Shown piece by piece: positions 1 to 64,000 of a DNA stretch of 64,000 bases. The notes under the pieces are model-generated. The model saw nothing but the letters and a program-made list of their open reading frames with translations. It made no database searches and was not told the origin of the DNA. This DNA is from Acidobacteriota bacterium (GTDB lineage Bacteria > Acidobacteriota > UBA890 > WLXD01), in contig CBDBHB010000009.1 in NCBI GenBank assembly GCA_965205505.1, positions 1,056,001 to 1,120,000 of the forward strand. The letters run 5' to 3'. The position numbers were made by a program, and so were the translations under genes. The number at the start of each line of letters is the position of its first letter. Within the stretch, counting starts at the first letter, position 1.

Positions 1-12
1 GAGCCTTGTCTC

Positions 13-3000
13 ATGGAGAATCACATGCGCTACAGGCTGGCCATCGCGTGGGCCTCTTTCTTGATCGCCGTCCTGTCCGCCGGGCCGAGCGGGGCACACG
101 TCGGGCCGCCGCCGGCAGCCCTCGATACGGCGGTTCCCGAGGCAATGCTGGCCAGGTTACGCTACCACATGGTGGGCCCGTCACGTGGCGGGCGGGTGAC
201 CGCCGTGGCCGGCCACCGTGCTCAGCCGGGACTCTTCTACATGGGCGCCAGCGGCGGCGGTGTGTGGAAGACAACGAACTACGGCCAGGACTGGTTCCCG
301 GTTTCCGACGGCTACTTCGCCACCGGCTCGATCGGGGCAATCGCGGTTGCCGAGTCGAACCCCGAGGTCGTCTACGTGTCGACGGGCTCCGACGGCCTGC
401 GCAGCAACGTCATCATAGGCAAGGGGGTGTACAAGTCGATCGACGCAGGCGCCACCTGGACACACATCGGGCTCGCGGAGACCGGCAATACGGGGGCGGT
501 GTTGGTTCACCCCCAAAACCCTGACATCGTCTATGTGGCCGCCATCGGCAATCCCTTCGCGTCCAATCCGGAGCGCGGCGTCTATCGCAGCCGCGATGCG
601 GGCGCGTCTTGGGAGCACGTGCTCTTCGTTTCCGACAAGACCGGTGCGGTGGACCTCGAGTTCGCACCGGGTCGGCCCGACATTATCTACGCCAGCACGT
701 GGGAGACCGAGCGCAAGCCATGGACGATCTTGTCGGGGGGTATGGAGGGGGGGGTCTTCAAGTCGGAGGACGGCGGTGACAGCTGGAGACGCTTGACCGA
801 TGGCTTGCCCACCGGGCTGCGCGGCAAGTCCGACCTCGCGGTGTCGGCCGCGGCTCCCGAGCGTGTGTACGTGCTCATCGAGGCACCGGAGTCCGCCGGA
901 GGGGTATACCGCTCCGATGACCGCGGCGAAACCTGGTCGCAGGTGACCGACTACCAGCCGATTCGCAACCGGCCGTTCTACTACTGCAACCTGCACGCCG
1001 ACCCGACCAACGCGGACCGGCTGTGGGGCATGGCGGAGGGGTTTCATCAGTCCGAGGATGCCGGCAAAACCTGGGAGACACGACGTGTGCCCCACGGCGA
1101 CAACCACGACCTGTGGGTGAACCCCGACGACCCGGACATCTGGATTCAGAGCAACGACGGCGGCGCCAACATCACGCGTGACGGCGGCGTCACGTGGTCG
1201 ACGCAGAACAATCAGCCTACCGCCGAGCTATACCAGGTCGATATTTCGGACGAGTTTCCCTATCGGCTATTCGCTGGACAGCAAGACAACAGCACCATCT
1301 CGGTTCCCAGCTTGCCGTTGACCAACCGTGCCGCTGGCCAGCAGGCCTACTGGCAGGAACACGGTGGCTGCGAGACGGGACCGGCCGTGCCGAAGCCCGG
1401 CGATCCCGATATCGTGTACGCCAACTGCAAGGGCCGCTTCGGGGTGTTCAACCGTCGTACGGGCCAGGAGCAACACTATTACGTCGGCTACTGGAACCTC
1501 TACGGCCGCAACCCCGAGGACCTGCCCTACCGTTTCCAGCGCACGGTGCCCGTGCACGTGTCGCCGCACGATCCCGATCGCGTGTATCACGCCTCCCAGT
1601 ACCTGCACGTGACCGACGACGGTGGCGTCACCTGGACAACGATCTCGCCCGACTTGACCGCCTTCGATCCCGAGACCCAGGTGGTCTCGGGCGCGCCGAT
1701 TACGCTGGATGTGACCGGCGAAGAACACTTCAGCGTGCTCTACGAGGTTCAGGAGAGCCCGCACGAGAACGGGGTGATCTGGGCGGGCGCCAACGATGGG
1801 CCGATCCACATAACCCGCGACGGTGGTGCCAGCTGGGAGAACGTCACACCTCCCGAGCTCGCGCGCTTCGGGCGCGTGCAGACCATCGAGGTGTCGCCGC
1901 ACGATCCCGCCAAGGCCTATTTGTCGGTGCTGCGCTATCAGCTCGGCGACTTCGCTCCCTACGTGTTCCGCACCCACGACTACGGGGCCAGTTGGACGCG
2001 CATCACGACGGGCGACAATGGAATTCCGGCGGACCATCCAGTGCGTGTCGTACGCGAGGACCCGGGTCGTGAGGGGCTGCTGTTTGCCGGCACCGAGTTC
2101 GGCATGTTCGTGTCGTTCGACGACGGCGAGCGCTGGCAATCGCTGCAGCTCAACCTGCCGGCAGTGCCGGTGACCGACATCAAGGTGGTCGATGCCGACC
2201 TGGTGCTCTCCACCATGGGGCGCAGTTTCTGGATCATGTACGACCTGTCGCCGTTGCGGCAGATCAGCGACGCTGTGGTGGGGTCGCCCTCGCATTTGTT
2301 CGAGGCGGGCGACGCGGTACGGTTCCGCGGCGGTGGCGGGTTTGCTGAGCCAGGTCCCGCCGACCCGCAGTATCCGCGGGTCGGCGCCAACATCGATTAC
2401 TGGCTGGAGCACGAGCTGCAGGGCGAGCTGACGCTCGAGATACTGGATGCTCGCGGCCGAATAATCCGTCAGCTATCGAGCGTCGAGCCCGGGGAGACGT
2501 TGGTCGTTCCAGAGCCCGGAATGCGCGAGTCGCGTCTCGAGCGCGCCGGCACGCCGCGGCTCGACACGGGCGCTGGGGCGCATCGTTATACCTGGGATCT
2601 GCGCTATCCCGGACCATGGTACGCCGACGGCAACCGGCGACGGCCAGGGCAGGGTGGCCCCATGGTGCCGCCTGGCGAGTACACGGCTCGACTCTCGCAC
2701 GGAGGCTGGTCTTTGAGCGTCGAGTTTGACGTGGTGATGGATCCGCGCGTCGTTGGCGAGGGTATCTCGGCGGCCGACGTACGTGCCCAGGCCGAGCTGT
2801 CGTTGCGGGTACGCGATACCTACGGCGCTGCCAATCTTGCCGTCGCTCGCATCAGCGAGGCGATGGCGAAGGGCGACGACGAACTTGCCGGCGAGCTGCG
2901 TGAGGTGTTGAACGCTTTGGTGGATGCACCCCGTCGCTACTCGCCGGTCATGCTGGTCGACCAGCTTCAATACCTCTACGACAACCTCAACCGCGCCGAT

Positions 3001-3099
3001 CAGCGGCCTGGCGGCGACGCCATCGCACGCCACCAGGAGCTGAAAGCGGAGCTCGACGGCCATCTGGAGCAACTGGAGCGGCTGCTCGGCGAAGGCTGA
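13..3099 (+). CDS. Secreted BNR/Asp-box repeat (VPS10/sortilin-like) beta-propeller glycosyl hydrolase-like protein
   Basis: Signal peptide; GPSRGGRVTAV N-terminal motif; many SxDxGxTW Asp-boxes; 1028 aa. Confidence 0.85.
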   Translation: MENHMRYRLAIAWASFLIAVLSAGPSGAHVGPPPAALDTAVPEAMLARLRYHMVGPSRGGRVTAVAGHRAQPGLFYMGASGGGVWKTTNYGQDWFPVSDGYFATGSIGAIAVAESNPEVVYVSTGSDGLRSNVIIGKGVYKSIDAGATWTHIGLAETGNTGAVLVHPQNPDIVYVAAIGNPFASNPERGVYRSRDAGASWEHVLFVSDKTGAVDLEFAPGRPDIIYASTWETERKPWTILSGGMEGGVFKSEDGGDSWRRLTDGLPTGLRGKSDLAVSAAAPERVYVLIEAPESAGGVYRSDDRGETWSQVTDYQPIRNRPFYYCNLHADPTNADRLWGMAEGFHQSEDAGKTWETRRVPHGDNHDLWVNPDDPDIWIQSNDGGANITRDGGVTWSTQNNQPTAELYQVDISDEFPYRLFAGQQDNSTISVPSLPLTNRAAGQQAYWQEHGGCETGPAVPKPGDPDIVYANCKGRFGVFNRRTGQEQHYYVGYWNLYGRNPEDLPYRFQRTVPVHVSPHDPDRVYHASQYLHVTDDGGVTWTTISPDLTAFDPETQVVSGAPITLDVTGEEHFSVLYEVQESPHENGVIWAGANDGPIHITRDGGASWENVTPPELARFGRVQTIEVSPHDPAKAYLSVLRYQLGDFAPYVFRTHDYGASWTRITTGDNGIPADHPVRVVREDPGREGLLFAGTEFGMFVSFDDGERWQSLQLNLPAVPVTDIKVVDADLVLSTMGRSFWIMYDLSPLRQISDAVVGSPSHLFEAGDAVRFRGGGGFAEPGPADPQYPRVGANIDYWLEHELQGELTLEILDARGRIIRQLSSVEPGETLVVPEPGMRESRLERAGTPRLDTGAGAHRYTWDLRYPGPWYADGNRRRPGQGGPMVPPGEYTARLSHGGWSLSVEFDVVMDPRVVGEGISAADVRAQAELSLRVRDTYGAANLAVARISEAMAKGDDELAGELREVLNALVDAPRRYSPVMLVDQLQYLYDNLNRADQRPGGDAIARHQELKAELDGHLEQLERLLGEG

Positions 3100-3193
3100 G
3101 GTGTGTCTCGTGTCGCGTTGCCGGCCGGTGGTGCGCGATCCGTGCACTGACGAGGACCAACGAGTTGCTGAGGTCGAGCGCGCGGCGCGGTTC

Positions 3194-4612
3194 TCAGGTG
3201 GTTTGGAACGCTCTCGCGCGGTACAGGAAATCGACGATGTTGCCCTCGTGGGGCTGCAACCAATTGAGCTGGACCGTCGGAATGGCGCCGAAGTTCAGCC
3301 GGTCGATGTTCGGGGCGTCCAGCAGGCTTCGGCGGAATCCGGCATCGCCGGTGATGGCAGTGGCCACCAGGGTGTCGCCGATGGCCCCGATCATTTGCTC
3401 CTGTGGGCACTCGACGACGGTCACGAAGGGGAACATGTACTCCTTGCCCGCCATCGGCTGCCCTGCGGTGTCGCAATGGACCACGGTCGGTAGTAGATAG
3501 TCGCAGCGCGCCTGCTCCACTAGCCGGCCGGCGTCGCGATACGACGCGGTGACATCCTCCACGCCCTCGGCGTCGAGATTGGCGTCGATATCCTCCGAGA
3601 TCGCCTTGGCCTGGCCCGGAACGGTGAACGCCGCCAACTGGGCGTCGTCGTTGTCCGGCGGAAGCGCCTCGACAGCGGCCAGGCGTGCGGCCAGGGCCGC
3701 CGCGATCTCACGCGTATGCCGCGACGCCCAGATGCCAGAACAGTTGATGCATGAGCGGCCGGCGTTCACCAGCACCGAATCGACCATGAGGTCGAGGTGC
3801 TGCTCCCAGTTGTCGACCATATCGTCACCGAAGAGGATCTTGCTGAACCCAGGACCGTGCACCTGAATGCCGGGGTGGCCACGGTACTGCTCGACAGTCG
3901 GCAGGCCGCCGAAGATCAGGCTGCGCTCGGTGTTGTTAAGCACCCCGGCGCCCACGTCGGGCCCCCCCGGGTAGACGGTGATCGCTTGACGCGGCACACC
4001 AGCCTCGAAGAACGCCTGCGACATGCGCCAGGGTGTCCAGGGCTCCTGCGGACCGGGCTTCAGCACCAGGCCGATCTGCAGAGGGATGACCGGCAGCCAC
4101 AAGGTGTGTACACCGGGCGAGTTCGACGGCAGCACCATGCCCAGGGCGTTGGTAGTCGATTGGTAGCTACGCATGACCCCGCCCTCCTCGCCGAAGCCGC
4201 GTGCCAGGATGTCGAGATCGAGATGGCGAGTGAGTGACTCGAGGATCTCGTCCATGTGCTCGAGCACGAACCGGAGCTTGTCCATATTCATGCGGCACAT
4301 GTGCTCGGAGAGCCCGGTGGTGGCGGACTGCTGACGCACGAAGTCGGCGGGCGACTGGGTGCCGTCGCCGAGCGGCAGGTCGGCGGTCATGAACAGCTCG
4401 CCAGCCTTCTGCGTCATCGCCAGCAGATCAGATGGCGCCACTTCGCGCAGCACGTTGCGCGCCCGCTGCGCCTTGCGCATGTCGCGCGCAACCATCCCCT
4501 GGCTCGCCTGGCTCACCTTGGCGACGGGCTCGCCGGTGGCGAAGTGGACGACCTCCTCGGTCTCGAGGCTCTCGTATGGCTCGCCCCAACGTAGCACCGG
4601 AAAGTGGATCAT
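3194..4612 (-). CDS. Aldehyde dehydrogenase superfamily protein, LuxC/EhpG-like acyl reductase type
   Basis: PSNSPG, LKPG, catalytic Cys region NAGRSCINCS, EYMFPF; HGPGFSK replaces canonical ELGGK. Confidence 0.8.
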   Translation of the reverse strand: MIHFPVLRWGEPYESLETEEVVHFATGEPVAKVSQASQGMVARDMRKAQRARNVLREVAPSDLLAMTQKAGELFMTADLPLGDGTQSPADFVRQQSATTGLSEHMCRMNMDKLRFVLEHMDEILESLTRHLDLDILARGFGEEGGVMRSYQSTTNALGMVLPSNSPGVHTLWLPVIPLQIGLVLKPGPQEPWTPWRMSQAFFEAGVPRQAITVYPGGPDVGAGVLNNTERSLIFGGLPTVEQYRGHPGIQVHGPGFSKILFGDDMVDNWEQHLDLMVDSVLVNAGRSCINCSGIWASRHTREIAAALAARLAAVEALPPDNDDAQLAAFTVPGQAKAISEDIDANLDAEGVEDVTASYRDAGRLVEQARCDYLLPTVVHCDTAGQPMAGKEYMFPFVTVVECPQEQMIGAIGDTLVATAITGDAGFRRSLLDAPNIDRLNFGAIPTVQLNWLQPHEGNIVDFLYRARAFQTT

Positions 4613-4660
4613 CGGGTTCTTCTCAGCCGGCTCGGGTGATCGGTGGCGTCCGCTTGCGGA

Positions 4661-5773
4661 TCAGTACACGCCCACGGTCGTCGACTTGGCGATGCGCGCA
4701 AAGGGCCGCACGCCGCTGACGCCGTCCCAAGGGTAGCTCTCGTAGGGCTGCTGGCGCTCGCCCTCGTCGCGCTCCAGGAAACGCGGCATGAAGAACTCTT
4801 TGGTGAGCGTGGTCAACATCACCCGTCCAGTCTCTCCATAGGGCACGAGCCGGGTGGCATCGTCGGGATCCACGACCTGCACCGCGGCGCGCGGCTGCGG
4901 TGCGTAGTAGGTGATCCTGTAGCCGTTGTGCGGGCCGCTCGGTGAGCTCGCAGCAAGGCCCATGAGCGTGTTGCCGTAAGTCGGCGTCATGTAGGCACCG
5001 TCGAGCAGCTCTTCGTGCGCGAAGCGATTCCACTGCGGGGTGAACTCGGTGCCACCGGAGAAGATGCCGCTGATGCCGGCCTGGCGAATCGTCGTGCCCT
5101 TGTCCTCGAGGCGCAGTGCCAGAGCCTCGAGCAGTTTCGGGGTGGTAAACAGGCAGCGGATCTCGTGGCTCGACTCGAGGATCGTGATCGCCTGATCGAT
5201 AACGTGCTCCTGGTAGGCCTTGAGATGCTCGCTCCAGCCCTTCTTGATCAGCTTGATCACCCAGCGCGGGTCGAGATCAACACAGAAGCAGATGCCGCCG
5301 CGATGATGCGCCAGGTGCTCCACCGCCAGCCGCAGGCGCCGGGGGCCGCTGGGGCCGAGCATCAGCCAGTTAGCGCCGGGTGGGAAGTGCTCGTCGGGAA
5401 GTGTGTCGGAGAAGAGCTCGTAGTCGGTGCGAAAGTCGTCGATGTTGATGCGGCTCTTCGGCGTGCCCGTCGTGCCACCGGTCTCGAAGGTGAACACCGG
5501 GCGATCGGCGTACGCTTTCGGTACCCAGCGCCGCACCGGGCCGCCGCGCAGCCAATCGTCCTGGAAGTGGCCGAACTTCACCAGGTCGTCGAAGCCGCCG
5601 ATCGTGTCGCGTGGGTCCCAGTCCTGCTGCGCAGCCCACTGCAACCAAAACGGGCAGCCGGTGTCGGGATCGAAATGCCAGGCGATGATCGCGCGCACCT
5701 GCTCATCGAGCGCCTCGCGCGCGGCGGCGACGCGGCCTTCTAGATCGGGCTCCAAGGCCGGGGTGCTCAACAT
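4661..5773 (-). CDS. EhpF/LuxE/PaaK-like adenylate-forming enzyme (ANL superfamily)
   Basis: ETGGTTGTPK P-loop, TYGNTLMG, ERD motif; start could be 5773 or 5815. Confidence 0.7.
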   Translation of the reverse strand: MLSTPALEPDLEGRVAAAREALDEQVRAIIAWHFDPDTGCPFWLQWAAQQDWDPRDTIGGFDDLVKFGHFQDDWLRGGPVRRWVPKAYADRPVFTFETGGTTGTPKSRINIDDFRTDYELFSDTLPDEHFPPGANWLMLGPSGPRRLRLAVEHLAHHRGGICFCVDLDPRWVIKLIKKGWSEHLKAYQEHVIDQAITILESSHEIRCLFTTPKLLEALALRLEDKGTTIRQAGISGIFSGGTEFTPQWNRFAHEELLDGAYMTPTYGNTLMGLAASSPSGPHNGYRITYYAPQPRAAVQVVDPDDATRLVPYGETGRVMLTTLTKEFFMPRFLERDEGERQQPYESYPWDGVSGVRPFARIAKSTTVGVY

Positions 5774-5980
5774 CGGATCTCGCTTCGTTGCGTTGGCGGG
5801 CGGCAGCAGGCTCATCCTAACCCCGCGCGCCGATCCGTGCTGCTGCTAGCAGTGGCTCAGCGTTGATGTCGAGCCTCGTCTGCTGCGTCATCGATGACGC
5901 AGCCCGCACGCTGGTCGAGCAATCGCCATCGTCGAGGAAGGCCAACGCCGCAAATGGCCCCAAATCGCCGTAACCCTGTC

Positions 5981-6015
5981 GCCAGACCCACCACACTTTC
6001 ACCACGGCCTGCTGT
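5981..6015 (+). repeat. Dispersed repeat family B, copy 1
   Basis: GCCAGACCCACCACACTTTCACCACGGCCTGCTG; 23 bp identical (inverted) to 39384-39406. Confidence 0.8.
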
Positions 6016-6379
6016 TCGCAGGCCGCATGCCGGCAGCCTAGCTCAACAGGGGTACCGAGGCAGGGTGCCGAGATTAGCGATCGCTCGAGGCGCGCGGAGG
6101 CGCCAAGGCCAGCTGGCTGCCCGGCAGTAGCTCGACGTTGCGCACTGCGCCTTGCGGCGCGGTGGTCAGCGTCGCGACCGCGTCCGGGTGTTGCAACGGG
6201 CATGTCGGAAAATAGGCGATCGCTGTACCCTGGCCGCCAACCAGCGGCGTCACCGCAAGCTTGCGGGCGATGGCGATCTCGTCGGGCATGATTCCGGTCG
6301 ATCGCACCGCGATCGTGGTCGTGCGGCCCGTCGGCATCTCGGTGATGCGCAGCTCGCTCGCATCGGCCGGCGCCCACAC

Positions 6380-6790
6380 TCATCGTCGACCTTGACCTCC
6401 ACGAAGAAGAGTTCGCCGCGCGCCGCGACGCTTTGGGCAATGGCGTTGAAGAAAACGGCATGAGGTGTCTTCGCGAGGAACGCCGTGCCCGCCTGCCCTT
6501 TCCAGCCGCGCGCCTCGAGCTCGAGAAAGCGTCGGACCAGATCGGGATCCTGGAGATCACGGTGCAGTCGGACTTCGAGCTCGCCAAAGGCCTCCAGCTT
6601 GCGGCGACTGCGACGGTACGCCCGCCGCGTCTTGGGGGACAGGGTCGCGACCCAGTCGCCATCGTCCAGGGCGTTGGTCAACGTCGGCCGCTGGAACTCA
6701 TGGCGTACCCACCAGCGACGACCGCGCTCGTCGAGTCGCTGCCTCAGCAGCAGCCACGCTTGTGAGTCGAGCTCCATATGCCCCCAGCAG
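6380..6790 (-). pseudogene. Internal fragment of a CelD/BcsL-like GNAT acetyltransferase
   Basis: RRSRRKLEAFGEL...FLELEARGWKGQAGTA motif; homology appears lost at both ends. Confidence 0.7.
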
Positions 6791-6829
6791 GCTATCGACA
6801 ACGCAGACCGATCGAGCCAATCCCAGACT

Positions 6830-8340
6830 GCCGCAGCGACCCGCCTGGCTTCTGACGATCCATCGGGGCCATTCTTTTCATCAAACGGTCAGTCGGTGGG
6901 CTTTTCCACGGCCACGGAATTGAAGAAAGTCTCTATCTCCAGCGGTATTGTCCAGACGATCTGTTCCGTCGATGGCGGCCAGGGTGCGAGCTGGAGCCCT
7001 GACGATACGATCATCCTTGGCTCCACTTTCCGTGCCCTCTTTCGCGTGTCGGCCAACGGCGGAGAGCCTGAACCGCTGATTCAAAAACGAGAGATCGCGC
7101 ACGCTTGGCCGCGTGTTCTGCCTGGCGGCAAGTCAGTGATGTTCACATCCGTTTCGGGTAGAGGCTCGGATGCCTACAGCATCGAGGTGCTGAATCTGGA
7201 GACAAAAGAGCGAAAGGTTCTACAGCAGGGCGGTTCTGATGGGCGATACGTGCCTACAGGACATCTGGTGTATTCGGATGACGGAACCCTATTCGCCGCA
7301 CCTTTTGATCTGCGGGAGATGGAGGTGACAGGTTCCGCTAGCCCCCTCTAGAGGGTGTCAGGAGGTACAGCTTCACCAACACGGGAATGCTGGCGTATCT
7401 CCGAGGGGAGATCGTTGAGCCGTATCCGGTGGTGTGGGTGGATCGACAAGGCAACATGACGCCGCTATGGGAGGAGCGTGGCCTCTACGGTGTTCCTCGC
7501 TTGTCACCAGATGGCACACGCCTGGCGATGAACGTCTGGCGCGACAACAACATGGATGTGTGGGTCTATGACCTACAGCGGGGTGGGTCCACCCGGCTTA
7601 CGTTTGATGAAGGACGAGACGACGATCACATCTGGTCACCGGACAGCCAGTATCTGGCATTTTCCTCCACTGCTGGCAACCAGTCGGCGAACATTTATCA
7701 AGTCCGTGCTGACGGCTCGGGAGAGGTCGAACGCCTAACCACAGGCGACGGAGAACACGTTCCTATGGCCTGGTCCCCCGACGGCAAGTTCATCGCATAC
7801 GAGAACTACGGCCCACAGGGCAACGCTGACATTTGGGTCTTGCCCTTGGGGGGAAATCAGGAGCCACAGCTCTTTGCGAACGCTGACGCTTACGAAGGTC
7901 ATGCCGACTTCTCGCCGAATGGCCGCTGGATCGCATACGTCTCCAGTGAGTCAGGAACTGCCGAAATCTACGTGCGTTCCTATCCTCCTGGACCGGGCAA
8001 GTGGCAGGGTTCTGATAACGGCGGCGTTCAACCTAGATGGTCAGCCGATGGTCGCGAGCTTTTTTTCCGCACCAATGACGGAATCATGGTGGTTGCCGTT
8101 GAGACGGAGGGTGACTCCTTTGGACGCGGCGTACCTAAGCAACTTTTTGAGGGGAATTTTCTTGGTGGGATGGCCGGAGTTGTCGTCGGCGGAGAAACCT
8201 ATATGGACTATGACGTCAGCGCCGACGGTCAGCAGTTCGTGATGTTCCCCGACGCCGGCCAGAGCACCCAGACTGGCATGGTGACGCTGGTTATCAACTG
8301 GTTCGACGAGCTGAAGCAGCTTGTGCCGACGGACCCGTAG
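6830..8340 (+). pseudogene. 5'-truncated TolB/PD40 beta-propeller (C-terminal part of an acidobacterial Ser/Thr kinase-propeller type protein), frameshifted near 7345
   Basis: Repeated WSPDG/FSPNG blades; C-terminus NWFDELKQLVPTDP; frames join as ...PL/LEGVRRYSFTNTGMLAY; no kinase domain upstream; visibly lower GC. Confidence 0.8.
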
Positions 8341-8499
8341 CGTCAGCCGAGTCTCGCGAACCCAGCCGCGTGAACGCTACTCCCAAGCTTTGGTAGCACT
8401 CGTTACCGTCTACGAGCGCAAACCATCAAGGCGCTGGATATCGGCACACGTTGAACCGGGGCCCGCATGGGCAGCCTCGGATCTCCGTGTAGCTTCTAT

Positions 8500-9345
8500 C
8501 TACTGAACGGTCCCGCAGATGGCATGGGCTCTGATGTCGATGGAGGTACCGGCTACATTGAGCAGCGTGCACTCCCAGGTGTCGTCGTCCAGTGGGCGGG
8601 CCCTTCTCCAAACCGCTACGCCCGTCGCGTTGTCCGAGGTGCACCCGCCGCCAAGCAGCTTCTTCCCCACAGTACAGTCTTGAGTTGCTGTGCCTATAGT
8701 GCCGTCCGCGACGGTTATTACCCCCGATTCGAGTCTCTCCCAATTGGATACGCCCGGATCACCCTTCGCGCCGTTCGCTCCGGCCGGACCTTGAGCCCCC
8801 GTCGGTCCGGCAGCCCCCGTCGGTCCGGCAGGCCCCGTCGCTCCTGTAAGTCCTGTAGGTCCAGTCGCTCCAGTCACTCCAGTAGGTCTATCGGCTCCGT
8901 CTGCCCAATCCGCCCCGTCTGCGCCCCGGGATCCCCTCGGGCCAGGCGGGCCAGCATCTCCCAGGACCGCGCCTCCGCTGCCGATGAACACGTACCCTAA
9001 GAGGCGATTACCACGGCTGTCGACACCGCACTCGACCGACAGCCGGTGGCCTGCCGGATCCAAGTTGTCGGGTAGGTCCGCGACGATCAGCTCGGGGTCG
9101 CGCAACTGGACTGAGTCGATGTCCAGTTTGATGATGGAGAGCTTCGCAACTGGATTGCGGCAGAAATTCTCGCCGTAGATGAACATCTGCGTCTCATCGT
9201 CGCTGATGTCCACTCTGCGGATGACCGGCGAACCCGCAGAGCCCGATGCAGCTTCCGCCAACACGGGTAGCTCGAACTGCGCCAGCAGCAGGAGCGAGAC
9301 TGCCATGGTGAGCAGTGCCAGAAATGTGGTGATGTACCGCTTCAT
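8500..9345 (-). CDS. Secreted collagen-like (Gly-X-Y) protein with Cys-containing C-terminal domain
   Basis: RBS GGAGG before ATG 9345; signal peptide; GAT/GPT/GPA triplets; GKKLLGGGC motif. Confidence 0.75.
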   Translation of the reverse strand: MKRYITTFLALLTMAVSLLLLAQFELPVLAEAASGSAGSPVIRRVDISDDETQMFIYGENFCRNPVAKLSIIKLDIDSVQLRDPELIVADLPDNLDPAGHRLSVECGVDSRGNRLLGYVFIGSGGAVLGDAGPPGPRGSRGADGADWADGADRPTGVTGATGPTGLTGATGPAGPTGAAGPTGAQGPAGANGAKGDPGVSNWERLESGVITVADGTIGTATQDCTVGKKLLGGGCTSDNATGVAVWRRARPLDDDTWECTLLNVAGTSIDIRAHAICGTVQ

Positions 9346-9565
9346 GGCCGGACCTCCCCAGGTTGATAGCGGCACATGCTGAGGCTCCAGCGGACGCACG
9401 CACAACTCCATGAGAGCAACACGCGATTGCCGGTTTGAGTGCCGCAAGCGTCGGTATACGACCCACGAGCACAACCTATCTGTCGTGTCTACGGCGCACT
9501 AGAGAGAAAGCCGTAAAGAACTGTCAAGCGGCGCGGGCGATAACGGCCAAAGCGACAGCGACCAC

Positions 9566-9621
9566 GTGACGCTGGTCACGGGTTCGACGAGCTGAAGCGG
9601 CTCGTGCCGACGGACCCGTAG
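9566..9621 (+). repeat. Second copy (paralogous remnant) of the propeller gene 3' end at 8281-8340
   Basis: Last 41 nt differ at only 2 positions; encodes FDELKRLVPTDP*. Confidence 0.9.
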
Positions 9622-9818
9622 GGCTACTTCTCCCCAGCAGCCTCCAGGAGCAACGCTAGCTGCTGCTCTGGGATCCGACCAGCGTTAAGTCGGCCAGCGT
9701 GCGGATGTTGCATTGGCGTAGGGCTGAGGATGTCTCCAGCCAGATGCCGTCCAAGTGGGCGATCTGGGTGGTCGGGGGTGAGCTTCATGCGGGGAGCCGA
9801 CTCGTCCACGCTGTCGCC

Positions 9819-9980
9819 GTACCAAATCTGTACCAAAACTACCCCGCAAATCCCCCCAAATCACAGTAATCCAGACGATCCGGAACCATGCTTGTAGACG
9901 CTTTAAGTTGTTGAAATAGTTGAGGATAGGTCAAGCTTCACGGTAGTCCTGTTTCCCCTATACAGTTCTTTACACAACTT
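9819..9980. mobile_element. Putative tyrosine-recombinase attachment (att/dif-like) region
   Basis: GTACCAAA direct repeats at 9819 and 9830; IHF-like TAAGTTGTTGAAA at 9904-9916; core-like TTCCCCTATAC-AGTTCT-TTACACAACTT at 9953-9980. Confidence 0.5.
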
Positions 9981-10206
9981 TGCCCGCCGTCGACGTTGTT
10001 TCTCGGCGCTGTCTGGTCCCATCAATCAAAGGGGATCGAGGAGTGGACGAAAAATCGCTGGATTCGCCGCCGGAAGCCTCTGGACCAGCCGCCCCGAAAC
10101 CCGGGGCGGTCGCCACTGGTCCGGAGGCTTCCAAGGCGGAGGGTCCGGCGACGATCGCTTCCGGCGGCACGACGAGGAACGGCCCGAGGCCTCGCGGAAC
10201 CGGTAA

Positions 10207-10665
10207 CTACTCGCCGGTGTGCCCGAAATCGCCCGGTCCACGGTCGGTCTCGGGCAGGTCGTCGACCTCGTCCCAGACGATGCGTGGAACCGGTGTCACC
10301 AGCATCTGGGCGATGCGCATGCCGCGCGTCAGGGTTACGGTCTCGGCTCCGTGGTTGATCAGCGGTACCTTGATCTCACCACGATAGTCGGCGTCGATCG
10401 TCGCCGGCGTGTTGGGCAGTGAAATGCCGTGCTTGATGGCCAGTCCGGACCGCGGTCGTACCTGCGCCTCGTAGCCCGACGGCAGCGCGATCGCCAAACC
10501 GGTCGGCACTAGCTCGATGGCGCCGGGCTGTAGCTCCAACGGCGAAGTTAGCGCGGCGTGCAGGTCGACGGCGGCCGAGTCGTCGGTCTGGTAGCTGGGC
10601 AGCGGTAGGTCATGGGTGCCGGCTAGCCGTCGCACCAGCACACGAATCTCCTCGGGACGGCTCAA
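10207..10665 (-). CDS. dut: dUTP diphosphatase
   Basis: AAVDL, PTGL, RPRSGLA, TIDADYRGEI, RIAQ, DRGxGxFGHTG motifs. Confidence 0.97.
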   Translation of the reverse strand: MSRPEEIRVLVRRLAGTHDLPLPSYQTDDSAAVDLHAALTSPLELQPGAIELVPTGLAIALPSGYEAQVRPRSGLAIKHGISLPNTPATIDADYRGEIKVPLINHGAETVTLTRGMRIAQMLVTPVPRIVWDEVDDLPETDRGPGDFGHTGE

Positions 10666-12011
10666 TCTGCGGGTCCGATCGCCCAGAGGTTGTGCTCAGT
10701 GCGGAAATACATGCGTCCGTTGCTGATCGCCGGGGTGGCGAAGATGGGCTCGCCGAGGGTGTTGGTGGCAAGCACCTCGAACTCCGGGCCGGCTTTGATC
10801 ACGAACACCTCCCCGTCGGTCCCCGCCAGCATGAACTTGCCCTCGAAAGCCACCGGCGATGCCCAGAAGCGTTGCGCGACCGGCATGCGGCCGCCCTCGT
10901 AGATCACCTCGCCGGTATTGGCGTCGAGGCAGCTGACGATGCCGTTGTCGCTGAGCAAGTAAACGTAGCCGCGATACGACAGATTGGAAGGCACGTAGGC
11001 CATCCCCTTGTTGTAGGACCATGCCACGCGCTCAGCGTCCGTTCCGCCCGCTACGTCGTCGAGTCGCACCGCCTTGAGCACCTTGTCCGGGTAGCCCGCG
11101 GTGAACAGGGCGAGGTCGTCATGTAGCAGCGGGTAGTGCACCGCGTTGCTTTGCAACCCGGGAATGCGCCAGAGCTCTTCGCCGGTGCGCGGGTCGTAGG
11201 AGATTATCCATTCGAAGCCGTTGGTCACCAGCTGCGGTTGATCGCTTCGGTCGATCAGCAATGGCGTTGACCAGTTCGACTGCACCCGTCGCGGCTTCTT
11301 CCACGCGACCTCGCCGGTATGTGTGTCGAGCGCCACGATGAACGAGTGGTCGCCTGAGTCCTCGTCGGCGAGCACGATCAGCCGGTTCTCGTACAGCACC
11401 GGCGAGGTGGAGACATCGAGCCCGAACTCCACGACCGGGCCGATCTCGGCGTGCCATAGCTCGTTGCCGTCGAAATCGTAGGCAAACACGCCCGGCACGC
11501 CGAAGTACGCGTACACGGTCTGGCCGTCGGTCACCGCCGTGGGCGAGGCGTACGATCCCCTGCGGGCACGATCGTCGTAGGGCAGGCCGGTGTGGGCGAG
11601 CCGATTCCAGACGAGCTCGCCGCTGTCCGCGTCGATCGCCACCACCCGATACTCGTGCACGAACTGTGAGCCCCAGCTATCGGGATGCCGCCACTCCTCG
11701 CCCTCGAAATAGTGAACTAGTGGCTTGCGCCCGGGAACCTCCTCGCCTTGGATTGCCGTGGTCAGGAAGATGCGGTCGCCCCAGACGATCGGCGAAGAGT
11801 GGCCGCGCCCCGGGATCGCTGTCTTCCAGCGCACGTGCTCTTCCTGGTTCCAACTCGTGAGTAGGCCGGTCTCTTGCGAGATCCGTCGACCGTCGGCGCC
11901 CCCCAGCGCTGGCCAGTTCGAGTCGCTCTCGTCGTTGGCAGCTACCAGCATTGGGAGGCCGAGCAGCAGTGTGACGGCGATCAGCGCCAGGCCCGAGCGC
12001 ACGCTCCGCAT
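10662..12011 (-). CDS. PQQ-like/BamB-type beta-propeller protein
   Basis: Signal peptide; NWP...[13 protein letters not shown]; [14 protein letters not shown]. Confidence 0.9.
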
Positions 12012-12613
12012 GGTGTTCGACTCCAGTTGGGAGGCGGGGAGCGCTTGCCGCCCCGCTGTCGATAGGGAAGCTACCGGGAAGCCGGCCCTGATTCAAACGG
12101 CCGCGTGGACAACGCCCAGAACGAGACCCCGGGAGGAGGCTTCCTGGAACGTCCTCATCAACGCGGTGCGCCTGCCTCGCGTCATCAGGAAACCCTCAGA
12201 GAAAACCGGGAAGTTCCTCAAGTGTCTCGCGGCGTGCTGTTCTAGCTTGGCAAACAGTGAGAGCGACCCGACCCTCCTCGACCCGCCGCTCTCACGCAGC
12301 GAGTCGGCGAAGTGCTCACGCAGTGGTGGCGGCCGGGGTCGTTGGTTAAATCGGCAGATTGGCCAGTGGACAGGATCCCGGTTCGCTAGTCCTGTCTGAT
12401 GGGTGACGAGGGCCCAAACCAAGCGGGGCGATTACCGGAGACAGCCCTCATCGACGCCAGCCTGCTGTCGAGCGGGCCGTCCTGGCTGCCCAACGCTGGT
12501 CGCCTGGACCGAGCACGAACTGCCAACGTGTCGGTTTGAGTGCGTGAACCCTGTGCCGAGATGGGCCTCGCTACCCATCGGCGCGCCTTTGCTGGCGGCT
12601 CCGGTCCCTTTGA

Positions 12614-14761
12614 CTACCAGATCGAAGTCCACGACCGGTATTCTAACTTCTGGATCTGTGCGTCCGGCAGGTAGGGCGGCAGGCAGCTCATGAGCGCCGG
12701 CACCGCGGCCAGGTGGATGCCGGGACCGTTGGCTTTTACTGTGTCGCCGGCGATCACGGCACCCGCGATCTCCACTTCGGGCTCGATCTGGGCGTCTTTC
12801 TCAGCGTAGAACGCGCCCGCGACGAGAATGCCTGCCTCGTCGAAGACGACGTCCTCGGTTGAGGCTACCCCTATGGCGTCGTCGCAGGGGAAGGTGCGCA
12901 GCGGCAGCAGGTCTCCCGCCATCTCGGAGATGTGCTCGCTGATGATCGAGAAGGCGCCAGCGTAGCGTACGCCGGTGATGTAGGCAGGCGGCTGAGGCGT
13001 CTTGGTGTCCTGGATGACACCGCGGTTCATGAAGAGTCGGTGAACCAGGATGACGCCCGACCCGAACAGGCGGCCGTCGGCGGACGGCAGGATGGTTCCC
13101 GTGCCGGGGTCGACTGGCGAGGGAATCGCGGAATCGAGGTACTCGTTCATCTGGTCGATCATCCACTGGATAATGGCAGCACCGGCCGCACCGACGGTGA
13201 CGGCTGGAGGAATCCAGATGAAGCCATGCCGGTAGCCTTCGGGAAACGGGTTACTCGAGCCCGGGATCGCCTCCGGTACTTCTTTGAGGAAGGCCACGAC
13301 GCCGGTGACATCGATGCCGGGGGTTGGTGCTGGAGCGCCGCCGGGGCCCAAATAGGTCTCCTGGCCCCAGCTACCGTCGGCTTGCTCGATGTAGACGTCG
13401 AGCCGCGTACCCGGTGCGGCGTAAAGAAAGGCGTTGTCCACGAGCAGGTCGTAGCGCCTCTCGAGCTGCTCGGCGAAGGCTTGATCGGGGGTGAGCATGG
13501 CGCTGGCGCGGTTGAGGCTGACGTTTCCCTTGCTGCCACCATGGATATTCCAGAAGCTGATATCGAGCCCCGAAACGCCCGAGCCGTCGTTGCTCCCCCG
13601 CAGGTACTCGTAATAGCTGTCGTAGGTGGTGCTGGTGGCCAGATCCGTGAAGGCTTGGTCCTCCATCATCTCCACGAACTCGAAACTCAACATGTCATAG
13701 TCTTCGAGGAAATCGGTCCAGTGGTTGCCGGGATTCGTCCCGGCAAAGGCTCCTTGAGCGAGGTAGGCCCCGTCCAGGCTGTCCTTAATGCCGGCGGGGG
13801 TGGACGCGTCTGCCTCGCCCACCGTCGCCGCTCCCGAGTTGATCTCCGCGCGGCCACTGCGAACGCGGACCTCGGCATTGAGGGAGATGGGATTGCCGAC
13901 GAGCGGCGCGACCGCGGCAGCTAGGGTAGCGTTGAGCCCATCGTAGTTGTTCAAGATCTGGCTCGTGCCTTCCAGCGCGATGGCGGTTGATCCGCCTTTG
14001 CCGATCACATGCACGGAGCCATGCAGCTTGATGTCGTTCGCCAGGCTACCGACGGGCCCATCGCTCAACATGGCATTGTCCCAGATGCTATGGATACTGT
14101 TGCCCAGGACCACTTCGAGCGTGGCCTTCGACGGGTCTGCGGACGTCCCGAACGGGTCGGCAAGGTCCTCCGATGAGCCTTCGACGCGGAGCACGATCTG
14201 ATCGCGGCGAAAGCTCACGGGGCTTCCATCGCCGGGGTTGGTGTTGTCCGAAAGGTTTCTCAGGCCGACCTTGACCCCCCCCATCGGCAGCAGCTCATCG
14301 CTGAGCGCGAAGGGCGCACCCTCGGGTACCTGATACGGCTGCGAGTTAGGTACCACTTGATCAGCGGTACCGTCGCTGTTGGCATCGCGCAGGTCGTAGT
14401 AGAACGTATCCGGCACGCCCGTCACCGAGCCAGCGGCGTCGTCCTGTAGCAGGCCGGCAGGCCAGGTTCCCGGGGGCGCCGGAACGAACAGATACTCGTT
14501 GGACCAGCCGTTGGGGTCGACGAGGTAATCGTAGGAGAGCCAGGGGATTGCGAGCTCGACGGCAGCGTCAGCGGTCAGGAGTGCCTGAGTGCTCGCCGTG
14601 TTGTGGAGGCTCACCGTGTCCTCGATCAGGCTTCTCTGCAGCACTGACATCCCGAACAACGTCAGCCCAAGGGTCAGCAACAGCGCGATCAGCAAGGTGC
14701 TACCGCGCTCCTGCGCATCATCGAAGACCGGCATTGTGGTCTTGTCCTCGTGGCTGTCCAT
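12614..14761 (-). CDS. Large PilX-like minor pilin/adhesin
   Basis: QERG|STLLIALLL prepilin-like N-terminus without Glu5; ALLTADAAVE helix; C-terminal SWTSIW. Confidence 0.7.
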   Translation of the reverse strand: MDSHEDKTTMPVFDDAQERGSTLLIALLLTLGLTLFGMSVLQRSLIEDTVSLHNTASTQALLTADAAVELAIPWLSYDYLVDPNGWSNEYLFVPAPPGTWPAGLLQDDAAGSVTGVPDTFYYDLRDANSDGTADQVVPNSQPYQVPEGAPFALSDELLPMGGVKVGLRNLSDNTNPGDGSPVSFRRDQIVLRVEGSSEDLADPFGTSADPSKATLEVVLGNSIHSIWDNAMLSDGPVGSLANDIKLHGSVHVIGKGGSTAIALEGTSQILNNYDGLNATLAAAVAPLVGNPISLNAEVRVRSGRAEINSGAATVGEADASTPAGIKDSLDGAYLAQGAFAGTNPGNHWTDFLEDYDMLSFEFVEMMEDQAFTDLATSTTYDSYYEYLRGSNDGSGVSGLDISFWNIHGGSKGNVSLNRASAMLTPDQAFAEQLERRYDLLVDNAFLYAAPGTRLDVYIEQADGSWGQETYLGPGGAPAPTPGIDVTGVVAFLKEVPEAIPGSSNPFPEGYRHGFIWIPPAVTVGAAGAAIIQWMIDQMNEYLDSAIPSPVDPGTGTILPSADGRLFGSGVILVHRLFMNRGVIQDTKTPQPPAYITGVRYAGAFSIISEHISEMAGDLLPLRTFPCDDAIGVASTEDVVFDEAGILVAGAFYAEKDAQIEPEVEIAGAVIAGDTVKANGPGIHLAAVPALMSCLPPYLPDAQIQKLEYRSWTSIW

Positions 14762-14776
14762 CCGTCTATGACTTCC

Positions 14777-15547
14777 TCATTTCTTTTTCTTTTTCTTTTT
14801 CTTTTTCTTCTTATTAATCTCAGAGAGTTCCACGATGCTACTGATCGAGGGGATGCTCTCCAGGCGCGGGGAAATCACCGTCGCTCCGGTATAGGTGACG
14901 ATCTGGTCGGTGAGCAGGTCGTTGCGCTCGGCCGACACCGTCACGGCCAACCTTATGCTCTTCGGCACACCGCTGACGGGGTCGGTCACATACGTGAAGA
15001 GCGGCGTGCCATCGGGGTTGGGCAACACGTTGCGTGCCAGGACCGACACATCCCCCGTGACATTGTCCGTAGAGGTGATGGTTTCGTCGACTGCGTTGTA
15101 GGCAAAGGTCACGTCCTCTCCAGGATCGTTGAGGAAGCCGTCGCCGTTCTCGTTCTCGTTGTCATCTCGAGTGTCGTTGTCGTCGTTGGTGTCGAGCACG
15201 TCCCAGTTGTCGCCGTCGTCGTTGAAGTCGTGCCGCATGTCCATCCGGATCTGCAGGGTCGTGGCCGTGGCCACCGGGTACTTTGCCACGCCCTCGAAGG
15301 CACGGCCCGACGGATCGCTACCCGTCATACGTATCAGGCGCGCAATGTCGTCGACCACCAGGCGGACACCCTGCTGCGAGTAGGCGCGCAGCTCCGAGCG
15401 CGTCCCGATTTCCTGAACGTGGTAGCTCACCGTGTAGGCTGCAGCCATGAAGAACAGGAGTACGAGGCTACCGATGAGAACCTCGAGAATCGAAAAGCCC
15501 GCTGTCTCGCCGGCTTTCTCGACGTGGTTCTTCGCCCCTGTGTTCAT
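14777..15547 (-). CDS. PilW-like minor pilin with acidic Ca-binding-like loop and poly-Lys tail
   Basis: AG|FSILEVL class III signal; DxNDDGD-like repeats; ends in 11 Lys. Confidence 0.75.
   Translation of the reverse strand: MNTGAKNHVEKAGETAGFSILEVLIGSLVLLFFMAAAYTVSYHVQEIGTRSELRAYSQQGVRLVVDDIARLIRMTGSDPSGRAFEGVAKYPVATATTLQIRMDMRHDFNDDGDNWDVLDTNDDNDTRDDNENENGDGFLNDPGEDVTFAYNAVDETITSTDNVTGDVSVLARNVLPNPDGTPLFTYVTDPVSGVPKSIRLAVTVSAERNDLLTDQIVTYTGATVISPRLESIPSISSIVELSEINKKKKKKKKKKK
14780..14812 (-). repeat. (AAAAAG)n microsatellite encoding 11 consecutive Lys
   Basis: TTTCTTTTTCTTTTTCTTTTTCTTTTTCTTCTT on the + strand. Confidence 0.95.
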
Positions 15548-16083
15548 TGGGTTACCGGTTCCGTGAGCAAGCTAGCGGCCTTGAATGACGCCAGCGTCGT
15601 CGCGCGGGTGCCGCCGTATGCGGAGCGTCGAGCACTGACTGTTACGGTGATCCGCTTCACGCCGGCATACGGCAGATCGTCCTCGATGATCCACAGTCGC
15701 GACATGTCAGGATAACCAACCACCGGATCCTCCTGGGGACTGCCGGTGTTCACGGCCGTCAGGCCAGGATCGTCGTAGGCCAACGCGCGTAGCTCCTCGA
15801 GTTTTTGTTGCGCGAGCATGCTAGCGGTGGTCGTGAACTCCGCGTTCTTCGCCACCTTGATGGAGTTGAGCACCATCTCGGAGATGCTCATGAAGGCGAT
15901 GATGAAGATAGCCGAGGCGACCAGCACCTCGATGAAGATAAAGCCCCGCTGCGCCACCCTGCGCGTTGGCGCCGATGGCGACCGGGAACGACGAAGCGCA
16001 CGAGCGGACGCAGCCCCGACCCTGGGCCGGTGTCCTCTACCGGCAAAGCAAGCCGGTGACCACCTCGTCTGACGTGCGCTCAT
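15544..16083 (-). CDS. PilV-like minor pilin
   Basis: QRG|FIFIEVL; ASMLAQQKLEELRALAY; VKRITVTV. Confidence 0.8.
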   Translation of the reverse strand: MSARQTRWSPACFAGRGHRPRVGAASARALRRSRSPSAPTRRVAQRGFIFIEVLVASAIFIIAFMSISEMVLNSIKVAKNAEFTTTASMLAQQKLEELRALAYDDPGLTAVNTGSPQEDPVVGYPDMSRLWIIEDDLPYAGVKRITVTVSARRSAYGGTRATTLASFKAASLLTEPVTQ

Positions 16084-16419
16084 GATCTCTATTAACTAGA
16101 TAAACATTTTAAACATCTTGATTATATTTAAATGGATAGGATTGATGAGTGGCAAGCATTGAATAATATTAAAACTCTTTATAAGATAGTAACGGCTCCA
16201 ACCGCTCACCGAGGTCCACATCGGAGCGTGGTGTGGGTGCGCGGGCGGTCGCTCCGGCCGCTAAAGCCGGGGGGCGCCGCTCATGGCAGGCAACGGGTTC
16301 GAGTGGCCGTACGGGGCCCTCTTTTCAGAGACAGACAGCGTAATCGTTTAGAGCTTTGGAAGTTATTTGCTGTCTAATACTATTTATTAATATCAATTTG
16401 GAGGACAGGGCTTCTTCTC
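16084..16419. promoter_or_regulatory. Divergent intergenic control region with two AT-rich blocks
   Basis: AT-rich stretches at about 16088-16192 and 16340-16400 between the divergent pilin operons; GGAGG before 16420. Confidence 0.55.
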
Positions 16420-16845
16420 GTGATTGTCAAGACGATAGAGCTGATCTCAGGTGCTGCTCCGTGGTCCGAGGTGCGTGCTCGCTTCGACGCCGGGTTCGCC
16501 CTGCTCGAGTTGCTGGTTTCCGTGACCCTCGTGATGCTGGTGATCCCGTTCGTCGTCGGCCTGCAGATTGGCGCCATGAAGATGAACACCGGTTCGCTCG
16601 AGCTCGACGCAGGAGTCTGGGCGGCGCAAGCGAAAATGGAAGAGCTGTGGTTGGCGCCGTTTGCCTCAGTTGTTGACGGCACGGAAGATATCCAGCTGGG
16701 CGACGGCCGCTTGTTGACCATGACCTGGAGCGTGCAGCCGAGCCAGCCGGCCCCTGGCCTCAAGACAGTCACCATCGAAGTGGTCGACAGCTCCAACCCG
16801 GATGCCGAGCCCTCGCAGATGGTCCTCGTGAAGGTGCCGGAATGA
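16420..16845 (+). CDS. PilV-like minor pilin
   Basis: DAG|FALLELL; AAQAKMEEL; LKTVTIEV. Confidence 0.75.
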   Translation: MIVKTIELISGAAPWSEVRARFDAGFALLELLVSVTLVMLVIPFVVGLQIGAMKMNTGSLELDAGVWAAQAKMEELWLAPFASVVDGTEDIQLGDGRLLTMTWSVQPSQPAPGLKTVTIEVVDSSNPDAEPSQMVLVKVPE

Positions 16846-17538
16846 TGCGGCGCCCGGGCGAGCGCGGCGCGTCGATGATCGAGTTGCTGATCGCCACAAC
16901 GATCATGACGATCGTCTTCATGTCGGTCACGCGTGTGCTAGTGCGAACCCAGGTCGGCTACGAGTACAGCGGCTCCACCATAAACCTTCGGCAGAGTGCC
17001 CGTTTGGGTCTGAACCGAATGGTCAACGAGCTCCGGATGGCAGGCTACGGCCTCAGCGGCGTCTCGGACACATTCACCACCGCGAGCGCCGTGGAGGTGT
17101 CCTTCGCATCGGATATCGACGATGGAGCGCTGTCGCCGCCTTGCACAATCGAGAGCGGCGACGATGGCGTGGAGCACGTCACCTATCGGATCTCCACCGG
17201 CCTGCTGGAACGTCGTGTCGAGTGCTGGAGCGGTGGCTCCTGGGTGCTCGAGCAGTCGTTCCAGCCGATTACCGATCAGGTCGAGAACGCGGAGTCGAAT
17301 TTCACCTACTTCGACGCCCGTGGGCAACCAGATCGGCGCCTCCGGTGCGCCGATGAGCGCCACCTTGCGAAACCAGATACGCCGCGTGCGGATTACGCTG
17401 GCCTTGGTAGATAGTGCGCCTGAGTTGCCAGGCATGCCGGCGTCGCGTTATCGCGCCGCGACAGACGTGGCGATCCGCAACTTCTTCGATGGCGGAGCTG
17501 GTGACGGGGGCGGCAAAGGCTCCGGCAAAGGCAAATGA
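16842..17538 (+). CDS. PilW-like minor pilin (apparent +1 frameshift at GGG 17322-17324)
   Basis: ERG|ASMIELL; ELRMAGY; continues FTYFDA../GNQI...IRRVRITL...DVAIRN in the next frame; tail GKGSGKGK. Confidence 0.75.
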
Positions 17539-18912
17539 ATCGTGTAACGATGACGAGTCGCCGAGCGGTCCGTCGGGCCTTCGACCAGCAGGGCAGCATC
17601 CTGCTGACCTTGCTCATCATCATGTGCCTGACGACCCTCGTGCTCTCGAGTCTGACGGTGAGTTCGATCGAATGGACACTGGCCAGCAATCTCGGACGCG
17701 AGAGCCAGGCGTTCTCGTTTGCGGACTCAGGTATTCTGCATGCGCTCTCCGAAATCGAGTCGAGCGGCGACGATGTGGCAACGCTGCTGCTAGGCGCAGA
17801 TGGGACCGCTGGTACCGCCGACGACGGCCGTATCTTCAGCTCGGCGATTGTCGTGGGCGAGGGTGGCTACGACGTCTACGTCGAGGACAACAACGACGAC
17901 AGCGACCCGAGCACTGATAGCGACGGCATTGTCTACCTGGTCTCGACCGGGACTCACAAGGATGCGGCGCGGCGCGCGGGTCACCCTGAGCTCCAGTGGC
18001 GGCGGTGGTAGCGGCTGGGCTCCGCCGTACGGCGTGCTCGCCGGCAAAAAGATGCTGATCGACGTTAACGTCGAGCTGCGTGGTCCCCTTGGATCGGCGT
18101 TTTCCAACGACGACGCCACGATCGACAGCGGCCTGATCGACGTCAGTGTTGGCAGTGGCGACAAGCTGGGCCTCAAAGGCAACCCCACCATCGCTGGCGA
18201 GGTGCTTGATAATGACGCCGTCGTCGAGTACGAGGGCGCCCACGGTGGGCTCGAGTTGGTCGAGCTCCCCGAGTTCACCACCGACTCCATGCGCGATCTC
18301 GCCGACTATCGCCTCGGCGCCGATGGCAAGATTTACGACTCCGCCGGGGCACTGGTGCACGACACCAAAGGCGGCAAAGACAAGTGGGGGCAGTGGGATT
18401 TCGACAAGAAGAAATCGCTTTGGAAGCTCAAGGACGGGGTCGCCGGCGTCGACGATGGCACGTTCTATGTAGAAGGCGACGCACGCATCGAGTCGGGCGA
18501 GCAGCAGCTCGAGTTGTCGGTGATCGCGGCTGGCTCAGTCGAGTTCATCGGTAACACGAAGATCAGTGCTGCGATCCCGGGGCTGGTGGTGGCCGCTGAC
18601 GGCGACGTGGCGGCCGATGTGACGGGAAGTTTCACCGGTGGCTTTCTGGTCCGGGAGCAGCTGCGACTCACGGGAGAGCTCACCGTCTACGGTAGCATCG
18701 CGGTGCTCGACGAGGCCAAAAGCCACGATCTGATCTCAGACAAGACCGGTGCCCGGATCCAAGGCCAGACGGTCATCTTCCCGACAAGCGATGCCGTGTG
18801 GCCAATCGGTGGCGGGGGAGTGCTGCTGGCCAGTGAATGGCACGAGGAGCGCGTCGGAGCGGTTGCCTGGGTGGCGCAGACCAAAGGTAAGGGGAAGGGG
18901 GGCAAGAAATGA
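17535..18912 (+). CDS. PilX-like minor pilin (apparent +1 frameshift at GGG 17978-17980)
   Basis: QQG|SILLTLL; QAFSFADSGI; joins ORF 17800-18912 ending SEWHE...KGKGKGGKK. Confidence 0.72.
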
Positions 18913-19283
18913 GTCGGAAGGCGCGGCGAGCGATTGGCGCTCTGTTGCTCGCGATCCTGCCTTCGGCATGCGGGGTCGAGCGCGACCTGCCGGCCGAGCT
19001 ATATGGCGTCTGGCGCACCGACGAGCCGCGCTACGCCGACCGCTTCATCGAGCTCGCCGCAGGCGAGATCGTCTTCGGCACTGGCGGCGGGGATTCGTCA
19101 CAGCACGCGATTACGTCAGTGGAGGCGGAGGCCACTCCGGCGGGAACGCGCTACATCATTGAGTATCGAGCCTCCGATGACGACGCCAGCATCTCCTTCT
19201 CTTTTCTTGCCGAGCGTCGCGACGGCCTGGCGTTGAGGCTGCACAACCAGCCGCACTTCTCGTGGCGGCGCAGGGCAAGCTGA
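18909..19283 (+). CDS. Small lipoprotein of unknown function
   Basis: Lipobox LPSAC; LYGVWRTDEPRYADR; ATGA overlap with upstream gene. Confidence 0.7.
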   Translation: MSRKARRAIGALLLAILPSACGVERDLPAELYGVWRTDEPRYADRFIELAAGEIVFGTGGGDSSQHAITSVEAEATPAGTRYIIEYRASDDDASISFSFLAERRDGLALRLHNQPHFSWRRRAS

Positions 19284-19295
19284 GGCGCCGAGCCG

Positions 19296-19787
19296 ATGAC
19301 CTGTCGACTGCGAATGATCGCTCTCGAGCGACCCGGTTCGATCAGTCAGCGGTCGGGGTTCTCGCTCGTCGAGGTGCTGATCGCCATCGCGCTGATCGGG
19401 ACCCTATCGTCGATCATTGTGCCGGCGTACATGGACTCGCGCGAGGTGGCGCGCGTGGCGAGAGCTGCGTCCGACGTCGCCATAATGAGCCTCGACATTC
19501 AGCTCTTCAAGGAGGTCACAGGTCGCTATCCGGATACGCTCACGGAGGCCGGGTTGACCGGCGATCTCGATCCCTGGGGCTTCGCCTACCGGTACCTGCG
19601 GATCGAAGGGACGAAGGCCAAAGGAGCGCGTAAGGACCGCTTCCTGGTCCCGCTGAACTCTGACTTCGATCTGTACAGCGTCGGCAAGGACAACGGCACG
19701 AAGGCACCTCTGACACCGCCGGTCTCTCACGACGACGTCGTACGTGCCAACAATGGCTTGTATGTCGGTTTGGGCAGCGAATTCTGA
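19296..19787 (+). CDS. GspG/PulG-like prepilin-type protein
   Basis: SG|FSLVEVLI; YPDTL, DPWG, FDLYSVGKD motifs. Confidence 0.85.
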   Translation: MTCRLRMIALERPGSISQRSGFSLVEVLIAIALIGTLSSIIVPAYMDSREVARVARAASDVAIMSLDIQLFKEVTGRYPDTLTEAGLTGDLDPWGFAYRYLRIEGTKAKGARKDRFLVPLNSDFDLYSVGKDNGTKAPLTPPVSHDDVVRANNGLYVGLGSEF

Positions 19788-19797
19788 GTTGACGCGC

Positions 19798-21876
19798 ATG
19801 CAGCTCGACAGCAAGTTTCTCAAGACCCGCCTCGGTCGGCGCATGCTGGCGGTGTTCGTTGCCTGCGCCATGCTGCCGGTGACCGCGCTGGCGACGGTGA
19901 CGCTATTTACAACGCGGCACACCCTGAAGGAGCAGAGTCTCGCTCGCCTGAAGGAGGCCACCAAGACGCTGGGCATGTCTCTACTCAAGCGCCTGCTGTT
20001 CTGTGAGACCGAGCTGCACATCGTCGCCCGGGAAGTAGAAGCCCGGCGTTCCCCGGAGCCGCTGCACGAGGTGCCGCGCCGCTTTAACGGCATCGCGGTA
20101 GTGTGGGCTGGACAGGTGATCGACGCCTCTGGCCAGTCGTTCGCGATCGGCGGCCGGGACGACGCGGTTCTCGAGCAGCTCGAGACCGGACGCCCGGCCT
20201 TGAGCTTCGTCCAGCAGCCGGGCGTCGGCACGCCAACGCTGGTCATGTGGATCAAGGTTGATGGTACTCCCGACACGATGCTCGCCGGCTGGGTCAATCC
20301 GGGGTATGGCTGGGGTGACGGCTTGTTGGCTGGCCTGCCGCCCAACACCGAGCTGCTGCTGTTGACGCCGGGCGGCAGACTGCTGCTCAGCACCCTCGGC
20401 GACGACGAAGTCACGGCAGTGGCTGCAGTTGGTACGAGCACGGCGACCGAGAACTTCGAGACGAAGCTCGGCGGCCTCGACTTCGTCGCCAGTCGCTGGC
20501 CGGTGCCACTGCGCTACGCGTTCGGCAATCCGGGCGTCGTAGCGGTCGCCATGGAGCAAACCGCCACCGCTTTCGCCGCCGCCGGTGCATTCGGACGCAC
20601 CTACGCCCTCATCTGCCTGACTGCCGTTTGGGTCGTGCTTCTGCTGAGCATCGCTCAGATTCGACGCAACCTTGCGCCGCTCGACGAGCTCAAGGCCGGC
20701 ACGGAGCGACTCGCCCAGCGTGACTTCAAGTCGCGCGTCCAAGTGTCGAGCAACGATGAGCTTGGCGACCTGGCGTCGTCGTTCAATAGCATGGCGGCGC
20801 GTCTGGACAGCCAGTTTCAGCATCTCGCGACGCTGTCGGAGATCGACACGGCGATTCTCTCATCGTTGCATATCGATTCGGTCCTCGAGACGTCGCTGGA
20901 TCTGGCGAGCCGCAGCTATCCCGGAGTGCAGATAGGAGTGGGGATCTTGAGCGAAGATGCCACCACGATGTCGATGTACCTGGCCGGGTCGATGCGGCCC
21001 GAGCGGGTCGATGTTCCCGACCACGAGGCGGACGAGCTGAGCGGCGAGTCGCCGTGGCGCGAGATCGACTTGAGGTCCCGCGGCACCGGCATCACGCGGC
21101 CGCTACAGCGTCTCGGTGTAGAACGCTGCCTGAGCTTTCCGATTCGCCTGAACGGTGTGCTTGCCGGCGTGCTCTTGGTTGGCCTGGGTGAGCGCGCGAG
21201 CCTCGACGACGACCTCAACCAGCTGCGTCAGATCGGTGATCAGATCGGGGTGGCGCTAACGCATGCCAAGCTGATCGGCCAGTTCGACGACATGAAGCAG
21301 GGCGCCCTCACCGCGCTGGCGCGCGCCGTCGACGCCAAGTCGCAATGGACAACGGGTCATTCGGAGCGCGTAACGAGGCTATCGGTGCGCATCGGGCAGC
21401 AGATCGGCATTTCGGACCGGCGTCTGGATATCCTCAATCGAGGTGGCCTGTTACACGACATCGGCAAGATCGGCATCCCCAACGCCATCCTCGACAAACC
21501 GGCACGGCTCACCGAGGAGGAGTTCGAGATCATGAAGTCGCACCCGACGATCGGGGCGCGTATTCTCGAACCCATCATCGCCTACGCCGACGTTATTCCG
21601 GTGGTGCTGCAGCATCATGAGCGCGTCGACGGAGGAGGTTATCCGCTCGGCATCAGCGGTGGCGATCTCGACCCCGACGCTCGAATCATGGCCGTCGCCG
21701 ACGTCTTCGATGCCTGCAGCTCGGATCGCCCGTATCGTGAGGGCATGCCGCTCGAGCGCGTCATGGGCATCATCCGGGAGGGTTCGGGGGCCCACTTCGA
21801 GCCCCTGCTCGTCGAAGCGCTGGAGAGCGTGGTTGCCGAAGACGCCGAGTTCTTTAGTCAATTACGCGCCGCCTAG
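19798..21876 (+). CDS. Membrane sensor HD-GYP phosphodiesterase (periplasmic domain, HAMP, GAF-like, HD-GYP)
   Basis: Two TM segments; HAMP DELGDLASSFNSM; GHSERV, LLHDIGK, HHERVDGGGYP, VADVFDA. Confidence 0.9.
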   Translation: MQLDSKFLKTRLGRRMLAVFVACAMLPVTALATVTLFTTRHTLKEQSLARLKEATKTLGMSLLKRLLFCETELHIVAREVEARRSPEPLHEVPRRFNGIAVVWAGQVIDASGQSFAIGGRDDAVLEQLETGRPALSFVQQPGVGTPTLVMWIKVDGTPDTMLAGWVNPGYGWGDGLLAGLPPNTELLLLTPGGRLLLSTLGDDEVTAVAAVGTSTATENFETKLGGLDFVASRWPVPLRYAFGNPGVVAVAMEQTATAFAAAGAFGRTYALICLTAVWVVLLLSIAQIRRNLAPLDELKAGTERLAQRDFKSRVQVSSNDELGDLASSFNSMAARLDSQFQHLATLSEIDTAILSSLHIDSVLETSLDLASRSYPGVQIGVGILSEDATTMSMYLAGSMRPERVDVPDHEADELSGESPWREIDLRSRGTGITRPLQRLGVERCLSFPIRLNGVLAGVLLVGLGERASLDDDLNQLRQIGDQIGVALTHAKLIGQFDDMKQGALTALARAVDAKSQWTTGHSERVTRLSVRIGQQIGISDRRLDILNRGGLLHDIGKIGIPNAILDKPARLTEEEFEIMKSHPTIGARILEPIIAYADVIPVVLQHHERVDGGGYPLGISGGDLDPDARIMAVADVFDACSSDRPYREGMPLERVMGIIREGSGAHFEPLLVEALESVVAEDAEFFSQLRAA

Positions 21877-21899
21877 CTGCTCGCAGTTTCAGGTCTCCG

Positions 21900-22070
21900 G
21901 CATGGCCGCGTTCTCTAGCAAGCCGATCATCTCGGTGCACCCCCTGCACTGTATGAGCGCTGAGTCATACAGCTGAAGAGCTCGTCGATCAACTCCAGAC
22001 CGGGGTCGGCGTTCAGCAGCACTCGCACCGTCTCGGTGTGCGCCTCCCCAATAAAGAAGGGCTTTGGATA
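21900..22070 (-). pseudogene. Degenerate ankyrin-repeat gene 3' remnant
   Basis: Across frames reads GEAHTETVRVLLNA...SALIQCRGCTEMIGLLENAA. Confidence 0.45.
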
Positions 22071-22076
22071 ACAAAG

Positions 22077-22475
22077 TCAAGCGTAGCCGATCGCCTCACT
22101 CAACGGCGTCCGGCCGCGCATGAACGTGCCGCTGCCGCGGGCTATCTGGCGGCCCTGCGCATCGACGAGCATCGCCTCCCCCAGCAGGAGCGATCGTGAG
22201 CGGTGCACTGCCTTGCCGGTCGCCACGAGCTCGCCTTCCGAGACCGGTCGCAGCAGATGGATGTTGAACGAGGCGGTGAGCAAGAAACCGTCTTCCACCA
22301 GCGAGCTGCAGGCGAAGAAGGCGGCGTCGTCGAGGGCCTTGAAGTACGCCGCGCCGTGCAGCGAGCCGGCGGCGATCATGTACTCGGGCCGCACCGCGAA
22401 GCGCACCTCGGCGGTACCTTCGCCGATGCGTATCTTCGGCTCGAAGTGAGCGTTCGCCGGCGCCCCGAGGTACAT
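22077..22475 (-). CDS. PaaI family thioesterase
   Basis: GSLHGAAYFKALDDAA hotdog motif; true start probably upstream (in-frame EEHFRKLERMY, to about 22544). Confidence 0.88.
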   Translation of the reverse strand: MYLGAPANAHFEPKIRIGEGTAEVRFAVRPEYMIAAGSLHGAAYFKALDDAAFFACSSLVEDGFLLTASFNIHLLRPVSEGELVATGKAVHRSRSLLLGEAMLVDAQGRQIARGSGTFMRGRTPLSEAIGYA

Positions 22476-22540
22476 CCGTTCGAGCTTGCGGAAGTGCTCC
22501 TCCGCCGGTGCAGCGCCCGCCGGTTCCCCCGGGAGTTCGC

Positions 22541-24055
22541 TCAGTTCGCCGGCTCCGACTGGGCACCCTGTTCGATCGCGAACAGGCGATTGCGCGACAG
22601 GATGTAGAGCACCCCGTCCTTGGCGTACGGGGTCGTGTAGACGGAGGCGCCCATGTTCATCTCGGCGATCTCCTCCATCTCCTTGCCGGCGCGCAGCACG
22701 ATCACATCGCCGTCCTCGTCACCGAGGTACACCTTACCGTCGGCGAGGAAGGCCGAGCCCCAGACGGCCGCGAAGGTGTCGTAGGTCCAGTAGTGCTCGC
22801 CGGTGTCGGCATCGAGCGCGTACAGGAAGCCCGACAGATCGGAGATGTAGACAACGCCGTCGCCGATGGCGGCGGTCGACATGGTGCGGTGGAAGTCGCG
22901 GCCGCCCCGGTGCCAGATGACGGCGGAATCGGTGATGTCACCGCTGCCGCTGGGATCGAAGCACCAGAAGTGACCGGGCGCCTCGCCGTGCTCGGGATCC
23001 TGGCCGACTCCGATATAGGCCTTGTCGTCGTGCACTACCACCGTGGAGAGGATGTTGTTGCGCGTGCCACGACCACCGAGACGCCACTCCGCGTCCTTGG
23101 GGTTGGCGTCGAACTTCCACAACAGCTCACCGGTCTCGGGAACGAAGGCGCGCACCCAGCCGTCGCCACCGGGGAAGATCACCATCGCCCGGCCCTGCAC
23201 CACCGCGTAGGTCGGGTTCGTCCAGGTGCCGTGCAAGATGCCCTCGCCGGGATCGGCGTTGTCCCACACCAACTCGCCGGTGTGCTTGTTCAATGCCACG
23301 AAGCTGGCACCGAAAGGCGAGGGGATGGCCACGTGGCCCTCGTCGACGCCGTTTCCTGTCGAGGCGAAGACCAGGTCACCCACCACCAGAGGCGAGCTGG
23401 TGGCCAAGTTGTGCGGGAAAGCCTCGACCTCACGGATCATGTCGAACGACCAAATGCGGTCTCCGTCGATCGGCGAGGTGTGCTCTTCGGTCGTGTCGGG
23501 GCCGTCGTTCTCTCCGTCGCGGTGCCCCTCGGTGTCGATGCACACGACGTGGGCCTGGTTGGAAACGTAGTAAAGGCGGTCGCCCTCGATGTACGGAGTC
23601 GAGCAGATGCCCTGTAGCGGCCAGTCGTTGACCCGGCCAACGGGCAGCTTGTCGTGCACCATTTGCCAGAGAAACTCGCCGCTGTCGGCGTCGAACGCCA
23701 TGATCACGCCCTTGTCGTTGGGCAGATCGGGATTGCGCATTCCCTCGTTATTGGTGCCGATGAACACCTTGTTGCCCACCACCACCGGGCCAGCGTAGCT
23801 CTGCGAGCCCACGCCCACCGACCACTTGACGTTCATCCCGGCGCGGGTATCCCACTCCCCGGGAAGCCCGGTCTCGTCGGAGACCATGTTGCGGTCGGGG
23901 CCGCCGCCGAACATCCCCACTCCGTCTTCGGCTACGACAGCGAGCGTGGTTGCGGACGGCGTTCTGGCCACGGCGCCACGCACGGCGGCGCCGCTTGCCA
24001 CGCCCGTCACGATGGTGGCCGCCAGGATCCCACAGTAGAGCTTCCGACGCATCAT
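22541..24055 (-). CDS. PQQ-like/BamB-type beta-propeller protein
   Basis: MFGGGPDRNM, GSQSYAGPVV, TTPYAKDGVLYI; ATGA overlap at 24052-24055. Confidence 0.88.
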   Translation of the reverse strand: MMRRKLYCGILAATIVTGVASGAAVRGAVARTPSATTLAVVAEDGVGMFGGGPDRNMVSDETGLPGEWDTRAGMNVKWSVGVGSQSYAGPVVVGNKVFIGTNNEGMRNPDLPNDKGVIMAFDADSGEFLWQMVHDKLPVGRVNDWPLQGICSTPYIEGDRLYYVSNQAHVVCIDTEGHRDGENDGPDTTEEHTSPIDGDRIWSFDMIREVEAFPHNLATSSPLVVGDLVFASTGNGVDEGHVAIPSPFGASFVALNKHTGELVWDNADPGEGILHGTWTNPTYAVVQGRAMVIFPGGDGWVRAFVPETGELLWKFDANPKDAEWRLGGRGTRNNILSTVVVHDDKAYIGVGQDPEHGEAPGHFWCFDPSGSGDITDSAVIWHRGGRDFHRTMSTAAIGDGVVYISDLSGFLYALDADTGEHYWTYDTFAAVWGSAFLADGKVYLGDEDGDVIVLRAGKEMEEIAEMNMGASVYTTPYAKDGVLYILSRNRLFAIEQGAQSEPAN

Positions 24056-26316
24056 TCGTTCACCGTTACCTTGTAGTTGTCGAAGTAGAGATCGACGGGG
24101 GAGTATCCGTAGATCCCCGGGGCGCCATGCCGAATCGGCATCGGATCTTCTGCCGTGATCGTCCATGCAGCTGGCTCGGGTTCGCCGCGCTGCCAGATCT
24201 TGCCACGCACGATGGCGCGATCGACGGTCTGATCGACCCGAAGCTTGGCTGTGTACCAGGTGTCCATATCCCATTCGAACGGGACCTGCTGCGCCATGCG
24301 CAGCTCGGAGGCCCATGATCGCACCTGAACCCGCTGGTGGTTGCCCATGAGGTCGAGTGTGTAGCCGCTGTTGACCACGCCAGCGTCCGGCCGTCGACGC
24401 CCCGCGCGGGTGCCGAGGATGTCTATTTGTACCGTGACCGCCGACGTGCTTTCAGGACCGGTGTAGATAACCGATCGATTGAGACCGGCTGCGGCCGGTG
24501 GCTTGTGCAGCACCGGCTCACCGTCGAACTCCGTCGTGGCGTAGCGTCCGGCGCCGATCCAGTGCCGCGGCTTCTGCCCCGACGCGAAGTCTTCTTTCCA
24601 CGGAAGTGAGCCTGCGATGCGCACGCGTGCGCGGGCGGTGAGGTTGCCGATCGTGGCGACGATGTGTCCGGCCTGACTCCCGGCCGCGGGGTCGGCGACG
24701 AACGCGCCCTCGGGGCTCACCGAGCCCGACAGGCCCTGTAGCGACCATTCTGCCGCGCGGGTGCCGATGTAACGGCCCGCCGCATCGAACACGCGGGCCG
24801 CGAACGCTATGCGCTCGCCGCTGCTGGCCACCAGGTCGGCGGGAACCACGATGGCGACGTGGGCGGCCGCCCCGGCGGGTGCCATCTCGGCAGCCGCGGG
24901 GCTGGCGCTGGTCGCGGCGCTGAACGGTCGAGTCGGGTCGCCGAGGCAGAAGATCCCATCTTCGGTAGTGAAGTAGATGCGACCGTAGGCGATCGCCGGC
25001 GAGCCGTAGATTTCCGCGGCCCGGCTCTCCGCGGGAATGTCGATCCGGTCCGCATCGAGCACCGTCGCTCCGTCGCTGCCTGGCTCCAGGATGACGAAGT
25101 TGCCGTTGACCTCGGTGACGAAGATCTTGCCGTCGGCCCATACCGGCGAGCTCTTGCCCACCGTGCCGACGTTATGCGACCAGAGCTCGGCCCCGGTGGC
25201 TGTATCCAAGGAGCGCAGGTTGGCGGAGTTGTCGAGCAGGTACAGAACGCCGTCGTGTAGCAGCGGCGATGCGAACCCGACGGTGATCTCGTCGGCGCGC
25301 CATTTCTCGTGGGTGTCGGTCACGTTGCCGTGGCCGGTAGCGTCGATGGCCACCACACGGCCTTGCGGGCCGCCATCCAGGTTCTCTTCGCTGTGGCTGA
25401 CGTAGACCACGTCGTCGGCTACCACCACCGCCGTGTTGATGCCGCGCTTGCTCAGCTGGTATTTCCAGACGAGCTCGCCGGTGCGCGCCTTGAGCGCATA
25501 GATCCAGCCGTCGGCAGCACCGCCGATCATCAGCCGTTGCCCGGCGATCTCGGCGACGATCGGCGTCGCCTGGGTGTTCATGTCCTTGGGGTTCTCTTCA
25601 CTCGGGTTCGCCGTCCACACCACCCGGCCGTCGCGCTTGTCGAAGGCATAGAAACGGTGGCGCGGTGGCCCGAACTCCCCCCAGCTGGTACCGATCAGCC
25701 CCAGGATTACCCGGTCTTCGTCGACGATGGGGGTGTGCGTGCGGCCGCCGTACCCGGAGGCGCGCCCGTAGGTCTCGCCGAGCCGGATCTCCCACACCGT
25801 TTCGCCGTCTCGGTCGAGGCACGTGAGCAGCCCGTCGACCGTGTGAGCGTAGAGATAGCCGGTCTCGGCATCGGCAGTAACGCCGCCCCAGCCGACGCGC
25901 GTGTACGGCACAGTGGTGTTGTAGATCACGTAGTCGCGCTGCCATAGCAGCTCGCCGGATTCAGCACTCCAGCAGGCGACGGTCTCCTGAGTGTCGCCGC
26001 GGCGGCCGTTTGCGCATACACGGCCGTCGAATACCACCGGCGTCGAGCGTCCGACGAGATCGCTTCGCCAGATCTGATGGTCGCCGTCTACCGACCAGGT
26101 GGAGATCAGGTCGGTGGCCGGCGACACGCCGTTTTGGTGCGGGCCGCGCCAGCTCGTCCACTCGTCGGCGCGTACCGCCGCAGCGGCGTTCGGTTCGGTG
26201 GCGGGAGACGGCGAGGCCGAAACAGTCGACAAAGCGGCCAGAAGCGCAACGACGGTCAATCGTGAAGAAACAGTCAGCAGTGAGGAAAGCGTGCCGCGGG
26301 GTCGGGACGTTCGCAT
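24052..26316 (-). CDS. PQQ-like/BamB-type beta-propeller protein with extra C-terminal beta domains
   Basis: WTSWRGPHQNG; GSPAIAYGRIYF; C-terminal lectin-like segment ending YFDNYKV. Confidence 0.85.
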   Translation of the reverse strand: MRTSRPRGTLSSLLTVSSRLTVVALLAALSTVSASPSPATEPNAAAAVRADEWTSWRGPHQNGVSPATDLISTWSVDGDHQIWRSDLVGRSTPVVFDGRVCANGRRGDTQETVACWSAESGELLWQRDYVIYNTTVPYTRVGWGGVTADAETGYLYAHTVDGLLTCLDRDGETVWEIRLGETYGRASGYGGRTHTPIVDEDRVILGLIGTSWGEFGPPRHRFYAFDKRDGRVVWTANPSEENPKDMNTQATPIVAEIAGQRLMIGGAADGWIYALKARTGELVWKYQLSKRGINTAVVVADDVVYVSHSEENLDGGPQGRVVAIDATGHGNVTDTHEKWRADEITVGFASPLLHDGVLYLLDNSANLRSLDTATGAELWSHNVGTVGKSSPVWADGKIFVTEVNGNFVILEPGSDGATVLDADRIDIPAESRAAEIYGSPAIAYGRIYFTTEDGIFCLGDPTRPFSAATSASPAAAEMAPAGAAAHVAIVVPADLVASSGERIAFAARVFDAAGRYIGTRAAEWSLQGLSGSVSPEGAFVADPAAGSQAGHIVATIGNLTARARVRIAGSLPWKEDFASGQKPRHWIGAGRYATTEFDGEPVLHKPPAAAGLNRSVIYTGPESTSAVTVQIDILGTRAGRRRPDAGVVNSGYTLDLMGNHQRVQVRSWASELRMAQQVPFEWDMDTWYTAKLRVDQTVDRAIVRGKIWQRGEPEPAAWTITAEDPMPIRHGAPGIYGYSPVDLYFDNYKVTVNE

Positions 26317-26402
26317 GGTGCTATCTCGAGGTCGGGTACGGAGAGGCGAGCCGCGCTGCGAAAGCGGAATGTCGGCCACCTGGAATAGGTCGGCGGCGCA
26401 GA

Positions 26403-26428
26403 ATCATCTGACATGAGAATCAGATTAT
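26403..26428. promoter_or_regulatory. Inverted repeat, candidate operator
   Basis: ATCATCTGA-N8-TCAGATTAT upstream of the propeller operon. Confidence 0.35.
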
Positions 26429-26506
26429 CGTACGTTTGCCGCCGCACAGCGTGCAAGGTTCCCAGCGCCGAAGGTAGCGTCCAGCGGTGCGCCGGCAATC
26501 GCCGGT

Positions 26507-27685
26507 TCAAGCGGCGATGGTGCGGCTCACGACCCAGTACAGACCGACCGCGGCGATCGATAGCGAAGCCGGTACCACGATGCGGCGACGGTACCAGGAG
26601 CGGTTCCGGAAGCTGCCGACCGCAAGCATGGCACCAGCGATCACCGCCAGCTGGCCCAGCTCGACGCCGACGTTGAATCCGAGCAGGGCGCCGAGGGCCT
26701 GATCTGGCGGTAGGCCGATCTCGCCGAGCACACCGGCAAACCCCAGGCCGTGTAGCAGGCCGAAGGCGAACACCAGGACCGGGCGCCAGGCGCGGAGCTG
26801 GTCGGTCATGGCGTTCTCGAGGCCAACGTAGGCGATCGACAGCGCGATGAGTGGCTCTACGAACGATGCGGGTAGCTGCACTACACCGGCGGCGGAAAGG
26901 CCGAGCGTGGCAGTGTGGGCCACGGTGAACGCCGATACTTGAAGCAGCAAGGGACGCAGCTGTGCGCTCAACAGGAATAACCCCAGCACGAACATAATGT
27001 GGTCCAGGCCCGCCGGGATGATGTGTAAGAAGCCCAACCGCGCGTAGCGCAGGCTGGCGGCGATGGAGCTCTCCGAGGCGGTCGATCGGGCCGCCGGGTC
27101 GAGCGTGAAGGGTGTGCTCTCGTCGCCACGCGCCAGCGGCTCGCGGGTGGTCGCGCCGCTGCGTTCGTCGACGATCGTCAGCTGGACCGGGGCAAAGGCG
27201 CGTGAGGCGCGGAAGCTTACCTGCGTGGCACCGGCTGGCACCGAGCCAGCAAGCCAGGCCCGTATGCCGAGGAACGTCGGCGGTGACGCATTGCGGGTGA
27301 GGCCCGCCGCCCGGTCGGGAAACTCGATCCGGAAATCGGCGCGTTCACCATCGAAGAGGATGCGGACGCGTCGCTCCAACAAGCGGCGCAAGCCATCGAC
27401 GCGCTCGGCGAGCTGTGCGTCCGACAGACCGGCGAGGGCCGCGACGAGCTCAGCGTCGTCGCTGTCGGGGGCGGCGCCGAGCGCCAGCGCGTCGAGGTCG
27501 AGCTGCATGCTCGCCTGGAAGGTAGCGTCTGGGCGCAACACCAGCGAAACCTGAGTGAATCCGAAGTTGTGGCCGCTCGCCGACCCGACGCTCAGCGCCG
27601 ATACGACCGCCAGCGCGGCAATTGTCGTCGAGCGCGACGACCGGCGGTGCAAGGGCGGCTTCTGCTGGCGAGTTCGGTAACTCAT
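26507..27685 (-). CDS. HupE/UreJ family membrane protein
   Basis: GFLHII..GLDH, FTVAHT, FGLLHGLGFA, FNVGVELGQ. Confidence 0.92.
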   Translation of the reverse strand: MSYRTRQQKPPLHRRSSRSTTIAALAVVSALSVGSASGHNFGFTQVSLVLRPDATFQASMQLDLDALALGAAPDSDDAELVAALAGLSDAQLAERVDGLRRLLERRVRILFDGERADFRIEFPDRAAGLTRNASPPTFLGIRAWLAGSVPAGATQVSFRASRAFAPVQLTIVDERSGATTREPLARGDESTPFTLDPAARSTASESSIAASLRYARLGFLHIIPAGLDHIMFVLGLFLLSAQLRPLLLQVSAFTVAHTATLGLSAAGVVQLPASFVEPLIALSIAYVGLENAMTDQLRAWRPVLVFAFGLLHGLGFAGVLGEIGLPPDQALGALLGFNVGVELGQLAVIAGAMLAVGSFRNRSWYRRRIVVPASLSIAAVGLYWVVSRTIAA

Positions 27686-27754
27686 AGGGTCTGCCCGGTA
27701 TCGTATAGGGCGACCACGTTGTTCCCACCACTGATCCTGACTTCAGGGGCGACC

Positions 27755-28447
27755 ATGCGACAGGCTGGCCTGTGCCTCGCACTCGCATTGTCGATGTGTG
27801 CCGCAACCGCCCTTGGCAGCGTCGCCCAGGAAGCTGGCGGTGCTGGCGTCGATCTGCTCGACGGCCTGCGCGATGGCTGGGCGGCGCGCTGGATGCACCA
27901 GCGAATGGCGTCGAGCAGCACCAGTTTTAGCGTTGTCCTCGACGACACGCGGGCGGTCTTACAGGCCGACAGCGATGCGGCAGCGGCGGCGTTATGGCGC
28001 CGAATCGACCTCCGCCATCCGACACGAGCTCGCTTGTCATGGCGCTGGAAGATCGATCGGCCGCTCGATACCCAGCAGGACGAACGAAAGCGTCAGGGCG
28101 ACGACTACGCAGCTCGCATCATGGTTGCCTTCGCCACCGACATATGGGACCGCGACACGCGCGCCATTGCCTACGTCTGGGCGCGGGATTTACCTGTAGG
28201 GACGCGCTTCCCCAATCCGTATCGCCCGCGAGTCGCCACCGTTGTGTTGCGTAGCGGCGCCGACGCCACTGGCCGATGGAGCGCCGAGGAGCGCGACCTG
28301 CTTGCTGACTACGAGCGCGCCTTCAGCGAGCCGCCCGACCGTATCGGTGGTGTCGCTTTCATGGTCGACACCGACAATACCGCTACACAGGTGCGCAGCT
28401 GGCTGTCCGACCTGCGGCTTGTCGCCCTCCCTGTGCTGCCCGACTGA
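27755..28447 (+). CDS. DUF3047 family protein
   Basis: LSWRWKI, DDYAARI, YVW, ERDLLADY, MVDTDNT. Confidence 0.85.
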   Translation: MRQAGLCLALALSMCAATALGSVAQEAGGAGVDLLDGLRDGWAARWMHQRMASSSTSFSVVLDDTRAVLQADSDAAAAALWRRIDLRHPTRARLSWRWKIDRPLDTQQDERKRQGDDYAARIMVAFATDIWDRDTRAIAYVWARDLPVGTRFPNPYRPRVATVVLRSGADATGRWSAEERDLLADYERAFSEPPDRIGGVAFMVDTDNTATQVRSWLSDLRLVALPVLPD

Positions 28448-28454
28448 GCGGTCC

Positions 28455-28514
28455 TTGCAGGAGGTGTGTTCGTGACTATAATACCTAGAGAGTCTAAGGG
28501 TAGGGTTTCTAGGG
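28455..28514 (+). promoter_or_regulatory. Sigma70-like promoter and candidate PadR operator
   Basis: TTGCAG-N16-TATAAT (28455-28482) followed by near-palindrome CCTAGAGAGTCTAAGG and a weaker second copy. Confidence 0.6.
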
Positions 28515-28561
28515 AAGGCGACGCGCCGTTTGATGGTCACGTCGCCTGCAACGGAGATTCG

Positions 28562-28894
28562 ATGGGCAAGAACGGAATCGAGCTGCTGCGCGGCACGCTT
28601 GGCATGCTGGTACTGAGGACGCTCGAAAATGGCCCCCTGCACGGCTATGCCGTTGCCAAGAGCATCCAGTCGACTACCGACGAGACACTGACGGTGGAGG
28701 AAGGCTCCCTGTATCCGGCGCTCTACCGTATGGAGAAACGTGGCTGGGTTGTCTCGGATTGGGGGGTTACCGACACCGGGCGGCGCGCCAGGTTCTATAG
28801 CCTGACTTCCGAGGGCCGCGAGCAGCTCGCTGCCGAGCTCGCGACCTGGGGTGAATTTACCTCCGCCGTCGGCAAGGTTCTGGAGGCCGGGTAG
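28562..28894 (+). CDS. PadR family transcriptional regulator (acidobacterial type)
   Basis: LLRGTLGMLVL, HGY, EEGSLYPALYR, RRARFYSLT. Confidence 0.95.
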   Translation: MGKNGIELLRGTLGMLVLRTLENGPLHGYAVAKSIQSTTDETLTVEEGSLYPALYRMEKRGWVVSDWGVTDTGRRARFYSLTSEGREQLAAELATWGEFTSAVGKVLEAG

Positions 28895-28895
28895 G

Positions 28896-31640
<2,745 letters not shown>

Positions 31641-31648
31641 TGCCAGCC

Positions 31649-31689
31649 CTCGCAGGCCGTGTCGGAAGCGTGGCGGCCTGGTGACAGGG
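31649..31689 (-). repeat. Dispersed repeat family B, degenerate copy
   Basis: CTCGCAGGCCGTGTCGGAAGCGTGGCGGCCTGGTGACAGGG aligns to the reverse complement of about 5975-6015. Confidence 0.6.
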
Positions 31690-31763
31690 CCTTGCGAGGC
31701 GTTTTCATGCCTGCGCCGCCGCCGGCGTGAGCCGCACGTGGTAGTCGGATACGGCCGGCGCGC

Positions 31764-33029
31764 TCAGGGCGTGCGGCGCTCTCCGATCGCGTAGAGGCCG
31801 CTGGCAGTGCGGATGAAGATCTGACCGTCGGAGATCGCTGGCGAGCTCAGCGTGTAGTCGCCGAGGTCGTTCTCGGCCAGGATCTCGAACTCCGGCCCAG
31901 ATTTGATCACGCTGGTGAGGCCGTCCTCGTTGGTGATGTAGATCTTTCCGTCGGCCAGCACCGGCGAGGCGCTGTAGGTGCCGACCGCGAGACGAATCGG
32001 ACCGTAGATGCGCTCGCCGGTCTTGGCATCGAGGCAGAAAATGACACCGTTGTCTTTGATGCTGTAGAAGTAGCGCCCGTCGGTTACGGGCGTGGGTACG
32101 TCGGGTCCGTCGTTGAACGACCATAGGCGGTGCGTCTCGGTGATATCGCCGCGGCCGCCGGCGCGCAGCGCCAGCAGCGGCCGTTCTCGCGTCGGCGCGT
32201 AGATAACCCTGTCCATGACGACGGCTGACGCGACGATGCGGTAGGCGCCGTTGTTCTCGGGGTTGAGGCCGTCGGAGCGCCAGAGCTCCTCGCCGGTGCC
32301 GGGGTCGTGCCCGGTCACCACGTCGCCGCCGGTGAGCACGATCTCGGTGGTGTCGTCGTATTGCAGCAACGCCGGTGTGCCATAGGAGTCGGGAGACTCA
32401 CGGATGGCGTCGGTGGGGCGCTCGACACGCCACATGGTCTCGCCGGTGGCTGCGTTGATGCGGAGCAGGTACGGTGTGTCGTCGGTCTTCATGCCGTGCA
32501 GCACCTGCACGAAGAGCGCGCTGTCGTACAGCAGCGGCGACGATGCGTAGCCCCAGTTCAACCCGAACCTTCCATAGTCGGCCGGGATGTCGCGACTCCA
32601 GCGCTCGTTGCCGTCGAAGTCGAAGGCCTTGAGGATGCCGGTGCCGGTCATCACCCACACGTGTGTGCCGTCGGTGACCGGCGAAGGCGACGACATATTC
32701 TGCTTACGTTCGCGGTGATCGTTGTCGCTCAGCACCCGCCCCCAGCGGCTCTTGCCGGTGGCTCGATCGATTGCCCAGAGCGAGATGTTGGTGCCGTCAC
32801 CGACGTTCAGGAACACCGTGTCGTCCCAGACGATCGGCGTGGCGCCGCTCCAAGCCGGCAGCTCCAGCTTCCAGGTGATGTTGGTGTCGGCGTCCCAGGT
32901 CGTGGGCAGCCCGGTCTCGGCGCTTACGCCGTTGAGCGCCGGTCCGCGCCACTGCGGCCAGTTGTCTCCCTGGCTGCTGGAGGCGGAAGCAAGTAGGATG
33001 ACGAGCGCTGGAATCAGGCTTCTACGCAA
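31764..33029 (-). CDS. PQQ-like/BamB-type beta-propeller protein
   Basis: NWPQWRGP; [14 protein letters not shown]. Confidence 0.9.
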
Positions 33030-33101
33030 CGGGGGGTCCTCGGCCGAGGTGGGCAGGTCGGGGCTCAGAGTGTCGGTTCATTGTAGCGGCCTGAGCGGCG
33101 G

Positions 33102-35063
33102 TTGGCGCGGCATTGGGGGTGGAGCATGACGGCGCTCGCGTTGTTGCAGGTTGGGGTGACCGCGATTGCGGCGCGCCAGATCGGTCGGTGGCTGATGGGC
33201 TCGCGGTGGGCTTTGGGACCCGCAGGGTTGCAGCTCGCGGCGGAGACCGGCGTTGGCTTGCTGCTGATCTCGTACCTCATCTACGGCGCAGCGATGATCG
33301 GCTATGTGCTGCCCGTCGGGGGAGTCTTGTCACCGACCCTACTGTGGGTGCTGCTCGGAGTGCTCGCCATGATCGCGCTGGTTGGCATTCCCGACTTGTT
33401 GGGAGCAGTTCGTATAGCCGGCGTGGCGCTGGGCCGCGAGCGCTGGTTGATATTCGGGGCGCTTGGCGCGCTGCTCTATTTCGCCTGGATGCTGATGGGA
33501 ACGACCCTGCCTCCCACATCGCTTGACGAAATGGTCTATCACCTCGAGATTCCGGCGCAGATCCTGCGCGTCGGCTACTTGCCGGTGTTTACCGACAACG
33601 TGTTGGCCTACTACCCGATGGGTCCGCAGATGTTGTTTACCTTCGGTCTGGGTATTGCGGGCGACATGGCGGCACGGATGTTCCACCTGCTCTACCTCGG
33701 GCTGGTCATGACCGCACTGTACAGCTACGCACGCACGTTCGTACCGACCCGAAGCGCAGTCCTCGGGACGGCGCTGTTCATGACCGTGCCCACGGTGATG
33801 GTGATCGGTCACTGGGCGTACATCGACATGAACTTCACGCTGTACGGTTTGCTGGCTTTGGTTGGCACTATTCGCTACGTGAACGAGCGCCAGGAAAGCG
33901 AAGCCGCGGCGCTTCGCTGGGCCGTGTTCGCCGGCGTGATGGCCGGGGCGGCGTGGACGGTCAAGTACACGGCGCTGCAGATCGTGCTGCTGCTCGTGCT
34001 GGTAGTGCTCATCGAGCACCTGCGCACGCGTCCTCGAGAGATTCCCTACGGAACGGTCGTAATCGGCGTGATCGCGGTTCTGATGTTCGCTCCCTACCTG
34101 GCGCGGACCTGGAGCATCACGGGCTGGCCGCTGTTTCCCTTCCGCTTGGGTCCGTTCGAGCTCACCGACGCGGTGAACTGGAGCGCCCATCAGTCGGAGC
34201 TCGCGCTCGTCTGGCAACGCCAGTACGGCGCCGGCTACGACCGGGCTCTCTGGGAGCGCTTGATGGCGATGCTGTGGGTGTTTACCTCCGCCGACGCCAA
34301 CTACACGGCCTATGACGGGGTGATCGGCAGCGGGTTCCTGCTTGCCCCATTGGCCTTCACGGTGCGCAACCGCCCGCGTGAGATCCGCATGCTTGGGGTG
34401 TTTGCCGCGGGGTTTATCTTCTACTGGTCATTGACCACGACGCAGGTGCGTTTCCTGTTGCCGATGTTGCCGATAGCAGCCGTCCTGGTGGCGGTGGCTG
34501 CCGCCGATCGATTCAAGCCAATTTGGACAACGCTAATCGGGCTCTTGGTGGCGCTCAACATCTTCGTCGGGCTCGACACGGTGTTTGCGGGTCGCCCGCA
34601 GTTGTTCTGGTCGGGGCAGGAAACGCGCCACGAATTCCTGACGCGGAGGTTGATCGCCTATCAGATCTACGTCGAGGCCAATCGTCGACTGGGGCCGGGC
34701 GACCGGCTCTATCTGGTGAACATGCGCACCTGGGGGTATCTGTTGGACCTGCCGGGCCGCGGCGAGATGAAGCCGTTTCCCAACGGTTGGCGCTCCGACT
34801 ACACCTTCGAGCACTACCGCCTCGAGCGCGCCCTCGTGGAGGCCGCCGGTCCGGGCGGCGTCGCCACCTTCTTCCGCGACCAGGGCATCACGCACTTGAT
34901 GATCGACGAGGAGATAACGCTGTCGTCCGATGCGCTGGCGCCCCGCGAGCTCCGGCTGATGGTGGAGTTCTTGCGCCGTCACGGCACTTTGCTGTACCGC
35001 AACCCGCGTGATGCCGGGCAGTCGCTGTGGCGCCTGAACATCGGGGGAGAGCCGCGATCTTGA
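33102..35063 (+). CDS. Multi-TM GT-C-fold (ArnT/PMT-like) glycosyltransferase-like protein
   Basis: DEMVYHL, AYID, VKYT, QVRFLLP motifs; many TM helices. Confidence 0.7.
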   Translation: MARHWGWSMTALALLQVGVTAIAARQIGRWLMGSRWALGPAGLQLAAETGVGLLLISYLIYGAAMIGYVLPVGGVLSPTLLWVLLGVLAMIALVGIPDLLGAVRIAGVALGRERWLIFGALGALLYFAWMLMGTTLPPTSLDEMVYHLEIPAQILRVGYLPVFTDNVLAYYPMGPQMLFTFGLGIAGDMAARMFHLLYLGLVMTALYSYARTFVPTRSAVLGTALFMTVPTVMVIGHWAYIDMNFTLYGLLALVGTIRYVNERQESEAAALRWAVFAGVMAGAAWTVKYTALQIVLLLVLVVLIEHLRTRPREIPYGTVVIGVIAVLMFAPYLARTWSITGWPLFPFRLGPFELTDAVNWSAHQSELALVWQRQYGAGYDRALWERLMAMLWVFTSADANYTAYDGVIGSGFLLAPLAFTVRNRPREIRMLGVFAAGFIFYWSLTTTQVRFLLPMLPIAAVLVAVAAADRFKPIWTTLIGLLVALNIFVGLDTVFAGRPQLFWSGQETRHEFLTRRLIAYQIYVEANRRLGPGDRLYLVNMRTWGYLLDLPGRGEMKPFPNGWRSDYTFEHYRLERALVEAAGPGGVATFFRDQGITHLMIDEEITLSSDALAPRELRLMVEFLRRHGTLLYRNPRDAGQSLWRLNIGGEPRS

Positions 35064-36166
35064 TGAAGCTGGCCTACCAACGATACGTGCTCCCCGGAAT
35101 CATCTTTCAATCGGTGCTCATCGGCGGGGCGTACGCCACCGGGCGCGAGATCGTCGAGTACGGCGCCAGATTCGGTGCCGCCGGTGTGTGGAGCGTCGTG
35201 GCGATTGGCATCGGCTTCTCGCTGATCAGCGCGGTGTGCTACGAGTTCGCTCGTGTGACCGGCGCGTTCGACTATCGCACCTTGGTACGCGAGCTCATTG
35301 GTCCCGCCTGGCCGCTCTTTGATGTGCTCTACGTCGCCATGGCGGTAGTAGTGATCGCCGTGGTGAGCGCCGCTACCGGCAGCGTCGCCGAGCGCGTGCT
35401 CGGAGCGCCGTACTGGCTGGGTGTGGGGCTGGTGATCGTGCTCGTCGGCTCCATCAACGCTTCTGGCCGCGCCACCATCGAGCGCTTCAAGACGATCGGC
35501 TCGGCGCTTCTGTATGTGGGCTATGCGGCCTTCGCCTGGACGGTGCTGAGCCGGTCGGCGTCCACCGTGGGCAACGCGCTCACCAGCGGGGCAGCGTCGC
35601 TGCCAGCGGAGGTCCCGCTGAGCACGATCCTGGGCACCGGGATGCTCTACGTCGGCTACAACCTGGCCGGCCTGCCCAGCACTCTGTTCGTCATGGATCG
35701 TCATACGTCGCGAAGACAGACCCTCGGAGCCGGACTGATTACCGGCTTGCTGTCGACGGTGCCATTCGTACTCACGTTCTTGGCGGTCATGACGTTCTAC
35801 CCAGACCCCGAGGTGCTCGACGCCGAGGTCCCCTGGCTGACGATGCTGGAGCGCACCGGGGGCGGCTGGCTGATCGCGTTCTACGCGATCGTCGTGCTCT
35901 GGACCCTGGTGGAGACCGGCGTGGGCATGATCCACGCCATGATCGACCGCATCTCGGCGAGCCGCGTCGAGGCTGGCAATGAACCGCTGGGATCAGCGGC
36001 GGCGGGGCTGATCAGCGTCGGTTTGTTAGTGGCCGCGGCGCTGTTGTCGCAGCTGGGAATCATCGCTCTGGTGGCCCAGGGCTACACCTTGATGGCCTAT
36101 GGTTTTCTGGCACTGTTCGCGCTGCCGTTGTTGACGGTCGGGGTGGCCCGTATCTACAGAGCTTGA
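35063..36166 (+). CDS. YkvI-like membrane protein (possible transporter)
   Basis: IGGAYATGREIVEYG motif; multi-TM. Confidence 0.82.
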   Translation: MKLAYQRYVLPGIIFQSVLIGGAYATGREIVEYGARFGAAGVWSVVAIGIGFSLISAVCYEFARVTGAFDYRTLVRELIGPAWPLFDVLYVAMAVVVIAVVSAATGSVAERVLGAPYWLGVGLVIVLVGSINASGRATIERFKTIGSALLYVGYAAFAWTVLSRSASTVGNALTSGAASLPAEVPLSTILGTGMLYVGYNLAGLPSTLFVMDRHTSRRQTLGAGLITGLLSTVPFVLTFLAVMTFYPDPEVLDAEVPWLTMLERTGGGWLIAFYAIVVLWTLVETGVGMIHAMIDRISASRVEAGNEPLGSAAAGLISVGLLVAAALLSQLGIIALVAQGYTLMAYGFLALFALPLLTVGVARIYRA

Positions 36167-36207
36167 CAGCCGCGTTTCGATTAATCAGTCTATCCGCATG
36201 AACGGAT
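36163..36207 (+). promoter_or_regulatory. Likely leaderless promoter with palindromic operator over the start codon
   Basis: TTGACA-N17-CAGTCT, then ATG at 36198; ATCCG-CATGAA-CGGAT at 36192-36207. Confidence 0.6.
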
Positions 36208-37157
36208 TGACCGTCACGATCGAAGAGCCCCGTATATTCGACTTGTTGGCCAACCTCGCCGACACCACCCGCACGCGCCTGTTGCTGGTGCTCGAGGGCC
36301 AGGAGTTCACGGTCGGCGAGCTCTGCACCGTGTTGCAGATGCCGCAATCTACGGTAAGCCGGCACTTGAAAGTGCTGGCCGAGGACGGATGGCTGGCGGC
36401 CCTGCCAGACGGCACTAGCCGACGGTATCGAATGTTGGCCCGCAGTCTGCATCACGAGGCAGCCGAGTTGTGGGCGCTGGTGCGGGAGCGCTCGGTGCGT
36501 CTGCCTGCCGCCCGTCAAGACGCTTCGCGGGTGCGCGCCGTGCTGACCGCTCGGCGCAGCCGCTCGCAGGAGTTCTTTGCCTCCGCCGCCGACGATTGGG
36601 ATCGTCTGCGGCGCGACATGTTCGGCGAGCGCATCGATTTGCAGGCGCTACTTGGCCTTGCCGATCCGAACTGGGTGGCCGGCGACCTGGGCTGCGGGAC
36701 GGGACGCATTGCCGAGTCGTTAGCACCGTTCGTCCGCCGTGTGGTGGCGGTCGATAGCTCACGCGAGATGCTCCGGGCGGCTCGCGATCGCCTGCGCGAG
36801 CTCGGCAACGTCGACGTGCGGGAGGGTCGGCTGGAGTCCCTGCCGCTGGCCGACGGCGAGCTCGACGTGGCCATCATGTTCCTGGTGCTCCATTACATCG
36901 TGCAGCCCGAGGCAGCGCTCGCTGAGGCGGCGCGGACGCTGCGTCCGAACGGGCGACTGTTGATCGCCGACATGACGCCGCACGACCGGCGCGCCTACCA
37001 GCACGACATGGGGCACGCCTGGTTGGGATTCTCGCGCCAGCAAATCGCTGGTTGGCTGCGCGACGCCGGATTGAATTCGATCACCCACTACGAGCTACCG
37101 CCGGACCCCGACGCGTCGGGACCAGCGATCTTCGTCGCCTCGGCACGCCGGGCGTAG
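36198..37157 (+). CDS. ArsR HTH + SAM-methyltransferase-domain regulator (SahR-like)
   Basis: [14 protein letters not shown]; DLGCGTG; directly upstream of ahcY. Confidence 0.9.
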
Positions 37158-37168
37158 GAGCAATCAGA

Positions 37169-38668
37169 ATGGAAACCGTTACCGAACAGCTGCACCCCTT
37201 CGACGCCGCGCGCCAGATCAACCGTGAGCCCTTCAAGGTTGCCGATCTGACGCTGGCCGGGCTCGGCCGCAAGGAGATCACCCTGGCGGAGCACGAGATG
37301 CCCGGGTTGATGGAGGTTCGTCGTCGCTACAGCGGCGAGCAGCCGCTGGCTGGCGCCAAGATCATGGGCAGTCTCCACATGACGGTGCAGACCGCCGTGC
37401 TGATCGAGACGTTGGTCGATCTCGGGGCCGACCTACGCTGGGTGTCGTGCAATATTTTTTCTACCCAAGATCCGGCAGCGGCAGCGGTCGCGGTGGGGCG
37501 TCCCGAGACCGGCGGTACGGTCGACAACCCGCGTGGTGTTCCCGTGTACGCCTGGAAAGGGGAGACCTTGGAGGAGTACTGGTGGTGCACCTCCGAGGCG
37601 TTGACTTGGCCCGATGGCTCTGGGCCCGACCTGATTGTCGATGACGGCGGCGATGCCACGCTGGTGATCCACAAGGGATTTGAGTTCGAGGAGGCTGGGG
37701 CGATACCGCACTTCGACCCCGACTCTGACCCCGAGGAGTGGGGTGTGATCCTCGGCCTGCTTCGTAGCGATCTGGAGCGCGATCCGCAGCGCTGGCACAA
37801 GATCGCAGCGTCGCTGCGCGGTGTCTCCGAAGAAACCACCACGGGCGTCAACCGGCTTCGGCAGATGGAAAAGGCCGGCACGCTGTTGGTGCCGGCGATG
37901 AACGTCAACGACTCGGTTACCAAGTCGAAGTTCGACAACATCTACGGTTGCCGCCATTCGGTGCTGGATGGACTCAACCGCGCCACCGACGTCATGATCG
38001 GCGGTAAGCTGGCCGTGGTCTGTGGGTTCGGTGAGGTCGGCAAGGGGTGCGCCCAGGCATTGCGTGGCCAGGGAGCGCGCGTGATCGTCACCGAGATCGA
38101 TCCGATCTGTGCACTGCAGGCGGCGATGGAGGGCTACGAAGTACGAACGCTCGAGAGCGTCGTCGATTCTGCCGACATCTTCGTTACGTCCACCGGCAAC
38201 TTCGACATCATTACCGCCGACCACATGGCGTCGATGAAGGACAAGGCCATCGTCTGCAACATCGGCCATTTCGACAACGAGATCGACATGGCCGGCCTGG
38301 CTCGCCTGCCCGGTATCGAGAAGGTCAACGTCAAGCCGCAGTATGACGAGTGGATCTTCGCCGACGGCCATAGCGTGCTCGTGCTCGCCGAGGGCCGCCT
38401 GATGAACCTCGGTTGCGCCACCGGCCACCCGAGCTTCGTGATGTCGGCGTCGTTTACCAACCAGGTGCTGGCGCAGATGGCGTTGTGGAAGAACGACGAG
38501 GGTTTCGGCAGACAGGTGTACGTGCTGCCCAAGAAGCTCGATGAGGAAGTCGCCCGGCTACACCTGGAGCACCTGAGCGTCGAGCTCACGCGCCTCACCC
38601 AGGAGCAGGCCGACTACTTGGGTGTGGACATCGACGGTCCGTACAAGACCGACGAGTATCGCTACTAG
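37169..38668 (+). CDS. ahcY: Adenosylhomocysteinase
   Basis: [34 protein letters not shown]. Confidence 0.98.
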
Positions 38669-38692
38669 TGGTCTGTAACAGATGATCGTTGC
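38665..38692 (+). repeat. Dispersed repeat family A, copy 1
   Basis: CTAGTGGTCTGTAACAGATGATCGTTGC; its CTAG contains the ahcY stop. Confidence 0.8.
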
Positions 38693-38811
38693 TTATCGTG
38701 GCGGCGAAATCGGCCCGTCTGCGGCGTTGCTCCCCGCCCGCCGGAGCCGCGCCCGCCGGTGGGGCACTCAGCAGTGGCCGCCGCCTACCTTTTGAGCGCT
38801 CCCGCAGGGAC

Positions 38812-39297
38812 TCAGTCGTCCAGCGGTGGAATGCGCAGCACCTGACCGGGATAGATCCGGTCTGGGTCCTCCAGCAGCGGCCGGTTTGCCTCGAAGATCA
38901 CCATGTACTTCATGGCATTGCCGTACTGCGTCTTGGCGATGCCCGACAGGGTGTCGCCGCGCTCGACCGTGTAGAACACCGGATCCGGAGCATCGCCTTC
39001 GAGGCTCAGCTGGTCGTCGATCTGCGACACGCCGCGGACGTTGCCTACTGCCAGGATGATCTTCTCGCGCTGCTCGACGGAGGAGGCGGTTCCCTGCACG
39101 GTTACGACGCCGTCGGCGTATCCGATGCTGAGATCGTCGGGGGCGAGGTTGTGCTTGGTGAGCATCAGGTGCAGCGTCGCCGCCGAGGTGTTTGCCCCTG
39201 CCGGCTTGACCTCCGGTACCTCGGTGACCTCGGGCTCGTTGTCGTCCAGGCCGAGCAGCTTCTCACCGGCTTCCTTGACGAAACTGAACAGGCTCAT
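38812..39297 (-). CDS. kbp: BON + LysM potassium-binding protein (Kbp/YgaU)
   Basis: MSLFSFVKEAGEKL; YTVERGDTLS...IYPGQVLRIP. Confidence 0.9.
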   Translation of the reverse strand: MSLFSFVKEAGEKLLGLDDNEPEVTEVPEVKPAGANTSAATLHLMLTKHNLAPDDLSIGYADGVVTVQGTASSVEQREKIILAVGNVRGVSQIDDQLSLEGDAPDPVFYTVERGDTLSGIAKTQYGNAMKYMVIFEANRPLLEDPDRIYPGQVLRIPPLDD

Positions 39298-39372
39298 CAG
39301 ATGCTCCTCGCTGGGCGAGCTCCGCGGTCGGTTGACTCTGGCTGACGGCAGCGGGGCGCACTATAACGCAGT

Positions 39373-39406
39373 CTAGCAGCCGCGGTGAAAGTGTGGTGGG
39401 TCTGGC
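39373..39406 (-). repeat. Dispersed repeat family B copy
   Basis: CTAGCAGCCGCGGTGAAAGTGTGGTGGGTCTGGC. Confidence 0.8.
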
Positions 39407-39425
39407 TACGGCGAGTCTCCTGGCC

Positions 39426-40025
39426 TCAGAGCGGCCGCCAGACGAATCCTTCGCCGCGACGTAGAAACACGGCGATCGCACGACCGTAGATGTTCTCTTC
39501 GGAAATGCGACCGAACATGCGGCCGTCGTGGCTGTTGCCGCGATAGTCTCCCATCACCAACACGTGGCCTGGCTCGATCGTCACCGGGCCGTACGGCCCG
39601 CCGCCGCCGTTCGAAAGGTTCAGCTCCGCCTGCCGCTCACCGAAGCCCTCGATCCACGCATCTTCGGTGATCTTCCGGCTCTCACCGTTGACCATCAGCA
39701 CGCCGCGTCGGATCTCGACATCGTCGCCGGCGACCGCCACCACGCGTTTGATCAGCCGCTTGCCAGTCTCGGGGGAATCGAAGACCACCACCTCGCCCAC
39801 ACGGGGGGTGTTGCCGTCGGTAAGCTGCCAGCCGAGGAACGGCACGCGGAAGCCATACGTAGTCTTGTTGACGAGCACGCGATCACCGGGCATTAGCGTG
39901 TATTCCATCGAGCTCGTCGGCACGACGTAATGGTCGGCGAGTGATGAACGACCGGAGAACAGCACCAACGCCAGGGCGGCGATGGCCAGGACTTCCTTGC
40001 CGATAGAGCGAATACGACTTCCCAT
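39426..40025 (-). CDS. lepB: Signal peptidase I
   Basis: VPTSSM, GDRVLV, IKRV, GDYRGNSHDGR. Confidence 0.92.
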   Translation of the reverse strand: MGSRIRSIGKEVLAIAALALVLFSGRSSLADHYVVPTSSMEYTLMPGDRVLVNKTTYGFRVPFLGWQLTDGNTPRVGEVVVFDSPETGKRLIKRVVAVAGDDVEIRRGVLMVNGESRKITEDAWIEGFGERQAELNLSNGGGGPYGPVTIEPGHVLVMGDYRGNSHDGRMFGRISEENIYGRAIAVFLRRGEGFVWRPL

Positions 40026-40139
40026 TGTCCTGAGATTCTGCACGCTTGCCCGGGCTAGGTGCTAGCCGGATTCCGCATTCATCCCCCGGGGTCCTCGGCC
40101 AACACGCGAGTGGCACCGGATGCGAACCTCATGACTCGT

Positions 40140-40316
40140 CCTGGCCGGATCTATCTCTGCAGTGAGGATGGGGAGATTCTGGTGCTGCGTGCCGACAGCA
40201 GCTTCGAGCACATCGCGACCAACTCGATGGGCGAGCTTCTGATGGCCACGCCGGCGCTATCGGACGGCGTGATGTACGTGCGTGGCGAGCGTAGTCTGTT
40301 CGCCATCGCCCGCTGA
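40140..40316 (+). pseudogene. 3' remnant of a PQQ-like beta-propeller gene
   Basis: [10 protein letters not shown]...[21 protein letters not shown] matches the C-termini of the intact paralogs. Confidence 0.8.
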
Positions 40317-40384
40317 TCCTTCACGGCGAGGCGATGATTCGAGGCATCGCCAAGCCACCGGGGATGTGAACCGAGGAGATTGAC

Positions 40385-40645
40385 ATGCGGTTGTCTACCC
40401 GAGCGTTCGCGCTTACCTGCGGGGTGTTCTTCGGCGGCACCGTAGCCGTTGTCGGCGCCTTGAACATGCTGTTCCCGAGCTACGGCGCCACCGTGCTGGG
40501 TCTGTTCGCGGCCCTCTTCCCCGGGTATGAGGCCAGCGGTGCGCTCACCGACTGGGTGGCCGGCATCGTCCTGGCATTTGTCGACGGCGTCGTCGGTGGT
40601 AGCGTTTTCGCGTGGTTCTACAACCGGTTTGCCGACGTCGATTGA
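40385..40645 (+). CDS. Small membrane protein of unknown function
   Basis: RBS AGGAG; hydrophobic; PGY and AWFYNRF motifs. Confidence 0.75.
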   Translation: MRLSTRAFALTCGVFFGGTVAVVGALNMLFPSYGATVLGLFAALFPGYEASGALTDWVAGIVLAFVDGVVGGSVFAWFYNRFADVD

Positions 40646-40754
40646 GCTGCGCTCCGTCGAGCGTAAGGCCGAGTCGCCCAACGCTGTTACCCTGGTGTGC
40701 GTGGCTGTCACAGAGGGCTTGGCCGAGCCACGCTCAGAGCAAGCAGGAGGCCGG

Positions 40755-41246
40755 ATGACCCGCTATAGCTGGATCGACTCCCCCTTGGGCCGCCTGCTGG
40801 GCGTAGTCGATGCAGCCGGTCTGCGGATGTTGGATTTCGAGGGGTCGCGGAGCGGCGCGCTCGCAGATGAGTGGATCGAAGACGCCGAGGCGCTGGCGGA
40901 CACTTGCGGGCAGCTTGACGAGTACTTTGCCGGCCAGCGGCGTACCTTCGATCTGCCGCTGGCGCCGCATGGCACCGCGTTTCGGCAACGAGTTTGGGAG
41001 CAGCTGCGGATGATCGACTACGGTAAGACGATCTCCTATGGGGAGCTCGCCCGGCGAGTCGGCGATCCCAACGCCGTCCGGGCGGTAGGGCTGGCCAATG
41101 GCGCCAACCCGATCGCGATTATCATTCCTTGCCATCGCGTGATCGGCGCCGACGGCAGCCTGACCGGGTATGGCGGTGGTGTCGAGCGCAAGCGCACGTT
41201 GCTCGAGTTGGAAGGCGTGGCGGCACAGCCGAACTTATTCGACTGA
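40755..41246 (+). CDS. ogt: Methylated-DNA-[protein]-cysteine S-methyltransferase
   Basis: RAVG, IPCHRV, LTGYGGG. Confidence 0.96.
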   Translation: MTRYSWIDSPLGRLLGVVDAAGLRMLDFEGSRSGALADEWIEDAEALADTCGQLDEYFAGQRRTFDLPLAPHGTAFRQRVWEQLRMIDYGKTISYGELARRVGDPNAVRAVGLANGANPIAIIIPCHRVIGADGSLTGYGGGVERKRTLLELEGVAAQPNLFD

Positions 41247-41318
41247 GCGCCGTCGCACGCATCGCGTGCGGCCATCAGCGCCGTGCAGACAGCGCCGCGG
41301 AACGACCGAGCCGGCTTT

Positions 41319-41741
41319 TCATTCAGCGATTCCGGCGGCTCGGACGAACATCGGTCGCAGGTCGCCCGGCACGCGGCAAGAGCGGCTCTGCGCGTTGATC
41401 CACACATGGTCGGTCCGCCCGGTCGCTAGCAACACGGAGTCGCGACGGACTTCGTAGGCGAATTGCATGCCGCGGCTACCGAGACCCTGGATCCACGAGG
41501 TCACTTCGACGGTGTCGCCGTAGCGTGCTGGTCGTCGGTAGCGCACCGACGTGCCGGTCACTGTGAGCCGAAACCCGGTAGGTTCGATGTCGGCGTATGG
41601 GTGTCCGGCATCGGCACATAGCCTGGTCCGCGACAGCTCGAACCACACGAGGTAGTTGGCATGATGCACGATCCCCATGCCGTCGGTTTCGGCGTAGCGT
41701 ACTTCCACCTGAACCGTTGCCCGCTGTGGCTCACTCATCAT
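41319..41741 (-). CDS. YbgC/YbaW family acyl-CoA thioesterase
   Basis: VRYAETDGMGIVHHANYLVWFE. Confidence 0.92.
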   Translation of the reverse strand: MMSEPQRATVQVEVRYAETDGMGIVHHANYLVWFELSRTRLCADAGHPYADIEPTGFRLTVTGTSVRYRRPARYGDTVEVTSWIQGLGSRGMQFAYEVRRDSVLLATGRTDHVWINAQSRSCRVPGDLRPMFVRAAGIAE

Positions 41742-43023
41742 GCGCCAGCCCCTCCGCCGGCGGGCGCCAAGCGGCGGGCTTGCCTCTCATGTGTCGCCAG
41801 GCCGAGACCGTGGCTATCCACGCGTACATGACCGAAGAAACGGGCAACGTCAGCGCGAAGACCGTCGGTGCACCGAGGTAGCCCACCACCGGCAAGAAGT
41901 GCACCGTGGCCAACAACCATGCCAACATCGCCGGTGCTCCCAACAGCACGTCGAGTCGTATGGCGGCATAGATAGTCAGGGCGGGGGGAAGGGCGAACAT
42001 CAGGAGCACGCCCAGCCACAGGACAGGAATGAGGCTGTAGCGGTAGCGCAGTTGCTGGAAGGTAGCGCGCTCCACGGTGCTGCGGACTCGACCCAGCGAG
42101 CCATAGCTTCGTAGGGACGCGAAGTCGGGATCCAGTCCCAACCAGCATTTGCCGCCGCTACGCTTGATTCGCTTCGCCAGCGCCAGCTCGTCGATGTGGC
42201 CACCGAGAGCTTCCAGGCCGCCGATGTCCTCGAATACTTGGCGGCGAACGAGCATCACGCTCCCCGCGGCGGCAGCGGTTCGCGAGCCCGGATCGGAAGC
42301 GCTACGAAACGGAAACATGAAATGGAAGAAGTACAGAAAGGGCGGGATCAACAGCCATTCCCAAAGCATGTCGCAGCGCCGCTTCACGAGCACGGACACG
42401 AGGTCGAGATCTTCTGCGGCGGCCTTTGACAGCAACCGTCCGACCGAGTTGGTCGGATGAAACACGTCGGCGTCGGTGAACAGGATCCATTGATGTTCTT
42501 TGTCTCCCTCCCAATCGTCCAGAGCGGCCGTCGCCCCGGCATTCAAGGCGTTGAGCTTCCCGCTCCACCCCGGTTCGAGCTCGCTGATGCTGATGATCTG
42601 CAGCTTCTGCTCTGCTTCGGTTCCGAGGGTGAGGCGGGTAGCTAGCGACGCCGTGTTGTCGGATGAGCGATCGTCCACCACCACCAGGCGCTGAAACCAG
42701 TCGCTCTGTTTCAGCAGGCGCGGGAAGGTGCGTGGCAGCTCCGCGGCCTCGTTGCGTGCCGGAATGACGAGCGCTAGCTCGCCATGGTCGCCCGGCCGGG
42801 GCTGTCGCGATGCTGCGTCCAGGTGCAAGCTCCATTGCGACGACCACCAGCGGCGGCGGTCGACCACGATGACAAGCCACAGCAGCAGGCCAGCGGCGGC
42901 GGCCACACGTAGGCCTGAATCGAGTAGTTCCGGCGTCACGGTTGCCTCGGCGAACGGCGGTAGTCCGCGGTGATCGGCATTCTGAGGTAGTGTAGCCGGC
43001 TTCTCGACCGGGTACTGGCGCAC
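41731..43023 (-). CDS. GT2 glycosyltransferase, HpnB (hopanoid-associated)-like
   Basis: IPARNEA, VDDRSSD, GWSGK, FTDAD, AAAAG; C-terminal TMs. Confidence 0.8.
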   Translation of the reverse strand: MRQYPVEKPATLPQNADHRGLPPFAEATVTPELLDSGLRVAAAAGLLLWLVIVVDRRRWWSSQWSLHLDAASRQPRPGDHGELALVIPARNEAAELPRTFPRLLKQSDWFQRLVVVDDRSSDNTASLATRLTLGTEAEQKLQIISISELEPGWSGKLNALNAGATAALDDWEGDKEHQWILFTDADVFHPTNSVGRLLSKAAAEDLDLVSVLVKRRCDMLWEWLLIPPFLYFFHFMFPFRSASDPGSRTAAAAGSVMLVRRQVFEDIGGLEALGGHIDELALAKRIKRSGGKCWLGLDPDFASLRSYGSLGRVRSTVERATFQQLRYRYSLIPVLWLGVLLMFALPPALTIYAAIRLDVLLGAPAMLAWLLATVHFLPVVGYLGAPTVFALTLPVSSVMYAWIATVSAWRHMRGKPAAWRPPAEGLAHDE

Positions 43024-43031
43024 GGTGGAGG

Positions 43032-43448
43032 CTAGACGATGTCGATGCTGCCGTCGATGCCTACATGTAACCTCTCGGCGGACGCCAGCGTTTCAAAGTC
43101 GTCGCTGTCGACCGATACCACCGCGAAGGTCCGCTGGTACATCTCGTCGGCAACGATTGCTGCCAGCGTCAGGAACGTGTCGGCGCCATCAGTGATGATC
43201 GCAGCCGGTGCGGTACCTCGGCGTACCGCTTCGAGCAGCACGGCAGCGGTCGTGCTCGATCCACGCGAGGCGGGCAGCGCAAGGATCTTGCCGGCCGCGA
43301 CGCGGCCTGAAAGGGGGTGCCGCCGATCTATGATCTCGCCGGACGTCTGATCGTAGCCACCCCAGAAGCTCAGCGGCTCGGTGCTGGCAAGCGCCTCGCC
43401 CTCGACGTCGCCGGCCACCAGCACCCTCCCCTTGATCACCCCTGCCAT
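43032..43448 (-). CDS. Aconitase X swivel subunit (DUF126)
   Basis: LSFWGG, HPL, RGSS, APAAII. Confidence 0.9.
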   Translation of the reverse strand: MAGVIKGRVLVAGDVEGEALASTEPLSFWGGYDQTSGEIIDRRHPLSGRVAAGKILALPASRGSSTTAAVLLEAVRRGTAPAAIITDGADTFLTLAAIVADEMYQRTFAVVSVDSDDFETLASAERLHVGIDGSIDIV

Positions 43449-44701
43449 AAGGACTCGTCGCGCTCGACGCGGCCAGCGATCGCCGAACGAACACAATCCT
43501 GCAGGCTGCCGAAGGTGACGTGTGCGTCAAGCAGGCCCGGCGTGTAGTAGGCGTACTTCGCGGAGTTGGTCATCAGGGTATCGATCTCGGGGGGCAGCAT
43601 CGGCGTGGTGAGGATGCAGGTGTCCACCGTGATCTTGGCGCCAAACTCGCGCAGCGGCCCCAACAACCCGGCCTGCTCGGCGAGGGCCCGCATCATGCGT
43701 CCCGTGGTTACCAGGAAGAGCACGTCGCGATGACACCGCTGGCCGTCGAGGAGGGGCGCCAGGCGGCGGAACTCCTCGAGCGAGAAGTGCGGGCTCCCCA
43801 GGACTACGACGTCGACTCGGGTGCCGTCGAACGTGGTGAGCTCGGCGCGCGCCCGGCGTAGGTCGCCAACGTTCAACTCGTGGGTCTCGGCCGGTTCGCG
43901 ACCTCGAAACGCCGCCTCCAAGGTCGGTGCCTCCGGCGTGTGGCCGACAAGGTGAAACAACGCTACCGCTCCGGCCGACGCACCGCCGGCGCCAAGCGCT
44001 TTGAGGTCGTCCTCCGAGGGCGTGGCGGTGAACCCGTCGATAACCGGCACCCGCTCCTGGGCAATCTTCCCCATCAGGTAGCCGAGGACGGCGCAGAACG
44101 AATCATCGCGTTGCAACGCCTCGGGGACATCCACCAGTCGCAACAGCAGGTCACCGGCGCGGTTGTCATCCAGATGCAGGCCGCGTGCGGGTACCCGGGC
44201 GGTTATCGCCGCGCAGATATCCATCATGTCGGGGTAGCGCTCGGTACGTGCGCCGATGACCGAGTTGGCGAAAGCGATGGCGTTTGATTCTCCCCAGGCG
44301 ATCTGTTGGCCGTACGTCGGCCGCATGGCCGTTTGATATGGCGCGCACGTCCATGTCGGGGTGCACCCCATGCGCTCGTAAGCCTGCATCTGCCGATAGG
44401 CTTTCTCGGCCCATTCTCCCGGCACCGCCCACTCTTGCCAGTTGTCGGCATCCACGCCGCTGACATTCGCCGTCGATGAAACCGCGACGCGCGCGTCCAT
44501 GTCTGCGAGACGTTCGGCGAACTCCAGCGTTGCTTCGCCCTGATACACGGTGCTGTCGATATGAGCCTGCGAGATGTCGAGCATGCGCTCAGCACCGAAG
44601 GCTTCGGCCATACGCACAAGGATCGACATCGCAAATCGGCCCGCGGGGCCGTGCTCACCGGCGAGCAATGAGCGATCCTTGGAGCTCAGATCGAGCGTCA
44701 T
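43436..44701 (-). CDS. Aconitase X catalytic subunit (DUF521)
   Basis: AHID, TCAPY, WGESNA, GSPH, DTC, TNSAKYAYY. Confidence 0.92.
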   Translation of the reverse strand: MTLDLSSKDRSLLAGEHGPAGRFAMSILVRMAEAFGAERMLDISQAHIDSTVYQGEATLEFAERLADMDARVAVSSTANVSGVDADNWQEWAVPGEWAEKAYRQMQAYERMGCTPTWTCAPYQTAMRPTYGQQIAWGESNAIAFANSVIGARTERYPDMMDICAAITARVPARGLHLDDNRAGDLLLRLVDVPEALQRDDSFCAVLGYLMGKIAQERVPVIDGFTATPSEDDLKALGAGGASAGAVALFHLVGHTPEAPTLEAAFRGREPAETHELNVGDLRRARAELTTFDGTRVDVVVLGSPHFSLEEFRRLAPLLDGQRCHRDVLFLVTTGRMMRALAEQAGLLGPLREFGAKITVDTCILTTPMLPPEIDTLMTNSAKYAYYTPGLLDAHVTFGSLQDCVRSAIAGRVERDESLWQG

Positions 44702-44745
44702 GCGATCCTCCCGGGGAGGATTGTCGGCATCGAGTCAGTCAATCG

Positions 44746-44780
44746 GCCAGAACCATGACACTTCCACCACGAGCTGCCAG
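44746..44780 (+). repeat. Dispersed repeat family B copy
   Basis: GCCAGAACCATGACACTTCCACCACGAGCTGCCAG. Confidence 0.72.
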
Positions 44781-44792
44781 AGGTCAAGAGCG

Positions 44793-45983
44793 TTGATTGA
44801 AGCACGACGACCGGCGTCGCGCCGGCCGCGCGGACGATCCTGGTCGCGCCCCGCTGCGCTCGTCAACCTGCTCATCCTGCCCGCGGCTCTGCTGGTGCAG
44901 CGGATTGCGTTCGGGCTGCCCGATCTTGTCGAGAGCGTTTACAGCCGAGGCCTGTATCCGTTGGTTGCTCACGCGCTCGCCTGGACCAACGCCTGGTTTC
45001 CTCTCTCGCTGGCCGAGGCAAGCTCGCTGGCGGTGGTGGCCTGGCTGATATGGCGTATTGTTCGCTGGCGCCGCGGGATTGCCGGCAGCACCGAAGCGAC
45101 CCCGCGACCATGGCCTCGACGGGCGCTGGCTGCGACCGGCCGACTCGCGATGCGCGCCTGGATCGTGGCGGGTTGGGTGTTTCTGGCGTTCCTGTTTCTG
45201 TGGGGCTTCAACTACGCGCGGCCACCGCTGGCGACGCGGCTGGGCCTCGAGACCGGCGAGATCGCCGCGCCGGAGGTGCTCGAGCTCGCCCGGCGGGCGA
45301 TCAGCGCGGCGAACCGTGACCACCGGCTACTCGGAGTCGCCGTGGACGAAGCGAGCCGACTGCCAATGACCTCGAGCGAGCTGAACGTCGCAATCGACAC
45401 GAGGTATCGGGAGCTCCGTCTGCCTGGCGACGAGCTGGGCAACCTGGCGTCGCGCGCCAAGCCGCTGCTCTCCTCGACGGTCTTCTCTTACCTCGGGATC
45501 AGCGGCATCTTCATCCCGTTCACTGGCGAGCCGTCCTTCAATCGGCTCGTGCCCGACGCTTCGCTACCGATCACCGTGGCGCACGAGAAGGCCCACCAGC
45601 GGGGCATCACCGACGAGGGCGAAGCCAACCTGGCCGCGGCGATAGCCTGCGCCGGTGCGGACGATCCCTACCTGCGCTACGCAGCCCATCTGTACATGGG
45701 CATGGTGCTGGTCGGCTCGGTGGCGCGTTATGCCCCCGACGAGGCGGCGGAGGTCTGGGCGGGGCTCGATAACGGGCCAGCTGCCGACGTCCGCGCCATG
45801 CGTGAGTTCTGGGACCACTACCGCAGCCGCGTCACGCCGGTCGCCGCGCGCATCAACGATGCCTACCTGCGCTCCAATCGCGTGCCGGGCGGTGTGCAGA
45901 GCTATGGCCGCGTCGTTGGCTTGCTCGTGGGCCTGAGTCGCCGGGGCGAGGTGCTCACACTTCCACCACGGCCCGGTGGGTGA
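44793..45983 (+). CDS. DUF3810 family zincin-like membrane protein
   Basis: YSRGLYP, WGFNYAR, PFTGE, AHEKAHQRG..EGEAN; start uncertain. Confidence 0.85.
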   Translation: MIEARRPASRRPRGRSWSRPAALVNLLILPAALLVQRIAFGLPDLVESVYSRGLYPLVAHALAWTNAWFPLSLAEASSLAVVAWLIWRIVRWRRGIAGSTEATPRPWPRRALAATGRLAMRAWIVAGWVFLAFLFLWGFNYARPPLATRLGLETGEIAAPEVLELARRAISAANRDHRLLGVAVDEASRLPMTSSELNVAIDTRYRELRLPGDELGNLASRAKPLLSSTVFSYLGISGIFIPFTGEPSFNRLVPDASLPITVAHEKAHQRGITDEGEANLAAAIACAGADDPYLRYAAHLYMGMVLVGSVARYAPDEAAEVWAGLDNGPAADVRAMREFWDHYRSRVTPVAARINDAYLRSNRVPGGVQSYGRVVGLLVGLSRRGEVLTLPPRPGG

Positions 45984-47058
45984 GCAGCTTGTGCACCGCG
46001 GTTGCGACCTGATCGACGGTGATGGCGTCGATCTGTTCCCCCGGAGCGACGACGTGTCCATGGGGCGGCGGCGGTATGAAGTGCGGGTTGCCGGTAGAGA
46101 AGATGCCCAGCGTCGGAGTGCCTACCGCGACGCTCAGATGCAGCGGGCCGGTATCGTTGCTCACTGTCGCGCTGCACTGCTCGAATGCCGCGGCCAGCGT
46201 TGCGAGGTTGCCGTATCCTCCGTCAGCAACACGGTCTGCCAGACTGTGTCGCGCCGCTTCCTCGACCACTTGCCGGGCGATCTCCTGCTCGCCGGGACCG
46301 GCGAAGATCAGGAACGAGTGCGGCAGCTCGGCCGCGAGGCGCTGGGCCAGTTGTGCGAACCGGGTCGCCGGCCAGAGCCTGTGGGCCTTGGCGGCGCCCA
46401 CGAAGAAAGCGATCGACGGAGCCGGCTCGGCGGTCGGTCGGCGCTTTGATGCGGACCTTGCGTGCCAGCGTCGGGAGGCTTCGGCAGAGATCCGATAGAA
46501 GCGGGCAGCTCCGGCTCGTTGGCATGTTCCTGGCGCCGGCGCCAGCCCGGCGCGCACGATGGTGTCGATGTGGGCGCCGGTCATGTAGATCGGTGGGTGC
46601 GGTGCATCGATCCAGGGCCGGTAGAGGCGGTGGGCGCCGGTCTTGTAACGGCACCCGACGCGGATCGGAGCGCCGGTCAGGGCGCCGATCAAGGCGGTCT
46701 CGGTGAACCCTTGAAAATCGACCACCACGTCCCAGTGGCCGAAGAGAGCCGGTCGCAGCACCCCGTTCAGCAGCTGTGCCACGGCGTGCGGCCGGAGTCT
46801 CTTCAGTCCGAGGCGATCCAGCGTCAGGAGCTCGTCGAGGACTTCGAGCCCGTCGAACAGGCCGGCGCAGCGCGTATCGGTGAGGAAGGCGAGGTGGGTG
46901 CTCGGATAGGTGGCCCTCAGGAGCCTCAGAGCCGGGAAGGTCAGCAGTGTGTCGCCGAGTGCCGAAAATCGGATACCGAGGATGCGGGCATTCGCCGGGA
47001 TCTCGAGGGGCTCGGGGCGGCCGGTCGCCGGATCTTGGGAAAGCATGGCGGCGCGCAC
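45955..47058 (-). CDS. GT9 glycosyltransferase (heptosyltransferase-like)
   Basis: SALGD, DFQG, WP..RF, SNDTGPLHLS. Confidence 0.9.
   Translation of the reverse strand: MRAAMLSQDPATGRPEPLEIPANARILGIRFSALGDTLLTFPALRLLRATYPSTHLAFLTDTRCAGLFDGLEVLDELLTLDRLGLKRLRPHAVAQLLNGVLRPALFGHWDVVVDFQGFTETALIGALTGAPIRVGCRYKTGAHRLYRPWIDAPHPPIYMTGAHIDTIVRAGLAPAPGTCQRAGAARFYRISAEASRRWHARSASKRRPTAEPAPSIAFFVGAAKAHRLWPATRFAQLAQRLAAELPHSFLIFAGPGEQEIARQVVEEAARHSLADRVADGGYGNLATLAAAFEQCSATVSNDTGPLHLSVAVGTPTLGIFSTGNPHFIPPPPHGHVVAPGEQIDAITVDQVATAVHKLLTHRAVVEV
45956..45979 (+). repeat. Dispersed repeat family B copy within the convergent gene overlap
   Basis: CACACTTCCACCACGGCCCGGTGG. Confidence 0.68.
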
Positions 47059-47075
47059 GATAGCACGAGCTCAGG

Positions 47076-47098
47076 ACACTTCCACCACGGCCTGCTAG
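47076..47098 (+). repeat. Dispersed repeat family B copy
   Basis: ACACTTCCACCACGGCCTGCTAG; its CTAG contains the serine hydrolase stop. Confidence 0.78.
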
Positions 47099-48240
47099 GG
47101 GACCTCGGCTTCTTCGTTTTCCTTCGCCTCGGGAAGTCCGAGCGCCGCGCGCGCGATGCGCTCTTCGAGCTGGAAGGCGGTTGGCCCGGGCGTGTTGGTC
47201 AGCACGATCACGCTGAGGTCTTCGTCGGGGTAGCGTGCCGCCATCGTGACGAAACCATTGATTCCGCCGCCGTGGGCGACGCGGCGATGATCGCCGAGCG
47301 TGTCCACGCCGAGACCGTAGCCGTAGTCGAGAGCCGCGCCGTCGTTGAGTGTCGCCGGAGTCGACATGAGGTCGTACGAAGCCTCGCTGACCACCTCGCC
47401 GTCCTCCAGCGCCCGCTGCCAGCGCAACAGGTCGAGGACGTTCGAACACAGTGCCCCGGCGGCGAATGGGTGGGTCATGTCGATCAGATCGTCGTTGACG
47501 AGGTCACCGTCCTCGTTCTCGTAGCCCTCGGCGCGGTGGGGAATCAGCTTCTTCTCGTCGCAGTAGCTCGTGCTGTCGAGCCCCAGCGGATCGAAGATCT
47601 CCTGCTGGAGGTAATCCGCATAGGAGGTATCGGTGACGTTCTCGACGATCACACCCAACAGGTAGAACCCCGTGTTGTTGTAGCGCCACTCGTCGCCCGG
47701 CGCGAAGTCGAACGGTTGGTCGGCGAGCAGGCCGAACAGGACGTCGTGGGTCACCGCCAGCGGGATCGTGCTGGTCCACTCCTCGCCGAGCCCCGTGTAG
47801 CTCTTGATCCCGGAAGTGTGGTTGAGGAGCTGATGTACGGTGACGCGGTTGTCGCCGGTGGGAAAGTCGACGTACTCGGCGATGTCGTTTTCGAGCACAA
47901 CATCGCCCCGCTCGACCAGCTGCATAATGGCAGCAGCGGTGAACTGCTTGGTGATCGAGCCAATCCGGTAGACGGTCTCTGCAGCTGCCGGAACGTTGTT
48001 CTCGAGGTCGGCGCTTCCGTAACCCTTGGCGAATCGCAGCTCATCGCCCTGCGATACCGCTACCGACAGGCCGACGACGGCGCCGCTGTCGAGCGCTTCG
48101 TTTGCCCAACCGTCGGCGCTCGACTCCAGCTCGGAGATCGGACGCGGTGACGAGCCCTGGTGCTCGATGTCGATGGAGCAGCCGAGCACCGAGACGGCAC
48201 ACGCGGCCGCGATCCCCAGACGTCGGTGCAACGAGCTCAT
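47095..48240 (-). CDS. Serine hydrolase, beta-lactamase class C-like lipoprotein
   Basis: SITK, LLNHTSG, YNN, HGG; lipobox VLGC. Confidence 0.92.
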   Translation of the reverse strand: MSSLHRRLGIAAACAVSVLGCSIDIEHQGSSPRPISELESSADGWANEALDSGAVVGLSVAVSQGDELRFAKGYGSADLENNVPAAAETVYRIGSITKQFTAAAIMQLVERGDVVLENDIAEYVDFPTGDNRVTVHQLLNHTSGIKSYTGLGEEWTSTIPLAVTHDVLFGLLADQPFDFAPGDEWRYNNTGFYLLGVIVENVTDTSYADYLQQEIFDPLGLDSTSYCDEKKLIPHRAEGYENEDGDLVNDDLIDMTHPFAAGALCSNVLDLLRWQRALEDGEVVSEASYDLMSTPATLNDGAALDYGYGLGVDTLGDHRRVAHGGGINGFVTMAARYPDEDLSVIVLTNTPGPTAFQLEERIARAALGLPEAKENEEAEVP

Positions 48241-48405
48241 ACTGCCTCCTGGTTCCTGACGCACCTGTCGGTACGGCTCAGATGTACGGGCGAGATTCTA
48301 TCGACACGGTGGCTGCCCTACCACGGCGCCCCGCCTGCCCGCCGCTGCGGCGCGGTATGGTTGCCTGCCGGTGCCCGGCGGGCGGCGAGAGTCGGTGGAG
48401 GGACG

Positions 48406-49491
48406 ATGCGACAAGCGGTGCTGTGCGAGCTTCCCGACGCCCGGGTGATCGCTCGGGCTCCAGGCCGTGTGAACCTGATCGGCGAGCACGCCGACTACAA
48501 CGGCTTTCCGGTGCTTCCCATGGCCATCGATCGCAGTATATGGGTGGCCACCGCGCCGCGGCGTGCGCCCGCGCTGCGCATCCGCAACGTCGAGGCGGAC
48601 CGGTTCCCGTGTGAGGAGGTTCCCCTCGAGCAGCTTCCCCGGCGACGCCGCGCCGGCAACTGGGTCGACTACGTCATCGCGGCGGCTCGCCAGCGGCCGC
48701 CATCGACCGGGCTCGAGATCGTGGCGGGTGGTGACGTGCCGCCCGAAGCCGGTCTGTCTTCGTCCTCGGCGCTGGTAGTAGCGAGCTTGCTAGCGCTAGC
48801 GCCGGTCGGTGATCGCGCCGCGCTCGCCGAGGAGGCGCAGCTCGCCGAGCATTACGTCGGAACACTGTCGGGCGGCATGGATCATGCGATCACGCTGCTG
48901 GCCCGACCTGGGCACGCGCTGCGAATCGACTTCAGGCCGGTGCGTGTAGAAGCGGTGCCGATGCCCGAATCTCTCGCAGTGGTGGTGGCCGATTCCGGCG
49001 TTGCAGCAGCCAAATCCGGTGCTGCCCGCGAGAGCTACAACGATCGGGTGCGCCAGTGCTTGGCCGCGGCCAGGCTGCTCGGTGTCGACGACGGACTGCT
49101 GGCCGATGTGAGTGAGCCGGACCGTCGAGTAGAGGCGATCCAGGACCCGGTGCTGCGCCGTCGCGCCGGTTTCGTGTTCGACGAGGCGAAGCGCGTCGAG
49201 GCAGCGGTCGAGGCGCTCCGCGCCGGCGACCTACAGGCGCTCGGTGCGCTGGTCGACGCGTCTCATGCCGGGCTACGCGACGACTACGAGGTCAGCCATC
49301 CCGCCGTCGACGGATTGGTCGAGGCGGCTCGCAGCGCCGGAGCATTGGGGGCCCGGGTCGTGGGCGCTGGGTTTGGAGGCTGCATCGTCGCAGTGTGCGA
49401 GCGCCGCACCGTCTCCGCCGTGTCCGCAGCGCTCGGACCAAGCGTCTGGCGCTTCGAGGCGGCGGGACTGGCCGAGCGCAACAGCCTCTGA
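48406..49491 (+). CDS. galK: Galactokinase family GHMP kinase
   Basis: APGRVNLIGEHADYN, GLSSSSA, GGMD, GAGFGGC. Confidence 0.85.
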   Translation: MRQAVLCELPDARVIARAPGRVNLIGEHADYNGFPVLPMAIDRSIWVATAPRRAPALRIRNVEADRFPCEEVPLEQLPRRRRAGNWVDYVIAAARQRPPSTGLEIVAGGDVPPEAGLSSSSALVVASLLALAPVGDRAALAEEAQLAEHYVGTLSGGMDHAITLLARPGHALRIDFRPVRVEAVPMPESLAVVVADSGVAAAKSGAARESYNDRVRQCLAAARLLGVDDGLLADVSEPDRRVEAIQDPVLRRRAGFVFDEAKRVEAAVEALRAGDLQALGALVDASHAGLRDDYEVSHPAVDGLVEAARSAGALGARVVGAGFGGCIVAVCERRTVSAVSAALGPSVWRFEAAGLAERNSL

Positions 49492-49824
49492 GCCGTCGGC
49501 CGGACCCCTTTCGCTGCACCGACCCGATTGGCGCGCAGTCTGGCCAGGCGTAGCACGTCTGGGTCCAAAGAGGGCCCCCACGGGTCACCGGAAGCGGGAG
49601 AAATCTAAATGGTTGGAGCAACTGGGCCAATTGGTTGGATTCAGTCACGCCCGGATGTGCCGCGGACCCGCAGAGCGCGTCCGCTTTCGTGCTGTGTTCG
49701 CCTCCAGTGCAACGACGACCGATCGGGACGATCGACAGAATCGCCTGGTGGGCTTTGGCTGTGGCGCCCGAATACACATCTTTCGTTAGCACGGTGCCGA
49801 CGGTACGCGATAAAAGGGGACGAC

Positions 49825-49872
49825 GGGCACGATCCTTGCACGCCTCCGCCATGTGACCTAATCGATTTCACA
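49825..49872 (+). promoter_or_regulatory. Candidate sigma54 promoter plus operator-like palindrome
   Basis: GGGCAC-GATCC-TTGCA at 49825-49840; TGTGACCTAATCGATTTCACA at 49852-49872. Confidence 0.5.
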
Positions 49873-49951
49873 GGCAATTGGCGGGCAACCGCGAGACGGA
49901 CGGTCGTGGGTTCCGGCCGCCGTGAGATTTTCCCCAGTCTGGAGAGACACA

Positions 49952-52913
49952 ATGCGACATACCGTAATCGTTTTGATGACGCTAGCCTTGGCGGTCAGCT
50001 TCGCCGCGCCGGCGCAAGCGCAGTTCGCGCGTGCCGATCTTTCGGGCACGGTGCTGGATCCGGATGGATCACCGTTACCCGGTGTCACGGTAACCGTTCG
50101 TAACGAGGCGACCTCGGCCGAGCGCATCACCGTTACCTCCGCCACCGGCGGCTACAACATCAACGGTCTCATACCCTCCACCTATAACGTTACGTTCACG
50201 TTGCAGGGATTCAACACCTCCGAGACCACCGGCGTGGTCTTGCAGGTTGGGCAGGACGGTGAGATCAACGCCACGCTCAAGCTCGGTGGTATCACGGAGA
50301 CGGTGACGGTCACCGGCGAGAGCCCGCTTGTTGACGTCGCCTCGAAAGAGGTGGGCGGGAACCTGACCGCCGAGGACTTCATATCGCTGCCGACGCAGGG
50401 TCGCAGCTTCGTGGTGTTCGCGGGCCTGTTGCCCGGCGTGCAGGTATCGCCGGACAGCCAGTCGACGGCGTCTGACTCGATCCTCGTCAATGGTATGGAC
50501 GACAACAGCAACTCCTTCAACATCGACGGCGCCAACAACGACGACGATGTGATCGGCGCCACCGCCGGTGCGCAGACGCGCACCGCGATCGAGGCGATCC
50601 AGGAGTTCCAGATCCTCACCAGCCAGTTCGACGCCGAGTTCGGTCGCGCCATCGGTGGTGTGCTCAACGCCATCACCAAGAGTGGCGACAATACCGTCCA
50701 CGGCAGCGCCTTCTACTACTACCAGGACTCGAGCATCAACAAGGCGAACTTCTTCACCAGGCGGTCCAACCTCGAGAAGCCCGACTTCACCTTCAAGTCG
50801 ATCGGCGGCACGCTCGGCGGACCAATCATCAGAAACAAGCTGTTCTTCTTCGGTAGCTATGAGCGTCAGACCCCGAACGAGGGCATCGCGCGTGAGTTCT
50901 CTACGCGGCCGGAGTTCAACTTCACTACCACCGAGGAGAACCTGCTGCGGAACTTCATGGTCAAGCTCGACTACCAGGTGAGCTCGGACCATCGAATCGC
51001 GGCGCGCTACCTGCAGGAGTATTCGCCGCAGTTCAACCAGATCATTGGCGGCAATACCTCGCTCGAGGCCGCGCGTGAGGAGTTTGACCGCGACACCAGC
51101 TTCGTCGGGTCGATCGACTCGGTGCTGTCGGACCGCGCGGTCAACAACCTGCGTATTTCCGTAACCCGCGAGGACGTGGCATTCGCCAACTCCGGCTTCA
51201 ACAACAACGGCAAGACCTTCGCGGCGCAGCGCGCCCTCAACGTGTCGTTAGACCACGACAACATCCTGCTGGGGGCCAGCACGGTGGCGTCGGCGCGCAT
51301 CAACAATTCGCGGCAGTACGACGATACGTACTCGTTGTACGCACCGGATTTCTGGGGCGGTGACCACGACTTCCGATTCGGTGGTCACTTCTCGGACCGT
51401 TTGGTGCGCCGTAACAACGCCAGCACGGCCAACGGGCAGTTCGACTTCGACACCGACACGGAGTGGGACCTGAACGACCTCAGCACCTATCCCACCGACT
51501 TCACGATACGCGTCGGCGGCGCCCAAGGCGGCGACCTCGACATTCCGCACGAGAAGGCGCTTGGCATCTTCTTCCAGGACGACTACCAGCCGAGCGACAA
51601 CGTGACCCTGAACCTCGGGGTTCGCATGGATCGGCAGAGCACCGTCGGCGAGGCCAACATCGGGCCGCGCCTGGGCTTCAGCTGGGATCCGGCACGCGAT
51701 GGCCGCACCGTAGTGCGCGGTGGCTTCGGCCGGTTCTACGACCGCTTCCCGATCGGCAGCTGGGAAGACTTCTTCCTCGATGCGGTCAACCTGAGCAGCG
51801 GTTACACGCAGCGGGTTCCGGGCTCCGGCTCCGACCCTCAGCTGTTCTTCGACATCGTGCAGGCCAACGGCTACACCACCCCCAACCAGCTGCGCGATCA
51901 CCTGGCGGCCGACATCGAGGGCAATCTTGCCGGCGCCTTCAACAGCGCGCCGACGGTCGACAACGGGGACCGCGTGACACCGTATGCCGATACCGTCAGC
52001 GTCGGTGTGGAGCGCGAGATCAGCAACGGTGTATCGGTCGGGTTCGACTTCGTCCATACGCGCAACCGTGACATTCAGCTGCGGGCCGACCTGAACCCGT
52101 TCTCGAGGTCACAGGGCGGGCGTCCGAATATCAGCATCCTGAACGGCTCTACGGTGGAGCTGGACTCAGTCCGCACCTACGTCAACGGCGGCAAGAGCAA
52201 CACGAACTCGTTGCAGTTCTCGTTGCAGCGTCGCTTCATGGACTCGGCGATCGGTCGCTTCAGCGCCCGGGTGTCGTACACCTACCTCAACCAGAGTGGC
52301 GACGTCGAGGCGAGATCGCTCGAGGTGGCCCGCTTCCAGTTGCGTACCGAGTCGGGCTATAACTTCGATACGGGCACGATCATCGGTGCGCCGGTCAACC
52401 TCGGGCTGAGCAACCCCGCCAGCATGGACTTCCCGTCCAACTGGGTTCGCCCCCACAACCTGGTGACCTCGTGGTCGTACCAGGTTCCAGGTACCGGCGG
52501 TCGGTACTAACCAGGGGCTGATGTTCTCGGGCATCTTCCGCATCATGAGCGGCGACCGGTTCACGCCGCAGTTGACCTCCCGTATGGACAACAACGAGCG
52601 TGAGGTGGCGCCGGCGGGCAGCTATAGCGCGGGCAACACGTCGTCGGACATCGCGCTCGACGCCATCAGCGCCACTGGCAGGGAGAACGGCGGATTCCGG
52701 CCGAACTTCACGCGTCTGGATCTGAGCTTCCGCTACCGCGTAGGCTTGGGCTCCCGCTTCACGGGAACGATCCTGTTCGATATCTTCAACGTCACCGACC
52801 GCACTAACTACTCCAACCAGGGCAGCTCGTTCGTTACCAGCGGCGGGTTCCTGATTCCGACGGCAGCGCGCTCGCCGCGTGAGTTTCAGCTCGGCCTCAG
52901 GTTCGACTGGTAA
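49952..52913 (+). CDS. Oar-like TonB-dependent receptor (apparent +1 frameshift near 52503)
   Basis: Carboxypeptidase-regulatory-like N domain, AEFGRAIGG plug, PRLGFSWD, C-terminal QLGLRFDW in the second ORF. Confidence 0.88.
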
Positions 52914-52952
52914 GCTAGCTGCCACGCGGGCTCGCTCGCGCAAGAAACCGGG

Positions 52953-52989
52953 AGCCGGCCGGTGGCTTTGGTCACCGGCCGGCTTTCTT
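52953..52989 (+). terminator. Rho-independent terminator
   Basis: AGCCGGCCGGTG-loop-CACCGGCCGGCT followed by TTCTT. Confidence 0.75.
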
Positions 52990-53008
52990 GCGGGCGGCGC
53001 CGTGCCTC

Positions 53009-53250
53009 TCAGGCGCGCAACTCGCGCACCCGGTCGGGCTCGTAGGTGGTGATCTCGAAACGGTGGCCCCAGGGGTCGACGAAGTAGATCGACAGCGCGG
53101 CGCCGTGGTCAACGGTATGCGCCGCCGTCAGCAGTTCCCCGCCCTGGCGCTCGAGCCCGAGGTCGCCGAGCCGTTCGAGAAAGTCCACGAAACCGGGGCC
53201 GTCGACCCGGAACGCCACACGGCGAAACGCCGCACGAACCGACACCGTGA
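53009..53250 (-). pseudogene. C-terminal half of a VOC/glyoxalase family gene
   Basis: RVAFRVD...SIYFVDPWGHRFEITTY; no recognisable N-terminal DH motif upstream. Confidence 0.65.
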
Positions 53251-53386
53251 CCTCTTCGGCGGTCTCGGATACGCCCCGCGTTCGGGGATTGCCAATGCTT
53301 GCTCGAGCCCACCAGCTCGATGATCGTGCGCCACTGGCATGCACGCTTCGAGCAACCTGCCGACCGTCTCACCGTTCTCGCCCTGT

Positions 53387-54820
53387 CTACACATGTTTGA
53401 GCTTCCAATTTCCTTTGCGGAAATAGTAGCCGGCCACCACGGCCAGGGCCGAGAACGACACCGTCATGGCGACGAACACGCCGGTCGGACCCCAGCCGAG
53501 CACGTGGGCCGCGAACCAGGCGAACGGCAGCTCGAAGGCCCAAAAGCAGAAGAGGTTGATCCAGGTCGGTGTCCACGGGTCGCCGGCGCCGTTGAAAGCG
53601 TTCTCGAGCACCATCCCATAGGCGTAGAACAGGAATCCGCCCGAAACGATGCGTAAGCACAGCACGCCCCAGCGGTGAGGCTCGGGCAGAGTGGTGAACA
53701 GGCTGACGATGAACGGCGCGAAGACGATGAACAGCGCCCCGATGACGCCAAGAAAGATGACGTTGTACAGGCCTGCTATCCACACCGATCTCTCCGCCCG
53801 ATCGGGCTTCCCGGCACCCAGGCTCTGACCAACCATGGTGGCCGCAGCATTGCTCATCCCCCAGCTCGGCAACAGTGCGAAGAGGATCAGACGCATGCCG
53901 ACAGCATAGCCGGCGAGGACTTCATCACCGAAGCCGGCGAGGATGCGAGTGAGGCCCACCCAGCTCGCCATGCTGATGAACACCTGGAACATGCCGGCTC
54001 CCGACAGCCGCACCATCCGCATCATCAACGCTGGCAGCACGGGCAGATGCTCTCGACGGATGTGGAGTCGGCCGCCAGCTCGGCTGAGTAGCCAGAACTG
54101 GGCCAGTACTGCCGTGCCACGGCCTATGTTCGTCGCCACGGCGGCGCCGACGACTCCGAGCTCCGGGAACGGGCCGATGCCGAAGATCAACATCGGGTCG
54201 AGAAAGATGTTGATGGCGTTGGCCAGCCACAGCACGCGCATCGCCACCGCGGCGTCGCCGGCGCCACGGAAGGCGGCATTGATCAGAAACAGAAGCAGCA
54301 CCGTGGCGTTGCCACCGAGCATCACGCGGGTGTAGCCGCTGTTGGCGATGACCTCGTCGGAGGCGCCCATGAGGCCGAGCAGCTGCGGTGCCATGGCTGA
54401 ACCGGCCACAGCGATCAGCGCCGCGATCACCACACCCAGCGCGATCCCTTGCACCGCTGACCGCGCTGCTTCGTCCGGGTCGTGCTCGCCGATACGGCGC
54501 GCCACCATGGCGGTCACACCGATCGAAAGGCCCAGGCCGACGGTGAAGACCAGCGTCATCATCGACTCGGTCAGCGCCACCGTGGCGACCGCCGAGGGGC
54601 CCAGCTTGGAAACGAAGAAGACGTCGACGACCGCAAACAGCGACTCCATCGCCGTTTCCAGAACCATCGGCACCGCGAGGAGCAGCACGGCACGGCCGAC
54701 CGCACCTTCGGTGTAGTCTTGTTGCGTGCCGCGAACGGCGTCCTTGAAGTCGTTCCAGAAGGAAGAGGTACTGCTCACGGGAGTCTCCGGCAAGGAGGGG
54801 TGGAGAAGTAGGCGCGACAA
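53387..54820 (-). CDS. MATE family efflux transporter
   Basis: LAVPM..E, VDVFFVSKLG, RGAGD, LDPMLIFG. Confidence 0.93.
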   Translation of the reverse strand: MSRLLLHPSLPETPVSSTSSFWNDFKDAVRGTQQDYTEGAVGRAVLLLAVPMVLETAMESLFAVVDVFFVSKLGPSAVATVALTESMMTLVFTVGLGLSIGVTAMVARRIGEHDPDEAARSAVQGIALGVVIAALIAVAGSAMAPQLLGLMGASDEVIANSGYTRVMLGGNATVLLLFLINAAFRGAGDAAVAMRVLWLANAINIFLDPMLIFGIGPFPELGVVGAAVATNIGRGTAVLAQFWLLSRAGGRLHIRREHLPVLPALMMRMVRLSGAGMFQVFISMASWVGLTRILAGFGDEVLAGYAVGMRLILFALLPSWGMSNAAATMVGQSLGAGKPDRAERSVWIAGLYNVIFLGVIGALFIVFAPFIVSLFTTLPEPHRWGVLCLRIVSGGFLFYAYGMVLENAFNGAGDPWTPTWINLFCFWAFELPFAWFAAHVLGWGPTGVFVAMTVSFSALAVVAGYYFRKGNWKLKHV

Positions 54821-54969
54821 AGACCGTGGAGAGAGCGCGGGCGATCAGTTCGCCTGCGTTACGGTCGTTGGGTGAGCTCGTTCGCGCGCATTCTCATTGG
54901 CGAGACCCCGTGAGATGAAACGGGTCAAGGTGCTCAGACCTTACCGTCGCGGCCCGGGGCTGTCTAGCC

Positions 54970-54997
54970 GCAACGATGATCTGCTACAGGCCACTAG
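54970..54997 (-). repeat. Dispersed repeat family A, copy 2
   Basis: Reverse complement CTAGTGGCCTGTAGCAGATCATCGTTGC; its CTAG contains the SSS stop. Confidence 0.8.
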
Positions 54998-56784
54998 AGA
55001 CGACGCCACAGCCGCGTGATGCTCACGGTGGCGCCGGCCGCCAGCAGGGCGAGGAGGAAAGCTCGACCGGTGCGCCCGTAGAGCAGGTAGCCGATCGAGA
55101 ACAGCGTCATGTAGACGGCCGCAGATCCCAGCAGCATGCAGCTGAGCGCAGTCGGGAATGAAGACGCCGCGGTATCGGCGGTCTCCAGTGGCTCGCCGTC
55201 TGCTGCGGCGCGCGTGACAACGGCGGCCCATCCACGCCCGCCGGGCCGGATCTGTCGATAAAACGAGCGCAGCGTCGACTCGTCGGTAGCCGGGGTCAGG
55301 AAGGTCACCAGGAGCCATCCGACGGTGGTGATGGAAACGCCCGCCAGCAACTGCTGATGTGCGCTGGGCACCGCACCGAAGACACCGGCATGCGCAAACT
55401 GGAACCAGGCGCCGACAGCGAAGGAGATCGTCATCGCGGCGATCTCGCTGGCGGCACTAATCCGCCACCAGAACCATCGCAGGATGAACAGTAGGCCGGT
55501 GCCGGCGCCGATCTGGAGCAAGATCTGAAACGCCTGCAGCGCGTTGGACAGCAGCAGCGACACCGCGCAGGCGGCGATCATCAGGGCTGCCGTTGACAAT
55601 CGCCCCACCAGCACCAGTCGCCGTTCCGACGCTTCCGGCCGCACGAAGCGTCGGTACCAGTCGTTGACGATGTACGAGGCACCCCAGTTGAGGTGCGTCG
55701 AGATCGTCGACATGTATGCAGCCACCAGCGAGGCGATGACGAGGCCGAGCAGGCCGGTCGGCAGGAAGGTCAGCATCGCCGGGTACGCGAGGTCGTGCTG
55801 GACGACGCCCGGATCGATATCCGGGAAGGCGGTGCGCAGTGAATCGAGGTCAGGAAACACCACGATCGATGCCAGCGCCACGACGATCCAGGGCCACGGA
55901 CGTAGCGCGTAGTGGGCCACATTGAACAGTAGTGTCGCCCCCTGCGCGTGGGCCTCGTTCCGGGCCGCCAGCATGCGCTGGGCGATGTAGCCGCCGCCGC
56001 CCGGCTCAGCACCCGGGTACCAGGTGGCCCACCACTGCACCGCCAACGGTACGACGAAGATTCCCACCACCAGCGAGGAGTCGGAGAAATCGGGTATGAG
56101 GCCCAGCTTTGGCGTCACCTCGGGGTGCGCCAGGAGCGCTCTGAGCCCGCCGACCTCGGGTCGCTGGAGCGCGTACCAGGCGGCGGCGATGGATCCGAAA
56201 AGCGCCATTCCGAACTGCACGAAGTCGGTGAGAATCACCCCGGTCAGACCGCCAAGCATGGCGTACACGAGGGTCACCGAGCCGGCGATCAGGACCGTGT
56301 TGACGGGGCTGAGCCCCAGCATCACGCCGCCGATCTTGATCGCCGCCAGCGTTACCGAGGCCATGATCATGACGTTGAAGAACACGCCGAGGTACATGGC
56401 CCTGAAGCCGCGCAGGAAGGCCGCAGCTCGGCCCGAGTAGCGGATCTCGTAGAACCCGATGTCGGTTTCCACTCCGGAGCGTCGCCACAGGCGCGCATAC
56501 ACGAAGGTCGTGAGCATGCCGGTGAGCAGGAACGCCCACCAGACCCAGTTGCCGGCCACCCCATTGGTTCGCACGATGTCGGTGACCAAGTTCGGGGTGT
56601 CGGTGGAGAACGTCGTGGCCACCATCGAGACCCCAAGCAGCCACCACGGCATGCTCCGGCCCGACAGAAAGAACTCACCGGAGCTCGAGCCGGCACGACG
56701 TGCGACCGCCACGCCGATGAGCATCGAGAGTGCCAGGAAGGCGAGGACGATCGTCAGATCGAGAGGAGCGAGCTGCATGGTCAA
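54994..56784 (-). CDS. Sodium:solute symporter family protein
   Basis: FFLSGRSMPWW, ATTFSTDTP, AQRMLAA, AAYMST. Confidence 0.93.
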   Translation of the reverse strand: MTMQLAPLDLTIVLAFLALSMLIGVAVARRAGSSSGEFFLSGRSMPWWLLGVSMVATTFSTDTPNLVTDIVRTNGVAGNWVWWAFLLTGMLTTFVYARLWRRSGVETDIGFYEIRYSGRAAAFLRGFRAMYLGVFFNVMIMASVTLAAIKIGGVMLGLSPVNTVLIAGSVTLVYAMLGGLTGVILTDFVQFGMALFGSIAAAWYALQRPEVGGLRALLAHPEVTPKLGLIPDFSDSSLVVGIFVVPLAVQWWATWYPGAEPGGGGYIAQRMLAARNEAHAQGATLLFNVAHYALRPWPWIVVALASIVVFPDLDSLRTAFPDIDPGVVQHDLAYPAMLTFLPTGLLGLVIASLVAAYMSTISTHLNWGASYIVNDWYRRFVRPEASERRLVLVGRLSTAALMIAACAVSLLLSNALQAFQILLQIGAGTGLLFILRWFWWRISAASEIAAMTISFAVGAWFQFAHAGVFGAVPSAHQQLLAGVSITTVGWLLVTFLTPATDESTLRSFYRQIRPGGRGWAAVVTRAAADGEPLETADTAASSFPTALSCMLLGSAAVYMTLFSIGYLLYGRTGRAFLLALLAAGATVSITRLWRRL

Positions 56785-56813
56785 CCCGGTAGTGACGGGC
56801 CTGCGTGGTCGGG

Positions 56814-57344
56814 TTAGGGCCTTGGTTCGTCCTTCAGCACCTCGAGGTGCTCGAGGTAGCGCGAGCGCGCCGCGATGAAATCTCGATGTTCGAACTTGAG
56901 CTCGGAGACAATCTTGCGGACCTCCGCGTCCTCATCTCCGGACACCGAGCCGTCGCTAGCCGACACCGCAAACAGACAGTCGAGTAGCGCCAGCTTCTGA
57001 CCACGGTCGGCCAGGCGCTCGAACTCGCGAGTCACCAGGAAGTTCTCCGTGCCGCCAAACAGCTCGTTGTGCTGCTTGGCCATCGACGCCACCAGCACCG
57101 CCTGATCAGCCGGCAGTCCGGCGCGCTCGGAGATCAACTCCTCCATCGCGCGTGTCTCGTCTTCGCTGATATCCAGATCGGCGTGCGCTACGCGGCCGAG
57201 GATGTAGGCGAAGCAGGCCACGTAGCGCGCGTGATCGGGCTCGATCTCGCCAAGCTGCCGCGCGATGCGGCGTATTGTCTCGACGTCAGCCTCATCGGGC
57301 TGTGGCCGCTGCGCACGTCCGGTGAGCCACTCGAACAACCCCAT
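56814..57344 (-). CDS. TerB-like domain protein
   Basis: RVAHADLDISEDE; FAVSASDGSVSGDE. Confidence 0.82.
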   Translation of the reverse strand: MGLFEWLTGRAQRPQPDEADVETIRRIARQLGEIEPDHARYVACFAYILGRVAHADLDISEDETRAMEELISERAGLPADQAVLVASMAKQHNELFGGTENFLVTREFERLADRGQKLALLDCLFAVSASDGSVSGDEDAEVRKIVSELKFEHRDFIAARSRYLEHLEVLKDEPRP

Positions 57345-57961
57345 CAGTGGACGGTACTCGAGTCGCCACCTTGTAGTACTGCCATGTTCATGAGCGCGAT
57401 CACCAGGCGACTCCGGTGCTCCAGATTCGGTGCTTCGAGCAAGGCCTGCTTCTCGGAGTTGTCGAAGGGACACACCATGGCCAGTGAGTTCACTAGCTCC
57501 TCGTCGCCGCTGTCGTCGATGGCGCGCCAGTTCGCGTTCAGGCCGAAGGTCTCGAAGTAGGTGCGCAGGTTGGCCACCAGGCCCTCGCGGTCGATCTCCG
57601 CGGGTCGGGTGGCGCCGATGTCATAGGTGAAGCGCTCCCACTGCGGCTCCACCAGCCGGTAAAGCCGATCCGATGCGATCTCCCGAATTACCTCGAATCG
57701 CGAGATCCCCACCAAGCTGACCAAGTAGTGCCCGCCTTCCGCCTCCTTGAGCGAGGCGATCCGTCCGGCGCAGCCCACCGACTGCAGCTCGTGCTCGTCG
57801 GGCCGGGAGCTGGCGGGTTGAATCATGCCGATGAGTCGGTCGCCGGCCAGAGCATCTTCGACCATCTGCACGTATCGCGGCTCGAAGATACGTAGCGGCA
57901 GGCGACACCCGGGAAGCAGGAGCGCCGACTCGAGAGGAAAGACGGGCAGAACGTCGGGCAT
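57344..57961 (-). CDS. LON peptidase substrate-binding (N) domain protein
   Basis: PVFPL, LPLRIFEPRY, EKQALLEA. Confidence 0.92.
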   Translation of the reverse strand: MPDVLPVFPLESALLLPGCRLPLRIFEPRYVQMVEDALAGDRLIGMIQPASSRPDEHELQSVGCAGRIASLKEAEGGHYLVSLVGISRFEVIREIASDRLYRLVEPQWERFTYDIGATRPAEIDREGLVANLRTYFETFGLNANWRAIDDSGDEELVNSLAMVCPFDNSEKQALLEAPNLEHRSRLVIALMNMAVLQGGDSSTVH

Positions 57962-58039
57962 ACGGTGCGTCCCTTGGCTGTTGCTGTCGTTGCCCATCCC
58001 CCTGTTATAGCACTCCGGACGGATGCGGTGCCGTACCTG

Positions 58040-58282
58040 CTAGCGCAACCGATCGCGCGGCGCAGTCGGTCCGACAGGTCGGCGTAGTCGATGTTGACGT
58101 CGCCGCCGTCGATGACCATGCCGAGCGCCCAGCTCGCCTGCTTGCGCACCGCAGCGTCTTCGTCGTCGAGCGCGTCAACGAGTGCGTCCGCGGCAGCCGG
58201 ATCCTCGATCATTCCAAGCGCCCAGGCAGCTTGCTCGCGCACGCGTGCATCGGCGTCGTCGAGCAGCGTCGGAACGGCGCCG
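58040..58282 (-). pseudogene. HEAT-repeat gene 3' remnant
   Basis: LDDADARVREQAAWALG, LDDEDAAVRKQASWALG; cut off upstream at an AT-rich palindrome. Confidence 0.72.
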
Positions 58283-58284
58283 GC

Positions 58285-58322
58285 TATGCTAAAAAATTAG
58301 CATACTGCTAAATTATTAGCAT
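58285..58322. promoter_or_regulatory. Tandem palindromes TGCTAA-N4-TTAGCA x2
   Basis: TATGCTAAAAAATTAGCATACTGCTAAATTATTAGCAT; 19-bp period. Confidence 0.6.
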
Positions 58323-58357
58323 CTCCCGCGATCCTGAGCAAGGGCCGGGCGCGGCCC

Positions 58358-58636
58358 CTAGTGCTCCTGATCATAAGTACGGTGACGTTTGTGGCGCGCG
58401 CGAGCGGGGCGAATTGTAGGAGCGGCGACGAGGGCGATGCTGGGTGTATCGTCGAGGCGCCGCGACGCCCAAGGTGGCCGGTCCCGCGGCCACCCGGAGG
58501 GCAGGAGCGAGATGCGGGCGATCTCGGCGTCAGGGCTCGTCGAGGATGGCTAAGGCATCGCCTTCCTCACCCTTCCTTGATCTCGCCCGCATCTCGCTCC
58601 TGCAAACGTCACCGTACTTATGATCAGGAGCACTAG
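58358..58636. mobile_element. MITE (279 bp) with CTAG ends, IS630-like
   Basis: Perfect 34-bp inverted repeat at 58358-58391 / 58603-58636; internal 21-bp IR at 58501-58521 / 58583-58603; no transposase. Confidence 0.85.
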
Positions 58637-58644
58637 TATTCTTG

Positions 58645-58672
58645 CTAGTGTTCTGTAACAGAGGTTCGTTGC
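58645..58672 (+). repeat. Dispersed repeat family A, copy 3
   Basis: CTAGTGTTCTGTAACAGAGGTTCGTTGC; 25/28 identical to 38665-38692. Confidence 0.78.
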
Positions 58673-58710
58673 GTATTGCTGGGTCGAGATGGGGGCGAGC
58701 GCAAGGCGCG

Positions 58711-59676
58711 ATGCGTATGACGGTCCATCGCAGTAACACAGCCACCGCAGTGCGCTCCGCGATTGCCGCGTTGATAGCGGCGACCGCGCCCGCCGCGATC
58801 ATGGCCGGGTCTCCGCCGCGGCAGCAAGAACAGGATGTCGATGCATTCATGCAGCAGGTATTGCATCGCCGGGTGACGAACTGGGAGGACCTCTATCGAT
58901 ACACGGTTCGTGATCGCGAGACCTTCGAGGTGAACGGCCCGGCCGCGGTGGCCTTGGGCAGCTACCGTGGCGAGTACACCTGGTACGTTCGTGATGGCTT
59001 CATGATCCGCAGTCCGGATCGCATCGACGGGCACGCGGTCAGCGGTGAGGAGCGCGAAAGGTTCGAGCGCGATTGGCTGAAGCGCGCCCGTGACCGCGAA
59101 CAGAAGCGTTCCGAAAAACGTCAGAAGCGCGCCGCCGAGGCTGCAAAGTCGGGCAACGAGCAGCCGCTCGAGCGTGACTACTTCCTCGGGTTTCCGTTCG
59201 AGCCGGGTAACTACTATGTTGCTGGCCGGGAAGAGTTCGAGGGCATGAACCTCGTCAAGATCGAGTACTACCCGAAGAAGCTATTCGAAGACGACGAGGT
59301 TGATGAGGGCGAGGAGCCGGACCCCGAGGATCTCGAATGGGCCCACCGTTTCCAAAAGACCTCGGTGGTGACGATATGGGTGCTTGCCGAGGAGCACCAG
59401 ATCATCAAGATCGCCTACGACAACATCGGCCTCGACTTCATGCCGCTCCGCTGGTTGGTGCAGGTGGGCGACGTCGGCGCCGAGATGGTCATGCACAAGC
59501 CCTTCCCGGACGAGGACGTCTGGCTGCCGCGCGAGATCCGCGCGTCGGGTGAGGCAACGTTCGCCAATGGCTCCTACGATGTGCGCTATTCCCTCGAGTA
59601 CCACGACTACCGCGAGACCGACGTCGACGCCATCGTCCGGTTTCGCATTCCGGGCTTAGAGCAGCAGAATGAGTGA
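58711..59676 (+). CDS. Exported protein of unknown function (possible LolA/RseB-like beta-sheet fold)
   Basis: Signal peptide; AGREEFEG..., VWLP, YHDYR patterns; overlaps the downstream Omp85 gene. Confidence 0.6.
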   Translation: MRMTVHRSNTATAVRSAIAALIAATAPAAIMAGSPPRQQEQDVDAFMQQVLHRRVTNWEDLYRYTVRDRETFEVNGPAAVALGSYRGEYTWYVRDGFMIRSPDRIDGHAVSGEERERFERDWLKRARDREQKRSEKRQKRAAEAAKSGNEQPLERDYFLGFPFEPGNYYVAGREEFEGMNLVKIEYYPKKLFEDDEVDEGEEPDPEDLEWAHRFQKTSVVTIWVLAEEHQIIKIAYDNIGLDFMPLRWLVQVGDVGAEMVMHKPFPDEDVWLPREIRASGEATFANGSYDVRYSLEYHDYRETDVDAIVRFRIPGLEQQNE

Positions 59677-60943
59677 CGCTGCCCGTGGCGCCCGAAACGC
59701 GTCACGCCGTGATCCCGGGCAGCAGGTCGTGTCGTTGATTGCCGCCTCGGCAGCCGCTCTGAGCGGCGCACTGCCGGTGTCGGCGCAGGAGACTTCGCCC
59801 CCGCCGCCATCCGAGCTGGTAGTCGAGGTGCGAGTGCACGGAAACTACTCGCTCTCCGACGAGCAAGTGTTACAGATCGCCGGGGTGGTGGTGCGCGACC
59901 GAGTCACTGCGGCCGATCGTGCTGCCATCAAGCAGCGGTTGCTCGACAGCGGCCGCTTCGCGGCCGTCGAGGTGCTTGCTCGCTATCGTTCGCTGACGCC
60001 GACCGACCGCGTGTTGCTGATTCTGTCGGTACACCAGAAAACGTCGGCGAGCGACAAGCTGCTCGTCATGCCCGAGCTGCAATACAACGAGAACGAGAAG
60101 CTCAGCGTCGGCGGGCGTGTTGCTGCAAAGAACCTGTTTGGCGGCGGAGAGTTGATTTCCATTCCGGTGATCTATGGTGGTGTCGACCAGGTGGCGATCG
60201 AGGTGACGCGTGGCTGGGACAGTGGCTTTCGAGTCGGTGGCTCGGTGGGCGCGCGCCGATTCGAGAACCCGCACGCTGGGGTCGACGACGCACGCCTGTA
60301 CGCCACGGCGTTCGCCGAGCGCCGGTTGACCGACGCGCTGCAACTTCGACTCGATGGTGAGTACGCCGACGTCGACTTCGGACGTGTGAGCGAGACGCTG
60401 TGGACGTACGGTGCGAGCCTACGCTTCGACACTCGCCCCAACATGTCGTTCCCGTACGATGCCGTGGTTGCCAGCGCCGGGTGGCAACGCCTCGCCCCTG
60501 CCGCCGGCGCCGGCGCCAACCGGTTTCGCTTCGAACTTGCAGCCTACAAGACGTTGGTCGGGCAGGCGGTGCTGGCGGCGCGCGCCGTTCTGCACACCAC
60601 CGATTCGCCGCTGCCGGCCCATGAGCGGCCGTATGTAGGCGGCATGGTGTCGTTGCGCGGCTATCGGGCCGGCGCGCTTGGCGGCGACAGCGTTGCCTTC
60701 GGAGGAGTGGAGGTACGGGTGCCAGTCACGACTTCGTTCAGCATCGCTCGGCTGGGCTTCACGGCGTTTTGGGACATAGGCACCGCGTACTCGTATGGCC
60801 TGCCGATATCCCGCGCCCAGTTCGAGAACGGTGTCGGAGCCGGGGTCTTCCTGGTGGCGCCGTTGGTGCGGTTGAACCTCGACGTTGCCAACAACCTCGA
60901 GGGCGACACGCGTGTGCACTTTGGCCTCGGGTTCCGCTTCTGA
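59669..60943 (+). CDS. Short Omp85/BamA-TamA family protein (one POTRA + barrel)
   Basis: EVRVHGN POTRA, LLDSGRF; SLRGY; C-terminal HFGLGFRF. Confidence 0.85.
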   Translation: MSDAARGARNASRRDPGQQVVSLIAASAAALSGALPVSAQETSPPPPSELVVEVRVHGNYSLSDEQVLQIAGVVVRDRVTAADRAAIKQRLLDSGRFAAVEVLARYRSLTPTDRVLLILSVHQKTSASDKLLVMPELQYNENEKLSVGGRVAAKNLFGGGELISIPVIYGGVDQVAIEVTRGWDSGFRVGGSVGARRFENPHAGVDDARLYATAFAERRLTDALQLRLDGEYADVDFGRVSETLWTYGASLRFDTRPNMSFPYDAVVASAGWQRLAPAAGAGANRFRFELAAYKTLVGQAVLAARAVLHTTDSPLPAHERPYVGGMVSLRGYRAGALGGDSVAFGGVEVRVPVTTSFSIARLGFTAFWDIGTAYSYGLPISRAQFENGVGAGVFLVAPLVRLNLDVANNLEGDTRVHFGLGFRF

Positions 60944-61020
60944 GGCACGGTAGCCGGCCGCCGCTCGCCGCCACGCAGTAGGCTATCCGCTCCGGGCCCT
61001 CCGCTCCGGGGCCGTGGGCG

Positions 61021-62172
61021 TTACCTGCCGAGATGCTGAGCGAGCAACTTCATCCCGCGTCGCGTGCGCTCCGGGACGGCCGCTGTGAAGCAGGCGCGTA
61101 TGTGGGTCGGATAGGGTCCGAAGCTGGGCCCCGGTGCCACCAGAACGCCGTCGTCCAGGCAATCCTCGAGGAACCCAATGAGGCCGCGCTCGTCGAGACG
61201 CTCGGCAACGTCTACCCAGAGGAACTGGCTGCCCTCCGGAGCCGGCACACCGAGGATGCCCGCCATCTCTTCACCCAGTTGCTCGTACAGGGGTTTCGCC
61301 GCAGCGATCCACTTGTCGCCGCGGCCGTCGAGCGCCTTCGCCGCGGCGATCTGTGATGCTGTGGGGGTGCTGTAGAAGCTGTGGACGCTCACCTTGCGTA
61401 ACTGCCGCATGTGTTCCGCCGGCCCCACGACGTAGCCGCAACGGTTGCCTGCCATCCCGTAGGCCTTGGAGAAAGAGTGCACCGAGAAAGTCCGTTCGGG
61501 CGCCAGGGTACGCGCATAGCAGTGCTCGCCGCGGTACACGTAGTCCTCGTAAACTTCGTCGGCGAGGATCCAGAGATCATGTCGCTGGGCCCATTCAACG
61601 ACCGCCGCCACGATTGCCGCCGGAATCACCTTGCCGGTCGGGTTGTTGGGTGTGCTCAGGTAGACCGCCGTACAGCGTTCGGTACGCTTGGCGTCGAGCG
61701 CCTCGACTGCGGCGTCGGGTGAGTCGGCAACCCCGATGAACGGCACCGCCACCGGGTGTCCTGAGAACGACTTGACGATCCCTGCAAAGAGCGGCCAGTA
61801 GGGGGCGAGCAGTAGCACCTCATCGCCGGGATCGATCGTCGCGCCGATGGTTGCCCCCAGCGCGCCGGTGGCGCCGGCCGCCATGAGCACGTTCTCGGGT
61901 GCCGTATCGACGGTGGTGTTGGCTCGATGTCGCTCGACGACGCGCTCGAGCAGCATTGGCAGCCCGTGCGGCGAAGCGTAGCGGTGCATGCCAGGGTGCT
62001 CGTCGACCCGCAGGTCCTGCATACGGCACCCGTCAGCCGGTTCCATCCATGTGTCCCCGACATGAAGTGGGTATATCTCGCCTTGCAGGGTCTTGAGACG
62101 GGCCGCCAGCTTGGAGAACAGTGAGCCCTCCATGCCGGCTACTGAGCGAGCTACGCCAGGGTACGTAGGCAT
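61021..62172 (-). CDS. PLP-dependent aminotransferase class I/II
   Basis: TPNNPTG, DEVY, SFSKAYGMAGNRCG. Confidence 0.93.
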   Translation of the reverse strand: MPTYPGVARSVAGMEGSLFSKLAARLKTLQGEIYPLHVGDTWMEPADGCRMQDLRVDEHPGMHRYASPHGLPMLLERVVERHRANTTVDTAPENVLMAAGATGALGATIGATIDPGDEVLLLAPYWPLFAGIVKSFSGHPVAVPFIGVADSPDAAVEALDAKRTERCTAVYLSTPNNPTGKVIPAAIVAAVVEWAQRHDLWILADEVYEDYVYRGEHCYARTLAPERTFSVHSFSKAYGMAGNRCGYVVGPAEHMRQLRKVSVHSFYSTPTASQIAAAKALDGRGDKWIAAAKPLYEQLGEEMAGILGVPAPEGSQFLWVDVAERLDERGLIGFLEDCLDDGVLVAPGPSFGPYPTHIRACFTAAVPERTRRGMKLLAQHLGR

Positions 62173-62191
62173 GGCGGGTACGATAGGACAT

Positions 62192-63103
62192 GTGACGCAC
62201 CACTTCTATTCAAGCTCGTGGATCGACCGGGCCGCACGAATGCGGCTGAACGAGGAGTGGCTCCGGCAGCGTGCCGCCGACCCGGCATCGGTGTTCTTAC
62301 CGGTATGGCGGGATCGCAGCCTGGTGACCGCGGGCGACGCGCCAGCCGCCAGACTGCTGCGCGCAACGGAGTTGCCGTCGCAGGTCGCGCCCCAGGAATC
62401 TGTCTTCCTGGGCTTGGCCGAGGGCGATCTTGCCTGCTTCGCCGTGTTGCTTCCGGACAGTTCCGATCCCGACGCGTCGTGGCTCGACGGCGGCGCAACC
62501 TTCGGCGACCTGCGTCAACTCGGTCCGGTGATGGCGCCGGAGCACGCCGGCTTGCTCGCCTATGCGCGCGCCGTGGCACATTGGCACGCCACGCATCGGT
62601 TCTGTGGCTCGTGCGGCGCCCCCACCGACTCGCTGAATGGGGGTTGGCTACGGCGTTGCAGCAGGACCGGCTGCGCTCGCCAGCATTTTCCCCGCACCGA
62701 TCCGGCGATCATCGTTCGGGTAGTACACGGCGAACGGATACTCCTCGGCCGACAGGCGGCGTGGCCGAAGCGCTGGTACTCGGTGCTCGCCGGCTTCGTC
62801 GAGCCCGGCGAGAGCCTCGAGGATGCCGTGCGTCGCGAGGTGCTGGAGGAGACGGGTATCGCTTGTGACGATGTCCGCTACGTGAGCGCGCAGCCCTGGC
62901 CGTTCCCGGCATCGCTGATGCTCGGCTTCAGCGCGGTGGCCGAATCCGACACGATCACGCTCGGCGATGAGGAACTCGAGGATGCACGTTGGTTTACTCG
63001 CCAGCAAATCGTCGATGCGGTCGAGGCAGGCGAGCTACGCTTGTCGCCCGAGATCTCGATCTCGCGCAGCCTCATCGACGCCTGGATCGACGGTCGATGC
63101 TGA
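62192..63103 (+). CDS. nudC: NAD(H) pyrophosphatase / NAD-cap decapping Nudix enzyme
   Basis: FCGSCG zinc ribbon, FPRTDPA, Nudix box, QPWPFP. Confidence 0.95.
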   Translation: MTHHFYSSSWIDRAARMRLNEEWLRQRAADPASVFLPVWRDRSLVTAGDAPAARLLRATELPSQVAPQESVFLGLAEGDLACFAVLLPDSSDPDASWLDGGATFGDLRQLGPVMAPEHAGLLAYARAVAHWHATHRFCGSCGAPTDSLNGGWLRRCSRTGCARQHFPRTDPAIIVRVVHGERILLGRQAAWPKRWYSVLAGFVEPGESLEDAVRREVLEETGIACDDVRYVSAQPWPFPASLMLGFSAVAESDTITLGDEELEDARWFTRQQIVDAVEAGELRLSPEISISRSLIDAWIDGRC

Positions 63104-63126
63104 GGTATTGGAGCCAAAGGCCTACT

Positions 63127-63878
63127 TCAGCGGTACTCCGGGTTCGGAAAGTCGAAGCGACATCCGGCCTCCCAGGCTGAGCGGCTGAGCGCTGATTGCC
63201 GTGCGCCGGAATACCTCCAGCGTCCTTGAGCATGCGCGCCATATGCAAGAGGTTCCACGCCAAGAAAGTGGTGTTGCGGTTGGTGAACTCGTTCTCGGGG
63301 CCACCTGACCCCTCGTCGAGATACGATGGGCCCGGGCCCGCCTCGCCCAGCCAGCAAGCATCGGCCTGCGGCGGAATGACATATCCCAGGTGCTGTAGGC
63401 AGTAGAGGATGTCCATCGAGCAGTGTTTGGCGCCGTCGTCGTTGCCGGTGATCAGGCAGCCGCCCACCTTGCCGTAGTAGGCGTACTGACCGTGCTCGTT
63501 GAGGTCGCCGGAGCTGGCGTAGAGACGCTCGATGGTGGATGTGCACACGGACGACTTTACGCCCAGCCAGATGGGCGAGGTGATGATGAGGATCTCGGCT
63601 GCCTTGACCTTTTCGTACAGCGCGGGCCAATCGTCGGATTCGAATCCTTGCTCGGTCATGTCGGGATACACGCCCGGGGCGAGGTAATGGTCCACTGGCC
63701 GGATGGTCTCTACGCTGACGCCGTTCTTCTCCATGATCGTCGCGCAGATGTCGATCAGACCTTGCGTGTGCGACATCTCGGGCGTGCGCTTGAGCGTGCA
63801 GTTGAAGATCAGTGCCTTGAGGTCGGAGAAGTCCCACTGACTGGTGGAACACCATTCCTCTTGTTGCGCGTTGAGCAT
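63127..63878 (-). CDS. Flavodoxin-like NAD(P)H-dependent oxidoreductase, with 8-bp duplication shifting the C-terminal frame
   Basis: NCTLK, SPIWLG, ITGNDDG; the family-like end WEAGCRFDFPNPEYR lies in another frame ending at 63127. Confidence 0.85.
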
Positions 63879-63892
63879 AGAAACTCACTCCC

Positions 63893-64000
63893 CTATTCGT
63901 TGCGGTGACCGTCCATCCAGCCGACGATGTAGGCGATCTTCTGCATGAAGTGGCTGGGACGGCCTCGGATACCATGGCTTTCCCCGGGAACCCGTACCAG
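63893..64000 (-). CDS. S9 family peptidase, C-terminal end (partial, runs off window)
   Basis: LVRVPGESHGIRGRPSH...IVGWMD, catalytic His region. Confidence 0.7.
   Translation of the reverse strand: MVRVPGESHGIRGRPSHFMQKIAYIVGWMDGHRNE

Follow-up and report, generated by a model that had tools for sequence, protein, structure and literature searches.

Introduction

As reportedly described by Korotkov and Hol in 2008, GspI, GspJ and GspK form the pseudopilus tip complex of type II secretion. ComZ of Thermus thermophilus is a competence-associated tip pilin (PDB 6QVI; PMC6561018). In cyanobacteria, according to Schuergers et al. 2026, several PilV/PilW/PilX core sets per genome ('Com' and 'EPS' types) are used with one machine; PilX there has no Glu5, and its solenoid, which resembles ice-binding proteins, is proposed to stand in for the PilY1 cap; some PilX proteins carry grafted lineage-specific domains (PMC13759059). 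For Myxococcus xanthus, three minor-pilin/PilY1 clusters are described as redundant priming/tip modules for one T4aP machine; cluster_1 or cluster_3 alone is enough, and cluster_2 proteins were not detected in that work (PMC7541494). Interchangeable tip modules are, as a concept, already published (PMC7541494, PMC13759059), and publications already describe solenoid PilX in multiple core minor-pilin sets (PMC13759059, PMC7541494, PMC6561018).

Here we describe a locus with two such sets lying head to head. With a probability of roughly 55%, we read it as an ancestral tip module in decay next to one that was acquired later and is mostly intact; the machines serving them would be encoded on contig C6.

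Results

Two divergent V-W-X triplets

In the window (the whole 64,000-nucleotide stretch of an Acidobacteriota genome analysed here), reading of the sequence gave two divergent V-W-X triplets, a left set at 12614-16083 on the minus strand and a right set at 16420-18912 on the plus strand. The left set comprises V_L (15544..16083; PilV/GspI-like minor pilin, G47/FIFIE), W_L (14777..15547; PilW/GspJ-like minor pilin, G17/FSILE) and X_L (12614..14761; an ORF of 715 aa, G20/STLLI). The right set comprises V_R (16420..16845; GspI/PilV-like minor pilin, G25/FALLE), which is intact in the window strain, W_R (16842..17538; PilW/GspJ-like, G9/ASMIE), which runs in two frames (16842-17414, then 17122-17538), and the PilX protein X_R (17535..18912; G20/SILLT), likewise in two frames (17535-18011, then 17800-18912). 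By direct reading and a motif scan, the class III signal peptide motif is visible in all seven pilin-like proteins of the locus. In both sets, Glu5 is present in V and W and absent from X.

The initial annotation had described same-order prepilin-type triplets on opposite strands with this Glu5 pattern, and the sequence bears it out. The sets are also as divergent as it held: BLASTP found no match between V_L and V_R or between W_L and W_R at E≤0.01, and X_L and X_R aligned over 44 residues only (E 0.01). Of the two X sizes given, 715 aa holds for X_L, whereas about 460 aa applies to X_R only with the break read through (459 aa).

All family matches of the V, W and X proteins, in both sets, fell under the curated cut-offs. 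V_L scored 33.2 bits with TIGR02523 PilV (cut-off 52.2) and 22.5 with GspI (cut-off 44.35), V_R scored 17.1 with GspI and 14.5 with T2SSI (cut-off 25), and N_methyl gave 18.9, 18.8 and 16.6 bits for V_L, W_R and V_R, under its cut-off of 21.2. W_L had no Pfam or NCBIfam match; the PilW/GspJ models matched neither W_L nor W_R, the latter receiving weak prepilin-type matches only. Alignment of W_L with nine W relatives revealed common columns (RQ..R, ELR.AG, ITY, F.Y.D and a VRN-type motif), and W_L additionally carries a D/N-rich insert. PDB sequence searches with the W and V profiles returned N-terminal helix matches only. The leader of V_L is unusually long if translation starts at ATG 16083.

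The I-J-K (V-W-X) gene order and the last subunit without Glu5 resemble GspI-GspJ-GspK, as do the weak GspI matches of V_L and V_R and the GspG-type pilin that accompanies the right set. However, the X fold here is predicted to be ComZ-like, and there is no GspH gene and no adjoining E, F or D gene. Myxococcus xanthus has four minor pilins plus PilY1 where this locus has three genes and no adjoining PilY1-type gene.

A ComZ-type fold predicted for X_L

An AF2 model of X_L from 112 sequences (pLDDT 87.7, pTM 0.85) predicts a pilin fold interrupted, ahead of the C-terminal strand, by a large beta-solenoid; a first model, from 9 sequences only (pLDDT 37.3), was discarded. The model matched ComZ 6QVI in Foldseek (E 7e-12) and with a VIA Z of 27.9 (428 residues aligned, over model residues 54-715), and ice-binding solenoids at Z 13-14.6. 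As in ComZ, the N-terminal pilin helix and sheet are combined with a large beta-solenoid before the last strand, but identity is only 12-19%, and X_L exceeds ComZ by ~200 residues and has an additional insert of ~170 residues, predicted at about 400-590. DNA binding and a PilA2-like partner are ComZ features. The gene neighbourhood also differs, X_L sitting in a V-W-X trio. From the model, X_L is confidently predicted to fold as a ComZ-type tip pilin, and the large X with a built-in head that had been proposed takes the form of this solenoid. Neither ComZ nor X_L has a place in the fibre body, which argues for a tip position. The genes of the two triplets are identified at the level of motif and, for X_L, of predicted fold, and their assignment as tip or priming-type minor pilins is supported.

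Close relatives of X_L are few (9, at 59-99% identity, among 5.8 billion clusters), and its profile family holds 263 representatives at E≤1e-3. PilX_N (PF14341) scored 16.8 bits in X_L and 17.2 in X_R (cut-off 25.5); it was found in 34 of 50 scanned X-family representatives at E≤0.01, above the cut-off in 19 of the 50, and the atlas neighbours of X_L are PilX_N clusters. Comparison of the X_R-type profile with the X family profile (probability 97.2%, E 3.7e-11, 358 columns) suggests that X_R-type proteins belong to the same family as X_L. A comparison with the narrow 9-sequence X_L alignment was rejected, matching at the N-terminus only, and a comparison of profiles A2 and A3 was left unused as evidence, two sequences being common to both. 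The GspK model matched neither X_L nor X_R, the PDB sequence search with the X_L profile gave chance matches or the N-terminal helix only, and locus scans over genome contigs found no X_L relatives. In a FastTree phylogeny, X_L, the X_R-type and two other X proteins of the genome fell into three separate starred groups, and X_L belongs to a different deep lineage from the X_R-type.

The right set heads a conserved operon

The right set is the head of a conserved V-W-X-lipoprotein-pilin-HD-GYP operon. On the same plus strand, a lipoprotein-like gene (18909..19283; 124 aa, LPSAC motif), with no family match above cut-off, lies between X and the pilin gene. The GspG-type (pseudo)pilin gene follows 384 nt downstream of X_R (19296..19787; G21/FSLVE), with N_methyl at 26.9 and T2SSG at 22.3 bits, above cut-offs, and TIGR01710 GspG at 40.7, below. 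The next gene (19795..21876) encodes a HAMP-GAF-HD-GYP sensor protein (HD_5 116.5, HAMP 50.2, GAF_2 30.6 bits), whose start codon was picked by orthologue comparison; from its domains it is likely a c-di-GMP phosphodiesterase.

Orthologues of the lipoprotein-like gene occupy the equivalent place in relatives G004, G005, G007, G009 and G010, the pilin is 49-61% identical in the same five, and in G004, G009 and G010 the pilin gene is followed by an HD-GYP orthologue (49-50% identical). V_R is 37-41% identical to V of G002, G004, G009 and G010. In G002, G009 and G010, the W and the X orthologues are intact single ORFs, of 227-233 and 436-447 aa; X changes frame twice in the congener G004 and is without its N-terminus in G007. 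The distribution of the operon within the family is patchy. Of 40 relatives searched with an X_R-type query, 5 gave a match, and these all belong to the genome's own family. An ATPase linked to the operon in G007 was considered for a close counterpart and rejected (best identity here 38%).

In G009 and G010, HD-GYP-pilin-lipoprotein-X-W-V abuts PQQ449-dut at a distance of ~630 bp, and the left set is absent. X_L and W_L had no orthologue in the 40 relatives, and a V_L-W_L-X_L trio, 50-63% identical, was found on a metagenome contig in another context. A 47-nt conserved element at 12325..12371 is 80-83% identical over 44-47 nt to the V-to-PQQ spacer of G009 and G010, and marks the ancestral side of the insertion. 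No repeats were found flanking the inserted left set. Taken together, these comparisons point to the left set as a later insertion and the right set as the old conserved one. The terms 'twin' and 'mirror-image' used previously do not fit two sets of such different histories, a conserved ancestral operon on one side and, apparently, an inserted module of another X lineage on the other.

Pilus machinery lies elsewhere in the genome

A Pfam search over 30 window ORFs did not find pilus machinery. ATPase and secretin genes are absent from the window, and the genome profile search places their matches elsewhere. The earlier statement that no PilE, ATPase or secretin gene is recognisable nearby therefore holds for ATPase and secretin and fails for a PilE-like gene, given the GspG-type pilin. 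The genome has six T2SSE and three secretin matches, on C6, C8 and C9:2118522, and three T4P/T2SS-type clusters on contig C6, in agreement with the proposal that the machine is encoded elsewhere. A prepilin peptidase gene is found at G000:C6:269863-270741 (A24_N_bact 97.9, Peptidase_A24 79.5 bits), and there are two further X-V-W sets. The PilY1 profile (PF05567) was silent in the genome and equally silent in the control genomes, which makes this silence uninformative.

The spacer between the two sets

The divergent spacer (16084..16419) is 336 bp long, with AT-rich flanks and a GC-rich core. The head-to-head layout around this spacer, together with the precedent of alternative minor-pilin sets on one machine (PMC7541494, PMC13759059), would suit two functional tip modules that can stand in for one another and are expressed reciprocally from a single control region, as the initial annotation had supposed. 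The spacer holds a single sigma-70-like site on the plus strand (16101-16128). It has no invertible repeat, the only inverted repeats being the two V N-terminal coding motifs, and no sigma-54 site (24 in the window against 25.6 expected by chance). No riboswitch was seen either: nothing in the window reached the Rfam gathering score, and the three matches at 15900-16600 were at chance level (E 0.3-8). The GC-rich core folds no better than shuffled sequences (z-score -0.55), and the spacer, which differs by 8 SNPs among strains, has no similarity to the region upstream of V in the relatives and is not the ancestral sequence ahead of V_R. Since, moreover, X_R is broken in every strain seen, W_R in the window strain and V_R in another, a common switch for two working sets seems very improbable.

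Frameshifts in the right set are polymorphic among strains

W_R shifts frame by +1 at the CCC run 17317-19, and X_R is broken at a short GC repeat at ~17965-17981. We compared the window with contigs of other runs, each variant being read from one contig at a depth of 4-8; run X5 was uninformative, with pieces of ≤38 nt only. Contigs of run X1, which may be the window's own source sample, matched the window base for base and without a gap over 12400-14771 and 14823-19900. In runs X4 and X9, one base is missing at 17317 and W_R stays open, for 235 and 231 aa respectively; the gene is broken in the window strain only. X_R in X4 has GC added after 17971, yet also a T added after 17931, which breaks it; in X9 it has the window state at 17971, with the same GC loss. 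Contigs from three studies thus have a broken X_R in every one of three strains, and two different mutations are responsible. In X9, V_R has lost 1 nt at 16686 (98 aa), and X_L has gained a T at 13777 (355 aa). The true frameshifting of the rightward set, which the initial annotation had raised against its own reading, is upheld for W_R and X_R by X1 and, for X_R, also by X9.

The breaks might be assembly or sequencing artefacts, with the right set intact in the organism. The assembly consists of only 9 contigs and has other frame changes, the breaks in relatives occur in the few-contig G004 and G007 and not in the many-contig G009 and G010, and both sites are short repeats, CCC and (GC)3. However, the X1 contigs were built independently, the same state at 17971 comes from another study in X9, and X4 and X9 differ elsewhere in a strain-like manner. 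We consider artefacts improbable.

Slipped-strand phase variation, in which short repeats would toggle W_R and X_R reversibly, could also account for two sites that are polymorphic among samples, 17317 within a run of C and 17971 within a GC repeat, and a 12-nt unit coding for GKGS varies among samples too. But the tracts are just 3 nt and 3 units, the changes at 17931, 16686 and 13777 lie outside repeats, and no mixed alleles were reported for any run, bearing in mind that contigs hide rare variants; of all the readings, we give this one the least credit.

Outside the locus, the frame of pilT, next to pilB/pilC, is broken within the ATPase domain, and 2-3 of 66 genes compared with G003 have frame changes; breaks are thus not unique to the right operon. 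A first estimate of this background, 11 of 88 genes, was rejected as mostly gene boundaries or shadow frames. Within the locus, the SNPs listed comprise 22 non-synonymous and 10 synonymous ones, spread alike over the left set, the right set, the lipoprotein and the pilin; conservation of the left set is thus not visibly better. These SNPs, the frameshift of X_L in X9, the broken pilT and an interrupted HD-GYP orthologue in G005 would be expected if the whole locus, and perhaps the pili it once served, were a relic under relaxed selection, neither set working, in a lineage losing its pilus functions. Against this, the window, X1 and X4 all have uninterrupted V_L, W_L and X_L frames, the covered parts of the pilin, lipoprotein and HD-GYP genes are free of indels in X4 and X9, and frames are otherwise open throughout the two additional X-V-W sets and the three machine clusters. 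Surface pilins are, in addition, often rich in amino-acid polymorphism for other reasons. We regard a relic as unlikely.

Lysine-rich tails

The C-terminus of W_L is a K11 tail encoded by (AAGAAA)5 at 14780-14809, a copy number taken from the window alone because contigs of all runs end at 14772-14822. W_R ends in GKGSGKGK and X_R in KGKGKGGKK. FimT, a minor pilin located at the tip, is reported to bind DNA electrostatically through C-terminal residues that carry positive charge (PMC12123422). By analogy, the tails of W_L, W_R and X_R hint at a putative polyanion binding, but the charge here lies in low-complexity K or GK tails and no homology is claimed.

Discussion

We favour the reading in which the locus holds two core minor pilin modules unrelated by descent, each made of a PilV/GspI-like protein, a PilW/GspJ-like protein and a Glu5-less, ComZ-type PilX whose beta-solenoid would cap the filament and carry a binding surface. 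The right module would be ancestral, heading the conserved operon, and now degenerating in the window species, while the left module would have been inserted later between the right operon and its old neighbour, and is intact in the window strain. The left module may now supply the priming and tip complex, serving filaments of one of the three C6 machines, possibly those of the neighbouring GspG-type pilin. Synteny, insertion, and the frameshifts with their polymorphism can be read directly from the sequences compared, whereas trimer formation, location at the tip, the machine and pilin served and the functional replacement of right by left are what we infer from them.

A bolder version, offered tentatively and unlikely to hold in full, would catch tip replacement midway: a horizontally acquired V-W-X(ComZ-type) cassette would stand head to head with the resident cassette of the pilin/HD-GYP operon, the latter disappearing as frameshifts arise independently from strain to strain, and species-only lysine-rich C-terminal tails, arising on 3 of 6 tip subunits by repeat expansion, would act as an electrostatic grabber of DNA or another polyanion.

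Like the cyanobacterial genomes, this one has several V/W/X sets with a Glu5-less solenoid PilX. It differs in phylum, in that neither set here has a FimT/FimU-type adapter gene, and in that one set shares its operon with genes for a GspG-type pilin, a lipoprotein and an HD-GYP protein and one is a pseudogene array.

A recent rule holds that, where PilY1 is lacking, bacteria use solenoid PilX/ComZ to cap type IV filaments and keep several alternative V-W-X priming sets. The known picture of pilus biology is unchanged by this locus, which adds an uncultured, non-cyanobacterial lineage to that rule. The lysine tails suggest a simple way in which a ligand might be captured, one that lends itself to testing. 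The value of the locus is evolutionary: old and new modules adjoin, natural strain variants show the old one decaying, and the two together would make a concrete, datable example of pilus tip exchange.

Layout of the two minor-pilin sets

The source genome (G000) is 5.98 Mb in 9 contigs, with ~64% G+C; the window spans C9:1056001-1120000, and positions without a contig label are window coordinates. The left set lies on the minus strand and comprises V_L (15544-16083), W_L (14777-15547) and X_L (12614-14761, 715 aa). A 336-bp spacer separates it from the right set on the plus strand, namely V_R (16420-16845), W_R (from 16842, continuing in the +1 frame at 17122-17538) and X_R (from 17535, continuing in the +1 frame at 17800-18912). 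Around the leader cleavage site (slash), V_L reads RG/FIFIE, W_L AG/FSILE, V_R AG/FALLE and W_R RG/ASMIE, all with Glu5, while X_L (RG/STLLI) and X_R (QG/SILLT) are without it. The divergent V-W-X layout, with Glu5 in V and W but not in X, was therefore described correctly by sequence in the initial annotation.

The right set has further genes behind it, a correction to the initial annotation. Downstream of X_R, on the same strand, are a lipoprotein-like gene (18909-19283, 124 aa), a GspG-type pilin gene (19296-19787; N_methyl 26.9 and T2SSG 22.3 bits, both above cut-off) and a gene for a HAMP-GAF-HD-GYP protein ending at 21876.

Family models back the V/W/X identities only at sub-threshold level. 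PilX_N gave 16.8 bits for X_L and 17.2 bits for X_R (cut-off 25.5), N_methyl 16.6-18.9 bits on V_L, V_R and W_R (cut-off 21.2), PilV 33.2 bits on V_L (cut-off 52.2) and GspI 17-22 bits on the V proteins (cut-off 44); W_L had no match among the family models. Residues ~118-165 of W_L (window 15090-15230) hold an Asp/Asn-rich insert of ~40 residues with DxDxDG-like runs, common to W_L and its metagenomic orthologue and absent from all other aligned W proteins; it is a possible calcium-binding loop. The region around the locus holds several PQQ/BamB-like propeller genes, and a 324-aa protein encoded 3 kb from the locus (8500-9474, minus strand) contains collagen triple-helix repeats (Pfam Collagen, 40 bits).

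The left and right sets have different histories

The C-terminal part of X_R (308 residues) has orthologues in 5 of 40 relatives (G002, G004, G007, G009 and G010), all from its own family, where they make up 5 of the 10 genomes. G009 and G010 have the gene order HD-GYP, pilin, lipoprotein, X, W, V, and ~630 bp separate V from the PQQ-propeller gene and dut, the neighbours also found at the window locus, with no left set between V and the PQQ-propeller gene. Beyond the left set, a 47-nt element (12325-12371) shares 80-83% identity with the PQQ-V spacer of G009 and G010; no other non-coding sequence around the locus is conserved. With the left set missing from that junction and a remnant of the spacer beyond it, ~3.7 kb carrying the left set must have been inserted, or at the least added, in this lineage.

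Among the 40 relatives, X_L had no orthologue; in 11 of them it weakly matched parts of other X paralogues. W_L had N-terminal matches alone (~65 residues) in 14. A search of 5.8 billion protein clusters found 9 of X_L type, its own and 8 at 59-67% identity. One metagenome contig (L054) carries orthologues of V_L, W_L and X_L (50, 54 and 63% identical) among unrelated neighbours, with another V-W and X trio a few kb away. At 2317-5373 of this contig, a V-W pair is divergent from a 591-aa X, a further head-to-head minor-pilin layout.

In a FastTree phylogeny of 116 X proteins, X_L joined its metagenomic relatives (support 100) within a clade of long proteins, two other X proteins of the same genome fell in another starred clade, and the X_R type formed a separate long branch. 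Synteny, orthologue spread and phylogeny thus set the left and right sets apart, and the term "twin" does not apply.

The spacer between the two sets

The spacer has AT-rich flanks in this 64% G+C genome and carries 8 SNPs among strains. It contains one sigma-70-like site; we found no Rfam family, significant fold or sigma-54 site in it, and no inverted repeats except the N-terminal coding motifs of the two V genes. Nothing among these features points to the reciprocal switch between the sets that had been proposed. Since the spacer has no similarity to the region upstream of V_R in relatives, the native V_R promoter may have been displaced by the insertion.

Frameshifts in the right set

W_R orthologues of 227-233 aa and X_R orthologues of 436-447 aa are single ORFs in G002, G009 and G010, and tblastn pieces of them in these genomes lie in one frame. 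In the window, W_R breaks at a CCC run (17317-19) and X_R at a short repeat of GC around 17965-17981.

The stretch is present in 20 public sequencing runs from 11 studies, and we compared Logan contigs of four. Run X1 showed 0 differences over 12400-14771 and 14823-19900, a weak independent support because X1 may be the source sample. In run X4, from another study, one base is missing at 17317, and there are three additions: a 12-nt repeat unit at 17510, a T after 17931 and GC after 17971. Run X9, from a third study, lacks one base at 17317 and one at 16686 and has a T added after 13777; X5 gave short pieces only.

Frames were computed per strain by a script applying these indels, each variant resting on one contig at depth 4-8. 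In the window/X1 strain, V_R is intact (141 aa), W_R (190 aa) and X_R (158 aa) are broken, and the left set is open. In X4, V_R is intact (141 aa), W_R is open (235 aa), X_R is broken by the added T (159 aa), and the left set is open. In X9, V_R is broken (98 aa), W_R is open (231 aa), X_R shares the window's GC loss (158 aa), and X_L is broken (355 aa). Hence X_R is interrupted in 3/3 strains by two different mutations (one contig each, depth 4-8), whereas among the three strains W_R is broken in the window/X1 strain only and V_R in X9 only.

As a background, G000 was roughly compared with eleven 20-kb pieces of the congener G003, which gave an internal frame change in 2-3 of 66 coding-like ORFs. 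Most of eleven junctions first counted against G003 proved to be borders between genes or shadow frames. The W_R and X_R breaks, two within 2.1 kb, are well above this background, though not unique, and broken genes may be unusually frequent in the assembly or the organism.

The 32 coding SNPs listed (22 non-synonymous, 10 synonymous) showed no left/right difference, the non-synonymous:synonymous counts being 9:5 in X_L, 2:1 in W_L, 5:2 in the right set and 6:2 in the lipoprotein and pilin genes. This even 22:10 ratio and the X_L frameshift in X9 would fit drift of the whole locus, left and right sets alike, which we consider unlikely. We favor decay of the right-type module beside a mostly intact left one.

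Erosion of the right-type module in the family

In the congener G004, X has two frame changes, and in G007 the N-terminal 108 residues of X are missing. G005 retains lipoprotein-pilin-HD-GYP with no V-W-X reading in the same direction, and no HD-GYP orthologue was found in G001, G002, G003 or G006. With X interrupted in the strains, frame-changed in G004 and truncated in G007, no co-directional V-W-X in G005 and HD-GYP patchy, the right-type module looks dispensable and is eroding in this family. In the G005 region (L062, G005:C5:549000-566000), an X-V-W trio lies 2.3 kb from lipoprotein-pilin-HD-GYP on the opposite strand, and the HD-GYP gene there is interrupted by a stop codon or a frame change.

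A predicted ComZ-type fold for the large X

A profile of X_L relatives matched 263 cluster representatives at E<=1e-3, mostly of 480-900 aa, and PilX_N was detected at E<=0.01 in 34 of 50 scanned X relatives, 19 of them above cut-off. AlphaFold2 failed on X_L with 9 sequences (pLDDT 37.3); with 112 sequences it gave a confident model of pLDDT 87.7 and pTM 0.85. In the predicted structure, a long helix at the N-terminus is followed by a pilin sheet and a beta-solenoid at ~224-700, the last strand returning to the sheet; X_L has an extra insert at ~400-590. The top Foldseek match was ComZ of Thermus thermophilus (6QVI, E 7e-12), followed by ice-binding proteins at E>0.1. VIA-align gave Z 27.9 over 428 residues against ComZ, and Z 13-14.6 for residues 224-690 against ice-binding solenoids. 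A profile of the X_R type (3 orthologues) matched the X family profile (probability 97.2%, E 3.7e-11, 358 columns), so X_L and X_R are both of the ComZ/PilX-solenoid kind.

The phrase "adhesin built into PilX" is a fair description of the predicted pilin fold plus solenoid, an architecture already published. ComZ is described as a DNA-binding competence pilin whose solenoid is argued to fit at the pilus tip alone (PMC6561018). Cyanobacterial PilX has the same solenoid, which is proposed to replace the PilY1 cap, and in cyanobacteria two V/W/X core sets are described as priming two filament kinds on one machine (PMC13759059). Three alternative minor-pilin/PilY1 clusters are reported in Myxococcus xanthus (PMC7541494).

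Lysine-rich tails

The C-terminus of W_L is N-K11, encoded by (AAGAAA)5 (14780-14809), that of W_R is GKGSGKGK (17490-17535, one 12-nt unit more in X4), and that of X_R is KGKGKGGKK (18880-18909). Such tails are absent from orthologues of these minor pilins, and at least 5 Lys in the last 12 residues occur in 6 of 6362 coding-like ORFs of G000, W_L and X_R being two of the six. By analogy with FimT-like tip minor pilins, reported to bind DNA via positive C-terminal residues (PMC12123422), the tails are candidates for capture of DNA or polyanion, a testable lead.

Filament machines and other trios

Machines are encoded elsewhere, as anticipated: three type IV filament clusters, all on C6, are an MSH/T2SS-like cluster (36-56 kb), a T4aP cluster with PilB, PilC, PilD, PilA, PilS/R and minor pilins (264-284 kb) and a T2SS-like cluster (284-296 kb). 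A fourth secretin is on C8, and PilA-like pilins are encoded at C6:274047 and C9:719783. The pilT gene next to pilB/pilC (G000:C6:279779-280604; L045:15978-16721 and downstream) shifts frame within the ATPase domain, after the REDPD and before the IGEMRD motif; the gene for another, PilT-like ATPase at C9:2118516 is open. Two orphan trios in X-V-W order lie at C8:867361-869779 and C9:1492014-1494736. The right-type operon of G007 has its own GspE-like ATPase gene downstream, with no close counterpart in G000 (<=38% identity).

Taken together, the best reading of the locus is that a resident tip module is in decay next to one gained later, which is mostly intact and of the ComZ/PilX-solenoid kind. 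This kind of locus is already known; new here are the lysine tails and the adjacency of an old and a new module, together with naturally occurring variants that show the decay.
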